Positions 1-29,424 of a stretch of 29,424 bases of DNA are shown in pieces. This DNA is from a virus. How positions within the stretch are numbered: position 1 is the first letter of the stretch; each line of letters opens with the position of its first letter. Where the stretch lies: the IMG/VR virus record IMGVR_UViG_3300035698_023746, positions 1-29,424 of that record. The stretch is one strand, 5' to 3'. The notes under the pieces were generated by a model. The model saw only the letters and a list, made by a program, of their open reading frames with translations, ran no database searches and was not told the DNA's origin. Made by a program: the position numbers and the translations under genes.

Positions 1-188
1 GTTTTACTCCCTGTATCCATTCCTGCAACTATTTCTTGTGTATTTTCCTCACAATCCCATAAAAGTTTGATTGTGAATGGTGTTCTTTTAATGCACTTTG
101 CTTTACCAGCTTCAAGCAGATGTTTAGTTTTTGCTGGCGAACACGGTATTAAGGGTTTCCCGTTTTTATTTATTACATACACATACAT
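1..188 (-). CDS. iscB: IscB/IsrB RNA-guided nuclease, N-terminal 62 aa (runs off the window edge; absent from ORF track)
   Basis: Manual translation from ATG at 188: MYVYVINKNGKPLIPCSPAKTKHLLEAGKAKCIKRTPFTIKLLWDCEENTQEIVAGMDTGSK. This is the PLMP domain (here PLIP, with PFTIKL) followed by the RuvC-I motif G-x-D-x-G-x-K. AGGAGG SD lies about 9 nt upstream. IscB versus IsrB cannot be resolved because the HNH region is outside the window. Confidence 0.9.
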   Translation of the reverse strand, partial: MYVYVINKNGKPLIPCSPAKTKHLLEAGKAKCIKRTPFTIKLLWDCEENTQEIVAGMDTGSK

Positions 189-468
189 GGCCTTAAGCCC
201 TCCTGTGTATTGGAGTTATGCGTATTATTGGTTTTGGAGTTACCAATAAATCCGACTTCCTCTCGCAGGGATATCACAGAGTTTAACGATATGAGCACTG
301 TCCTTACCACACGGGACTGTTTAACCCATATCCAAAGAGCTTGGAACTGAGGCGGTATCCCAAGGTTTCTAATTTTCTGTGTATCGTTTACAAACATTTT
401 TACTCCTGCCTGTCTGCTGGTAACCTTTGGCTTTTAAAAGCCATGGGGCTTGCCCCGTGGTAGGTTAC
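189..468 (-). ncRNA. omega-RNA (HEARO-like) scaffold of the IscB element
   Basis: Minus strand starts GTAACCTACC (cf. typical GTCAACTACC end). GTAACCT pairs with AGGTTAC around hairpins CCACGGGG-CAAG-CCCCATGG and GGCTTTT/AAAAGCC. Further on: GGGATACCGCCTCAGTTCCAAGCTCT, a GATATGGG/CTCATATC stem and a TATTGG/CCAATA stem. Lies directly 5' of iscB. Confidence 0.85.
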
Positions 469-1694
469 TCGTAATTTTTTATTGAGTGCTTAAGATACTC
501 CATGTAAAGAGAATCTGCACACTGATTTTTACCCTTGCTTTCAGAAATTTTAGCAACGGGTTGTCCGTGGCTTTTTGACATTTTCATGACAACTTGCGGC
601 GTTGGAACAATCGTGTCGTTCGTCAAATCTGTTCCTATGCCAAAAGAACATTGAATTTTCCTTCCAAAAATTTCATGAAGTTTAATTGCCTTCGGAATAT
701 CCAAGCCATCACTGAAAACAATGCATTTTTCCCGAGGGTCTATTCCATAACCTTCATACATGGCTATAATATCATTTGCAAATTTTACAGGATTCCCACT
801 ATCATGGCGCACTCCATCATACAATTTTGCCAACTCTAATGAAAAGTCTTTAAAAAACTTCTTATGACCCAACGTATCAGGAAGGCATATTCCCCAAAGC
901 CCCCTGTATTCACGAGACCATATTTTATATGCCTCTCTCGCGCTATGCTGGACAGGCACAAGTCCCTGCATGCCCATGGGTAAGACATGGCTGAAAGTTC
1001 CGATTGCTTTTAAATCAAACTGCATCGCAGAAAATACATTGCTTGTTCCGACTAGGTTTTCCCCAAGTTCTTCCTGTAAATATTTTATAACCTGGGTTTG
1101 CCAAGCTGAATGCAACCTGCGCCTTGTCCCGAATTCTATCAAACGAAATCCGAATTTACCACCTTCACAACTTCGAACATACGATTTCAGCACGTCAATT
1201 TTGTCCTGTAACCTTTCCCATGCAACCCTGTATACCTCTTCCGTGCTAACGCTGTTCGCTTCCATCCAGTTCTTAGCAAAAACTTGATTTACCGTTGACA
1301 AAACCATAGTTTCATAAGGAATAATCCTAGCCCACGGTCCTTTCGCGTTAATATCCCACCCCTCTCCATTTTTAGGGATTGTAAGGTCATTTTCTACATC
1401 AAACCGAAAATCTTTTAAATATCGCAAATAACTATTTTTAAAATAGCCAAGACGGGAAAGGTAATCTAATTCACGACGATCCAAAAGGAGGGGGTCCAAC
1501 TTGGAAAGGGCCTCCTTGATTTCGTCCCTCGAAACATATTTGAATAGATACCCTGACCCCTCGCCACCGCCTTTCACGTTTCGACAAACGAATTTATACT
1601 CACAGTCAACATTCGAGAAACGATGAAAGACTAATTGCTGCATCGTTAATTGATAAAGGTCAAGATCGAGAAGTGATTTCATAATATAGTTCAT
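465..1694 (-). CDS. pncB: Nicotinate phosphoribosyltransferase
   Basis: Motifs LLDLDLYQLTM, EFGTRRR, GTSNV, GTFSH (phospho-His position), PDT, RHDSG, FSDGLD, FGIGTDLTND, AKISE. GGAGG SD. Confidence 0.95.
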   Translation of the reverse strand: MNYIMKSLLDLDLYQLTMQQLVFHRFSNVDCEYKFVCRNVKGGGEGSGYLFKYVSRDEIKEALSKLDPLLLDRRELDYLSRLGYFKNSYLRYLKDFRFDVENDLTIPKNGEGWDINAKGPWARIIPYETMVLSTVNQVFAKNWMEANSVSTEEVYRVAWERLQDKIDVLKSYVRSCEGGKFGFRLIEFGTRRRLHSAWQTQVIKYLQEELGENLVGTSNVFSAMQFDLKAIGTFSHVLPMGMQGLVPVQHSAREAYKIWSREYRGLWGICLPDTLGHKKFFKDFSLELAKLYDGVRHDSGNPVKFANDIIAMYEGYGIDPREKCIVFSDGLDIPKAIKLHEIFGRKIQCSFGIGTDLTNDTIVPTPQVVMKMSKSHGQPVAKISESKGKNQCADSLYMEYLKHSIKNYE

Positions 1695-1702
1695 GCCTCC
1701 AA

Positions 1703-1730
1703 ATACTGTCGGTTAAATTTTAAAAGTCAA
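1703..1730 (-). promoter_or_regulatory. Possible sigma70-like promoter for pncB
   Basis: TTGACT(1730-1725), 16 nt, CAGTAT(1708-1703). The -10 is weak. Confidence 0.4.
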
Positions 1731-1737
1731 GGATTTT

Positions 1738-1815
1738 TTAAACGAACCCAAATATTTTCCATCTTGGGAAGTTAATTATTCGCTTATTGGTTTCTATGGT
1801 TGGTATTTTTGGCAT
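1738..1815 (-). CDS. 25-aa small ORF between pncA and pncB
   Basis: AGGGAG SD, 7 nt, ATG. MPKIPTIETNKRIINFPRWKIFGFV*. Same strand as its neighbours and fills the intergenic gap. Confidence 0.5.
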   Translation of the reverse strand: MPKIPTIETNKRIINFPRWKIFGFV

Positions 1816-1848
1816 AATATGTCTCCCTGTTTGTTTTGAAGGTTAAAA

Positions 1849-2649
1849 TCAAGAAAAGAACGTGTCTGTTCTCGAAATGCGCATTCCTTTTGCCGCCATT
1901 TCGTTGACAAAGTCGTCTGCAAGGTTTTCAAAACCCGCAACGGGCGAAGACGCATCTTCAAGAAAAACGAATTTCTTAACTTCCTCGTCTGAAAATTCGC
2001 CTGCCACATCAGAGACTGTCGAACGAACGCAATGTGATAGTGCTTCGCCCGCAATCAGGATGGTATCAGCCAATTTCAAGCTATTCACGAATGGCCCGTT
2101 GAGCTTCGTTGTGGGGTCATCAGGATCTTCCACTTCAGCCCTGACAGCGGAATAATGCTCGGTTTTTCGATTTGACCCCTTTGTCACAAAGTCAACCTCT
2201 GCAAATAATTTCTGCCACGCGATAAGTGCGTCGGAAAAAACGGGATAAATCGACCACCCCCATGTCCCGATAAGGCAGTGCGGAACCCAAATATTTAGAG
2301 GATGCCTTTTGTTGATAGCAAGAGATTTAACGTAACCAACCTGCCACTCTTGTGACGCAGGGTTAGAAGCTCTCCATTTAGCATCGGAACCAACAATATC
2401 GTTTTCTTCGATGATGGTAAATGGCACGGGATGATTGCCACTCGAATCAACCCAGCAAATTGGATTGGCAATATGCACAAGCTGATGGGAGTCTAGTGTG
2501 ACGCAAATATTGTCAATCTTGTCAGCGTGTTTCGTGATCATTTTGGCAACACGTTCAGCGTCTTCGCTCGCTCCAGCTACGCATAACGCGCCTTTGGGGT
2601 CGCAAAAATCATTCTGAAAATCAATCGCAAGTAGTTGTATATTTTTCAT
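1849..2649 (-). CDS. pncA: Nicotinamidase (isochorismatase-like cysteine hydrolase)
   Basis: IDFQNDF (catalytic Asp), LDSH and WVPHC metal ligands, TKG Lys, GEALSHCV (catalytic Cys). Adjacent to pncB. Confidence 0.88.
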   Translation of the reverse strand: MKNIQLLAIDFQNDFCDPKGALCVAGASEDAERVAKMITKHADKIDNICVTLDSHQLVHIANPICWVDSSGNHPVPFTIIEENDIVGSDAKWRASNPASQEWQVGYVKSLAINKRHPLNIWVPHCLIGTWGWSIYPVFSDALIAWQKLFAEVDFVTKGSNRKTEHYSAVRAEVEDPDDPTTKLNGPFVNSLKLADTILIAGEALSHCVRSTVSDVAGEFSDEEVKKFVFLEDASSPVAGFENLADDFVNEMAAKGMRISRTDTFFS

Positions 2650-2714
2650 AATTTTGTTTTTGTTTATTCCGTTTGTAAGAATCTAATGTTAAAAAAAAAT
2701 AAATCTTGGCGAAT

Positions 2715-4190
2715 TTAATCCTCGAATTTGAAATAAGGACAAGCTTTCTTTTTCTGCGCCCATGCGAAGACCCAAAGGTAAGCAAGGAACTGACCGATGA
2801 ATTTCAGGATATTTATGAAACCCGCCCATCCAGACGTAAGCAACCTGCCAATTGGTCCGAGGACTCTTTCAATAATCGCAGCAAGCTTCGCACAGTGTTC
2901 ATCCAAACGCGCCATTTTTTCTTCCCAAGCTTTGATTCGTTCAAGAGATCCATCAACGTCAATGATTAGAGAATCGGACAGTCGGAGAAACCATTTGTCG
3001 AATTTTGAAAAGCATTTATTAGTATACATATAATCCGTGCGATAGGGACCAAAGACCAAATCTAGCTGTTGCAAGAAGTTGTAAACGTCTTTGGACAGCA
3101 CATCTTTTGGCACGAATTCATCGAAGTAACAATGCCAGCCGTAAACGCTTCCCCGATGCCTCTTTGGCGTATCGCCGAAATCCTCTGGTTTGTGCAACAT
3201 CAGCGGCCCAATAAGCGGCCTTATGGTTTCCTCGTAGAAATCTTCTACAAATTGTTTCTTGAAAGAATCGTAGAATTTTGAATAATGGTTGATTTCACCT
3301 ATTCGCCCATAAGACGAAATCGCTTTTTCTTGCAGATTCATAACGAAGTCACCATCTTCGAGCATTCTATCCACAAACATCTGCTTCCATTCTCTTTGGT
3401 AAGTCGAAGGCTTCTCTTCTGAATCGTCATCATCCTCAAGGAGGAAAAAGCGGACAAGGAAAGAAAGACCTCCCAATATCACAGCGACTACCAAGGCAGG
3501 AATTGCCATTAATTTTGCGGCAAATACCGTCCATACAAAAAGCTTTACGGCACACCACCAGATTCCCCAAACAACCACAGAGATCCCCCCTCCAATCACA
3601 ATAAAAATGTTGAGAAAAGAAGCTAAGTTAAAGACAAGTATACCCGTAAGCATTAAGACTCCCCACCCATACACAAAATACTTAGTGGAACAGTTACACA
3701 GTCCCTTTTCTTCAAAAATCGCAGAAGCTGCGGCGATTGCGAGACCGATAGGAATTCCCCACCAAAGCATGTAATATATAGGCAGATGACCATACGCTAC
3801 AAGACCGCCAAGAAACACTCCGACAATGAGGGATAACACGAACCCGACGATGGACACGGCAAAGCCCATCAGGATAAGAGAGGCAATTCCCGCTCCCGTC
3901 TCTTTAGTAATGGGAAATGGGCAATGATTCCGCCCAAAATCGTCGACCACTTTAAAAGGCTTGGCTACTGTGCTTCTTAGGATAGGCTGAAAGATGTAAT
4001 AGATCGGCCAGACAAAACAGAACCTGAATCCCGTCATACCGAACAAGCCGAACCAAAAGAACGGGCAGACAGAGAATCCCTCTGGGACATCTTTTTGCCA
4101 CAATTCATTTTTAAACAAGTATTTGAAGCCCTTGTAGATTGGATGGGTTTTCTTATACCACGCTTTTACCATTTTTTCTGGAACTAACAT
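2715..4190 (-). CDS. Multi-pass membrane protein, unknown function
   Basis: About 6-8 long hydrophobic segments in residues ~40-250, an acidic linker (EDDDDSEE), a soluble domain and a hydrophobic C-terminal segment. AAAGGA SD. Confidence 0.8.
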   Translation of the reverse strand: MLVPEKMVKAWYKKTHPIYKGFKYLFKNELWQKDVPEGFSVCPFFWFGLFGMTGFRFCFVWPIYYIFQPILRSTVAKPFKVVDDFGRNHCPFPITKETGAGIASLILMGFAVSIVGFVLSLIVGVFLGGLVAYGHLPIYYMLWWGIPIGLAIAAASAIFEEKGLCNCSTKYFVYGWGVLMLTGILVFNLASFLNIFIVIGGGISVVVWGIWWCAVKLFVWTVFAAKLMAIPALVVAVILGGLSFLVRFFLLEDDDDSEEKPSTYQREWKQMFVDRMLEDGDFVMNLQEKAISSYGRIGEINHYSKFYDSFKKQFVEDFYEETIRPLIGPLMLHKPEDFGDTPKRHRGSVYGWHCYFDEFVPKDVLSKDVYNFLQQLDLVFGPYRTDYMYTNKCFSKFDKWFLRLSDSLIIDVDGSLERIKAWEEKMARLDEHCAKLAAIIERVLGPIGRLLTSGWAGFINILKFIGQFLAYLWVFAWAQKKKACPYFKFED

Positions 4191-4421
4191 TTTAATTTTC
4201 CTTTATGGGTGTGAGTCTGTATGTTGTTTCTTTGATTTTTATGCGAAACGAGCGGGGGGGGGCTGCGATTTGAAACCGTGCCGCCACCACCTCTATAAGT
4301 GGGTATTGGTGCGGGGTAGTCTCCTGAAATTAACCTAATCTTTTAATAGTTTGCTCACGCGAGGAAAATCGGTCCCAAATTTTTTCTCGGATATAGCGAT
4401 TTCCAAAGCGTTTTTCTGACC

Positions 4422-5129
4422 TCAGCTTTTTGCGATATCTGAAGAGGTGAGAGAGTGCGAAGTCTTTACGATCTCAGAGAGACAGTGCGAAGTCTTTACG
4501 ATCTCAGAGAGACAGTATGGAGTGCGATGAATGACACGGTAGCCACACCCGACAACGATTGCTTCAATCCGACGAGTCGAGAGAGGCATCCCTTTCATCC
4601 GACTCTGCGCACTTTTGAGAGTAGCTGGGGTGCCATTTGTCAATCGATTCCTGACATAGGCCACAACTTTATTCGCCCAACTGTTGCTGATCGGAACAAT
4701 ATGAGCCGCCTTAGGGTCGGGTTTCTTCGTGAACCTCGACATTCTTTTCGCCGCCCTGTCTGCGAAGGTTTTTGCGGCTGTAGGGGTGCCTGCTACTGGA
4801 GGCCGAGGGTTTACTCGCGCAACTGGATCACTGGAAGTCTGAGGCTTTTTTGCCCCGTATTCTACGTATCTACCTCGATTTAACGTGGAGGAAACATCTG
4901 ACCTGTTCCGTGCAATCGCCCAGACGCGGCTTCTAACCTGCTTGTGCTCAATTAGTTGGGTAATCTTACCCTCAACGCTTTCGCTTTTAAATCCTTCGAT
5001 TGTAATCAACCTGCTATTCACTTTTTCCCTGATAGCCAGTGTGATTTCATGCGCTGAAAACGTTTTGTTCCCATCGACCTTTTCTTGGATCGCTTCTTTT
5101 ATAGCTTCTAAAAATTTTACTTGTCTCAT
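4422..5129 (-). CDS. Basic hypothetical protein, possibly DNA-binding
   Basis: 235-aa K/R-rich ORF in operon orientation. Contains the duplicated decapeptide CLSEIVKTSH. Confidence 0.7.
   Translation of the reverse strand: MRQVKFLEAIKEAIQEKVDGNKTFSAHEITLAIREKVNSRLITIEGFKSESVEGKITQLIEHKQVRSRVWAIARNRSDVSSTLNRGRYVEYGAKKPQTSSDPVARVNPRPPVAGTPTAAKTFADRAAKRMSRFTKKPDPKAAHIVPISNSWANKVVAYVRNRLTNGTPATLKSAQSRMKGMPLSTRRIEAIVVGCGYRVIHRTPYCLSEIVKTSHCLSEIVKTSHSLTSSDIAKS
4454..4516. repeat. Perfect 30-bp tandem duplication, in frame
   Basis: gcgaagtctttacgatctcagagagacagt at 4457-4486 and 4487-4516. Confidence 0.97.
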
Positions 5130-5190
5130 GTGTGTATTCTTCTTTTTTTTAATTTCTTATTGATTCTGTTTGTATCTTAAGTCAAGCTTT

Positions 5191-5490
5191 TTATCCAAGC
5201 CCACGAACTTTTCGCCAAACCTCCCGAGTAATCACGCCACTCATTTCATCTGGGTGTTTTATTTTCAAGGTTTCCCTGAACCACGTTGGTATAACGCCGC
5301 GCTTGTCCCATAGACGAAGCCCGTTTCGCAAAGCCATCCCTGAATGAAGATGGGTTTCTTCTACAAAGGCATTTTCACCTGTTTCCAAAATGAATGCCTT
5401 ATCTTCCTCTATCAATTCCCCGACCAAAATAGAAACTATTTGACCAAGGTCGATAGGGTTCATTTTTCTGACCATTTCTATGTTAAACAT
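5191..5490 (-). CDS. Hypothetical protein, DUF6794-like
   Basis: H-x-G-x-x-LRN-x-L-x-LW...HPDEMSGVI pattern matches my recollection of DUF6794. Not database-checked. Confidence 0.6.
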   Translation of the reverse strand: MFNIEMVRKMNPIDLGQIVSILVGELIEEDKAFILETGENAFVEETHLHSGMALRNGLRLWDKRGVIPTWFRETLKIKHPDEMSGVITREVWRKVRGLG

Positions 5491-5502
5491 ATTTTCTTTC
5501 TT

Positions 5503-6780
5503 TTAGTTAAACTCCACCAAGATGGTGAGATTGCATTGGTTGTTGTTGTAAACGATAAATTCATCATTTCTTATGCCCGATTTTCCATGTTTTGCCCAAG
5601 TCGAATCATATCCCGTGACAGGATAGCGACTTCCGCCGCCGTAACCACTTGGGGTATAAGCTTTTCCGAGAGCAACGTCGCCCAGAAACATAAAGCAGTT
5701 GGAATCTGTATTACCATCCCAATAACCATAAGAATAATTCAGGGACTTTGTCGAGTCAGAAGCGAAATAAATTCCATTCCCAAACATTTTACCCGCAATA
5801 TGCGCTGTGTTTGGCGGGGAAATCCTCAGTCCTCCCTTGAGAATCGAAAGCAGGTTTGCCTTCTTTGTGCCGTGCCACAGTTCACGCACGTTGTTTATTT
5901 TTTTCGCACGCTCTTCGAACGCGTCTGCCATTGAAGCAATCCTTACAAAGAAAGCTCGCTTGACAGATAGACGAGAGGCAACATGCATTCCCTTGCGAGT
6001 GTCCTTGTATTTATTAACGATGCGATCAAAAATCTTTGAATCTTCAATCAAATCAAGGGACACGTCAAAAACCTGCTCTTCTTTCTCCACGACAGTCTTG
6101 CTGGATGCGGGCTTCGTCTGAAGAGCCTTGTAAGATGCCTCCAAGGAATCTAAAATGTCACTTTGACGAACGACTGATTGTGTATCGGGGAAAATTGCGT
6201 TGACATCAAATTTCATTCCAATGTCCTGCGGGACGATTCTAAAATAGCTATTGATCCCATCATACCAATCATTATCTTGGTTCTCAAGGCCATCCTTGAT
6301 ACTCACTAATAAACCCCTCGCCTCATCAATCCCATCCTGTGTAACGACACCAAGAGGGGTGGAGAAGAGGCCAGTTGCGCCATTGTAGGTGATCTGTGTC
6401 GTGGAAACGATACTGTGGATGTTCCAACGCACAAGACGCTCAATCAATTTGTTTAGCTCGGGGCTATTGGAAGTTGCTTGGATCTGTGACTTTGCAACCG
6501 CATGAAGGTCGCCGCTATCATGGGTAACAGTTTTCGACTCGCCCTCTTTTACCGTGCGGACGGGAGTGTAACCCTTTTTAAGCTTCTCCTTTTCCTTTTT
6601 TCTCAAGAAAGACGCGCCGCCCCTGCTTGCTGGAAAGTTTGCAGACTGATTTTTCTTGCCTACCCGCCCCCACTCTGTAATTACCGTATCATCATCATAT
6701 AAAATGCCAATCCAGTGTTTGTTTGAGTTTTTCCGAGATTCTGCGTAAATGAGTCTGATTTCTGTTACTATGTTTGACAT
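5503..6780 (-). CDS. PARP-like ADP-ribosyltransferase (WGR + helical regulatory + catalytic domain)
   Basis: EWGRVG (WGR). TPLG...SYFRIVP (regulatory domain). LWHGT, GLRISPP, GKMFGNGIYFA, KSLNY, FLGDVALG, DEFIVY give an intact H-Y-E triad as in PARP1. Likely start is ATG 6780; the track starts at GTG 6789. Confidence 0.93.
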   Translation of the reverse strand: MSNIVTEIRLIYAESRKNSNKHWIGILYDDDTVITEWGRVGKKNQSANFPASRGGASFLRKKEKEKLKKGYTPVRTVKEGESKTVTHDSGDLHAVAKSQIQATSNSPELNKLIERLVRWNIHSIVSTTQITYNGATGLFSTPLGVVTQDGIDEARGLLVSIKDGLENQDNDWYDGINSYFRIVPQDIGMKFDVNAIFPDTQSVVRQSDILDSLEASYKALQTKPASSKTVVEKEEQVFDVSLDLIEDSKIFDRIVNKYKDTRKGMHVASRLSVKRAFFVRIASMADAFEERAKKINNVRELWHGTKKANLLSILKGGLRISPPNTAHIAGKMFGNGIYFASDSTKSLNYSYGYWDGNTDSNCFMFLGDVALGKAYTPSGYGGGSRYPVTGYDSTWAKHGKSGIRNDEFIVYNNNQCNLTILVEFN

Positions 6781-6787
6781 GGCTCCC

Positions 6788-6843
6788 ACAATGCAGTTTT
6801 TTTTTGATGAGTCAAGTTTTTTTTTGATGAGTCAAGTTTTTTT
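6788..6843 (-). promoter_or_regulatory. PARP promoter with a duplicated 20-bp unit (two TTGACT boxes, A9 tracts)
   Basis: agtttttttttgatgagtca at 6795-6814 and 6815-6834, plus a partial copy. Proximal TTGACT(6815-6810), 16 nt, CATTGT(6793-6788), 7 nt, ATG. Confidence 0.65.
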
Positions 6844-7462
6844 AGCAACAAAAGTCCCAAGAGTGGCCGCCACGAGAAAGGCACATTGGACACTCAATCG
6901 CGTCGTCCTCTGGGGTCGTCCCCATCGTGCTCCTAATCTTAAGGCGTAAGTCTTTCAAACGCTCTTGAATTTTCTCTGGATGGTAATCTTCCGTAACTTC
7001 TGGCCAAAGAAAAGTTTCTCCACCAGCCTCTTCCCATTCCCGAATATTCTTGGTGTTGTCGTCAATGAGAAGATCTTCGTCTCCCGTGCAGAATTTTGAT
7101 TTCGCCCCCGCCCCTATAACCAAGCGCTGAGTATGCTTTGGAAAGCTTTTCTTTACCCACTCAGCTTTCCCTGACCAGCAGCCCGAATCCATCATTGGCT
7201 TTGTTAGAAAGCACCATTGACCTTTCGTTTCCTCGTGGACAAGCTTGACAAGCTCATCTGCCCAAGGATATTTTTCAAGGTTCACCCAGAAATCATGACC
7301 GCGAATACGTTTGTAAAATGATCCCTTCGTTATTCCAAAGAGACTGATCAGATCGTAGCTGTCAAACTGCGTTTTCTCAGGGAGCGTATAGTTGAAGATG
7401 CGTGCTGCGCCCTTTGTAAAGTTTGCGAGAACGGCGTCAAGATCCAGACGGATAAATTTCAT
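6842..7462 (-). CDS. HAD-superfamily 5'(3')-deoxyribonucleotidase (NT5C-like)
   Basis: N-terminal DLDAVLANF (DxD motif), LTKP, LLIDDNTKNIREWEEAGG. Confidence 0.85.
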   Translation of the reverse strand: MKFIRLDLDAVLANFTKGAARIFNYTLPEKTQFDSYDLISLFGITKGSFYKRIRGHDFWVNLEKYPWADELVKLVHEETKGQWCFLTKPMMDSGCWSGKAEWVKKSFPKHTQRLVIGAGAKSKFCTGDEDLLIDDNTKNIREWEEAGGETFLWPEVTEDYHPEKIQERLKDLRLKIRSTMGTTPEDDAIECPMCLSRGGHSWDFCC

Positions 7463-7564
7463 ATTTTTTATTCGGTTTGAGTTAAAGCAGTGTAACTATT
7501 ATCACAACGCATCTAAGAATTGTCGCATGGACAGGAAGTTCCTTAAATACTCCAAGCTTTAACC

Positions 7565-7594
7565 ATTATGCGTGCCCCCCTTGAAATTAGTCAA
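7565..7594 (-). promoter_or_regulatory. sigma70-like promoter
   Basis: TTGACT(7594-7589), 18 nt, CATAAT(7570-7565), immediately after a terminator. Confidence 0.65.
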
Positions 7595-7595
7595 G

Positions 7596-7618
7596 AAAAA
7601 AGGGGCCGAAGCCCCTTT
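7596..7618 (-). terminator. Rho-independent terminator after the vWA gene
   Basis: AAAGGGGC-TTCG-GCCCC followed by T6; UUCG loop. Confidence 0.9.
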
Positions 7619-7624
7619 GTTTGA

Positions 7625-8308
7625 TTAGCTTTTCTCGAAGAAGTCCGCTTTGGTATCGTCCCCTGCGGCAGTGCTGGCATAATAGCCTATAGTGCTCGTC
7701 TCCAACTTACGGGTCATCTCTTGCACTCCCTTACCACTCGCAGCATATTGCAACGCGTTGGTAGCCAGAATGTTGTGGTCTCTTGCAAACTTCGCCACGT
7801 CATGATTCGCACCGATGTAAACGAACGTCCAGTCATGCTCATCTTGATGCTCTTTGATTAAGTCGGCAATTTGCCCGCCATTATAACAGCGAGAACTATT
7901 CTCTTCTCCGTCAGTAAAGATTGTCACTAATACCTTACATGATTGAAAATAATAGCCCAGCTTTTGACTTAGCGCTTTGATTCCATAACCAATTGCGTCA
8001 TAAAGAGCAGTTCCACCGCCAGTCTGATAGGTTTCACCGTTTAAAGGTTGCAGCGCCTCTGGCTTTTCACAAAGAAAAATTGTTTTTACGCCATTTTCCT
8101 CAGGCTTTCTCTTCTCAGCACCCTCATCACCAAACCAACCGCCGCTACTAAACACGATAAGTCCCGCAAAGGATTGAATATCATGCTGTTTGCTGCTATC
8201 TTTGATCGATTGAATTTGAGAGTTGAAAGATTCCATGATGGGTTCCTTTATAGAACACATGGAGCCGCTGGAATCAAGAATGATAAGATTAACTATTGCC
8301 TTATTCAT
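7625..8308 (-). CDS. von Willebrand factor A domain protein
   Basis: MIDAS motif ILDSSGSM, GGTALYDAIG, IFTDGEENSS, FVYIGAN. Start placed at ATG 8308 to avoid overlap; the track starts at 8326. Confidence 0.92.
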   Translation of the reverse strand: MNKAIVNLIILDSSGSMCSIKEPIMESFNSQIQSIKDSSKQHDIQSFAGLIVFSSGGWFGDEGAEKRKPEENGVKTIFLCEKPEALQPLNGETYQTGGGTALYDAIGYGIKALSQKLGYYFQSCKVLVTIFTDGEENSSRCYNGGQIADLIKEHQDEHDWTFVYIGANHDVAKFARDHNILATNALQYAASGKGVQEMTRKLETSTIGYYASTAAGDDTKADFFEKS

Positions 8309-8313
8309 AATAA

Positions 8314-9153
8314 TTACCCTATCCATCCTGCTGGTGGTGTCGCAAAGTCGCTAAACCCTTTTGGGAAAGCAACGGAAGTTTCTTTTGCGCAAAAAACAGG
8401 AACACCCATATCGATGAGCGCCTGACGGCTTGCGTAGAAAATATTCATCTCTCCAAAAAGATCACCCTTTTTGAAATCGACCTCAGTAACTTTCTGGCCT
8501 TTCTTTTGGCCCCAAGTTGTTCCCATGTCAAAGTTTGCTGGCTGTGCCGCGCTTGCGACCAAGCCCTTATTCTCATAGGTTGCTTTACTTCGCGTCTGCC
8601 TTGCACTGCAAGGAGTTCCACCATATCCGCCACTGGCAGAGCCGCTGTAACAATCAGTCGTGGCACCTATCCACCCTCCCGTAACATTCGCTCCCGTAAC
8701 ATTCGCTCCGATCCCAACATTCGCCTCAAAATGCCGATCCTGCCAATCGATAGGTTCTCCCCATACAGGGATCTCCACTTTTTCCTCAAACACTCGAACG
8801 CTTATTACGCCTTCGTTACCACCCTCACCCTGCGATGAAGCGTAGCTGTTGCTTTTGCCCGTGAAGCTGAATGCCCCAACACTGTTGTTGTTATTCTGGA
8901 AACCTTTTAGCTTTACCGTGCTTCTAGGCTCTAATATATAGCCTCCCGATTTGCTTTTCGCGGCCTTGCCGCTGATAACGCTGACACCATCAACTGATAC
9001 GATGGCTAACGCCTTTTGATCTCCATGGTTTTTTATTTCCAGTTCGTATTCCGAGCCTTCTTTGGCTTCGATAAAAACACGACCGTCGTGTGTGTGTTCT
9101 TTCACTTTCCTTCCATTGACCAATACTCTCATTGTGTACTTGTATATATCCAT
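8314..9153 (-). CDS. Conserved hypothetical beta-rich protein, co-transcribed with vWA
   Basis: YELEIKN...VSVDG...GYILEP...GF...FSF...GVISVRVFEE pattern, a Gly-rich linker and FDMGTTWG. AAGGA SD. Confidence 0.8.
   Translation of the reverse strand: MDIYKYTMRVLVNGRKVKEHTHDGRVFIEAKEGSEYELEIKNHGDQKALAIVSVDGVSVISGKAAKSKSGGYILEPRSTVKLKGFQNNNNSVGAFSFTGKSNSYASSQGEGGNEGVISVRVFEEKVEIPVWGEPIDWQDRHFEANVGIGANVTGANVTGGWIGATTDCYSGSASGGYGGTPCSARQTRSKATYENKGLVASAAQPANFDMGTTWGQKKGQKVTEVDFKKGDLFGEMNIFYASRQALIDMGVPVFCAKETSVAFPKGFSDFATPPAGWIG
8676..8709. repeat. 15-bp tandem duplication, in frame (GANVT x2)
   Basis: ctcccgtaacattcg at 8676-8690 and 8691-8705, with a degenerate third copy following. Confidence 0.9.
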
Positions 9154-9191
9154 ATCTACTATTCCTTCATTTTATTTATGACTAGCCTCAC

Positions 9192-9821
9192 TTACTGAGG
9201 ATTTCTCTTCTTGTTTAAATATATCAACTCGATATATTCAAAAAATCTTTTTTCTGGCATATCCATTTTCATTTGATTGATGTCCTTGTGAACCCATTGA
9301 ACATTGCCGACAACGTACCCCTCGCTCGAATCAATCCGATCCAGAGAGGCAGTCGTTTGTCGAGAGCGAACCGTGTCAAATGCTAATTTTAGCCCAGACA
9401 GCGCACACTTCTTGTTTTGCGCCTCGAATAAGTTATCTAAGAATTTTATAGACAATTCAAACTTAACGTCCCTGCGAGCGGCACCAATTTGACACGTAGA
9501 AAAATAATTTTTTGAGATGTTCCCATACCCCTTCCAATGGGAGCTTTGTTCACCTTCTGCGTTTTTTAAACAGCCGCAGCTTTTTCTTTTTCCAGACTTA
9601 ATAAACGCTTGGCGAGCAATAAATTCATTGCCGCAATTACATTTACAAAGCCACAGAACCCCGACCCTTTTCTTAATTCCATGTGGCTTTAATGGTTCAA
9701 GCGGAATAAACTGGCTATTAATTTTTTCTCCAGCTAAAGAATGGTCAATCGCTTTGCGATACCTTTTATCTGTCTTACCTTTGGGCATACCTCTATATAT
9801 ACATATGAACAAGCGGCACAT
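9192..9821 (-). CDS. Free-standing HNH-type (His-Me finger) homing endonuclease
   Basis: WLCKCNCG...KSCGC N-terminal module; CALSG, SLDRIDSSEGYVVGNVQWVHKDINQMK. True start may be MPKGK (9788, AGAGGT SD). Confidence 0.82.
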   Translation of the reverse strand: MCRLFICIYRGMPKGKTDKRYRKAIDHSLAGEKINSQFIPLEPLKPHGIKKRVGVLWLCKCNCGNEFIARQAFIKSGKRKSCGCLKNAEGEQSSHWKGYGNISKNYFSTCQIGAARRDVKFELSIKFLDNLFEAQNKKCALSGLKLAFDTVRSRQTTASLDRIDSSEGYVVGNVQWVHKDINQMKMDMPEKRFFEYIELIYLNKKRNPQ

Positions 9822-9839
9822 ACTGCCGATTTCACTTTT

Positions 9840-9867
9840 ATTATAGGAGAAATGAAACTAAATTCAA
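9840..9867 (-). promoter_or_regulatory. sigma70-like promoter; -35 contains the clpC TGA stop
   Basis: TTGAAT(9867-9862), 16 nt, TATAAT(9845-9840). Confidence 0.75.
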
Positions 9868-12323
9868 CTAGAGATTGAGTGAATGATTTTCTTGTTTTTG
9901 ACAAGCAGCTTGATCTTTGAGCCCTTTTTCATTTTCTTGTCCAAGAAATCAGAGACCAGTTTGTCCTCAACTAAATTTGTTATCTCGCGCCTTACTTCCC
10001 TAGCTCCATATTCGTCGCTGAATCCTGACTTTGCGATATTATTTAAGACCTCACGCGACCAAGACAAGTCAAAGGAATGTTTTTTCAAACGCGCCGCAAT
10101 TTTCGCAAGCTCAAGGCCCACAATTTCTGCACAATCTTTCTCTGACAGGTGATCGAAGCAAAGGATATCGTCGAAACGATTGAGAAACTCTGGCTTAAAT
10201 ACTCCTTTTAATTTCGTAAGCATTTTGCCGCGCTTCTCAGCTTCTTCAGCCTTCTCGTCCCTACCTCCGAACCCAAGGGGATTGTGATTTCCCACGCTTG
10301 CATTCGTTGTCGCAAAGACAATTGCGTCCCTAAAATTCCCTTCCTTGCCGACGTTATCTGTTATGCGACCCTCTTCAAGAACCTGAAGCAAGACTTGGAC
10401 AACGTCTGGGTGAGCCTTCTCTATTTCGTCAAAGAGAACGACCGAATGTGGGTGCTCTCGGATAGATTTGACTAGCCTTCCGCCATCTTCATACCCAACA
10501 TACCCTGATGGGGCGCCAATGAATTTATTCACGTCGATCTTATCTTTGTACTCAGACATATCAAAGTAAATCAAGTTCTTTTCGCTGCCAAATATTTCTG
10601 TCGCGATTATTTTTGCAAGGTATGTTTTGCCGACTCCCGTTGGTCCAGCAAGAAGAAAGCTTCCGATGGGTTTGTGGGGATCTTTGAACGGCGTATTATA
10701 CTTTCTCAAAACTTCCGCGACCGCTTTAACGCTTTCATCTTGACCGATCACAACCCTGGTTAAGATCTTCCCAAGCTTTTTCAGCTTCTCACGCTGAGAG
10801 GTATTAAGATCCGACACGGGAACCCCCGTCCAGTTGCTGACAATCTCTTGAATGTCACTTATTGTTACTTTCTTTGGCTGTGTTTTCTTCTCTGATTCAA
10901 GCTTCAGAAGTCTATTCTGACATTTTCTCCCAGCATCCCTGCATTTTGCCGCCTGTTCAAAGTCATCCTCTACAGCCGCCTTCTTTTTGTCTGCGTTGAT
11001 CTTCTGGATCTTACCTAATAAAGCCTTGCGCTCCTCAGATGTCTCATCGTTAACATCTTCTGATAGTTTCGATTTTGCACCAGCTTCATCAATAATATCA
11101 ATTGCCTTGTCTGGGGATTGACGGTCGGTGATATACCTTTCCGCAAGCTCTGCCGCCATAAGCAGAACCCCATCGTCGTATTTCACCCCATGAAATTTTT
11201 CATAAACACCTTTCAATCCACGGAGAATACTATGAGTTTCCTCAACATCGGGCTCTTCGACTTTAACAGGCTGAAACCTCCGCTCTAAAGCTGAATCCTT
11301 CTCAATATATTTTCGATATTCATCAAGTGTAGTCGCGCCAATACAAGGGAACTCTCCCCGTGCTAAAGCTGGCTTAAGGATATTCGAGGCGTCCATGGTT
11401 CCCTCTGCTGATCCTGCGCCGATAACAGTATGAATCTCATCAAGGAAAACAATTATGCGCCCTTCCGCACGAACAACTTCCTCCATCACGGCTTTTATTC
11501 GCTGCTCAAATTGCCCGCGATAGTTTGTCCCTGCAATCAAAAGACCCAAGTCCAGATTGAAAATCACGCGATCCCTTAACCGCTCTGGCACTTCCCCATT
11601 TACAATTTTTTGAGCAAGCCCTTCAACAATCGCCGTTTTTCCCACGCCTGCCCTTCCGACAAGGACGGGGTTGTTCTTGCGTTTTCGAGAAAGGATGTGA
11701 ATTAGTCGATTGATCTCAAGAGACCTGCCTATCACTGGCTCGCTATCAGAAGATTTAACTCGATTGTTAAGGTTAATCCCATACTTTTCAAGGACTTGTG
11801 AACCGCTTTCCTTTTCCGTCTTTGCTTTGCCCCCCGCAGCAATTTGTTGCATTTTTGGAACCTCGCCAACATTCATTGCCTCCATCAAAGAATTTTTTAA
11901 ACCCTCTATGTTGACATCCAACTCCTTTAACACGCTGCAAGGTATAGATTGTGGTAGGGACAAGATTGCCAAAAGCAAGTGCTCCGTTGCCACGTATTGC
12001 TGTCCTAAGTCCTTGGAGATCTCTTCCGCAACTCTTAGGCATTTCCTAGAAGTTGGACTGTAGTCTAGGTCCGCACCATCCTCGCCCTCACCCTCAGGTA
12101 ATTTCTTCTTTGGTTTCGACCGAAGAGAGACCTGATCCATGAGTGACTCTTGGTCCATCCCAGCCTGCGTAAAAACCTTTGCCGCGACCCCTTGATTCAT
12201 CCTGAGAATCGCAAGGAACAAATGCTCCGACCCTATATGCTCAGAGTGGAGACGATTCGCTTCATACCTTGCGTTCTCGATTATTCGCCGCGCTCTTGGC
12301 GTTAAGTTTGATTTTTTTTCCAT
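9864..12323 (-). CDS. clpC: ClpC-type Hsp100 AAA+ unfoldase
   Basis: Two Clp-N repeats; [14 protein letters not shown]; short coiled-coil middle domain; [14 protein letters not shown]; LGF ClpP-docking loop (NPLGFG); KPEFLNRFD. Confidence 0.9.
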
Positions 12324-12327
12324 CTTT

Positions 12328-12945
12328 TTATTTAAATAAAAATTGTTTCCACTCTTCTTTCATCTCACCATCCCTAACATGGAGGATTAAAGGCCATTTT
12401 TTGATCTTCTCCTCTAGTTTTACACCATCCGCATCAAAATAGGGGTGAATGTCTGCTTTTCTAGAGTTACATCTCTTGCAGGTTGGCAAGACATTGTATG
12501 ACTCCGCGGGCCCGCCCTTGCTTCGTGGGAAAACGTGCTCGATAGTCATATTTCTCAACTTTGTTTTCTCACCGCAGATCTGACACCTGTTGTTATAATA
12601 CGAGGAAAGCCTTGACAAGGGAATTTTTCCCGCTCTTGGTTTATAGAAAAAGGTGCTTGTCGTAACACCAACAAATGGAATTGGCCACTCTGTATGAGCA
12701 CTCTTTAAGCATGGCTGATGATCGGGGAAGATAGGTAAGTCCACCTCTTTGCTCTGCGGTAAAGATGGAAACCAACTATTTGCCGAACTCCAAGTCCCAA
12801 GGTGGGTATTTCCAAACTGGTCAAGGGCTTTCATTCTTCCACAAAGCATGTGACTCATCGCTACCCGTGCTGCGACAACCCTTAAAGGCATCCATCCCGT
12901 GTTGAGAATTAAAGTCGTTTTTTCTGTTGCTTTTACCTGAATCAT
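12328..12945 (-). CDS. HNH endonuclease (McrA/HNH_5-like)
   Basis: LILNTGWMPL N-terminus; CQICG...TIEHVFPRSKGG...NVLPTCKRCNSRK. Confidence 0.9.
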   Translation of the reverse strand: MIQVKATEKTTLILNTGWMPLRVVAARVAMSHMLCGRMKALDQFGNTHLGTWSSANSWFPSLPQSKEVDLPIFPDHQPCLKSAHTEWPIPFVGVTTSTFFYKPRAGKIPLSRLSSYYNNRCQICGEKTKLRNMTIEHVFPRSKGGPAESYNVLPTCKRCNSRKADIHPYFDADGVKLEEKIKKWPLILHVRDGEMKEEWKQFLFK

Positions 12946-12952
12946 CTTAGCA

Positions 12953-12980
12953 ATCCTACGAGATTCTTGCTTCGCGTCAA
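12953..12980 (-). promoter_or_regulatory. sigma70-like promoter, leaderless geometry
   Basis: TTGACG(12980-12975), 16 nt, TAGGAT(12958-12953), 7 nt, ATG 12945. No SD. Confidence 0.7.
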
Positions 12981-12981
12981 G

Positions 12982-14517
12982 TCAATTCTCGAAATACAAT
13001 GTGAAGTTATGCGGGTTTTGGAACGCAAGCGTATCGAGTTTCATTCCCTGTTTCTCATACTTTCGAACAAAAGATTTTCCGAAATCATTTATAACATCAC
13101 AATTTGGAAATTCTTGCAACCCCATATTGTATTGCCTAACCACCCCTCGGACGCTCGTGACCATGTTAGTATACGAACACTTACAGTAATAAATTTTACG
13201 CTCTGCAATTTTCTTGCCCTCATAGGTAACAGAAACAATCCCCCACTCAGACTCATCGTCCCTTTTCAGATCAGGGAAAACCTTTTCCATTTTTGCCTGA
13301 CTAACTAAAGCATAAATCTTGAAATGGCCCTCTTTTGCATCCCAACCTAACCCATTGATTGGTATATTGTTGCGGGTAAAAAACGAAACGTCAACGCCAC
13401 GCTCTTTTATAATCGCATTGACTTTTTCCGATAGGAAAAGTGGGTGAGCTATACTTCCACACGCCATCCTTCCTGAGTTGACGTGATCCTTTTTTTCGAC
13501 CCTGTGGCTAAAGGTAAAATTGCTGATTCTTGAATCTTCTACCGATGGTTCTCCGTCAAGCTGACAGCAAAGGTCAACGTAGTCAAGCTCTTTTGGAGTT
13601 AGGCACGCTTTCCAATCAAAGAAATTTTTGCAGTGCCAATGAAAATTCTCAAGTCTACGGTTAACAGAAAGCTTTTTCATCGCATGGGTTACTGTAATCT
13701 CCCTGTCGAAAAATTTTGTCTTGATTCCCCAAGATTGATGAATGTCGTGTGAGAATGAGTCATCCACCCCACCCATCTTTATAAACCCAATATTTCCGAA
13801 TGGGTAGGTTGGGATGGGAACCTGAGTGTATCGAAACCTTTTCTCAGGAAACGCAAAGGACAAGGCGTATTTCAAATAGCGCACAAAATCTGGCGCAACA
13901 TAAAAGGTTGGGCATTGAGTTATAATTCTCCCGCCCTTGGATAGAATCTGCGAGCAGCCTATGTAAAAATCGACATCAAAAAGACGCCTTGCTGGACCAA
14001 CAGGGTCTGACAAGTCAAGAATAATTACATCGTATTCCTTTTTGTTTTGCGCTGCACGGTGAACGAAATCAAACCCGTCCTTATTGAAAAAATTGGCCCT
14101 CGAAGAATTCATCGCTTCTGAGATTTTAAAGCTTGACATGTGCCTCTCACACAACCTAACAACATTTATGTTTATTTCGCACCAATCAATCTCGCTGATA
14201 ACGTTAGATGGGTATTTTAAAAGCTCCCTAACGCAGCCACCATCCCCCCCTCCAATTACCAACACTCGCATGTCCTTCGGACTCAACCTTGCAGTCGTTG
14301 CCATCGGCCAGTGAACAATGGTCTCATGATAGACATGCTCATCGAATTCACAGGTTTGGATTTCATCATCCAGAAACAAAGCTCTTCCCAGCCCCTCAAT
14401 GTCTCGAATAGAAACGTCTTCTACCGTCTGAACATCTGATGCCTTGAAGCCCATGGAATGGTTTGTTTGCCCATCTCCTAAGCTGTAGTCTTGATAACGC
14501 CATGTATTATTTTTCAT
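12982..14517 (-). CDS. speE: Spermidine synthase (aminopropyltransferase) fused to a ~230-aa unknown C-terminal domain
   Basis: ALFLDDEIQ, VYHE, VLVIGGGDGG, CEIN, DVIILDLSDP in the first ~275 aa. 511 aa total versus ~280-300 aa for ordinary SpeE. Confidence 0.88.
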   Translation of the reverse strand: MKNNTWRYQDYSLGDGQTNHSMGFKASDVQTVEDVSIRDIEGLGRALFLDDEIQTCEFDEHVYHETIVHWPMATTARLSPKDMRVLVIGGGDGGCVRELLKYPSNVISEIDWCEININVVRLCERHMSSFKISEAMNSSRANFFNKDGFDFVHRAAQNKKEYDVIILDLSDPVGPARRLFDVDFYIGCSQILSKGGRIITQCPTFYVAPDFVRYLKYALSFAFPEKRFRYTQVPIPTYPFGNIGFIKMGGVDDSFSHDIHQSWGIKTKFFDREITVTHAMKKLSVNRRLENFHWHCKNFFDWKACLTPKELDYVDLCCQLDGEPSVEDSRISNFTFSHRVEKKDHVNSGRMACGSIAHPLFLSEKVNAIIKERGVDVSFFTRNNIPINGLGWDAKEGHFKIYALVSQAKMEKVFPDLKRDDESEWGIVSVTYEGKKIAERKIYYCKCSYTNMVTSVRGVVRQYNMGLQEFPNCDVINDFGKSFVRKYEKQGMKLDTLAFQNPHNFTLYFEN

Positions 14518-14891
14518 TAATTATTTATCCCTCTCGATATTTCTTTCACGTCAATCTTTTTTGCACAAATTCGTTTCTGAATTGCTGACATAAACTTGCT
14601 GAAATCGTGAGGTCCGCAAACGTGATAGTCTATAAGTGCCTGCCCCAACTCTGGCCACGTATGTATAGAAGCGTGGGACTCTGCTAAGGACAACAAAACT
14701 GTCACACCCTGAGGTGAAAATGACCTTGCCATTCCTCCAAGACAAGTGCTTCCCGCCTCTTCCACTGCAATCAAGAGGGTAGAGTAAAGATCCTTCTCGC
14801 TATTTAATACGCTTTCATCACACCCAAAAACATCAACAAGATAATGCTTGGAAATCGGATTGTGTTTAGATGTTAATTTTTCATCACCCAT
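14517..14891 (-). CDS. speD: S-adenosylmethionine decarboxylase proenzyme (class 1b)
   Basis: KHYLVD, PQGVT, LAE|SHASIHTWPE self-cleavage (pyruvoyl) motif, CG. Adjacent to speE. Confidence 0.92.
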   Translation of the reverse strand: MGDEKLTSKHNPISKHYLVDVFGCDESVLNSEKDLYSTLLIAVEEAGSTCLGGMARSFSPQGVTVLLSLAESHASIHTWPELGQALIDYHVCGPHDFSKFMSAIQKRICAKKIDVKEISRGINN

Positions 14892-16144
14892 TATTTCAAA
14901 TCGCTGAGTTTTAGATAAGCCTTCCTGTCTAAGATAGACAAGTCGCTTAAGAAGATTATATCATTCGAACGAGATCCTTTTGCAATCACAATGTTTCCAT
15001 CCTCTGGCAACACAATCTTCCCATTGGTGGGAGTGTTCCTATCAATCCACTTGTTGAAAGACCAATCATAAAAGATACACTTTAAGCTTGCATCAGAGTC
15101 GTCAAGTGTAAGCTTTAACATATCAGCATTTTTCGCCTTGGACTTGGACCTCTTCACCTCAGATAAGCTTCCGCAGAAAATCCCACGCTCTCTATCCTCC
15201 ATTTTGTCGAACTCACTCAAAGGCTTCAACTCTCTTTGCTCTTCCTTGAGAATCTCAAATAATGAATCACTATAAGAAAAACCTAACAGTTCCTTTTCAA
15301 AGAACCAATTGGCAAGCCTGTTATGCTCCCTATTTCTTTTGTAAATCTCAAGGTATCGAACACTTTTCCGCTGGATGGTTCCCCCATCTTCCTCCATACT
15401 CTGACCCTCAGCTAGGATCTTCCATCTGGTGGGTTTGAAAATCAAAACCTTGCCGCCCTCATCCTTTCGATCCTCTTCTACACAGACTCTAATTAATTCG
15501 AACAGATTGTTGTCGAACTCTCCCGTGAATTGTAAGACGTAACGCTTCTCCCTTGGAGTTAATAGGTTAAAGACTTGCGCCTCCAACACCGCGTAACAGC
15601 GAGGCTTGTCTTGTAAGATGATGGAATTGATTGCTCCTGCTTGAATCAAAGCAGAAAGAGCACCAATAGATATGCCGACTTCTTTTGCAGCGAGAAAAAG
15701 CTCGAACTTGTTTGAGATGGTTTTCCCCTCAACAATATCTCTCAGCTTCTCTACAGTATCATATTTCTTATGACCTATTCCTTTCACTGCTGCCAATCCA
15801 AAACGAATATTCTTCCCCTCAATGGCAAATGCAATTTCACTCTTCAATAAATCAGGAGGTAGAAGCTGGGTTCCAAAATGACTAAGCTCTTTTGTGATCT
15901 TGGATATCTCCAAGTGAGGCTTTGGCTCTTTCAAACTCATGTTCAACAGCGCCAAGAAAAACTCTTTTGGGTAGTTCCACTTAAGGTAAAGCGTCCACGC
16001 GGAAAGGGTTGCGTAAGAAATACTGTGGCTATTGGAAGTTACTAATCCCTCGGCATAAAAATTGTGATTTGAATGTCCAACTTCTAAATCCAAGGTTTTC
16101 TTTTTTCCTATGTTTCTAATCTTTTTAATTTTTGTAGTTCGCAT
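14891..16144 (-). CDS. dnaE: DNA polymerase III alpha C-terminal part, preceded by split intein IntC
   Basis: After a 38-aa IntC: SHSISYATLS...YLK..YP.EF, LLPPDL..S, IRFGLAAVKGIG (HhH), EKELLG, C-terminal OB fold. Confidence 0.95.
   Translation of the reverse strand: MRTTKIKKIRNIGKKKTLDLEVGHSNHNFYAEGLVTSNSHSISYATLSAWTLYLKWNYPKEFFLALLNMSLKEPKPHLEISKITKELSHFGTQLLPPDLLKSEIAFAIEGKNIRFGLAAVKGIGHKKYDTVEKLRDIVEGKTISNKFELFLAAKEVGISIGALSALIQAGAINSIILQDKPRCYAVLEAQVFNLLTPREKRYVLQFTGEFDNNLFELIRVCVEEDRKDEGGKVLIFKPTRWKILAEGQSMEEDGGTIQRKSVRYLEIYKRNREHNRLANWFFEKELLGFSYSDSLFEILKEEQRELKPLSEFDKMEDRERGIFCGSLSEVKRSKSKAKNADMLKLTLDDSDASLKCIFYDWSFNKWIDRNTPTNGKIVLPEDGNIVIAKGSRSNDIIFLSDLSILDRKAYLKLSDLK
16031..16144 (-). 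other. Split intein C-half (IntC, 38 aa)
   Basis: MRTTKIKKIRNIGKKKTLDLEVGHSNHNFYAEGLVTSN|S. Block F (DLEV...NFY), terminal Asn, +1 Ser. Confidence 0.93.
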
Positions 16145-16284
16145 TTTAATATCTCCTTAAATTGACCATCATTAATTTCCGTTTCCCACAATTCGATAAT
16201 TGCCCACCCAAGTTTTTTTAAATACGCTTTTTTCGCCTTGTCTCTCCCAAAATTTCTTTTCTTGTTTTCCCATCTATTATACAT
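16108..16284 (-). pseudogene. Truncated Vsr-like/DUF559-type homing endonuclease remnant between the intein halves
   Basis: 58-aa ORF below the track cut-off: MYNRWENKKRNFGRDKAKKAYLKKLGWAIIELWETEINDGQFKEILKCELQKLKRLET*. It has the RD..K..YL...GW.II.LWE.EI C-terminal signature but lacks the upstream catalytic region. Confidence 0.72.
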
Positions 16285-16344
16285 TTCTCAAAATTATTTA
16301 TTAGTATGGTCTTTGTTAATTCATCTATTTCAAGTTTTCTCATA

Positions 16345-18180
16345 CTATTCTTTACATACGATTTCCCAATCTTCTTCTAATACCCTTTTCAAAGAACGCA
16401 TTTTTTTATCCGAGCATAAAAATTTATGATCTAAAGAACACTGTATTTTTCTTCCATCTTCAAACTCAACTTCTTGAAGCTCGGCTGAACTTTCATGTAT
16501 ATCAACAACTTCTACATAATGGTTTTTGTCTCTTTCTACATCGTAAGCCAAAACTTCATCCCCGCTCTTTATCTCAAACAAACATCTGTTCCCGCCTCTT
16601 GTTTCGACGATAGTATCTGGCATTAAACACTTATTAAACGAATAATACTTCGAATCATCGAGAATCTTCCAATAGACTCCAGCCAATTCTTCTGACAATC
16701 CTTTTTCTTTTGCGGCTGCGTAAACTTTCTCCCTCCATTCCGCCATCTCTTCGGTCTTTTTCTTTCCCACAACTCGACGCAACAACTCTGTTTCATCTAG
16801 TGATAAGCCAAAAACAAGATGCCCTATTTGCATCATTTGCTCTTGATAAAGAGGAACGTTCTGAGTGGAAGCTAAAATCCTATCTAGTTCAGGATGATTG
16901 GGTTTCACATACTTCGCGCCTGTTTTATAGTCTGCGTAATCTCCGATGTAAGCTAAAGCTCCTGGCCTTGCTAACGCCATCAAATCAGAAACTTCTGCCA
17001 AACAATTAGGCTTTACCTTTCTACATGCTTGGTATTGAGTCTCTGCTTCAATTTGAAAGATTCCATGCGGCGTTTTAAGCTCTTGTAGTGGTTCGTATAT
17101 CGCTGGATTGCTCAAGTCTACCTTCTCTATGTCAATTCCAACCTGCTTGCAAACATCACTGATCACAGAGATCGTCTTTAGCCCCAGCACATCAACCTTA
17201 ACGGTGAGTTCCTGCATGCTATACATGTCATAACCAGAGACCAACTCTGCTTCCTTCGTCTCTTTATTCTCGGTTATTTGGATCGGGCATATTTCGTCAA
17301 GGCTTCCATACGAGATAGCCATTGCAGAAGCGTGAACGCTGAAATTTCGTGGTAAGCCTTCCAACTTACAGGCAATATCAAAGAGGTCTTTGTTACTTGT
17401 CTTCCGACCTAGCCCACCTGTTGTTTTGTAAGGGTCTTCCGCCCACTTTCTCAATGATGGTGACTCTTCTATAGCATCCTTAAGCTTAGACAAAACACCA
17501 TGATGCTTTAAGATTAAATCTGCAAGCTCCCTTGCTGCCTCTTCATCATACTCTCCTGCAACCTTGACAACATCCTTCATCACAAGCTTTCCGCTCATGG
17601 TATTGACAGTTAAGATTTTTGCCGTCCTACCTGCGAACTTCTTGCTTATATAGTCGAGCACTTCGCGGCGACGATAATAACAAATATCAGAATCAACGTC
17701 TGGCAACAAGCCTCCATCAAAATAGGTTATGCCGTCTACGATTGTAGACTTGGCTCTAGGCTTACTAACAAACCTCTCAAAGAAAAGATTGTTCTCAATA
17801 GGGTCTATATTCGTAACCCCGATAAGATATAGAACTAAGGAGCCCGCAGCAGATCCACGTCCTGGACCTACTGGTATCTTACCTTCATGACAAAAGTTAA
17901 TGATGTCCCAAATCAGAAGAAGGTAATCAACAAACCCAAGCTCTTCAAGAATCTGTAGTTCGAACTTTCCACGCTCCACATACTCTTTGTTGTTCTTCAC
18001 ATCAAGCAGCTTGCGAGTCGCCATTCCTTTGAAACATAGCTCTTTTAAAAACTGTGGATTGCTAATATCGCTGCTTACGCCTAGCCTGTCATAGTATTTC
18101 TTCTCTATTTCAAACGCGGGTAAGCGGACGCCATGCATTCCCATGTCATCGTAGGGCTCGAACTGTTCTACAAACTTCAT
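16345..18180 (-). CDS. dnaE: DNA polymerase III alpha catalytic part (no PHP domain), followed by split intein IntN
   Basis: GRGSAAGSLV, LFFERF, PDVDSD and KVDVLGL catalytic Asps, GIFQIE, LARPG, YQEQMM. Extein ends YYSFNK. Confidence 0.96.
   Translation of the reverse strand: MKFVEQFEPYDDMGMHGVRLPAFEIEKKYYDRLGVSSDISNPQFLKELCFKGMATRKLLDVKNNKEYVERGKFELQILEELGFVDYLLLIWDIINFCHEGKIPVGPGRGSAAGSLVLYLIGVTNIDPIENNLFFERFVSKPRAKSTIVDGITYFDGGLLPDVDSDICYYRRREVLDYISKKFAGRTAKILTVNTMSGKLVMKDVVKVAGEYDEEAARELADLILKHHGVLSKLKDAIEESPSLRKWAEDPYKTTGGLGRKTSNKDLFDIACKLEGLPRNFSVHASAMAISYGSLDEICPIQITENKETKEAELVSGYDMYSMQELTVKVDVLGLKTISVISDVCKQVGIDIEKVDLSNPAIYEPLQELKTPHGIFQIEAETQYQACRKVKPNCLAEVSDLMALARPGALAYIGDYADYKTGAKYVKPNHPELDRILASTQNVPLYQEQMMQIGHLVFGLSLDETELLRRVVGKKKTEEMAEWREKVYAAAKEKGLSEELAGVYWKILDDSKYYSFNKCLMPDTIVETRGGNRCLFEIKSGDEVLAYDVERDKNHYVEVVDIHESSAELQEVEFEDGRKIQCSLDHKFLCSDKKMRSLKRVLEEDWEIVCKE
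16348..16629 (-). other. Split intein N-half (IntN, 94 aa)
   Basis: CLMPDTIVET (block A, Cys1)...EDGRKIQCSLDHKF (block B His)...VCKE*. Confidence 0.93.
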
Positions 18181-18500
18181 TTTCTATGGCCACTTTCTCT
18201 TTGAGCTTTTTTCAAGCGATTTCTCTCGCCCCTTCTTTCTGCTGTCCTTGGCTTCTTTACCCACCCATCAGCCTCTTTGAAAGCATGGGTTTTATTCCTA
18301 GCCTTATTAGACTTCTTACCCATCCTTGCCCAAGCCATTTTTCTTTTAATGGTAAGCATTTGTCCTGCGGTGACCCCCTGTCCCGCCACGACCCCCTGCT
18401 CTTCTAAACTTGTCTTTGTGGTCGCCTCTTTTATTTGATCTGGCATGGAAACTTTCATGTCCTCGCCCGCATTTTTCATTTTGCCTGCTTTCTCTTCCAT
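18177..18500 (-). CDS. Small hypothetical protein with a very basic C-terminal half
   Basis: 107-aa ORF overlapping the dnaE start by 4 nt, AAAGGA upstream. Start codon uncertain. Confidence 0.55.
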   Translation of the reverse strand: MEEKAGKMKNAGEDMKVSMPDQIKEATTKTSLEEQGVVAGQGVTAGQMLTIKRKMAWARMGKKSNKARNKTHAFKEADGWVKKPRTAERRGERNRLKKAQRESGHRK

Positions 18501-18572
18501 AGTCTTGTAACGTTCCTTTCTTGTCGATCATTCTCCTTATATCTTGTGAAGAGATGATGCGATACCTTATTT

Positions 18573-19433
18573 TTAAGTCCCTAGTGGAGTTTCCTCTAGT
18601 ATTCTTTTTTTTTCAGCCTCATCCTTGTTTCTTGCCCGAATCAGTATTGGGCGAATCTCCATCAGGATTTTACCAAGATGATTCTTCCCTTCCCCGCTAC
18701 AAACCCCCCAGAACCTGTCATGCCTGCTATTTGTCCCTTCTAAATGCTTGTCTTTTGTTAGAACTAATTTCTCTCTTAAGTATTTGTTGTTCTTAAACTT
18801 AGAGTAAACGATTGAATGCATCCATCGTAATTTCCTGTCATGAAAACCATCGTCTATTTCGACACCCTTCTGAGTCAGTTCCCTTACCATTTTCTTGACC
18901 CTTCTCCCAGAAACCCCTTCGAACTTGTGGACAATCTCAGGTCGTGATGCAAACTTTGTGGCTTGGTATGCGGCCTCAGATGATTGGAACTTATATTTTC
19001 CAAGCTTCATTTCACAGGGCCACATATTGGAAAGCCACCTACGGTTTCCTTGAAATCCGACATCACCTTTTAGGCAAATGTCTTTTGATGGAACTCCCGT
19101 GTAAATAATCTTAATGTGACGCTGCTTTGTTATTCCAAAGGATATTGCCTGCAATGTTCCCTTGCTCATGCAATCCCAGAAGGCCAAAAGCGCATCAGTT
19201 TGGGTGACGATCTCACAGTTTAATTTAAAACGAGTGTTCTTGCCGCTTTCGCCGCTCAGAACCTTAAAAGGAATGTCTTTTTCCGTAGCGTAGCGTGCAA
19301 CGAATACCTCTACGCCACTCTCGGCGTCGCCCGTTACAATGCTCTCGGGCTTTGGCAAGCTATCTAACAGTTTTTCAAAACTCTCGTAGTCTTTGTATTC
19401 TCTAGATCCTACGACTGCTAACTTATATAACAT
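18573..19433 (-). CDS. SLOG (DUF2493/YspA-like) - NADAR (YbiA/DUF1768) fusion
   Basis: N-half: LAVVGSRE, IVTGDA, LLAFWDCMSKGT. C-half: WLSNMWPC, SSEAAYQATKF, SKF, LREKL, HDRFWG, GKNHLGKILMEIR. Start ATG 19433 has an AAGGAG SD; the track starts at 19487. Confidence 0.88.
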   Translation of the reverse strand: MLYKLAVVGSREYKDYESFEKLLDSLPKPESIVTGDAESGVEVFVARYATEKDIPFKVLSGESGKNTRFKLNCEIVTQTDALLAFWDCMSKGTLQAISFGITKQRHIKIIYTGVPSKDICLKGDVGFQGNRRWLSNMWPCEMKLGKYKFQSSEAAYQATKFASRPEIVHKFEGVSGRRVKKMVRELTQKGVEIDDGFHDRKLRWMHSIVYSKFKNNKYLREKLVLTKDKHLEGTNSRHDRFWGVCSGEGKNHLGKILMEIRPILIRARNKDEAEKKRILEETPLGT

Positions 19434-20202
19434 TGTCCATCTCCTTTGTTGGGTAAAATTCAAATTTTCCGTCTTCAATAATTCCAAAATGCTTATTGAG
19501 AGTGTCTAGATTGTGGTTGAACGAATTATCCCCTATTTGTGTTTGTGGGTAATCAACAATGGTGTGTCCCACTATTTGGCTTACCCCTTTAATGGGTTTA
19601 AAACCTTCGTTCCAGTCTAGCCACAGAGGGCCACCGAAGGGGGGACCGAGGGGTTTCCCCTGCCTTGCCCATCCAATATCAAACAAGGGATGTTTCCCGC
19701 CGCACTTTCCAACGACAAGGCCCATCTCAGCAAAGCCCTTTAAGAAACCCTCTGAAACCCCTCTTACAGGATGGCACTTGCTTGGGTGAAACCCCGCGTG
19801 AGACAAGAGCCACCCTTCCACGATAGTAAAAACCTTTACCTTTTCCCGATCCTCCGACCCTAAGACATCCGATATCGCAAAGTGTTTTTCAGGCGTATGC
19901 CCCGCACAAGAGGTTACCTTGTTGTTCCCTAAGATGTAGGGCGCGTCATGATTGCCCATCAAGCAAATGCATTTGGGATGGTTCAAGGCTTTCTTGTATT
20001 CGATAGCTGTGGATCGTGCTGATTTAATAGCAGTGTCCGAGACCTCAAAGGAGAGCCTCCCATCTTCGTCCCTCTTGTAGTCACCCCAAGAGTCAAACCA
20101 GTCGCCAAGGAAGACAACGCGGTCCACCCTGTCAATGCGCTTCATTAATCGTCGCAAAGGCTTGAGTCTGTTGTGTATGTCTGACCATATTAAAGTTTTC
20201 AT
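19423..20202 (-). CDS. Calcineurin-like metallophosphoesterase
   Basis: SDIHN, LGDWFD, MGNHD, SHAG, VGHT motifs. Confidence 0.92.
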   Translation of the reverse strand: MKTLIWSDIHNRLKPLRRLMKRIDRVDRVVFLGDWFDSWGDYKRDEDGRLSFEVSDTAIKSARSTAIEYKKALNHPKCICLMGNHDAPYILGNNKVTSCAGHTPEKHFAISDVLGSEDREKVKVFTIVEGWLLSHAGFHPSKCHPVRGVSEGFLKGFAEMGLVVGKCGGKHPLFDIGWARQGKPLGPPFGGPLWLDWNEGFKPIKGVSQIVGHTIVDYPQTQIGDNSFNHNLDTLNKHFGIIEDGKFEFYPTKEMDNVI

Positions 20203-20885
20203 TAGAAAATTATACCATCGTCTTTAAGAAAGTCAACTGTAAGATCGACCTTCCAGAGAGATTTGCAAATTATATTGAAGTTAATCATGATATCATAGAG
20301 CGCATCATGAAGCTTCGATTCATCTGTCTTTACATCAAAGTAATCTGCCGCCGCTTTCAAAGTCGCGAACCCTCGCTTTCTTATGATGTTATGAATCCAT
20401 TTGAATTGATACGCGATAAAGTCTTCCCCCTGTCTATATGGGCGATCCATCTTAAGCCCTTTTAAAACAGCAAGGGTATCATACATTCTTCCTTCAAAGG
20501 ACAAGGGGGTAACCCCAGCCCTTAGACAAGCGTTCCTGTAAACGTCCCTATCAAAACCCATTATGTTGTGGCCACCAATAAGGTCAACCCCTAAAGCCTC
20601 ATCGTTGAACTCTTCGAGAACTTCTTTCGGGTCACGCGCCTCAGCTTTCCAGTCCTTGTGTCGGAAGCCTGTTATTCTTGCCGCATCTTTAGACATTTTT
20701 AAATCAGACCAAAAAAGCTTATAGTCGAAAGTTCTTAGTTTGTCTAGGTCTGGGAAATCTCCGAGCGTGCCAATCACATACCCCAACTGAAAGGGGTTCG
20801 TATCGAACAGGTTAAGGTCTTCCGTTTCAAAATCAAAGGCGAGGATTTTTAGATCCTTGTGATATCTTAAAAACTTTTGCTTCAT
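20202..20885 (-). CDS. dnaQ: DEDDh 3'-5' exonuclease (DnaQ/epsilon-like)
   Basis: FDFET, GHNIMGFD, LHDALYD. Likely start ATG 20885 (ATGA overlap with the PHP gene, GGAGG SD). Confidence 0.85.
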   Translation of the reverse strand: MKQKFLRYHKDLKILAFDFETEDLNLFDTNPFQLGYVIGTLGDFPDLDKLRTFDYKLFWSDLKMSKDAARITGFRHKDWKAEARDPKEVLEEFNDEALGVDLIGGHNIMGFDRDVYRNACLRAGVTPLSFEGRMYDTLAVLKGLKMDRPYRQGEDFIAYQFKWIHNIIRKRGFATLKAAADYFDVKTDESKLHDALYDIMINFNIICKSLWKVDLTVDFLKDDGIIF

Positions 20886-21733
20886 TTTTTTTCCCTCCAT
20901 GCTTCTACACAGAAATTATTACTTGAACAATGCTCCAACTCTGGCTTCCTTAGTGAAGAATGATTCTGGATGCATTTGTAAGTTTGCCACGCTTTGAAAT
21001 CTGCGCGGTTCTTATAGTAGATTGATTGCGCTTCGATCTTCTCATACTTGTCGTCAGGGTCAAAGCTTTTAATTCCATTCTGTATAACCCGATCTATTAT
21101 CACACCGTTGTTTTCGACAAAGAATACTGGCTTCACAAAATCAAACGATGGTATACAATTCATGAAGTAACACGCATTTTTATGCACAAAAGAATCGTAG
21201 AACGGAACAGCAAGAACCAAGTCGTCACTCCAAAATTGTTTCAGCGACTCAAAGTCCATTCTTGACTTCATCCCAAGCGCCCCTTTTTCATTGGCGAAAC
21301 TATAGATACGTAAAAGAGACTTATACCCATTAGCATTCCTTGCAAACAGTATGTATTTGCAAAATGTTTTTTTCGATTCGTCGCTCTTGTCTTTAAGGCT
21401 ATTACAGAATGTCATCCTTAAGCCAAACACATACTGCAAGTCCCCTGCATTCTTTCTCATGGTCAAAAAAGATACCATGTTGTCCTCTATAACAAAGAAA
21501 GGACTGATCTTTTCCTCGTTACAAATTTGAATAATGCTATCAGAGGGGTTTCCATACCACTCGTCAAACCCTAAGAGCCTCTCGTCAAAAGCCTCTTCTC
21601 TTCCTTCAGCGATAAGCTTCCTTTTCGTAAAGCTTTTTTCGTAAACCTGATGCTCTTTTTTAAAATCCCGATGCTCTTCAAACGTTAAGATTGATCGGAA
21701 AGAATACGATGATGTAAATAGTGGAATTACCAT
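20882..21733 (-). CDS. dnaE: Stand-alone PHP domain of DNA polymerase III alpha
   Basis: PLFTSSYSFRSIL start (degenerate HxHSxYS), VFGLR, ILFARNANGYKSLLRIYS. This is the part missing from the 16345-18180 DnaE. Confidence 0.8.
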   Translation of the reverse strand: MVIPLFTSSYSFRSILTFEEHRDFKKEHQVYEKSFTKRKLIAEGREEAFDERLLGFDEWYGNPSDSIIQICNEEKISPFFVIEDNMVSFLTMRKNAGDLQYVFGLRMTFCNSLKDKSDESKKTFCKYILFARNANGYKSLLRIYSFANEKGALGMKSRMDFESLKQFWSDDLVLAVPFYDSFVHKNACYFMNCIPSFDFVKPVFFVENNGVIIDRVIQNGIKSFDPDDKYEKIEAQSIYYKNRADFKAWQTYKCIQNHSSLRKPELEHCSSNNFCVEAWREKK

Positions 21734-21738
21734 TCCCG

Positions 21739-21767
21739 AATATACTCCTTTTGTTTTGGTTTGTCAA
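21739..21767 (-). promoter_or_regulatory. sigma70-like promoter, leaderless geometry
   Basis: TTGACA(21767-21762), 17 nt, TATATT(21744-21739), 5 nt, ATG 21733. Confidence 0.8.
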
Positions 21768-21774
21768 TAAAAAA

Positions 21775-22857
21775 TTAAGACAATGTTCTCCATTGCTTTT
21801 TGATTGCCCCTGATTCTGCATGCCAAGCTGGACACCCCCTGTAGTGCCGCTTCACAAGCCTTTCACCCTTACCTGTCTTTGGCTCTGGGAGCTTGCGAAC
21901 ATCTATATTTGAGACAATATTGTTCTCGTCTTCATCAATGATTGCCCAGTAATCGAACCCATCTTTGTAAGGACACTTCCAATGAGGCTCGCTTGTTTCC
22001 TCCTTTTTCTTTGTCTTGGTATCGTATCTTAACTTGAACCCATTCTTGCCGCAGATGAAAGGGCTTTTACCAAAGCGGGCGAAGTTTGCCATTGCATTCT
22101 TTTTACCAAAGTTTTCAAGATATTTATACAGGTGAGACAAGTAATACTCAAACCCATCTGAATAGCTCGTTGGAAATGGCATCGCTTCCACCCAAGGGGA
22201 ACGAGGAAACCTTAAGAACATGAACCTAAATCTAATTTTCTTTGCGTTCGGATATTCTCTTCTGCAAAAATAAGAATAGATCAGCGCTTGAATATTTCGC
22301 CCAATTGTTTTTGCGTTATGCTTCCTCTTGCTTGTCTTGTAATCGGTGATATCAACCTCTTCGCCATCCTTTCTTACAAAGATCTTATCAATAATTCCAG
22401 TGACAACAAAACGCTTGCCCCCGCTATCTATCTCAACCCTGCAATATTTCTCCGTGATTACTTTGCCTGCATCCCCATCAAGGAAATCATTGCGAAGCCC
22501 CATCATCAACATCTCTTCTATCATGTCACGATGAGAAACAAACGCAGTGTTGCGCATGTTTAAAACTTCTTGGTCTAAATCCAACCCTTTTGCAATCGCA
22601 AATTTCTCAAGATACCTTGCCACGACAGGGTGTTTCCAAGGAGACCCCTCATTCAAAACAAAGGTCAATTTATCAAGATGCTTTGGGTTGACAAGGTGCT
22701 CTAAAATCCCATGGCAAATAGACCCTCTTGAGCTTCCATGGTTGTCAAAGTTGGGGAGCTTTTTTTCATACTGGCAGTCATACATCCAGCTACATGTTTC
22801 GAGAGTATCAATTTTTGATGCACTCAGCCTTACTCTTTTCTTCGGTATACGCGTCAT
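21775..22857 (-). CDS. PD-(D/E)XK nuclease (RecB/AddB/Cas4-like)
   Basis: LSASKI...C, GSICHGILE, TGIIDKI...DYKTSK, QALIY, plus C-terminal Cys residues (possible Fe-S cluster). Confidence 0.88.
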   Translation of the reverse strand: MTRIPKKRVRLSASKIDTLETCSWMYDCQYEKKLPNFDNHGSSRGSICHGILEHLVNPKHLDKLTFVLNEGSPWKHPVVARYLEKFAIAKGLDLDQEVLNMRNTAFVSHRDMIEEMLMMGLRNDFLDGDAGKVITEKYCRVEIDSGGKRFVVTGIIDKIFVRKDGEEVDITDYKTSKRKHNAKTIGRNIQALIYSYFCRREYPNAKKIRFRFMFLRFPRSPWVEAMPFPTSYSDGFEYYLSHLYKYLENFGKKNAMANFARFGKSPFICGKNGFKLRYDTKTKKKEETSEPHWKCPYKDGFDYWAIIDEDENNIVSNIDVRKLPEPKTGKGERLVKRHYRGCPAWHAESGAIKKQWRTLS

Positions 22858-23956
22858 AAAGAATCTTTCCTAATTTTGTTTGCGCTTTTGTAATTTTCCC
22901 CTGAGTCTTAAGGGTGAGCAGGTATTTTAAAACATGCTCGTAAACCAAAAGCTGATTAACTTTTTCGACTCGTTTTTGCCACGCTCGGACATCGTCTATA
23001 GACGCTACGCCAAAGTCATTTGTTGCAGGCAGAACAATTTTAATTTTCTCTAAGTCCATAAAAGACATGCTTTTAACGAACATCTTTATTGCGGCCACCT
23101 TCCCTCGATTGATTTCGCTTTGCCTGTCATTGTTCGTTGCAATTATCAATTCATCGATGTCTTGTGCCATTATAAATGCTGACAACTTGGAAAACAGTGT
23201 GGTCCCAAAGGTAACAAGGACATTTCTTACGCCGCAGTCCCAAAGCCTCATCATATCTCCGATGCTTTCGACCAAGATTATTTGCCTTGTCTTCTTAATT
23301 GCCTCTATCACGGGAAAGGTTTTTGCCCGACCGTCTTTAGGGTCGCCGCTTTTGCTCTTGTAAGCAGGCATGTGAACAGGGTAAACCCAATTCCGCCTTC
23401 CACCTATGTGCTTCCACTTTATTCCATTCTGCTTCCACCTATCAGTCGTATCTCGCCCACTCCAACCATGAATCTGCCCACTTGAATTAAGAATTGGGAA
23501 GGTGTAACGCATCGACATCTCGTCAGAGTGACAATACCCACTTTTCAAAAACCTTAAGACATCTTCTGAGACCCCGCTGTTCGTATAGAACTTGTAGTGG
23601 GGGACAAGCTCGAACGCATTTTCTTCCTTCCATATCTTTTCCATAATAATTGGTGGCTTGTCATCTACTGGACCTTTTATTTCCTCAAGATTGACTTGGT
23701 ATTTCTCAAAAAAATTATCAAGGGCCACGCCTTTTACATTAAGCGTCAGTCCGAGAAGCTGCTCTAACGAACCTCCTATTGCCTCTGAGAAATCATAATA
23801 AAATCCATGTTGCTTGTGTATTTGTAGCGCAGTCTTGTGATCGCCGCCACGATAAACTGCGCTTGTTCTCCAATACTCCCCATAATCTATAAGATCTCTA
23901 TATCCTACGGACTCAAGAAGCGCCCTTAAATTTGGGATCTGTTCCTGAGGCTCCAT
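22808..23956 (-). CDS. dnaG: DNA primase (DnaG-like TOPRIM)
   Basis: RYTFPILN..G.IHGWSGR, KWKH, ILVESIGD TOPRIM motif, IATNND, NDFG. Coupled to dnaB (TAATG). Confidence 0.87.
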   Translation of the reverse strand: MEPQEQIPNLRALLESVGYRDLIDYGEYWRTSAVYRGGDHKTALQIHKQHGFYYDFSEAIGGSLEQLLGLTLNVKGVALDNFFEKYQVNLEEIKGPVDDKPPIIMEKIWKEENAFELVPHYKFYTNSGVSEDVLRFLKSGYCHSDEMSMRYTFPILNSSGQIHGWSGRDTTDRWKQNGIKWKHIGGRRNWVYPVHMPAYKSKSGDPKDGRAKTFPVIEAIKKTRQIILVESIGDMMRLWDCGVRNVLVTFGTTLFSKLSAFIMAQDIDELIIATNNDRQSEINRGKVAAIKMFVKSMSFMDLEKIKIVLPATNDFGVASIDDVRAWQKRVEKVNQLLVYEHVLKYLLTLKTQGKITKAQTKLGKILYDAYTEEKSKAECIKN

Positions 23957-25425
23957 TATCTTTCGAACGGGTCATCTGCTTCCTGCTTGGTAGCAACACT
24001 GCCTGCCAATTCATAGTCCTGAAACATTGTTCTTGCGTCTGAAATTTCTGTCGCGCCAAAATCCTCCACATCAAAATTCAAGAAGTCATTTACATACCTC
24101 CCCGTGTCTGGGTGCTTGACTCGATCATGATGACCAAAAGAGGAGCGTCCTTGCCAGCGAGATTCCACGGTTATCAGTTTGTGACTCCCATGATTCACAG
24201 GCTCTTCTGAAATTTCTTCTAAGGTCTTGCGGCGGAAAATTCCGACATACGAAGCGAACCAAAGTGCTCTGTCTGAAAGAGATATGGCAGTTGCGTCATC
24301 GGAGCGTGCGTCTTCCCCAGATCTATTAAGCTGCAAGGCAGTAAGGAGCGGCGCATTGATTTCTTTTCCGACCAATTCTTTCAGCGTGTTTACCTTGTCT
24401 CCGATTGCTTGGTATTCCCTGTAGTGGCCGCTGAGGCTTTCTCCTGTGAGTTTGATGTAATCATAAACAATAATACATGGATTTCCCCTGCCGACCTTTG
24501 TGTAGTACCATCTTTTGATCTTATTTACAACGTGATGAACAGGGCAATTGATAACATATTCATGATGAAGGCTAAACCTTGCTTTTTTATGCTGCTCATA
24601 AGCATCTAAAACACGCTTCGCCATCTCCTCGTTGCGGTTCCACTGTCCCGTTTTGATGTGCCAGTTTGAAACGTGAGAGATCATCGATAGAAGCCTGTCT
24701 CCAATTTCATCCTCCTGCATCTCAGTGTCTAAAATAAGGCATGGGATATTCCCCATTGTATTTGCCATGTGAAAAGCTGTCGAGTTTAAGAACGAAGTCT
24801 TTCCCTGCTTGGGACGAGAGCAAAACACATAAACATTTCCAGGTAAAAGACCTCCATACTTCTCATTGAACATTGGGTATGGGGTTGGAAAGCCTACCTC
24901 CTCTATTGGATTCTCACCTCTCTCAAAAGCCCTTTCAAACATTGTCTCAAACAGGTCGATGGAATCTCCAGTGTCATACCATGAGTTCATTTTTTGGTAA
25001 AACTCTCGGTCAACGTAAGCAACGATGTCGTCGTATTCCATGTTCGCCGCATCGCCGACCATCTTTCGCTTTATCTGATCGCAGACCTCCGAACACTCGC
25101 GTCTCTTTGTGACCGACTTCAAGTCTTTGATGGCTTGCATTGTGGTTTTTGCTGAGGTTTGGACTAAGGCCAAGCCTGTTACGTAGTCAGGAGGGTCTAT
25201 ATTATCCCTAAAGCTCATTCCTGTGTTGCGCAAACGCTCAGTTAGCAACCCTTGGTCTATCGCTTCGCTTTTGTTATAAGCGCTCGATACCAGCAAAAAA
25301 ATCACCTTATTAATGTCATAGGCAAAGTCTGCCTCTTCCAAGAATGGCGCAACTTCTGGCCATACTTCTTGGTGTCGTATTAGACCTCCCAATACATGTT
25401 TTTCTAAAGAATTGCTAACAATCAT
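23956..25425 (-). CDS. dnaB: Replicative helicase DnaB
   Basis: SRPKQGKT (Walker A), DTEM, VYDYIK, LQLNRSG. Likely start ATG 25425, because the track start at 25440 lies inside the promoter spacer/-10. Confidence 0.95.
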   Translation of the reverse strand: MIVSNSLEKHVLGGLIRHQEVWPEVAPFLEEADFAYDINKVIFLLVSSAYNKSEAIDQGLLTERLRNTGMSFRDNIDPPDYVTGLALVQTSAKTTMQAIKDLKSVTKRRECSEVCDQIKRKMVGDAANMEYDDIVAYVDREFYQKMNSWYDTGDSIDLFETMFERAFERGENPIEEVGFPTPYPMFNEKYGGLLPGNVYVFCSRPKQGKTSFLNSTAFHMANTMGNIPCLILDTEMQEDEIGDRLLSMISHVSNWHIKTGQWNRNEEMAKRVLDAYEQHKKARFSLHHEYVINCPVHHVVNKIKRWYYTKVGRGNPCIIVYDYIKLTGESLSGHYREYQAIGDKVNTLKELVGKEINAPLLTALQLNRSGEDARSDDATAISLSDRALWFASYVGIFRRKTLEEISEEPVNHGSHKLITVESRWQGRSSFGHHDRVKHPDTGRYVNDFLNFDVEDFGATEISDARTMFQDYELAGSVATKQEADDPFER

Positions 25426-25431
25426 GTTAGC

Positions 25432-25459
25432 ATTATACATTCTTTCCCAAGCTTGTCAA
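25432..25459 (-). promoter_or_regulatory. Consensus sigma70 promoter, leaderless geometry; -35 contains the upstream TGA stop
   Basis: TTGACA(25459-25454), 16 nt, TATAAT(25437-25432), 6 nt, ATG 25425. Confidence 0.85.
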
Positions 25460-25719
25460 CTACAATCATCTTCACCTTCTTCTGGGAGAACCGTCTCTAC
25501 AGAAACAGCCTCTCTGTCTTCGGCGTAACCCTCCACCACCCTATGTAAGGCGAGGCTTGCGATTTCATCTTCTGCACGATGATGGACTGCTATTTTCCTT
25601 TTCTCCGTGATAGAGAACAGGATAAACCCGCCATTTGTAAATTCCTCAAGAGAGTCTAAAAAACTCTCTGGGATCGTGAAGTCTGGAAGTTTTTCTGGAT
25701 CGATATTGTCTTGAGCCAT
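25456..25719 (-). CDS. Small acidic hypothetical protein upstream of dnaB
   Basis: 87 aa, D/E-rich, with its own promoter. Confidence 0.75.
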   Translation of the reverse strand: MAQDNIDPEKLPDFTIPESFLDSLEEFTNGGFILFSITEKRKIAVHHRAEDEIASLALHRVVEGYAEDREAVSVETVLPEEGEDDCS

Positions 25720-25724
25720 GGTAT

Positions 25725-25754
25725 ATTATACACTTAAACTCCTAATTTTTTCAA
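25725..25754 (-). promoter_or_regulatory. sigma70-like promoter, leaderless geometry
   Basis: TTGAAA(25754-25749), 18 nt, TATAAT(25730-25725), 5 nt, ATG 25719. Confidence 0.68.
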
Positions 25755-26144
25755 AAATCGTAGGTTAAGCTTTTTCTTTTCTTCCCAAAAAATTTCAATT
25801 AAGTTGATGTCGTTTTTCTCACAAAAATCTCTCTTTCTTTCATCTTTTAGGATTTGATTAAGATATTGATTATGGTTCCCGTTGTGAAAAAACTTCACAA
25901 ATTTAGTATGCTGCTCACCCTGAACCTCTATCGCCATCATCTTTGTTGCGTTAAAAAAATCGATACTATACCGAGTCCCATAGACTGGAAACTCTTCGTA
26001 AACAATATTGCTCCCCCAAGCTTTAGACAGTAGCTTTTTTACCTGAGCCTGAAACTTTGACCGACTTTTACCGTCCCAATCAATGCGATACTTTGAAACG
26101 CTTTTTCTCGTGCAAAGTCTCCCCGATATGTTATAAAGCCTCAT
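25734..26144 (-). CDS. Vsr-like/DUF559 PD-(D/E)XK endonuclease
   Basis: EEFPV...IDFF...AIEVQGEQH...DERKRDFCEKNDINLIEIF. Confidence 0.85.
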   Translation of the reverse strand: MRLYNISGRLCTRKSVSKYRIDWDGKSRSKFQAQVKKLLSKAWGSNIVYEEFPVYGTRYSIDFFNATKMMAIEVQGEQHTKFVKFFHNGNHNQYLNQILKDERKRDFCEKNDINLIEIFWEEKKKLNLRFLKKLGV

Positions 26145-27291
26145 CCGTTTTCGCTATGAAATGCTTTGTCATCTCTTCCTTCATGCAATTCACAAGCTCT
26201 GCCCTTCCCTCAAAGAAGTTGTAGAAATTTTCCTTACCTTGGAATCTCTGGGGGAAATCATCTTCATCCCACTTTGCTTTCTCAATCATATCTTTCCTAA
26301 AGTGATCATCGAAAGCATACCACACCCCGCTCTTGCGGGCAAAGCTATACATTAGCAAAACAATCGCAACCTCTCTTTCTACCCACACTCCATGATTGTG
26401 CTTGATGGGAACTGAAACCGATTCATTGTCTCGATCATGTGGGGTCTTTACAAATTTTACCGTGTAATAATGCCCAATTTTTTTCTTAGGCGTAGGAGCC
26501 TTGTCCCCACCCTTCTTCTTCGCCTTTTTAGGGCGAACTGTCTGGGCAAAAGCTGCAAATGGATCGTCTTCACTGGCCCCGTCGGCATAGATGTAGTCCC
26601 CATCGTAAAGCTTTTCGATGTCCCCCGTTAGATTGGAGGCATGCTGAAGAGCCCACCCACCAGAGGATTGGGTCGTTTTCCCGCCATGCTTTGCTGCGTT
26701 GATATTTGCCCGAACTTGAGAAAGGATATGGAAGTGATGACCAAAGGCGCATAGGTTCGGCCCTAAGTCCTTCATTAAATTATTGCTGACCGTTGCAGTT
26801 CCGCCAACTCGCACAGCCTCGCCCATTGTTTTCTTCACGTCTTGAGAAGATCTCATCATATCCAAGGAGTCAAAAACAATAAAAAATTTAAGCCCGCTTG
26901 AGTTATTTTTGATCATGGAGATTATCTGATCCCCAATATCCTCATAGATATTAGTTCTCCTAATGATAAAACGCCTCTTCTCTCTTGGGAGCTTTCTTTC
27001 CTTGTCAAAAATCCCAGAAACTGGACTTCCCATGAGCTTCAACAGGGAGAGCCTGCCTTCCGTGTCGTAATAAATAACGCGACCTTTATCTCCCCAATGC
27101 TCCAGCCACTTACTTGCCCATTGTAAGCACTGCATCGTTTTACCGTGGGATGGTTGGCCCGAGAATCTATTGACTCCTGCACCAAATCCGCCCCCTAAAA
27201 AGATATCCAACAGTAAGCTGCCAGTTGACACTTTAAAATCATGGTCCTGAAGATCACTCAAAAACAAATCATTGTCTAAAACTATTTCCAT
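26131..27291 (-). CDS. recA: RecA/UvsX-like recombinase
   Basis: STGSLLLDIFLGGG, GQPSHGKT (Walker A), YYDTEG, VFDSLD (Walker B), SQVR, SSGGWALQH. Confidence 0.92.
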   Translation of the reverse strand: MEIVLDNDLFLSDLQDHDFKVSTGSLLLDIFLGGGFGAGVNRFSGQPSHGKTMQCLQWASKWLEHWGDKGRVIYYDTEGRLSLLKLMGSPVSGIFDKERKLPREKRRFIIRRTNIYEDIGDQIISMIKNNSSGLKFFIVFDSLDMMRSSQDVKKTMGEAVRVGGTATVSNNLMKDLGPNLCAFGHHFHILSQVRANINAAKHGGKTTQSSGGWALQHASNLTGDIEKLYDGDYIYADGASEDDPFAAFAQTVRPKKAKKKGGDKAPTPKKKIGHYYTVKFVKTPHDRDNESVSVPIKHNHGVWVEREVAIVLLMYSFARKSGVWYAFDDHFRKDMIEKAKWDEDDFPQRFQGKENFYNFFEGRAELVNCMKEEMTKHFIAKTDEAL

Positions 27292-27315
27292 ATTTCCTCT
27301 TATTTCCTCTTATTT
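27291..27315. repeat. 10-bp tandem duplication of the recA ribosome-binding site
   Basis: tatttcctct x2 plus tattt; minus strand AAGAGGAAAT twice before ATG. Confidence 0.85.
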
Positions 27316-27858
27316 TTCGAACCTAATGAACTCTTCAATTGTTTTTGGCCTTAACTTTGAAGCTCCCACGCTGCTTAAATCCTTGACATTCTTACCTTCT
27401 AATTGAACGTCACCTCTTTTCGTAATATCCTCGTTCTTATCCAAGCCACGCTCTATTTTCTTCGCCTTCTTGAACTCCTTGAATTGCCAATTTAAAAATG
27501 CCTTGCCGCCCTGAGACACAAACCATGCAAGACTATTCAACTTTGTTTTCATTGGTAGAAAATCCCAGAACTCTTTATCTCCACATTTCTCCAAAAGCTC
27601 CGCAGCAAGATGCAACTCTCTGCCACTCAGCCTTTTAGACTTCTCCTCAAACAAAAACTTCTTGCAAAAGTCCACCTCTCTCTCCGTGTAAAGGTTTCTT
27701 GCCTCAATATTATTTTCCTTGAAAATCTTTTGGATCTGATATAAGGTAGTGTTGTATTTCGTCGCAAGCCTCTTTTGTGTCCACCAATTGTTTGATAGGT
27801 AAAGCCTGATAACTTCCTTTGCTTCTGGAGGTGGTAATAATTCTGGCGAGTCTTTCAT
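27310..27858 (-). CDS. Hypothetical protein with an HTH-like N-terminal segment
   Basis: WWTQKRLATKYNTTLYQIQKIFKENNI resembles a helix-turn-helix. 182 aa. Confidence 0.7.
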   Translation of the reverse strand: MKDSPELLPPPEAKEVIRLYLSNNWWTQKRLATKYNTTLYQIQKIFKENNIEARNLYTEREVDFCKKFLFEEKSKRLSGRELHLAAELLEKCGDKEFWDFLPMKTKLNSLAWFVSQGGKAFLNWQFKEFKKAKKIERGLDKNEDITKRGDVQLEGKNVKDLSSVGASKLRPKTIEEFIRFEK

Positions 27859-27864
27859 TACGCC

Positions 27865-27892
27865 ATTATATTCCTCTTTTTTCTAAAGTCAA
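27865..27892 (-). promoter_or_regulatory. sigma70-like promoter, leaderless geometry; -35 contains the gmd TGA stop
   Basis: TTGACT(27892-27887), 16 nt, TATAAT(27870-27865), 6 nt, ATG 27858. Confidence 0.85.
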
Positions 27893-29088
27893 GATATTAA
27901 TGACTGAATGTCATTCGACACCATCTTATAGACCAACTCTCGAAACGAAACCTTAGACTCCCAACCCAAATCTTTTTGCGCCTTTGTGGAGTCTCCGCAT
28001 AAAACCTGAACCTCTGCGGGCCTAAAGAATTCCGCACTCACCTCAACAAGAACAACGTTCGTGCCCTTTACACGATACTTGACAGTTGCCCAATCCTCTC
28101 TTTTATCCTCAAAAACAAAAGTTCCATCGATTCCCGCAGCTTCAAAAGCTACATCTACAAATTCGGCAATCGTATGGTCTTCCCCAGACGCAAGAATGTA
28201 TTCTTTCACTTTGGTAAGCCAAACAACTTCTGTTTGCTTTTTCTTTTTCTTAATTGGCGTAGGCACATTGGGATCAAAAACTCCCAGTTCTTCACGATAC
28301 ACTTCTTGAATTTCTTTGTTGTATTTTTCTTGATTGAGCATCCTCCAGACACCGTCAACAAAATCTTCCGCATCAGACCAGTCTCGTCTCGTCGCCATAT
28401 TTCCAAGCTTCATAGGCTTAAACTCTTCGCCTTTCAACATCTTCTGCTGGATCTCTGCAACGCCTTGGGTGATCTTTCTCGTCACAAATTCTTCCCCTCG
28501 TCGTGTTCCCTCATGGTTGAATAGCCAACCTTGGACGGCGTATAATCCATAAGACTCCCTGTAAACCTTCACAAGATGCCTTGCAGCCGCTTTTGCTGCT
28601 CCGTAGGGGGAACGTGGCCTTATTGGGTGCCCCTCTGTCTGAGGAGTCCATTGCACATCTCCAAATTCTTCTGACGTGCCTGCATTATAGAAGCGAGTCT
28701 CTGGTGAGAATTGCCTGATAGCCTCAAGGATGTCTAAGACTGCGACGGCGTTTGTTTCAAAGGTCTGCTTGGGAATATCCCAGCTACTACCGACGAAACT
28801 TTGCGCTGCAAAATTGATGAAATAGGCAGGTTGAAGATCACGCACCACGGAAATGATACTGTGAGGGTCAGTAAGATCAAAGGTAAGTCTGTGGAAACGA
28901 GAGTCGTCAAATGCATGTTTAATATTCCTATAGTTTCCAACGCTGACCCTTCGGAAGGTTCCGTAAATTTCAAAATCTGTATTCTTTAAGAGGTAGTCAA
29001 CCATATGACTGCCATCCTGTCCAGAAACCCCTGTAACAACAACGATATTTTTCTTCATTTTATTTTTCTTCATTTTATTTTCTAACAT
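27889..29088 (-). CDS. gmd: GDP-mannose 4,6-dehydratase
   Basis: TGVSGQDGSH, NFAAQSFV, AGTSEEFG, PRSPYGAAK, LFNHEG, FVTRKIT, RRDW, RPAEV. Confidence 0.96.
   Translation of the reverse strand: MLENKMKKNKMKKNIVVVTGVSGQDGSHMVDYLLKNTDFEIYGTFRRVSVGNYRNIKHAFDDSRFHRLTFDLTDPHSIISVVRDLQPAYFINFAAQSFVGSSWDIPKQTFETNAVAVLDILEAIRQFSPETRFYNAGTSEEFGDVQWTPQTEGHPIRPRSPYGAAKAAARHLVKVYRESYGLYAVQGWLFNHEGTRRGEEFVTRKITQGVAEIQQKMLKGEEFKPMKLGNMATRRDWSDAEDFVDGVWRMLNQEKYNKEIQEVYREELGVFDPNVPTPIKKKKKQTEVVWLTKVKEYILASGEDHTIAEFVDVAFEAAGIDGTFVFEDKREDWATVKYRVKGTNVVLVEVSAEFFRPAEVQVLCGDSTKAQKDLGWESKVSFRELVYKMVSNDIQSLIS
29047..29081. repeat. 15-bp tandem duplication at the gmd 5' end (MKKNK x2)
   Basis: atttttcttcatttt at 29047-29061 and 29062-29076. 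Confidence 0.9.
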
Positions 29089-29297
29089 AGTGTTCTATCA
29101 CAAAAGCTGCGCTGCTTTTAATAATCTTATTTATTCTAAAAAGTTCTTCCAATATTTTTTTCGGAAAAACTGACGTGCCATCGGCTTCAAGCTTTAAGCA
29201 CGTAATAAATGCTTCGTCACAAAGATGCAAAAATTGTTCATACATCTTTTGACCTCCACACAACCACGAGTCTCCTGGAGCCTCTTTCACATCTTCA
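29075..29297 (-). pseudogene. folA: Dihydrofolate reductase C-terminal half, cut off by an IS insertion
   Basis: EDVKEAPGDSWLCGGQKMYEQFLHLCDEAFITCLKLEADGTSVFP aligns with the DHFR segment (E. coli) [33 protein letters not shown]. Upstream, the frame runs into the IS end (TAG at 29305-29303). Confidence 0.85.
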
Positions 29298-29424
29298 TTG
29301 AACTACCTCCACGACAAGCGTGGAGGATTCTCAGGAACTACAAACCAATGTCTGTATATTTACTGAGCTAACACTGTCGTCCCGACAGCTAAGTATTCTT
29401 AATCCTTCAACTAATATATTTAGA
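29298..29424 (-). mobile_element. tnpB: Right end of an IS200/IS605 TnpB element (TnpB C-terminus and reRNA scaffold), partial
   Basis: Minus strand encodes LNILVEGLRIL (TnpB C-terminal NIL..GL motif; ORF ends at TGA 29331), then GAATCCTCCACG-CTTGT-CGTGGAGG-TAG-TTCAA. This is a subterminal hairpin (29306-29326) with the canonical TCAA right end. Confidence 0.8.

Follow-up and report, generated by a model that had tools for sequence, protein, structure and literature searches.

Among the closest described relatives of the element considered here are the ISC transposons, which have 5'-GT(CA) termini and insert at N/ATGA, the slash marking the point of insertion (Kapitonov, Makarova, Koonin 2016, PMC4810608). 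The IscB-only elements ISC2 and ISC1 are 1.3-1.7 kb long and have a 5'-GT terminus, subterminal hairpins and no target duplication (PMC4810608), as does the element described below. Their termini read 5'-GTCA, whereas those of the present clade read 5'-GTAA and carry a compensating change in the first stem, the result being a TAA stop codon for upstream genes.

ISGst5 of Geobacillus stearothermophilus, the element that encodes GstIscB, is likewise a non-autonomous IS605-type element made up of an omega RNA and iscB only, with a scaffold derived from the transposon end and an external guide, and cut-and-copy maintenance was proposed there. The guide is the flank lying 5' of the RE-derived scaffold and needs transcription from outside, IscB elements are biased to follow co-oriented genes, the TAM of GstIscB is TTCAT (ATGAA on the iscB strand), and cleavage by this enzyme is reported to respond strongly when the TAM is altered (Meers et al. 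2023, bioRxiv 10.1101/2023.03.14.532601). The element at pncB differs from ISGst5 in its phage location, its clade's mostly ATGAC TAM, its GTAA terminus and its lack of a known transposase partner. The nearest cellular relatives, in a close-relative scan of species-representative genomes, are multicopy IscB elements of Methanosarcina (L056-L069, L072 and L076), which share 62-66% protein identity and the same architecture and are followed by ATGAA; they differ in having GTCA termini, other hairpin sequences and a location on archaeal chromosomes.

Within phages, comparison may be made with the free-standing Seg and Mob homing endonucleases of the T-even group, with which the present system shares a nuclease gene flanked by conserved genes of the phage; in a mixed infection, the nuclease would cleave whichever allele lacks it. 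Here, however, the target would be read by a guide RNA copied from the flank rather than by protein, and self would be told from non-self by the presence of the insert. Phage homing by OMEGA nucleases is treated in a 2026 review as a theoretical possibility, with direct evidence cited only for plasmids. Distant IscB homologues (below 41% identity) occur in about 41 GenBank phage records, where the annotated ones are labelled HNH endonuclease or hypothetical protein. Judged by its sequence, the element is at once an IscB locus, a HEARO RNA locus and an ISC-type transposon, and the kind of system is already known. What the locus provides is a natural IscB example in a lytic phage that is exact to the base, and for which the guide, the TAM and the ancestral target can all be reconstructed.

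The phage and its pncB gene

The window (the whole 29,424-nt stretch analysed, IMG/VR record IMGVR_UViG_3300035698_023746) derives from a large lytic phage that encodes a two-ORF DNA polymerase, a DnaB-like helicase, a primase, an exonuclease, a Clp-type ATPase and a UvsX-like recombinase. No DNA-level match to it was found among GenBank phage records. The DNA polymerase (phrog_405) occupies consecutive minus-strand ORFs at 14891-16144 and 16345-18180, separated by a gap of 200 bp.

The minus-strand ORF running from 1694 to 465 is a complete pncB (nicotinate phosphoribosyltransferase) of 409 aa from its first ATG, called as 405 aa in the public protein collection. It matches Pfam NAPRTase_N (E 8e-26) and NAPRTase (E 2e-56), and the catalytic domain extends to the very end of the protein, residue 407 of 409 reaching profile position 237 of 239. 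The gene closes with ...AAT TAC GAG TAA. A preliminary description of this DNA had placed the end of an IscB element at about 468, such that the TAA within it serves as the pncB stop, and this is exact: position 1 of the HEARO model falls on G468, so that the scaffold opens with four bases that double as the final base of the Glu codon and the TAA stop (467-465), and homology to a further copy of the element in unrelated surroundings (see below) begins at 468/469. The 21-mer that it quoted from the end of pncB (489-469) had also been read correctly, and the coordinates and reading frame that it gave are exact. The features are collected in Table 1.

Table 1. Features of the IscB element and its surroundings, in window coordinates
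Feature	Position	Strand	Basis and remarks
Part of element lying in the window	1..468	-	Whole element = L003 6428-7959; TAM ATGAC at L003 7960-7964
iscB codons 1-62 (PLMP-type N-terminus, RuvC-I motif GMDTGSK)	3..188	-	Pfam RRXRR; cut by window edge
Omega RNA scaffold	251..468	-	HEARO RF02033, full model; conserved structure extends to about 200
Subterminal hairpin CCACGGGGCAAGCCCCATGG	441..460	-	Repeated near the other end, inside the last iscB codons; paired IS200/IS605-type end hairpins
pncB stop TAA	465..467	-	Bases 2-4 of element terminus GTAA
pncB	465..1694	-	ORF and Pfam; last base of Glu409 codon and stop lie inside the element
Predicted guide of about 16 nt, CAATAAAAAATTACGA	469..484	-	Position rule of Meers et al. 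and element boundary; length inferred

The whole element and its ends

The remainder of the element was recovered from eight metagenome contigs of the same phage by exact look-up of the pncB product. These are 99.3-100% identical to the window and show the same arrangement in all eight cases. L002-L006 span the whole element, L007 and L008 contain only its first part, and L009 stops at the element-type TAA; the first 468 bases of the window are identical to L003 and L002. The element measures 1,532 bp and contains an omega RNA and iscB only, with no transposase. The far end and the TAM, which the preliminary description had left to be sought beyond the window, are both present in L003, where the element ends and ATGAC follows directly. 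A 196-aa ORF just downstream of the element has no PHROGs or Pfam match.

A second copy, 94% identical, is found in the IMG/VR contig L001, downstream of a T4-like capsid gene. Homology between the two copies starts with (A)GTAACC at window position 468/469 and ends shortly after the iscB stop. Their left flanks also share an 8-nt identity, TAAGCACT; it lies at an unequal distance from the boundary in the two and was treated as chance. Each end of the element has a 20-nt CCACGGGGCAAGCCCCGTGG-type hairpin, 8 nt from the omega RNA end and about 20 nt from the other, and terminal inverted repeats are absent; on sequence grounds these paired subterminal hairpins match the IS200/IS605 design.

Two further observations concern these contigs. 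Directly after the TAM in L001 lies a 65-aa minus-strand ORF (2686-2883) with a Cas12f1-like TNB domain (PF07282, 32.8 bits), corresponding to the C-terminal end of TnpB; since no N-terminal part is present across the element, the IscB element there abuts a TnpB remnant. In L002, a 42-bp stretch (12544-12585, element positions 1331-1372) has six differences from L003, all as in the L001/L010 copy, while its surroundings, 3 kb on the upstream side and 1.5 kb on the downstream side, match L003 at 100%. This patch would be accounted for by gene conversion from one copy of the element to another, or else by a repeat having been assembled as a chimera.

Joining the flanks without the element gives ...AAT TAC GA/A TGA CAG CG..., from which the uninterrupted pncB probably ended GAA-TGA where the occupied gene ends GAG-TAA. 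Both read Glu-stop, so the insertion would have been silent at the protein level, and the former stop codon would now lie 1.5 kb away, within the TAM. None of the eight contigs offers an element-free allele: all are occupied. In the protein collection, identity drops from 100% straight to the 51% of the next pncB, with no relative in between; no close pncB relatives were found in viral contigs, and the reconstructed empty junction (24 nt) was absent from the metagenome collection. Since these searches turned up no pncB allele free of the element, homing at this locus and the GAA-TGA end of the ancestor are reconstructions.

The omega RNA and its predicted guide

The only Rfam match within the 29-kb window is HEARO (RF02033), which covers the full model (positions 1-211) from 468 to 251 on the minus strand with 92.6 bits (E 1.6e-19), above the curated gathering score of 83 bits. 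The structured omega RNA proposed in the preliminary description, for which a HEARO model search had been called for, is therefore borne out. In an alignment of 16 copies, 42 of the 79 predicted base pairs are maintained through two-sided compensatory changes.

By the published position rule, the guide is predicted to consist of the last coding bases of pncB, which adjoin the scaffold on its 5' side and do not belong to the element. The earlier suggestion of a guide of about 21 nt (489-469) therefore stands as to position, though a length of some 16 nt (484-469) is more likely. This sequence is very A/T-rich (12 of 16 bases). The scaffold follows pncB with no intervening spacer. A simple scan predicted no minus-strand promoter closer than 845-816, which leaves the final ~370 nt of pncB without one, and no terminator on the strand shared by pncB and the scaffold. 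Taken together, these features make read-through from pncB into the scaffold the obvious source of the omega RNA, and we infer from the sequence that it is transcribed in this way.

The IscB protein

Translation of iscB would start at 188, 62 nt beyond the end of the HEARO match and behind an AGGAGG ribosome-binding site. The 62 residues encoded within the window align to the Pfam profile RRXRR from its first position onward (E 5e-17), which identifies as IscB the ORF with PLIP and RuvC-I motifs that had been noticed downstream of the omega RNA. The same-phage contigs supply the rest of the gene and with it the answer to the question of whether an HNH domain is present. The full gene (L003 6708-7955) is intact and encodes 415 aa, with RRXRR, the profile for the PLMP region, RuvC-I and the arginine-rich helix, at E 8e-59 over profile positions 1-169 of 174, and with HNH (PF01844) set into the RuvC fold at residues 194-235 (E 1e-11). 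The RuvC motifs I, II and III (GMDTGSK, VE.ASFD and H..DA), aligned with HfmIscB by sequence only, are kept here and invariant in 15 copies, as is the HNH pattern HH...N...H.

Of the solved structures, HfmIscB (9k2z) and OgeuIscB (7xht/7utn) share with this protein the core of PLMP, RuvC, bridge helix and HNH (E 8e-38 and 3e-32, respectively). The phage protein is shorter, at 415 aa compared with 495-540 aa, and the alignment with HfmIscB stops short of its C-terminal part.

When iscB at the pncB locus was compared with 14 other copies, 6 comparisons were saturated and the 8 with unsaturated dS gave dN/dS values of 0.05-0.15. Low dN/dS, invariant motifs and RNA covariation together indicate that both IscB and the omega RNA are under selection for function.

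Insertion sites of the clade

Searches with the IscB protein and the conserved terminus placed members of this clade at 20 distinct sites, located in viral contigs and a single MAG contig, all of which start GTAAC(C/T)TACC. Among the 18 elements that are complete, the sequence that comes next is ATGAC in 12 cases, ATGAA in 3, ATGGC in 2 and ATGAG in 1, so that ATGA comes after 16 of the 18. One locus is represented in both states. Empty alleles (L034 and L035) read ...TTATTTGA directly joined to ATGACATTT..., and occupied ones (L018, L031, L032, L033 and L038) read ...TTATTTGA followed by GTAACC...CTAATTTTT and then ATGACATTT.... It follows that the element runs from GTAA to the base preceding ATGA and that its insertion leaves the target unduplicated. 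At pncB itself, the flanks point to insertion at N/ATGAC. An alternative right boundary, after TTTTATGAC, by which pncB would end ...YEA-stop, is ruled out by the empty-site alleles together with the published N/ATGA target; the element ends before ATGA.

The occupied and empty alleles at the L018 locus differ at position -10 of the guide flank, which is G in all five occupied contigs and A in both empty ones. The A mismatches the guide and also completes a GGAG ribosome-binding site of the downstream gene; it could mark a cleavage-resistant empty allele or reflect plain linkage.

Donation of a stop codon is seen at two further sites, L015 and L016, where the TAA of the element closes long upstream ORFs (245 and 768 codons). 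In nine cases out of 18, a downstream ORF, 133-390 codons in length, takes its start codon from the ATG of the TAM. Within the window, ATGA occurs about once per 100 bp, both strands counted, and a clustering of insertions at gene junctions is the outcome to be expected if purifying selection acts on a densely packed phage genome. Because ATGA holds both a start and a stop codon, the motif would steer elements to gene junctions with no harm done.

The GTAA terminus has no counterpart in Kapitonov et al. 2016 or Meers et al. 2023 and is one base away from GTCA, as comparison of the sequences indicates. A change from GTCA to GTAA, with compensation in the first stem, creates a TAA codon, which would allow the element to land on ATGA overlaps of closely packed phage genes and leave the end of the upstream gene identical. 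Downstream genes are affected in another manner. At nine sites (L011, L012, L015, L018, L020, L039, L047, L051 and L053), the downstream gene still has its ATG, which the TAM provides, while its own ribosome-binding site has been moved 1.5 kb away, and the iscB stop lies 5-6 nt before this ATG in eight of the nine, overlapping it in L039. Given an adjacent iscB stop and a displaced ribosome-binding site, downstream translation may depend on coupling to iscB. One might speculate that GTAA is an adaptation that permits harmless landing on ATGA stop/start overlaps and then renders the downstream gene dependent on iscB, so that loss is costly. We hold this idea tentatively, with the odds somewhat against it; if true, the element would be harmless to gain and costly to lose.

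Several sites show small departures from this pattern. In L047 and L051, ATGGC takes the place of ATGA and the ATG begins a real-looking gene (an SSB-like ORF of 133 aa and an ORF of 351 aa, respectively), which suggests some slack at TAM position 4. In L039 (9143-9150), the iscB stop codon TGA shares its final base with the TAM ATGAC, and in the Methanosarcina elements L057, L058 and L062, the iscB stop is itself the TGA of the target ATGA, such that the target site supplies the stop codon of the nuclease. The ORF that begins at the TAM ATG of L041 (reverse complement) resembles the N terminus of GyrB/topoisomerase II (..VRPGMYIGS..) and stops after 35 codons; this GyrB-like gene may be interrupted further on.

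Proposed mechanism and alternatives

The reading that we favor, with a probability of roughly 0.8, is that of a non-autonomous ISC2-type (IS200/IS605) transposon that was inserted in trans at the pncB stop codon and is re-copied by IscB into element-free sites. In essence, a Y1 transposase supplied in trans would insert the element just 5' of an ATGA(C) whose TGA is the pncB stop, and the first bases of the element, GTAA, would replace ATGA with the pncB protein kept. Transcripts leaving pncB would enter the scaffold and give rise to an omega RNA with the last ~16 bases of pncB at its 5' end. IscB loaded with this RNA would cut DNA in which CAATAAAAAATTACGA is followed by ATGAC, that is, the element-free site, whether this arises by excision or is brought in by a co-infecting relative, and the recombination system of the phage would then copy the element back into the cut site. 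The occupied site would be spared because the 16-mer there precedes GTAAC, which is not the TAM. Homing into element-free alleles of co-infecting phages would fit both the mechanism of the family and the UvsX recombinase of this phage.

The many different sites show that transposition has occurred, and a Y1 transposase (PF01797) is absent from five phage records that carry members of the clade, one of them a complete genome of 96.9 kb. The enzyme must therefore come from elsewhere, a host-borne source being possible. The same absence could be taken to mean that the element no longer transposes in this phage lineage and is purely an RNA-guided homing element, persisting and spreading only through the cutting of element-free pncB in mixed infections and recombinational copying. 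Its fixation at one site in all eight contigs, from several samples, and the possession of a UvsX recombinase by the phage would agree with this, and 'non-restorative homing' into co-infecting phages has been raised as a possibility in the 2026 review. However, both subterminal hairpins are intact, the presence of the clade at 20 different ATGA-adjacent sites is explained only by transposition, and no empty pncB allele was found to serve as a target, so that we regard homing without transposition as improbable, if deserving of consideration.

We give little credence to the notion that the element landed harmlessly and is now merely carried, its IscB and guide idle. It would account for the failure to find an empty site or a transposase, and decay does occur within the clade, as seen in an in-frame TGA in L011, a truncated copy in L040 and a mini-element in L048. 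The pncB copy, however, is full length with all catalytic motifs, is identical across samples and has retained the low dN/dS (0.05-0.15 against the 14 other copies) and compensated omega RNA pairing described above. It is equally doubtful that the nuclease serves chiefly as a weapon that destroys competing relatives with an uninterrupted pncB end, copying being a by-product. The 2026 review cites a report of the same logic for an intron endonuclease when phages co-infect, and the targeted gene is one that relatives would have in common, but no target-bearing relatives were found and the sequence data do not separate a weapon from homing. Trans-insertion followed by IscB-directed re-copying therefore remains our preferred reading, and a clade with 20 sites and one locus known in both empty and occupied form offers usable material with which to test RNA-guided homing between co-infecting phages.

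Reduced and interrupted copies

Three members of the clade depart from the complete form. In L048 (minus strand; reverse complement, from locus position 7582), the end hairpin recurs about 150 nt beyond the GTAACC terminus and the first omega RNA stems, and there is no iscB; this is a probable protein-less mini-element (PATE-like). L040 has the whole omega RNA and an iscB that is cut after about 20 codons. In L011, a phage contig of 70.9 kb, iscB has a TGA (3127-3129) at the conserved Trp43 codon, and a second, N-terminal-only iscB fragment of the same contig (record G002, 46297-46467) also has one in-frame TGA. With ORF lengths under the two genetic codes favoring neither reading, the TGA codon in L011 may be a nonsense mutation that has been copied along, or it may be read as Trp.

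Follow-up and report, generated by a model that had tools for sequence, protein, structure and literature searches.

Much of the contest between phages and bacteria turns on NAD+, and phages have three proven routes for rebuilding it. The stretch of viral DNA described here (29,424 nt; hereafter the window) encodes a nicotinamidase, PncA, beside a nicotinate phosphoribosyltransferase (PRTase), PncB, and it raises the question of whether two such genes amount to a further route to NAD+, and what they might do for the virus that carries them. Phage genes of the nicotinamide-salvage kind have been reported before; the pair in the window is a trimmed-down remnant of the NAD+ recycling cluster of its relatives. 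We put the probability at roughly 0.7 that pncA and pncB form a nicotinamide salvage module of a jumbo phage, reduced but functional, which serves NAD+ homeostasis and is tied to the phage's own PARP.

Results

Two Intact Genes for Nicotinamide Salvage

465..1694, minus strand: pncB, nicotinate phosphoribosyltransferase, 409 aa (P0002), assigned from NCBIfam, Pfam and motifs
1849..2649, minus strand: pncA, long-form nicotinamidase, 266 aa (P0001), assigned from residues, an AF2 model, Foldseek and a tree

Both reading frames are full length, lie exactly where they were first noted and keep their key residues, so that the report of an intact nicotinamidase beside an intact nicotinate PRTase, made in a preliminary description of this DNA, stands. 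A second in-frame ATG of pncB, at 1682, gives the 405-aa form (P0124) found in the protein collection.

PncA scores poorly against profile models, with 24.7 bits against PF00857 (gathering score 27) and 32.6 bits against PRK11609 (cut-off 174), and matches over the first 60 residues only; PF00857 is assigned to it in the precomputed Pfam annotation of the protein collection. We attribute the weak scores to some 60 extra residues inserted at positions 60–119. Alignment with yeast Pnc1 (2h0r) and Mycobacterium tuberculosis PncA (3pl1) places the catalytic triad at D10/K157/C207 and the Asp/His/His metal ligands at D53/H55/H124, and none of these residues varies across homologues (n = 30). A metal site of this composition binds the pyridine nitrogen and sets nicotinamidases apart from other isochorismatase-fold amidases. 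The AF2 model has a pLDDT of 96.3 and a pTM of 0.91, and when it is compared with the PDB by Foldseek, solved nicotinamidases make up nearly all of ranks 1–15 (best E 5.8e-15; top matches 2wta, 3v8e/2h0r, 3r2j, 9u8m, 1ilw and 3pl1). As modeled, the protein is a nicotinamidase by every structural criterion examined, and it would act as a metal-dependent Cys-Asp-Lys amidohydrolase whose predicted substrate is nicotinamide.

PncB has the two-domain architecture NAPRTase_N plus NAPRTase (Pfam) and matches PncB2 of Pseudomonas aeruginosa (1yir) at 263 bits. Its EFGTRRR motif, residues 187–193, had been read as PncB-type rather than Nampt-type, a reading that the NCBIfam scores corroborate: both NF003704 (407.2 bits; cut-off 379) and TIGR01514 (345.1 bits; cut-off 269.55) are exceeded, and the match to the phage Nampt PHROG reaches 1e-05 only. 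The motifs FGTRRR, GT.SH (with His236), RHDSG, SDGLD and FGIGT are all retained relative to 1yir and 3os4, and His236 is the histidine that is phosphorylated, coupling ATP hydrolysis, in characterized PncB enzymes. By its sequence the protein is a nicotinate PRTase (the TIGR01514 equivalog) and not an enzyme of the Nampt type. PncB as a single-protein query returned zero matches in IMG/VR.

A Probable Fragment of a Jumbo Phage

Twenty-five of the 30 window proteins, together with two proteins encoded downstream, are collinear with those of G006 (IMG/VR UViG_3300012943_000001), a complete jumbo phage (205,462 bp; CheckV value 100%) that has direct terminal repeats, a terminase and an array of 48 tRNAs. 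The collinearity spans about 46 kb, at identities of 25–62%. All window genes lie on the same strand, and their content is of phage type: a recombinase resembling UvsX, a DnaE that is fragmented and contains an intein, multiple HNH genes, a PARP and NADAR, with PHROG matches for UvsX-like, DnaB, primase and DnaE proteins. The 29,424 nt hold no capsid or terminase gene; 25 kb of the window gave zero Megablast matches among GenBank phages, and the Pfam models for the HK97 capsid, Prs and NAD-dependent ligase found no match in G006. An overlapping metagenome contig (L002), 100% identical, extends the window by 3 kb and brings 32.5 kb into view. Collinearity with a complete phage genome bears out the earlier view that the element is a phage, and the window is a fragment of a jumbo-phage genome, probably one of about 200 kb.

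A Larger Cassette in Relatives and Its Apparent Reduction Here

G006 encodes, in a single run, PncA, a vWA-like protein, a PP2C phosphatase, a kinase, PncB, NadE and a NadD-like protein. The order PncA-vWA-PP2C-kinase recurs at 66 of 80 viral loci, and PncA was found at 79 of the 80 loci retrieved through the vWA-like protein. PncB lies within 10 kb of viral PncA at 19 loci and NadE at 16, often directly after PncB; a NadD-like gene is present at 11 of the 80. The same cassette occurs in bacterial chromosomes, at no fewer than 588 genome loci. PADLOC, at E ≤ 0.001, assigned neither TerY-P nor any other defence model to the proteins of the vWA-PP2C-kinase triad or to PncA, and returned two faint kinase-like matches; the likeness of the triad to TerY-P is therefore one of architecture only.

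The window and G006 share VWA, NT5C, PARP, an ORF235-like gene, PncA and, further on, PncB followed by a 196-aa gene, and the order VWA-NT5C-PARP-ORF235-PncA is also found at loci L095–L098. In G006 the triad genes (vWA-like, PP2C, kinase) still separate PncA from PncB, and PncB is followed by NadE and the NadD-like gene, whereas the window is missing both blocks and has in their place a HEARO/IscB element and an orphan membrane protein. Neither the window nor L002 contains a PP2C or a kinase gene, and the only vWA relative is a distant paralogue at 7625–8326. That the triad, nadE and nadD have gone may point to decay rather than streamlining, an observation that tells against our preferred reading.

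In a tree, the window PncA clusters with jumbo-phage homologues (98% SH-aLRT), on a terminal branch of 0.64 compared with a median of 0.31, and the nearest relatives of both PncA and PncB sit on viral contigs. Because it nests among viral sequences linked to the triad and to PncB, we infer that the triad was lost secondarily. Sequence comparison makes the window PncA an orthologue of the cassette's nicotinamidase, and the pair a deletion derivative of an ancestral cassette of phages and bacteria, PncA-vWA-PP2C-kinase-PncB-NadE-NadD; it is no self-standing two-gene design. Direct succession of pncA and pncB is seen at four bacterial loci (L058, L064, L081 and L083), and at one viral locus (L104) an adjacent pair that is free of the triad arose independently.

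Surroundings of the Pair

251..468, minus strand: HEARO (IscB omega) RNA, Rfam RF02033, 92.6 bits (gathering score 83)
1738..1815, minus strand: stub ORF of 25 codons (MPKI...) in the pncA-pncB spacer, spaced like the vWA-like gene of L094
5503..6789, minus strand: PARP with WGR, regulatory and catalytic domains, Pfam PARP 1.4e-31

The two genes lie on the same strand, separated by 154 nt. Within this spacer the stub ORF starts 33 nt past the pncA stop, which is the identical spacing shown by the vWA-like gene (MPKL...) of the closest relative, L094. Compared with vWA N-termini the stub scores 18.5 bits, which is not significant (shuffle mean 15.4, maximum 24.8); the stub is possibly what is left of the start of the vWA gene that comes after pncA in relatives. 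On the other side, the HEARO RNA abuts and overlaps the pncB stop codon and bounds the module at its 3′ end. The associated IscB-like ORF runs on past window position 1 and is seen in L002 as a 415-aa RRXRR plus HNH ORF (L002:4713-5960); the slot filled by this element is the one that nadE and nadD occupy in G006. Apart from HEARO, Rfam families, NAD+ riboswitches included, are absent near the pair, and promoter and terminator scans did not rise above shuffled expectation.

A PARP lies within 10 kb of PncA at nine of the 80 viral loci (11%), all of the closest relatives among them, and four of these nine carry identical PncA sequences; for these reasons we regard the coupling to PARP as clade-specific. 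In the phage clade of the window, the cassette is located a short way downstream of PARP. The phage PARP is the likely source of nicotinamide within the phage's own gene set. That the pair recycles or removes the nicotinamide released by this PARP, as had been suggested, fits the conserved PARP neighborhood. The genes between PARP and pncA, ORF491 and ORF235 among them, showed no tie to NAD metabolism, and ORF491, a multi-pass membrane protein, is an orphan with 0 homologues among 5.8 billion proteins. The possibility that ORF491, ORF235 and ORF279 are the kinase, vWA and PP2C genes in diverged form was checked and rejected.

Completion of the Route to NAD+

Neither NadD nor NadE is encoded in the 32.5 kb of the window and L002, and the pair would therefore make nicotinate mononucleotide (NaMN) only and require NadD and NadE from the host or from an unseen part of the genome, a dependence that was correctly anticipated. 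Since 32.5 kb of probably about 200 kb is in view, nadD and nadE may lie elsewhere in the same genome. NadE is present in six of nine related phage genomes checked; G008, a phage genome that is 95% complete, has PncB and neither NadE nor NadD. NadE is useful on the deamidated route only. The families that make up the other phage routes (Adps plus Namat, Nampt plus Nmnat, PnuC plus NadR) are likewise absent from the window and L002.

Discussion

We suggest the following sequence of events. PncA would deamidate nicotinamide to nicotinate, PncB would join nicotinate and PRPP to give NaMN, and NadD and then NadE, supplied by the host or by an unseen part of the genome, would carry out the last two Preiss-Handler steps. 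Flux through the pair would sustain NAD+ and lower nicotinamide while the phage PARP, and any host NADase, consume NAD+. General NAD+ homeostasis would thus be the most likely role of the pair, with counter-defence as a possible by-product. The idea that removal of nicotinamide keeps an NAD consumer running is well established for yeast Pnc1 and Sir2, and PncA and PARP in the window may stand in a parallel relationship.

Jumbo phages with Preiss-Handler clusters, such as the pncB-nadD-nadE cluster of Kuafu_71, have been described as "NAD-jumbo phages," a class defined by a genome of more than 200 kb and one or more complete pathways of NAD+ synthesis (Microbiome 2024, PMC11662467). Like them, the phage described here has PncB-type salvage genes clustered with NAD genes, together with NAD consumers that include PARP; unlike them, it displays only PncA and PncB in its visible 32.5 kb, and the 205-kb G006, with PncA, PncB, NadE and a NadD-like protein, differs from it in the same way. 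That study, which was purely in silico, also mentions phage pncA and reports phage PARP (PMC11662467), so the route cannot be called new; linkage to vWA, PP2C and kinase genes is not described there. Nor is it the third route to NAD+ that it was put forward as, a place already held by NARP3, a PnuC-like transporter plus a NadR-like enzyme (Sci Adv 2026, PMC13464706).

NARP2 (Nampt plus a bifunctional Nmnat, for instance NadV/NatV of Vibrio phage KVP40) is likewise a two-gene phage module with nicotinamide as its starting point and a PRTase of the type II fold. Its route remains amidated throughout and needs two steps, by way of NMN, to arrive at NAD+, whereas our pair would deamidate first and end at NaMN. 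NARP1 (Adps plus Namat) and NARP3 are phage-encoded, as the pair is, and both restore NAD+; they start from ADPR plus nicotinamide and from imported nicotinamide riboside, respectively, and their protein families are different. Both have been shown by experiment to defeat NADase defences. The nicotinamidase-vWA-PP2C-kinase cassette, a TerY-P-like triad headed by a nicotinamidase, has an orthologous PncA and the triad that the window does not have. Bacterial pncA-pncB operons share the two-step chemistry; here the genes are phage-borne, and PncA, at 266 aa, is the long form that carries the 60-residue insertion. Bacterial hosts often own pncA and pncB already, so that the benefit of a phage copy is putative, a point that also weighs against the reading we favor.

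It is possible, though we find it doubtful, that the pair is dedicated to counter-defence and, in the manner of the NARP systems, turns the nicotinamide that host SIR2/TIR NADases set free back into NAD+, with host NadD and NadE finishing the work. NARP1–3 establish that phages do rebuild NAD+ against NADase defences, the nicotinamide that NADases produce is the predicted substrate of PncA, and relatives such as G006 cluster the full four-enzyme route, with a NadE that would be of use on no other. Yet the cassette is common in bacterial chromosomes, where an anti-defence role is impossible, and the window has lost NadE and NadD from the syntenic site. The route takes four steps and more ATP than NARP1–3, the neighbors of the pair include no known anti-defence gene, and, to judge from yeast Pnc1 and Sir2, removal of nicotinamide would relieve product inhibition of sirtuin-type NADases. 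The specific link to NADase immunity drawn in the preliminary description finds no sequence feature to support it. A more elaborate and equally speculative proposal treats pncA and pncB as the catalytic ends of a previously undescribed cassette, PncA-vWA-PP2C-kinase-PncB-NadE-NadD, common to jumbo phages and many bacteria, that gates salvage by phosphorylation and, when complete, provides a fourth anti-NADase route to NAD+ in phages, with the present phage a "switch-deleted," constitutive variant leaning on host NadD and NadE.

We consider it improbable that pncA and pncB are a decaying remnant, left over after deletion of the triad and of nadE-nadD and now devoid of a role. The long terminal branch of PncA, the mobile HEARO/IscB element at the pncB stop, and the loss of genes that all of the closest relatives keep are what decay might leave behind; both reading frames are nonetheless full length with every catalytic and metal-binding residue intact, pairs free of the triad arose independently in L104 and in the four bacterial loci, and G008 has likewise kept PncB in a genome that has no NadE or NadD. 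Hardly credible is a cellular contig on which the pair is an ordinary housekeeping pncA-pncB operon. Many bacterial chromosomes do carry the long-form PncA family and the pncA-pncB adjacency, and no capsid or terminase gene marks the window, but its entire length is collinear with a complete phage, its genes are phage-like in content and run on one strand, and the closest PncA and PncB proteins are viral.

The deamidating route of PncA, PncB, NadD and NadE, which by sequence appears widespread in jumbo phages, is available for study as a natural pair: the stripped two-gene version in the window and the full cassette in its complete relative G006. Comparison of the two would bear on whether the route operates in infection, whether it defeats NADases, and what the kinase, phosphatase and vWA switch contributes. 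If the pair serves the phage's own PARP only, it still offers a concrete hypothesis on what phage PARPs require to work. A Chthonomonadaceae chromosome also has a PARP gene next to the cassette; in Armatimonadota genomes such linkage was seen in one of five, which is anecdotal.

Results

The preliminary description reported an intact nicotinamidase beside an intact nicotinate phosphoribosyltransferase carrying an EFGTRRR motif. The motif is present, and both enzymes are intact and confirmed on the evidence given in brackets:

1849-2649 (-): PncA, nicotinamidase, 266 aa (active-site alignment, AF2 model, fold matches)
465-1694 (-): PncB, nicotinate phosphoribosyltransferase, 409 aa (Pfam NAPRTase_N and NAPRTase; NCBIfam)

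PncB exceeds two NCBIfam cut-offs, with 407.2 bits against 379 for NF003704 and 345.1 bits against 269.55 for TIGR01514. Compared with its best solved relative, P. aeruginosa PncB2 (1yir, 263 bits), it has kept the GT.SH histidine (His236) as well as the motifs RHDSG, SDGLD and FGIGT. PncA is a nicotinamidase by residues, model and fold despite weak HMM scores (24.7 bits on Isochorismatase, under the gathering score of 27, and 32.6 bits against 174 on PRK11609, both matches limited to the first 60 residues), the low scores being due to some 60 inserted residues. Aligned to the yeast enzyme Pnc1 and to PncA of M. tuberculosis, its catalytic D10/K157/C207 and metal ligands D53/H55/H124 are placed correctly, and none of the six varies across 30 homologues. 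The AF2 model made from the alignment has a pLDDT of 96.3, and its best fold matches in the PDB are almost all solved nicotinamidases.

Directly upstream of pncA, 2715-4190 (-) encodes a 491-aa multi-pass membrane protein, a lineage-specific orphan with no homologue in 5.8 billion proteins save its own record, and none in G006, the jumbo phage described next.

All long ORFs of the window lie on the minus strand, and together they make up a phage block for replication and auxiliary functions: DnaB, primase, a UvsX-like recombinase, a PD-(D/E)XK nuclease and DnaE pieces, with several HNH genes, a ClpB-like ATPase, SpeE/AdoMetDC, NADAR, PARP and an NT5C-like nucleotidase. The window itself lacks capsid and terminase genes. 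Scanning IMG/VR with the PncA alignment led to G006 (UViG_3300012943_000001), whose whole genome was then compared; it is 205,462 bp long, with direct terminal repeats, a CheckV completeness of 100%, a terminase match exceeding the cut-off and 48 tRNA genes in one array. G006 has homologues (25-62% identity) of 25 of the 30 window proteins, and of two more from L002 (an overlapping metagenome contig), and their order is fully conserved. This collinearity with a complete phage is the decisive sign that the window is viral, and it overturns the objection that the contig might be a cellular chromosome.

The G006 tRNA array spans 156,400-179,100 (loci L185 and L186) and includes a tRNA with a CTA anticodon, of amber-suppressor type, which ARAGORN labels Pyl. 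DnaE in the window is in at least three pieces (14891-16144, 16345-18180 and 20882-21733, (-)): one with the PHP part, a catalytic one with the N-part of an intein at its end, and a third beginning about 37 residues before the HHH/OB part. Matches to the last two pieces adjoin in G006 (106,831-109,461), so dnaE appears unsplit there at that site. Also kept in G006 are a polyamine pair (12982-14891 (-); AdoMet decarboxylase and a 511-aa spermidine-synthase-like protein with no assignment for its C-terminal half) and an 819-aa ClpB/ClpA-like double AAA+ chaperone (9864-12323 (-)). So too, at 37-40% identity, are two genes that overlap by 13 nt and lie upstream of NT5C and PARP, one for a distant second vWA protein (PHROG 7371; 7625-8326 (-)) and one for a 279-aa protein (8314-9153 (-)).

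On both sides of the pair the window follows the G006 order minus two blocks, vWA-PP2C-kinase and nadE-nadD. G006 reads VWA, NT5C, PARP, ORF235-like, PncA, vWA-like (245 aa, MIDAS motif DxSGS...T...TDG), PP2C, kinase, PncB, NadE, a 122-aa ORF, a NadD-like gene (TIGR00482, 83 bits, full length, below cut-off) and a homologue of a 196-aa gene of L002. The features at issue are:

L094:9998-16784 (G006 122,125-128,900): four-gene cassette of long-form nicotinamidase, 245-aa vWA-like protein, PP2C and kinase
1738-1815: 25-codon ORF (MPKI...), starting 33 nt after the pncA stop
251-468 (-): HEARO/IscB omega RNA (Rfam RF02033, 92.6 bits against 83)
Within L002:4433-5960, after the omega RNA: IscB-like ORF, 415 aa (RRXRR and HNH)

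The association of PncA with the vWA-PP2C-kinase triad is general. Among the best 80 viral PncA loci, PncA, vWA-like protein, PP2C and kinase (560-700 aa) stand in order on one strand in 66, with a median gap of 90 nt after PncA; conversely, 79 of 80 viral loci retrieved through the vWA-like protein contain PncA, the lone exception having no room upstream. Within 10 kb in those best 80 PncA loci lie PncB (19, always on the same strand), NadE (16), a NadD-like gene (11) and PARP (9). In at least 15 of 80 loci PncB stands among the four genes or next to them. Jumbo phages and many bacterial phyla share the cassette, and PncB, NadE or NadD frequently lies within it or alongside. Of 80 genome loci, at least 23 have it in a bacterial chromosome, one example being PncA-vWA-PP2C-kinase-PncB in Armatimonadota (cassette L014:5980-11596). 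No TerY-P model in PADLOC matched the triad proteins, and we found no paper tying a nicotinamidase to such a triad.

L002 matches the window at 100% identity and runs 3 kb beyond pncB. The omega RNA begins on, and so overlaps, the pncB stop codon, and the HEARO/IscB element occupies the place that nadE and nadD hold in G006; the rest of the stretch holds the 196-aa ORF, a 101-aa ORF and a PTH2-like gene. The search for nadD, nadR, nadE and prs proposed earlier was run on the visible 32.5 kb (window plus L002), where no NadD, NadE, Prs, Nampt, NadR or PnuC was found. A 74-aa ORF (173-397) lies within the HEARO RNA and is probably spurious.

NAD-gene completeness differs among eight related phage genomes with long-form PncA, so a phage carrying PncA and PncB and relying on its host for the last two steps is not unique.

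NAD genes in eight related phage genomes with long-form PncA
G006: PncB yes; NadE yes; NadD-like yes
G009: PncB yes; NadE yes; NadD-like no
G010: PncB yes; NadE no; NadD-like yes
G011: PncB no; NadE yes; NadD-like yes
G008 (95% complete): PncB yes; NadE no; NadD-like no
LR756511: PncB yes; NadE yes; NadD-like weak candidate only
LR756500: PncB yes; NadE yes; NadD-like none clear
LR745208: PncB no; NadE yes; NadD-like none clear

Phage Atu_ph07 has PncB and NadE; long-form PncA gave no tblastn match there.

Discussion

The pair is most informative as a natural deletion variant of a larger cassette. In a maximum-likelihood tree the window PncA falls (98% SH-aLRT) in a viral clade linked to both the triad and PncB, and from this nesting we conclude that its lineage lost the triad. 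The same loss, making pncA and pncB neighbours, happened in parallel at the viral locus L104 and within Capsulimonadaceae, whose L014 retains the triad that L064 and L083 lack. The 25-codon ORF has the same spacing after the pncA stop as the G006 vWA gene (MPKL...), which suggests a deletion scar, its similarity to that gene not being statistically significant.

PncA would convert nicotinamide to nicotinate, PncB would form NaMN from nicotinate, PRPP and ATP, and the steps on to NAD+ would fall to NadD and NadE, whether host enzymes or products of unseen phage genes. The pair had been proposed as a third NAD+ reconstitution route after NARP1 and NARP2, both described in 2024; that place is already taken by NARP3, PnuC+NadR (PMC13464706). 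A metagenome study of 2024 (PMC11662467) reported "NAD-jumbo phages" that carry pncB-nadD-nadE clusters, as well as PARP and phage pncA, and two broad reviews of viral NAD+ systems cover NadV, NadM and NadR genes only (PMC9503650, PMC7824862). The window pair belongs to this known phage-borne salvage of Preiss-Handler type.

Either the phage PARP or host NADases may supply the nicotinamide. Because PARP adjoins PncA or the cassette and because the cassette is frequent in bacteria, we consider that the pair more probably serves NAD+ homeostasis, coupled to an enzyme that consumes NAD+, than acts as a device dedicated to countering NADases. The two roles are not mutually exclusive, and counter-defence is a hypothetical one. 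An intact PARP lies four genes upstream of the pair, the neighbourhood is kept within the clade, and PARP lies beside PncA in the closest relatives. In a bacterial chromosome, on a 793-kb Chthonomonadaceae contig (L026, 1194-12792), the cassette adjoins a PARP that shares 45% identity with that of the phage, with pncB near. A second PARP copy lies elsewhere in that genome, and four related Capsulimonadaceae genomes have none.

Follow-up and report, generated by a model that had tools for sequence, protein, structure and literature searches.

PARP genes are nothing new in phages. Members with the H-Y-E triad were already listed in 2014 (PMC4245714), and phage PARPs were surveyed in 2021–2022; those of jumbo phages are mentioned in PMC7824862, and PART/PARP is one of the viral ART families met with most often (PMC9503650). 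PARP is also listed among the NAD-dependent genes of "NAD-jumbo phages". In GenBank, PARPs are annotated in the Xanthomonas phages XacN1 (BBA65562.1) and Xoo-sp13, the Klebsiella phages 05F01, vB_KpM_FBKp34 and KP13-16, the Stenotrophomonas phages CM1 and RAS14, and the Cellulophaga phages phi4:1 and phi17:2. In the literature searched we found no biochemical data on any phage PARP. For an enzyme of the type described here from outside the eukaryotes, the best experimental precedent is provided by HaPARP of Herpetosiphon aurantiacus and CdPARP of Clostridioides difficile CD160, which are active in vitro (PMC8120803, PMC5966428); HaPARP requires DNA for its activity (PMC8120803). The T4 proteins Alt, ModA and ModB are likewise phage-encoded, NAD+-consuming ADP-ribosyltransferases, but they are R-S-E mono-transferases without a WGR or helical domain (PMC8120803, PMC9503650). 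Phage NAD+ synthesis modules combine NadV/Nampt with NadM or NadR, and pncB-nadD-nadE clusters occur in gut jumbo phages (PMC11662467).

Here we describe a PARP gene in a stretch of viral DNA of 29,424 nucleotides (IMG/VR record IMGVR_UViG_3300035698_023746; hereafter the window). The protein shares its family and its WGR-HD-ART length class with the annotated phage PARPs, to which it is 33–38% identical (33–36% in full-length tblastn matches), and it matches PHROG 23333 with an E-value of 1.2e-60 (residues 14–424 on profile positions 12–382 of 383). An earlier, sequence-only reading of the window had implied that such a gene is rare in phages and had called it eukaryote-like. The 2014 report, PHROG 23333 and the annotated GenBank proteins speak against the former, and the latter is too strong, since WGR-HD-ART is also the usual layout of bacterial PARPs (PMC8120803). 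Judged by their published layout, HaPARP and CdPARP resemble the window PARP in the minimal arrangement of WGR, helical and ART domains with H-Y-E. Yet these two are accompanied by a PAR glycohydrolase that removes what they make, whereas in most of the genomes searched from the clade of the window PARP no PARG was found.

We found more than 2,241 PARP homologues at E ≤ 1e-5, the best 120 of which are about 420 aa long and 45–57% identical to the window protein. The window PARP belongs to a large metagenomic clade whose member contigs reach 478 kb, and 66 related loci were retrieved from IMG/VR on contigs of up to 467 kb. The same PARP protein occurs on five contigs, where the PARP DNA is identical too and therefore permits no synonymous-change test of selection. 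In our tree, which is unrooted and built without eukaryotic, HaPARP or CdPARP sequences (row L099, an ORF selected in error that sat on an extremely long branch, was disregarded), one chromosomal clade of Armatimonadota and Blastocatellia shares this type of PARP. The concern that close homologues are only chromosomal is thus answered by relatives on IMG/VR phage contigs, although a chromosomal clade exists as well.

Table 1. Features of the window discussed in the text; positions are counted from the first nucleotide of the window.
Feature	Position	Strand	Remarks
PncB, nicotinate phosphoribosyltransferase	465..1694	(-)	TIGR01514 345 bits (cut-off 269.6); Pfam matches
Divergent PncA-like nicotinamidase	1849..2649	(-)	aligned with yeast Pnc1 at the catalytic Asp, Lys and Cys
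PARP partner	4422..5129	(-)	235 aa, pI 10.4; starts 374 bp downstream of PARP
DUF6794 gene	5191..5490	(-)	between PARP and partner; not kept at that position in relatives
PARP gene	5503..6780	(-)	425 aa and stop at 5503-5505
ART catalytic domain	5506..6066	(-)	residues ~239-425; PF00644 E 1.3e-31
Glu407 codon GAA	5560..5562	(-)	catalytic Glu in NDEFIVY; by motif PARP1 Glu988 in YNEYIVY
Tyr338 codon TAT	5767..5769	(-)	equivalent of PARP1 Tyr896; GIYFA vs GIYFA (phmmer)
His303 codon CAC	5872..5874	(-)	equivalent of PARP1 His862; LWHGT vs LWHGS (phmmer)
Helical (PARP_reg-like) domain	6115..6504	(-)	residues ~93-222
WGR domain	6556..6774	(-)	residues ~3-75; PF05406 30 bits (cut-off 22)
Perfect 20-bp tandem repeat, 2.5 copies	6795..6843		contains TTGACT; directly upstream of PARP start
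HAD/NT5C-like 5'(3')-deoxyribonucleotidase	6842..7462	(-)	first gene of predicted unit; not beside PARP elsewhere
Promoter-like TTGACT-18-CATAAT	7594-7565	(-)	follows the hairpin; consensus scan only
Terminator-like hairpin	7618-7599	(-)	consensus scan only
VWA/MIDAS-type protein	7625..8326	(-)	homologue of the VWA gene directly after PARP in XacN1
NADAR-domain protein	18573..19487	(-)	PF08719 67 bits (cut-off 35.1); 12 kb from PARP

Domain architecture and active site

The open reading frame extends over 5503..6789 on the minus strand, and translation probably begins at the ATG at 6780, which a GGGAG precedes by 4 bases. This start gives 425 codons and a stop, in agreement with the gene extent taken in the sequence-only reading, and the complete WGR-HD-CAT PARP with an H-Y-E triad that it had recognized is confirmed by Pfam, PDB matches, structure and the invariance of the triad. 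As for the three Pfam domains that it named, PF00644 (110 bits; cut-off 26.7) and PF05406 scored above their cut-offs, while PARP_reg (PF02877) stayed just under its own (21.8 bits against 26.8), its fold being recovered by structure. We assigned the helical domain despite this score because the AlphaFold2 model (pLDDT 78.5) matches the whole WGR-HD-CAT chain of PARP1 on a DNA break (4dqy_C; full-length Foldseek E 5.5e-25, TM 0.69/0.65). Helices are modelled at residues 107–127, 148–167, 172–182 and 200–221, and many close homologues carry a precomputed PF02877 match. The WGR region is modelled as a beta-rich N-terminal domain with pLDDT above 90, and the alignment with human PARP2 begins at residue 3 (phmmer, PDB).

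In PDB, phmmer matches comprise PARP1–4 and the tankyrases, including the WGR-HD-CAT chains of PARP1 and PARP2. The human PARP1–3 chains are the best matches in sequence and structure (4opx/4dqy, E 4e-25, TM 0.69; PARP2, E 6e-20). Identity to them is about 21%, and the window PARP differs from the human enzymes in having neither zinc fingers nor a BRCT domain nor an N-terminal tail, while no HPF1, PARG or nucleosome context is apparent for it.

His303, Tyr338 and Glu407 are invariant in an alignment of 31 sequences, as are His266 (PARP1 His826), and the equivalents of PARP1 Lys903 and Tyr907. Within the WGR motif, Gly38 and Arg39 are likewise invariant and Trp37 almost so. The alignments with PARP4 and the tankyrases extend to residues 421–424 (phmmer, PDB). 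The active site is H-Y-E and does not conform to R-S-E, and no Alt/Mod family match was obtained in Pfam or PHROG, so that the contrast drawn earlier with T4 Alt, ModA and ModB (R-S-E) holds and the PARP belongs to a different clade.

Polymerase activity depends on the H-Y-E triad, but the triad alone does not confer it: PARP3 and PARP4 carry it and yet are mono-transferases, and PARP4 is named as one in PDB. The position of PARP1 Met890 is Met in most of the 31 aligned sequences, including the window PARP; together with the equivalents of His826 and Lys903 and the invariant counterpart of Glu988, it would favor chain synthesis. On the other hand, the PARP1 counterpart of the stretch from Tyr349 to Glu407 is longer by about 23 residues, and the position of PARP1 Tyr986 is occupied by Asn; the short loop before the Glu, this Asn and the lack of PARG matches in related genomes may count against it.

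Phage setting, gene neighborhood and partner protein

All genes of the window lie on one strand and are tightly packed. By PHROG and Pfam matches they include a split DnaE with an intein, DnaB, a primase, a UvsX-like recombinase, a PD-(D/E)XK nuclease and four HNH endonucleases. No virion gene (capsid, portal, terminase) was found within the 29 kb. The nearest relatives of the PARP are located on IMG/VR contigs and on contigs with rIIA/rIIB, and a 365-kb contig carrying both a PARP and the partner described below is 100% complete by CheckV and contains a terminase. Among related viral records, Terminase_6C (PF17289) was matched in none of seven, the four closest relatives among them being fragments 18–42% complete, and Terminase_6N (PF03237) in one of five. 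When 25 kb of the window were compared by megablast with 50,697 phage records, no match was returned, and at the protein level the ClpB-like and DnaE genes gave distant matches only, some on probably host-derived contigs, and no cultured relative. An exact 37-mer taken from the PARP start had no match in IMG/VR. Of the earlier description of the window as a phage-like genome, the phage-type replication and metabolism genes stand, but with no virion gene in 29 kb it is not proven. The carrier of the PARP gene is probably an uncultured tailed phage, and probably a jumbo phage.

A gene a short distance downstream of the PARP, beyond the DUF6794 gene, encodes a basic protein with an N-terminal winged helix (residues 1–95), a disordered Pro/Thr/Lys-rich linker and a C-terminal winged helix-turn-helix (149–200). 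We found this partner in 41 of 59 PARP lineages, always on the PARP strand and in 34 of these at most 1.5 kb downstream; it is missing from the remaining 18. Wherever it was found, there was exactly one HMM match per locus. A word-indexed homologue search with the partner profile recovered 7 proteins only, and an exhaustive profile search, independent of PARP, was used instead; it yielded 1,544 representative clusters. Metagenomes contain hundreds of PARP and partner genes in adjacent pairs. Among five partner relatives picked blind to their context, three abut a PARP gene and one more shares its contig with one. The pair also occurs in Armatimonadota and Blastocatellia chromosomes. It is absent, in contrast, from the PARP neighborhoods of both cultured phages that were read (XacN1 and Klebsiella 05F01), and two partner queries run by tblastn against the phage records of GenBank gave no match.

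Two partner subfamilies share the N-terminal domain (hhalign probability 96%, E 2e-9), while the C-terminal domain varies between a winged helix, an AbrB-like domain (judged by eye only) and, in a few members, a domain with a carrier-protein PP-binding match. The window partner has no significant match in Pfam, PDB sequences, PADLOC or Atlas features, and its Foldseek E-values are all 0.15 or higher. Its fold call therefore relies on consistent winged-helix matches (VIA Z up to 8); both domains are modelled as winged helices, with folds like those of ordinary transcription regulators such as Fur, MarR, BlaI and IdeR. On this sequence evidence the partner appears to belong to no described family and to be conserved beside the PARP in most lineages.

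The other neighbors of the PARP are less constant. The small ORFs between PARP and partner, DUF6794 included, form no conserved family, and at other loci PARP shows no linkage to NT5C, DUF6794, polyamine or replication genes. A 491-aa neighbor (2715-4190) matched nothing in Pfam, PHROG, NCBIfam, PADLOC or Atlas. The VWA gene is placed upstream of the PARP, in contrast to XacN1, where its homologue follows it. From the promoter-like site to the partner gene, the scan detected nothing terminator-like on the coding strand, and an NT5C-PARP-DUF6794-partner transcription unit is predicted to start at this promoter-like site.

The pncB gene of the window encodes a nicotinate phosphoribosyltransferase, which also passes the NF003704 cut-off (407 bits against 379). 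The PncA-like protein is more divergent: it scores 24.7 bits in Pfam (cut-off 27) and, far under the threshold, 32.6 bits in NCBIfam (cut-off 174), but aligns with yeast Pnc1 (2h0r; phmmer E 2.6e-6) over the DxQNDF, KG and xCV motifs. The two genes are located 3–5 kb from the PARP gene, and a few further lineages have a homologue of PncA or PncB less than 10 kb away from PARP; this linkage could be a coincidental clustering of auxiliary genes. Such an arrangement recalls the known phage NAD+ modules, in which NAD+ salvage adjoins NAD+-consuming enzymes. Unlike the NadV/Nampt and pncB-nadD-nadE types, however, the window pair combines a PncA-like protein with PncB (nicotinamide to nicotinate to NaMN). 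Neither NadD nor NadE was seen in the window, and the last steps to NAD+ would therefore fall to the host or to genes elsewhere in the genome.

A possible ADP-ribose-processing enzyme is encoded by the NADAR gene, whose product has a weak N-terminal SLOG match (YAcAr, 18.9 bits, under its cut-off). The phage genomes searched for Macro and NADAR domains all encode PARP; Macro was detected in all five of them and NADAR in four. PARG was found in none of five related PARP phage genomes (PF05028, PF10021) and, as PF10021, in one of five bacterial genomes of the PARP clade; the PF05028 half of this search carries no information because its control matched nowhere.

Possible roles of the PARP and its partner

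We consider it fairly probable that the window PARP is a catalytically competent ADP-ribosyltransferase, PARP2/3-like and of bacterial layout, that acts in an uncultured, probably jumbo phage in the following way. By homology to PARP1–3 and to the Herpetosiphon enzyme, the WGR domain would bind DNA ends or nicks, and this binding would loosen the helical domain, which otherwise blocks the NAD+ site. The ART domain would then ADP-ribosylate the PARP itself and DNA-associated proteins with single units or short chains. The basic tandem winged-helix partner would be the first candidate for a co-worker, either as a DNA-tethering subunit, as a dedicated acceptor, or as both. The nicotinamide released at each transfer could be deamidated by PncA and made into NaMN by PncB, which would limit the NAD+ cost. 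For the enzyme, activation by DNA, the targets, the length of the chains and any part played in infection are inferred here.

A more specific form of this proposal, which we put forward only tentatively, is that PARP and partner constitute a dedicated two-component module for DNA-break signalling that jumbo phages share with some bacteria. The N-terminal winged helix, which is conserved, would dock on the PARP or present the acceptor, and the variable C-terminal DNA-binding domain would tether the module to DNA, as a prokaryotic counterpart, without PARG, of the PARP-histone or PARP-HPF1 relationship. In the window phage, it might flag genome ends or intermediates of replication or recombination, with PncA and PncB covering the NAD+ cost. 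Here we infer physical contact between PARP and partner, as gene linkage alone does not show that the two proteins touch.

It is rather unlikely, in our view, that the PARP instead mainly modifies host RNA polymerase, nucleoid proteins or defense nucleases as a takeover or anti-defense analogue of T4 Alt, ModA and ModB, with the WGR domain merely localizing it to DNA and the winged-helix protein being a transcription factor that shares its operon. Iyer et al. do propose that phage PARPs act on host machinery like other phage ARTs (PMC7824862), ARTs are common tools of phage takeover (PMC9503650), and the folds of the partner are those of ordinary regulators such as Fur, MarR, BlaI and IdeR. 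Yet conservation of the complete WGR-HD regulatory apparatus throughout the clade speaks for DNA-gated activity, and the PARP gene lies among replication and recombination genes rather than early takeover genes. Moreover, the tie of the partner to PARP in a sample drawn independently of PARP would be unusual for a generic regulator, and the pair is also found in bacterial chromosomes, where there is no host takeover.

An improbable variant of DNA-directed action is that the PARP ADP-ribosylates terminal phosphates of the phage DNA, as PARP1–3 can in vitro, so that the mark caps ends against host exonucleases or flags breaks made by homing endonucleases until Macro- or NADAR-type enzymes remove it. 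DNA ADP-ribosylation by PARPs is reportedly the subject of a review. The Macro and NADAR domains in PARP phage genomes otherwise negative for PARG fit this idea, as does the NADAR gene of the window, and several HNH endonucleases and a linear-genome lifestyle would supply the ends. On the contrary, NADAR is known for guanine-linked, not phosphate-linked, ADP-ribose, and sequence does not separate DNA acceptors from protein acceptors. Macro and NADAR are also common in jumbo phages with or without PARP (PMC7824862).

That the PARP senses foreign or broken DNA and burns NAD+, thereby starving NAD+-dependent defenses or superinfecting phages, the bacterial copies being an abortive-infection defense, seems to us highly improbable. 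Such an NAD+ sink was raised in the sequence-only reading, and in the Armatimonadota and Blastocatellia chromosomes that carry the pair a DNA-sensing NAD+ consumer would resemble a defense system. However, neither PARP nor partner has a PADLOC match, the Chthonomonadaceae copy is accompanied by cellular genes (DUF1501, response regulator, kinase, PP2C) and not by a defense island, and the phage's own PncA/PncB salvage genes, which counter depletion, fit such a role poorly. Finally, a bacterial PARP on a misassigned cellular fragment, or an inactive relic of a decaying transfer, is hardly credible: the missing capsid, portal and terminase genes and the bacterial-type DnaE, DnaB, ClpB-like and PncB genes would suit it, but the large-phage gene content (UvsX-like recombinase, homing HNH genes, intein-split dnaE, PHROG matches), the tightly packed single-strand gene order, PARP relatives on IMG/VR and rIIA/rIIB contigs, the intact catalytic residues and the open reading frame all oppose it.

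To our knowledge, nobody has shown the role of a PARP in any phage, or in vivo in any bacterium. By itself the window PARP is ordinary, one more intact example of its family. The conserved partner provides a concrete first candidate for a PARP target or a targeting subunit, and the genes for nicotinamide salvage close by suggest a way for a phage to afford an NAD+-consuming enzyme while hosts defend themselves by NAD+ depletion. If this clade is near the stock of the eukaryotic PARPs, as Aravind and colleagues propose, the partner could show what PARP substrates were before histones.

The PARP gene and its phage setting

The GTG at 6789 with which the PARP ORF begins falls within GGGAG, a ribosome-binding sequence; translation therefore probably starts from the ATG at 6780, which gives 425 codons and agrees with the start taken in the sequence-only reading. 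That reading described a full eukaryote-like PARP with WGR, helical and catalytic domains and an intact H-Y-E triad, an observation that we confirm, while its interpretation is supported in part. The Pfam matches comprise the catalytic domain PF00644 (E 1.3e-31, 110 bits vs. a cut-off of 26.7), the WGR domain PF05406 (30 bits vs. 22) and the helical regulatory domain PF02877, marginal by Pfam alone (21.8 bits, slightly below the cut-off of 26.8). The top PDB sequence matches are human PARP1 WGR-HD-CAT chains (4opx, E 4.3e-25, residues 32-377), followed by PARP2 (E 6e-20, alignment from residue 3) and then by PARP3, PARP4 and the tankyrases. In these alignments LWHGT pairs with PARP1 LWHGS (His862) and GIYFA with PARP1 GIYFA (Tyr896); the C-terminal NDEFIVY was equated by motif with PARP1 YNEYIVY (Glu988). 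The triad residues His303, Tyr338 and Glu407 are invariant among 31 aligned family members, as are His266 (PARP1 His826 by the PDB-search alignment), Lys345, Ser346, Tyr349 and, in the WGR motif, Gly38 and Arg39, with Trp37 nearly so. In the AlphaFold2 model built from this alignment (mean pLDDT 78.5), the N-terminal domain is rich in beta structure and is followed by a helical bundle (107-221) and an ART fold. Foldseek aligns it over its full length with 4dqy_C, the PARP1 WGR-HD-CAT chain on a DNA double-strand break (E 5.5e-25, TM 0.69/0.65), and also pairs it with PARP2 on DNA. The helical domain is thereby confirmed as well, and we regard the identity and intactness of the PARP as almost certain.

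The rarity of phage PARPs implied by the sequence-only reading did not hold. PARP genes with H-Y-E were described in two phages, Aeh1 of Aeromonas and phi4:1 of Cellulophaga (Perina et al., 2014; PMC4245714), and PARPs were noted in jumbo phages, with XacN1 BBA65562.1 as the example (Iyer et al., 2021; PMC7824862). A 2022 survey by Iyer et al. ranks PART/PARP among the commonest viral ART families (PMC9503650), and PARP is one of the NAD-dependent genes that a 2024 study records for jumbo phages of the gut (PMC11662467). The window protein matches PHROG 23333 (E 1.2e-60) and, over its full length at 33-36% identity, PARPs annotated in records of Xanthomonas, Klebsiella and Cellulophaga phages. 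The WGR-helical-ART layout is normal for bacterial PARPs too; two of these have activity in vitro, which in one case depends on DNA (PMC8120803). We found no paper reporting an assay of a phage PARP; the window PARP is a further member of a catalogued family, biochemically uncharacterised in the literature searched.

All sizeable ORFs of the window lie on the minus strand (see table) and represent the replication and auxiliary-metabolism region of a large phage. No virion gene occurs within the 29 kb, and a nucleotide search against 50,697 phage records gave no match; the phage assignment follows from gene content and relatives. An identical PARP recurs in different samples, on five metagenome contigs, and at least 66 related loci are present in IMG/VR. 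Contigs that encode relatives at 45-57% identity measure up to 478 kb and carry genes for rIIA/rIIB, RNA ligase and ribonucleotide reductase. A 365-kb contig (CheckV 100% complete) bearing PARP and its partner also encodes a terminase. We regard a phage origin of the window as very probable.

Features of the window (positions in nucleotides)
Feature	Position	Strand	Remark
PncB, bona fide	465-1694	minus	above two curated cut-offs
Nicotinamidase-like gene (PncA-like)	1849-2649	minus	divergent
491-aa ORF	2715-4190	minus	between partner and PncA
Winged-helix partner	4422-5129	minus	235 aa
30-bp tandem repeat	4449-4516		2.3 copies, 97% match; in 3' end of partner gene
PARP ORF	5503-6789	minus	ORF call on window
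20-bp tandem repeat	6795-6843		2.5 copies, perfect
GC-rich hairpin and T-run	7618-7599	minus	consensus scan
TTGACT-18-CATAAT	7594-7565	minus	consensus scan
VWA/MIDAS-type protein	7625-8326	minus	upstream of PARP
Spermidine synthase	12982-14517	minus	511 aa
SAM decarboxylase		minus	directly before spermidine synthase gene
DnaE polymerase, two pieces, intein remnant	14891-16144 and 16345-18180	minus	
NADAR protein		minus	12 kb from PARP
PHP-like exonuclease		minus	
RNase T-like exonuclease		minus	
PD-(D/E)XK nuclease		minus	
Primase		minus	
DnaB		minus	
UvsX-like recombinase		minus	
HNH endonucleases		minus	n = 4
ClpB-like ATPase		minus	
GDP-mannose dehydratase		minus	

Several neighbouring genes show features of their own. 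The N-terminal DnaE piece ends in a weak intein-splicing match (residues 536-594) and the C-terminal piece bears an HHH_6 domain; the two-ORF arrangement fits a split intein. The spermidine synthase domain covers residues 60-248 only, the C-terminal half being without a family match. The 491-aa ORF matches nothing in Pfam, PHROG, NCBIfam, PADLOC or Atlas, and its sole relative among the PARP-containing loci (numbered with L) lies between PARP and partner in L035 (33% over 201 aa). A T4 Rnl1-type RNA ligase gene occurs about 3-11 kb from PARP in 13 of 59 lineages, mostly about 3 kb upstream (L006, L009, L043-L046, L051-L056, L059 and L072 among others); in L002, a contig identical to the window, it lies about 8 kb beyond PARP (9721-10950). 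The VWA protein is homologous (26% identity, E 3e-19) to the product of a VWA gene placed directly after PARP in Xanthomonas phage XacN1 (L078:7267-7917). L031 and L063 have weaker copies no more than about 6 kb from PARP, and the VWA protein is a candidate for a second PARP companion, more loosely associated. One sublineage carries an ATP-dependent DNA ligase gene just 5' of PARP (L008:8441-9607, L109:1648-2766), a Ro60/TROVE-vWA gene a few kb downstream and a sigma factor nearby.

A conserved winged-helix partner

Gene neighbourhoods were compared by calling and clustering ORFs within about 10 kb on each side of PARP in 72 phage-type loci (the window and L006-L076), which represent 59 PARP lineages at 90% identity. 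By far the commonest neighbour is a homologue of the unannotated window gene downstream of PARP. Another cluster, with proteins of about 220 aa, occupies the same position, and the two have their N-terminal domain in common by profile comparison (hhalign probability 96%, E 2.2e-9). HMMs of this domain, present in 41 of the 59 lineages, matched exactly one ORF per locus with any match, always on the PARP strand; in 34 of the 41, the partner lies between a 3-bp overlap and 1.5 kb downstream of PARP. The small ORFs sometimes found in between, such as DUF6794 in the window, are mutually unrelated. In a PARP-independent test, the N-domain profile was run against 1.84 billion representative proteins, yielding 1,544 clusters at E <= 1e-3, of which 270 reached E <= 1e-10. 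Five clusters were looked up blind to context: two members lie directly behind a PARP C-terminus, one 600 bp behind a full PARP and one on a contig that matches in length the longest contig encoding the PARP homologue P0012; the contig of the fifth is too short to judge.

The partner gave no match in Pfam, PADLOC or PDB sequences, and two partner queries run by tblastn against the GenBank phage records returned no homologue. Its model (pLDDT 80.6) contains two confident domains (residues 1-95 and 149-200) with a disordered linker, rich in Pro, Thr and Lys, between them. In structure comparison, both match winged-helix DNA-binding domains only, namely Fur, BlaI/MecI, the histone H5 globular domain, PefI, IdeR, the MCM winged helix and Z-alpha (VIA Z-scores up to 8; Foldseek probabilities up to 0.99 with weak E-values). 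In the second subfamily the C-terminal domain appears AbrB-like as judged by eye only, and a third variant has a weak PP-binding match. The repeat in the window's partner gene duplicates the peptide CLSEIVKTSH and so carries the C-terminus past the ends of relatives.

The hairpin with T-run followed by a promoter-like element, with no further terminator-like site found by the scan on the minus strand before 4200, suggests a single unit of an NT5C-like nucleotidase, PARP, DUF6794 and partner, all promoter and terminator calls being consensus matches only. The 20-bp repeat directly upstream of the PARP start contains TTGACT, does not recur in the window (chance expectation 0.08 matches) and could be a duplicated promoter or operator. 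Overall, we consider a functional tie between PARP and partner probable.

Possible activity and NAD+ economy

In the best-supported account, the PARP would be an active, DNA-gated ADP-ribosyltransferase that modifies DNA-bound proteins of phage DNA metabolism and works together with the winged-helix protein, while the phage would recycle nicotinamide. Activation by DNA breaks, as proposed from the sequence, is slightly favoured. The strongest competing proposals keep the enzyme active and change its target, to host proteins in a takeover of the cell or to the DNA ends themselves.

ADP-ribose erasers were sought in five phage genomes that encode PARP: XacN1, Klebsiella 05F01 and three contigs of IMG/VR with a completeness rating of 100%. 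All five encode a Macro domain and four a NADAR; these counts cover PARP-encoding genomes only and do not show enrichment. Both domains are common in jumbo phages generally (PMC7824862). PARG of microbial or eukaryotic type was detected in none of the five, with the microbial-PARG control positive in Deinococcus and the eukaryotic-PARG control positive nowhere; among five bacterial genomes of the clade, a microbial PARG occurs in only one, far from PARP. Compared with PARP1, the loop that precedes the catalytic Glu is shortened by about 23 residues, and Asn occupies the Tyr986 position, which together with the missing PARG leans to single units or short chains, or to a modification not meant for reversal. 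The invariant equivalents of His826, Lys903 and Glu988 and the mostly conserved Met890 equivalent lean the opposite way, to chains. As to individual genes, the window NADAR protein has a weak SLOG-like N-terminus and is tied to PARP by proximity only; on G001, the 379-kb contig of L014, PARP is followed after about 1.3 kb by a Macro-domain gene (95 bits, at about 34.8 kb), and the Macro match of Klebsiella phage 05F01 is the "putative phosphatase" gene, which lies upstream of PARP by about 5 kb.

Each ADP-ribosyl transfer gives off nicotinamide. A PncA-PncB pair, which would lead from nicotinamide to NaMN, could plausibly limit the NAD+ cost, since nicotinamide is the by-product. The divergent nicotinamidase-like protein aligns with yeast Pnc1 at the Asp, Lys and Cys positions (E 2.6e-6). 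The last two NAD+-synthesis steps are absent from the window, and few other lineages have a PncA or PncB homologue within 10 kb of PARP. A link between salvage and PARP is tentative. A rival proposal makes the PARP an NAD+ sink or exclusion module.

The weakest rival is a cellular or relic gene. Scanning one genome per prokaryotic species recovered 28 cellular loci (37-49% identity over the best aligned segment). Homologues are not only chromosomal, the case that the sequence-only reading named as refuting, and relatives lie on IMG/VR phage contigs too. The cellular loci are mostly from Armatimonadota, with others from Blastocatellia, one Gemmataceae, one Treponema and one "Nitrospinales" MAG. 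Some lie on megabase contigs; the Chthonomonadaceae PARP (6.1-Mb contig) sits amid DUF1501, response-regulator, kinase and PP2C genes, an ordinary cellular neighbourhood. A quick maximum-likelihood tree groups 21 sequences from Armatimonadota and Blastocatellia in a single clade (SH-aLRT 98) amid viral lineages; as the tree is unrooted and its loci were retrieved by patterns from the window's PARP clade only, it does not speak to transfer direction or to the relation with eukaryotic PARPs. The "Nitrospinales" locus (L095, JAYOZP010000018.1, 49.9 kb) is probably a mis-binned phage fragment, because its PARP is nested in a viral clade and followed by a phage-type partner. The partner N-domain adjoins PARP in nine of the 28 cellular loci, and it is the partner that we see as the part of the finding most deserving experiment.
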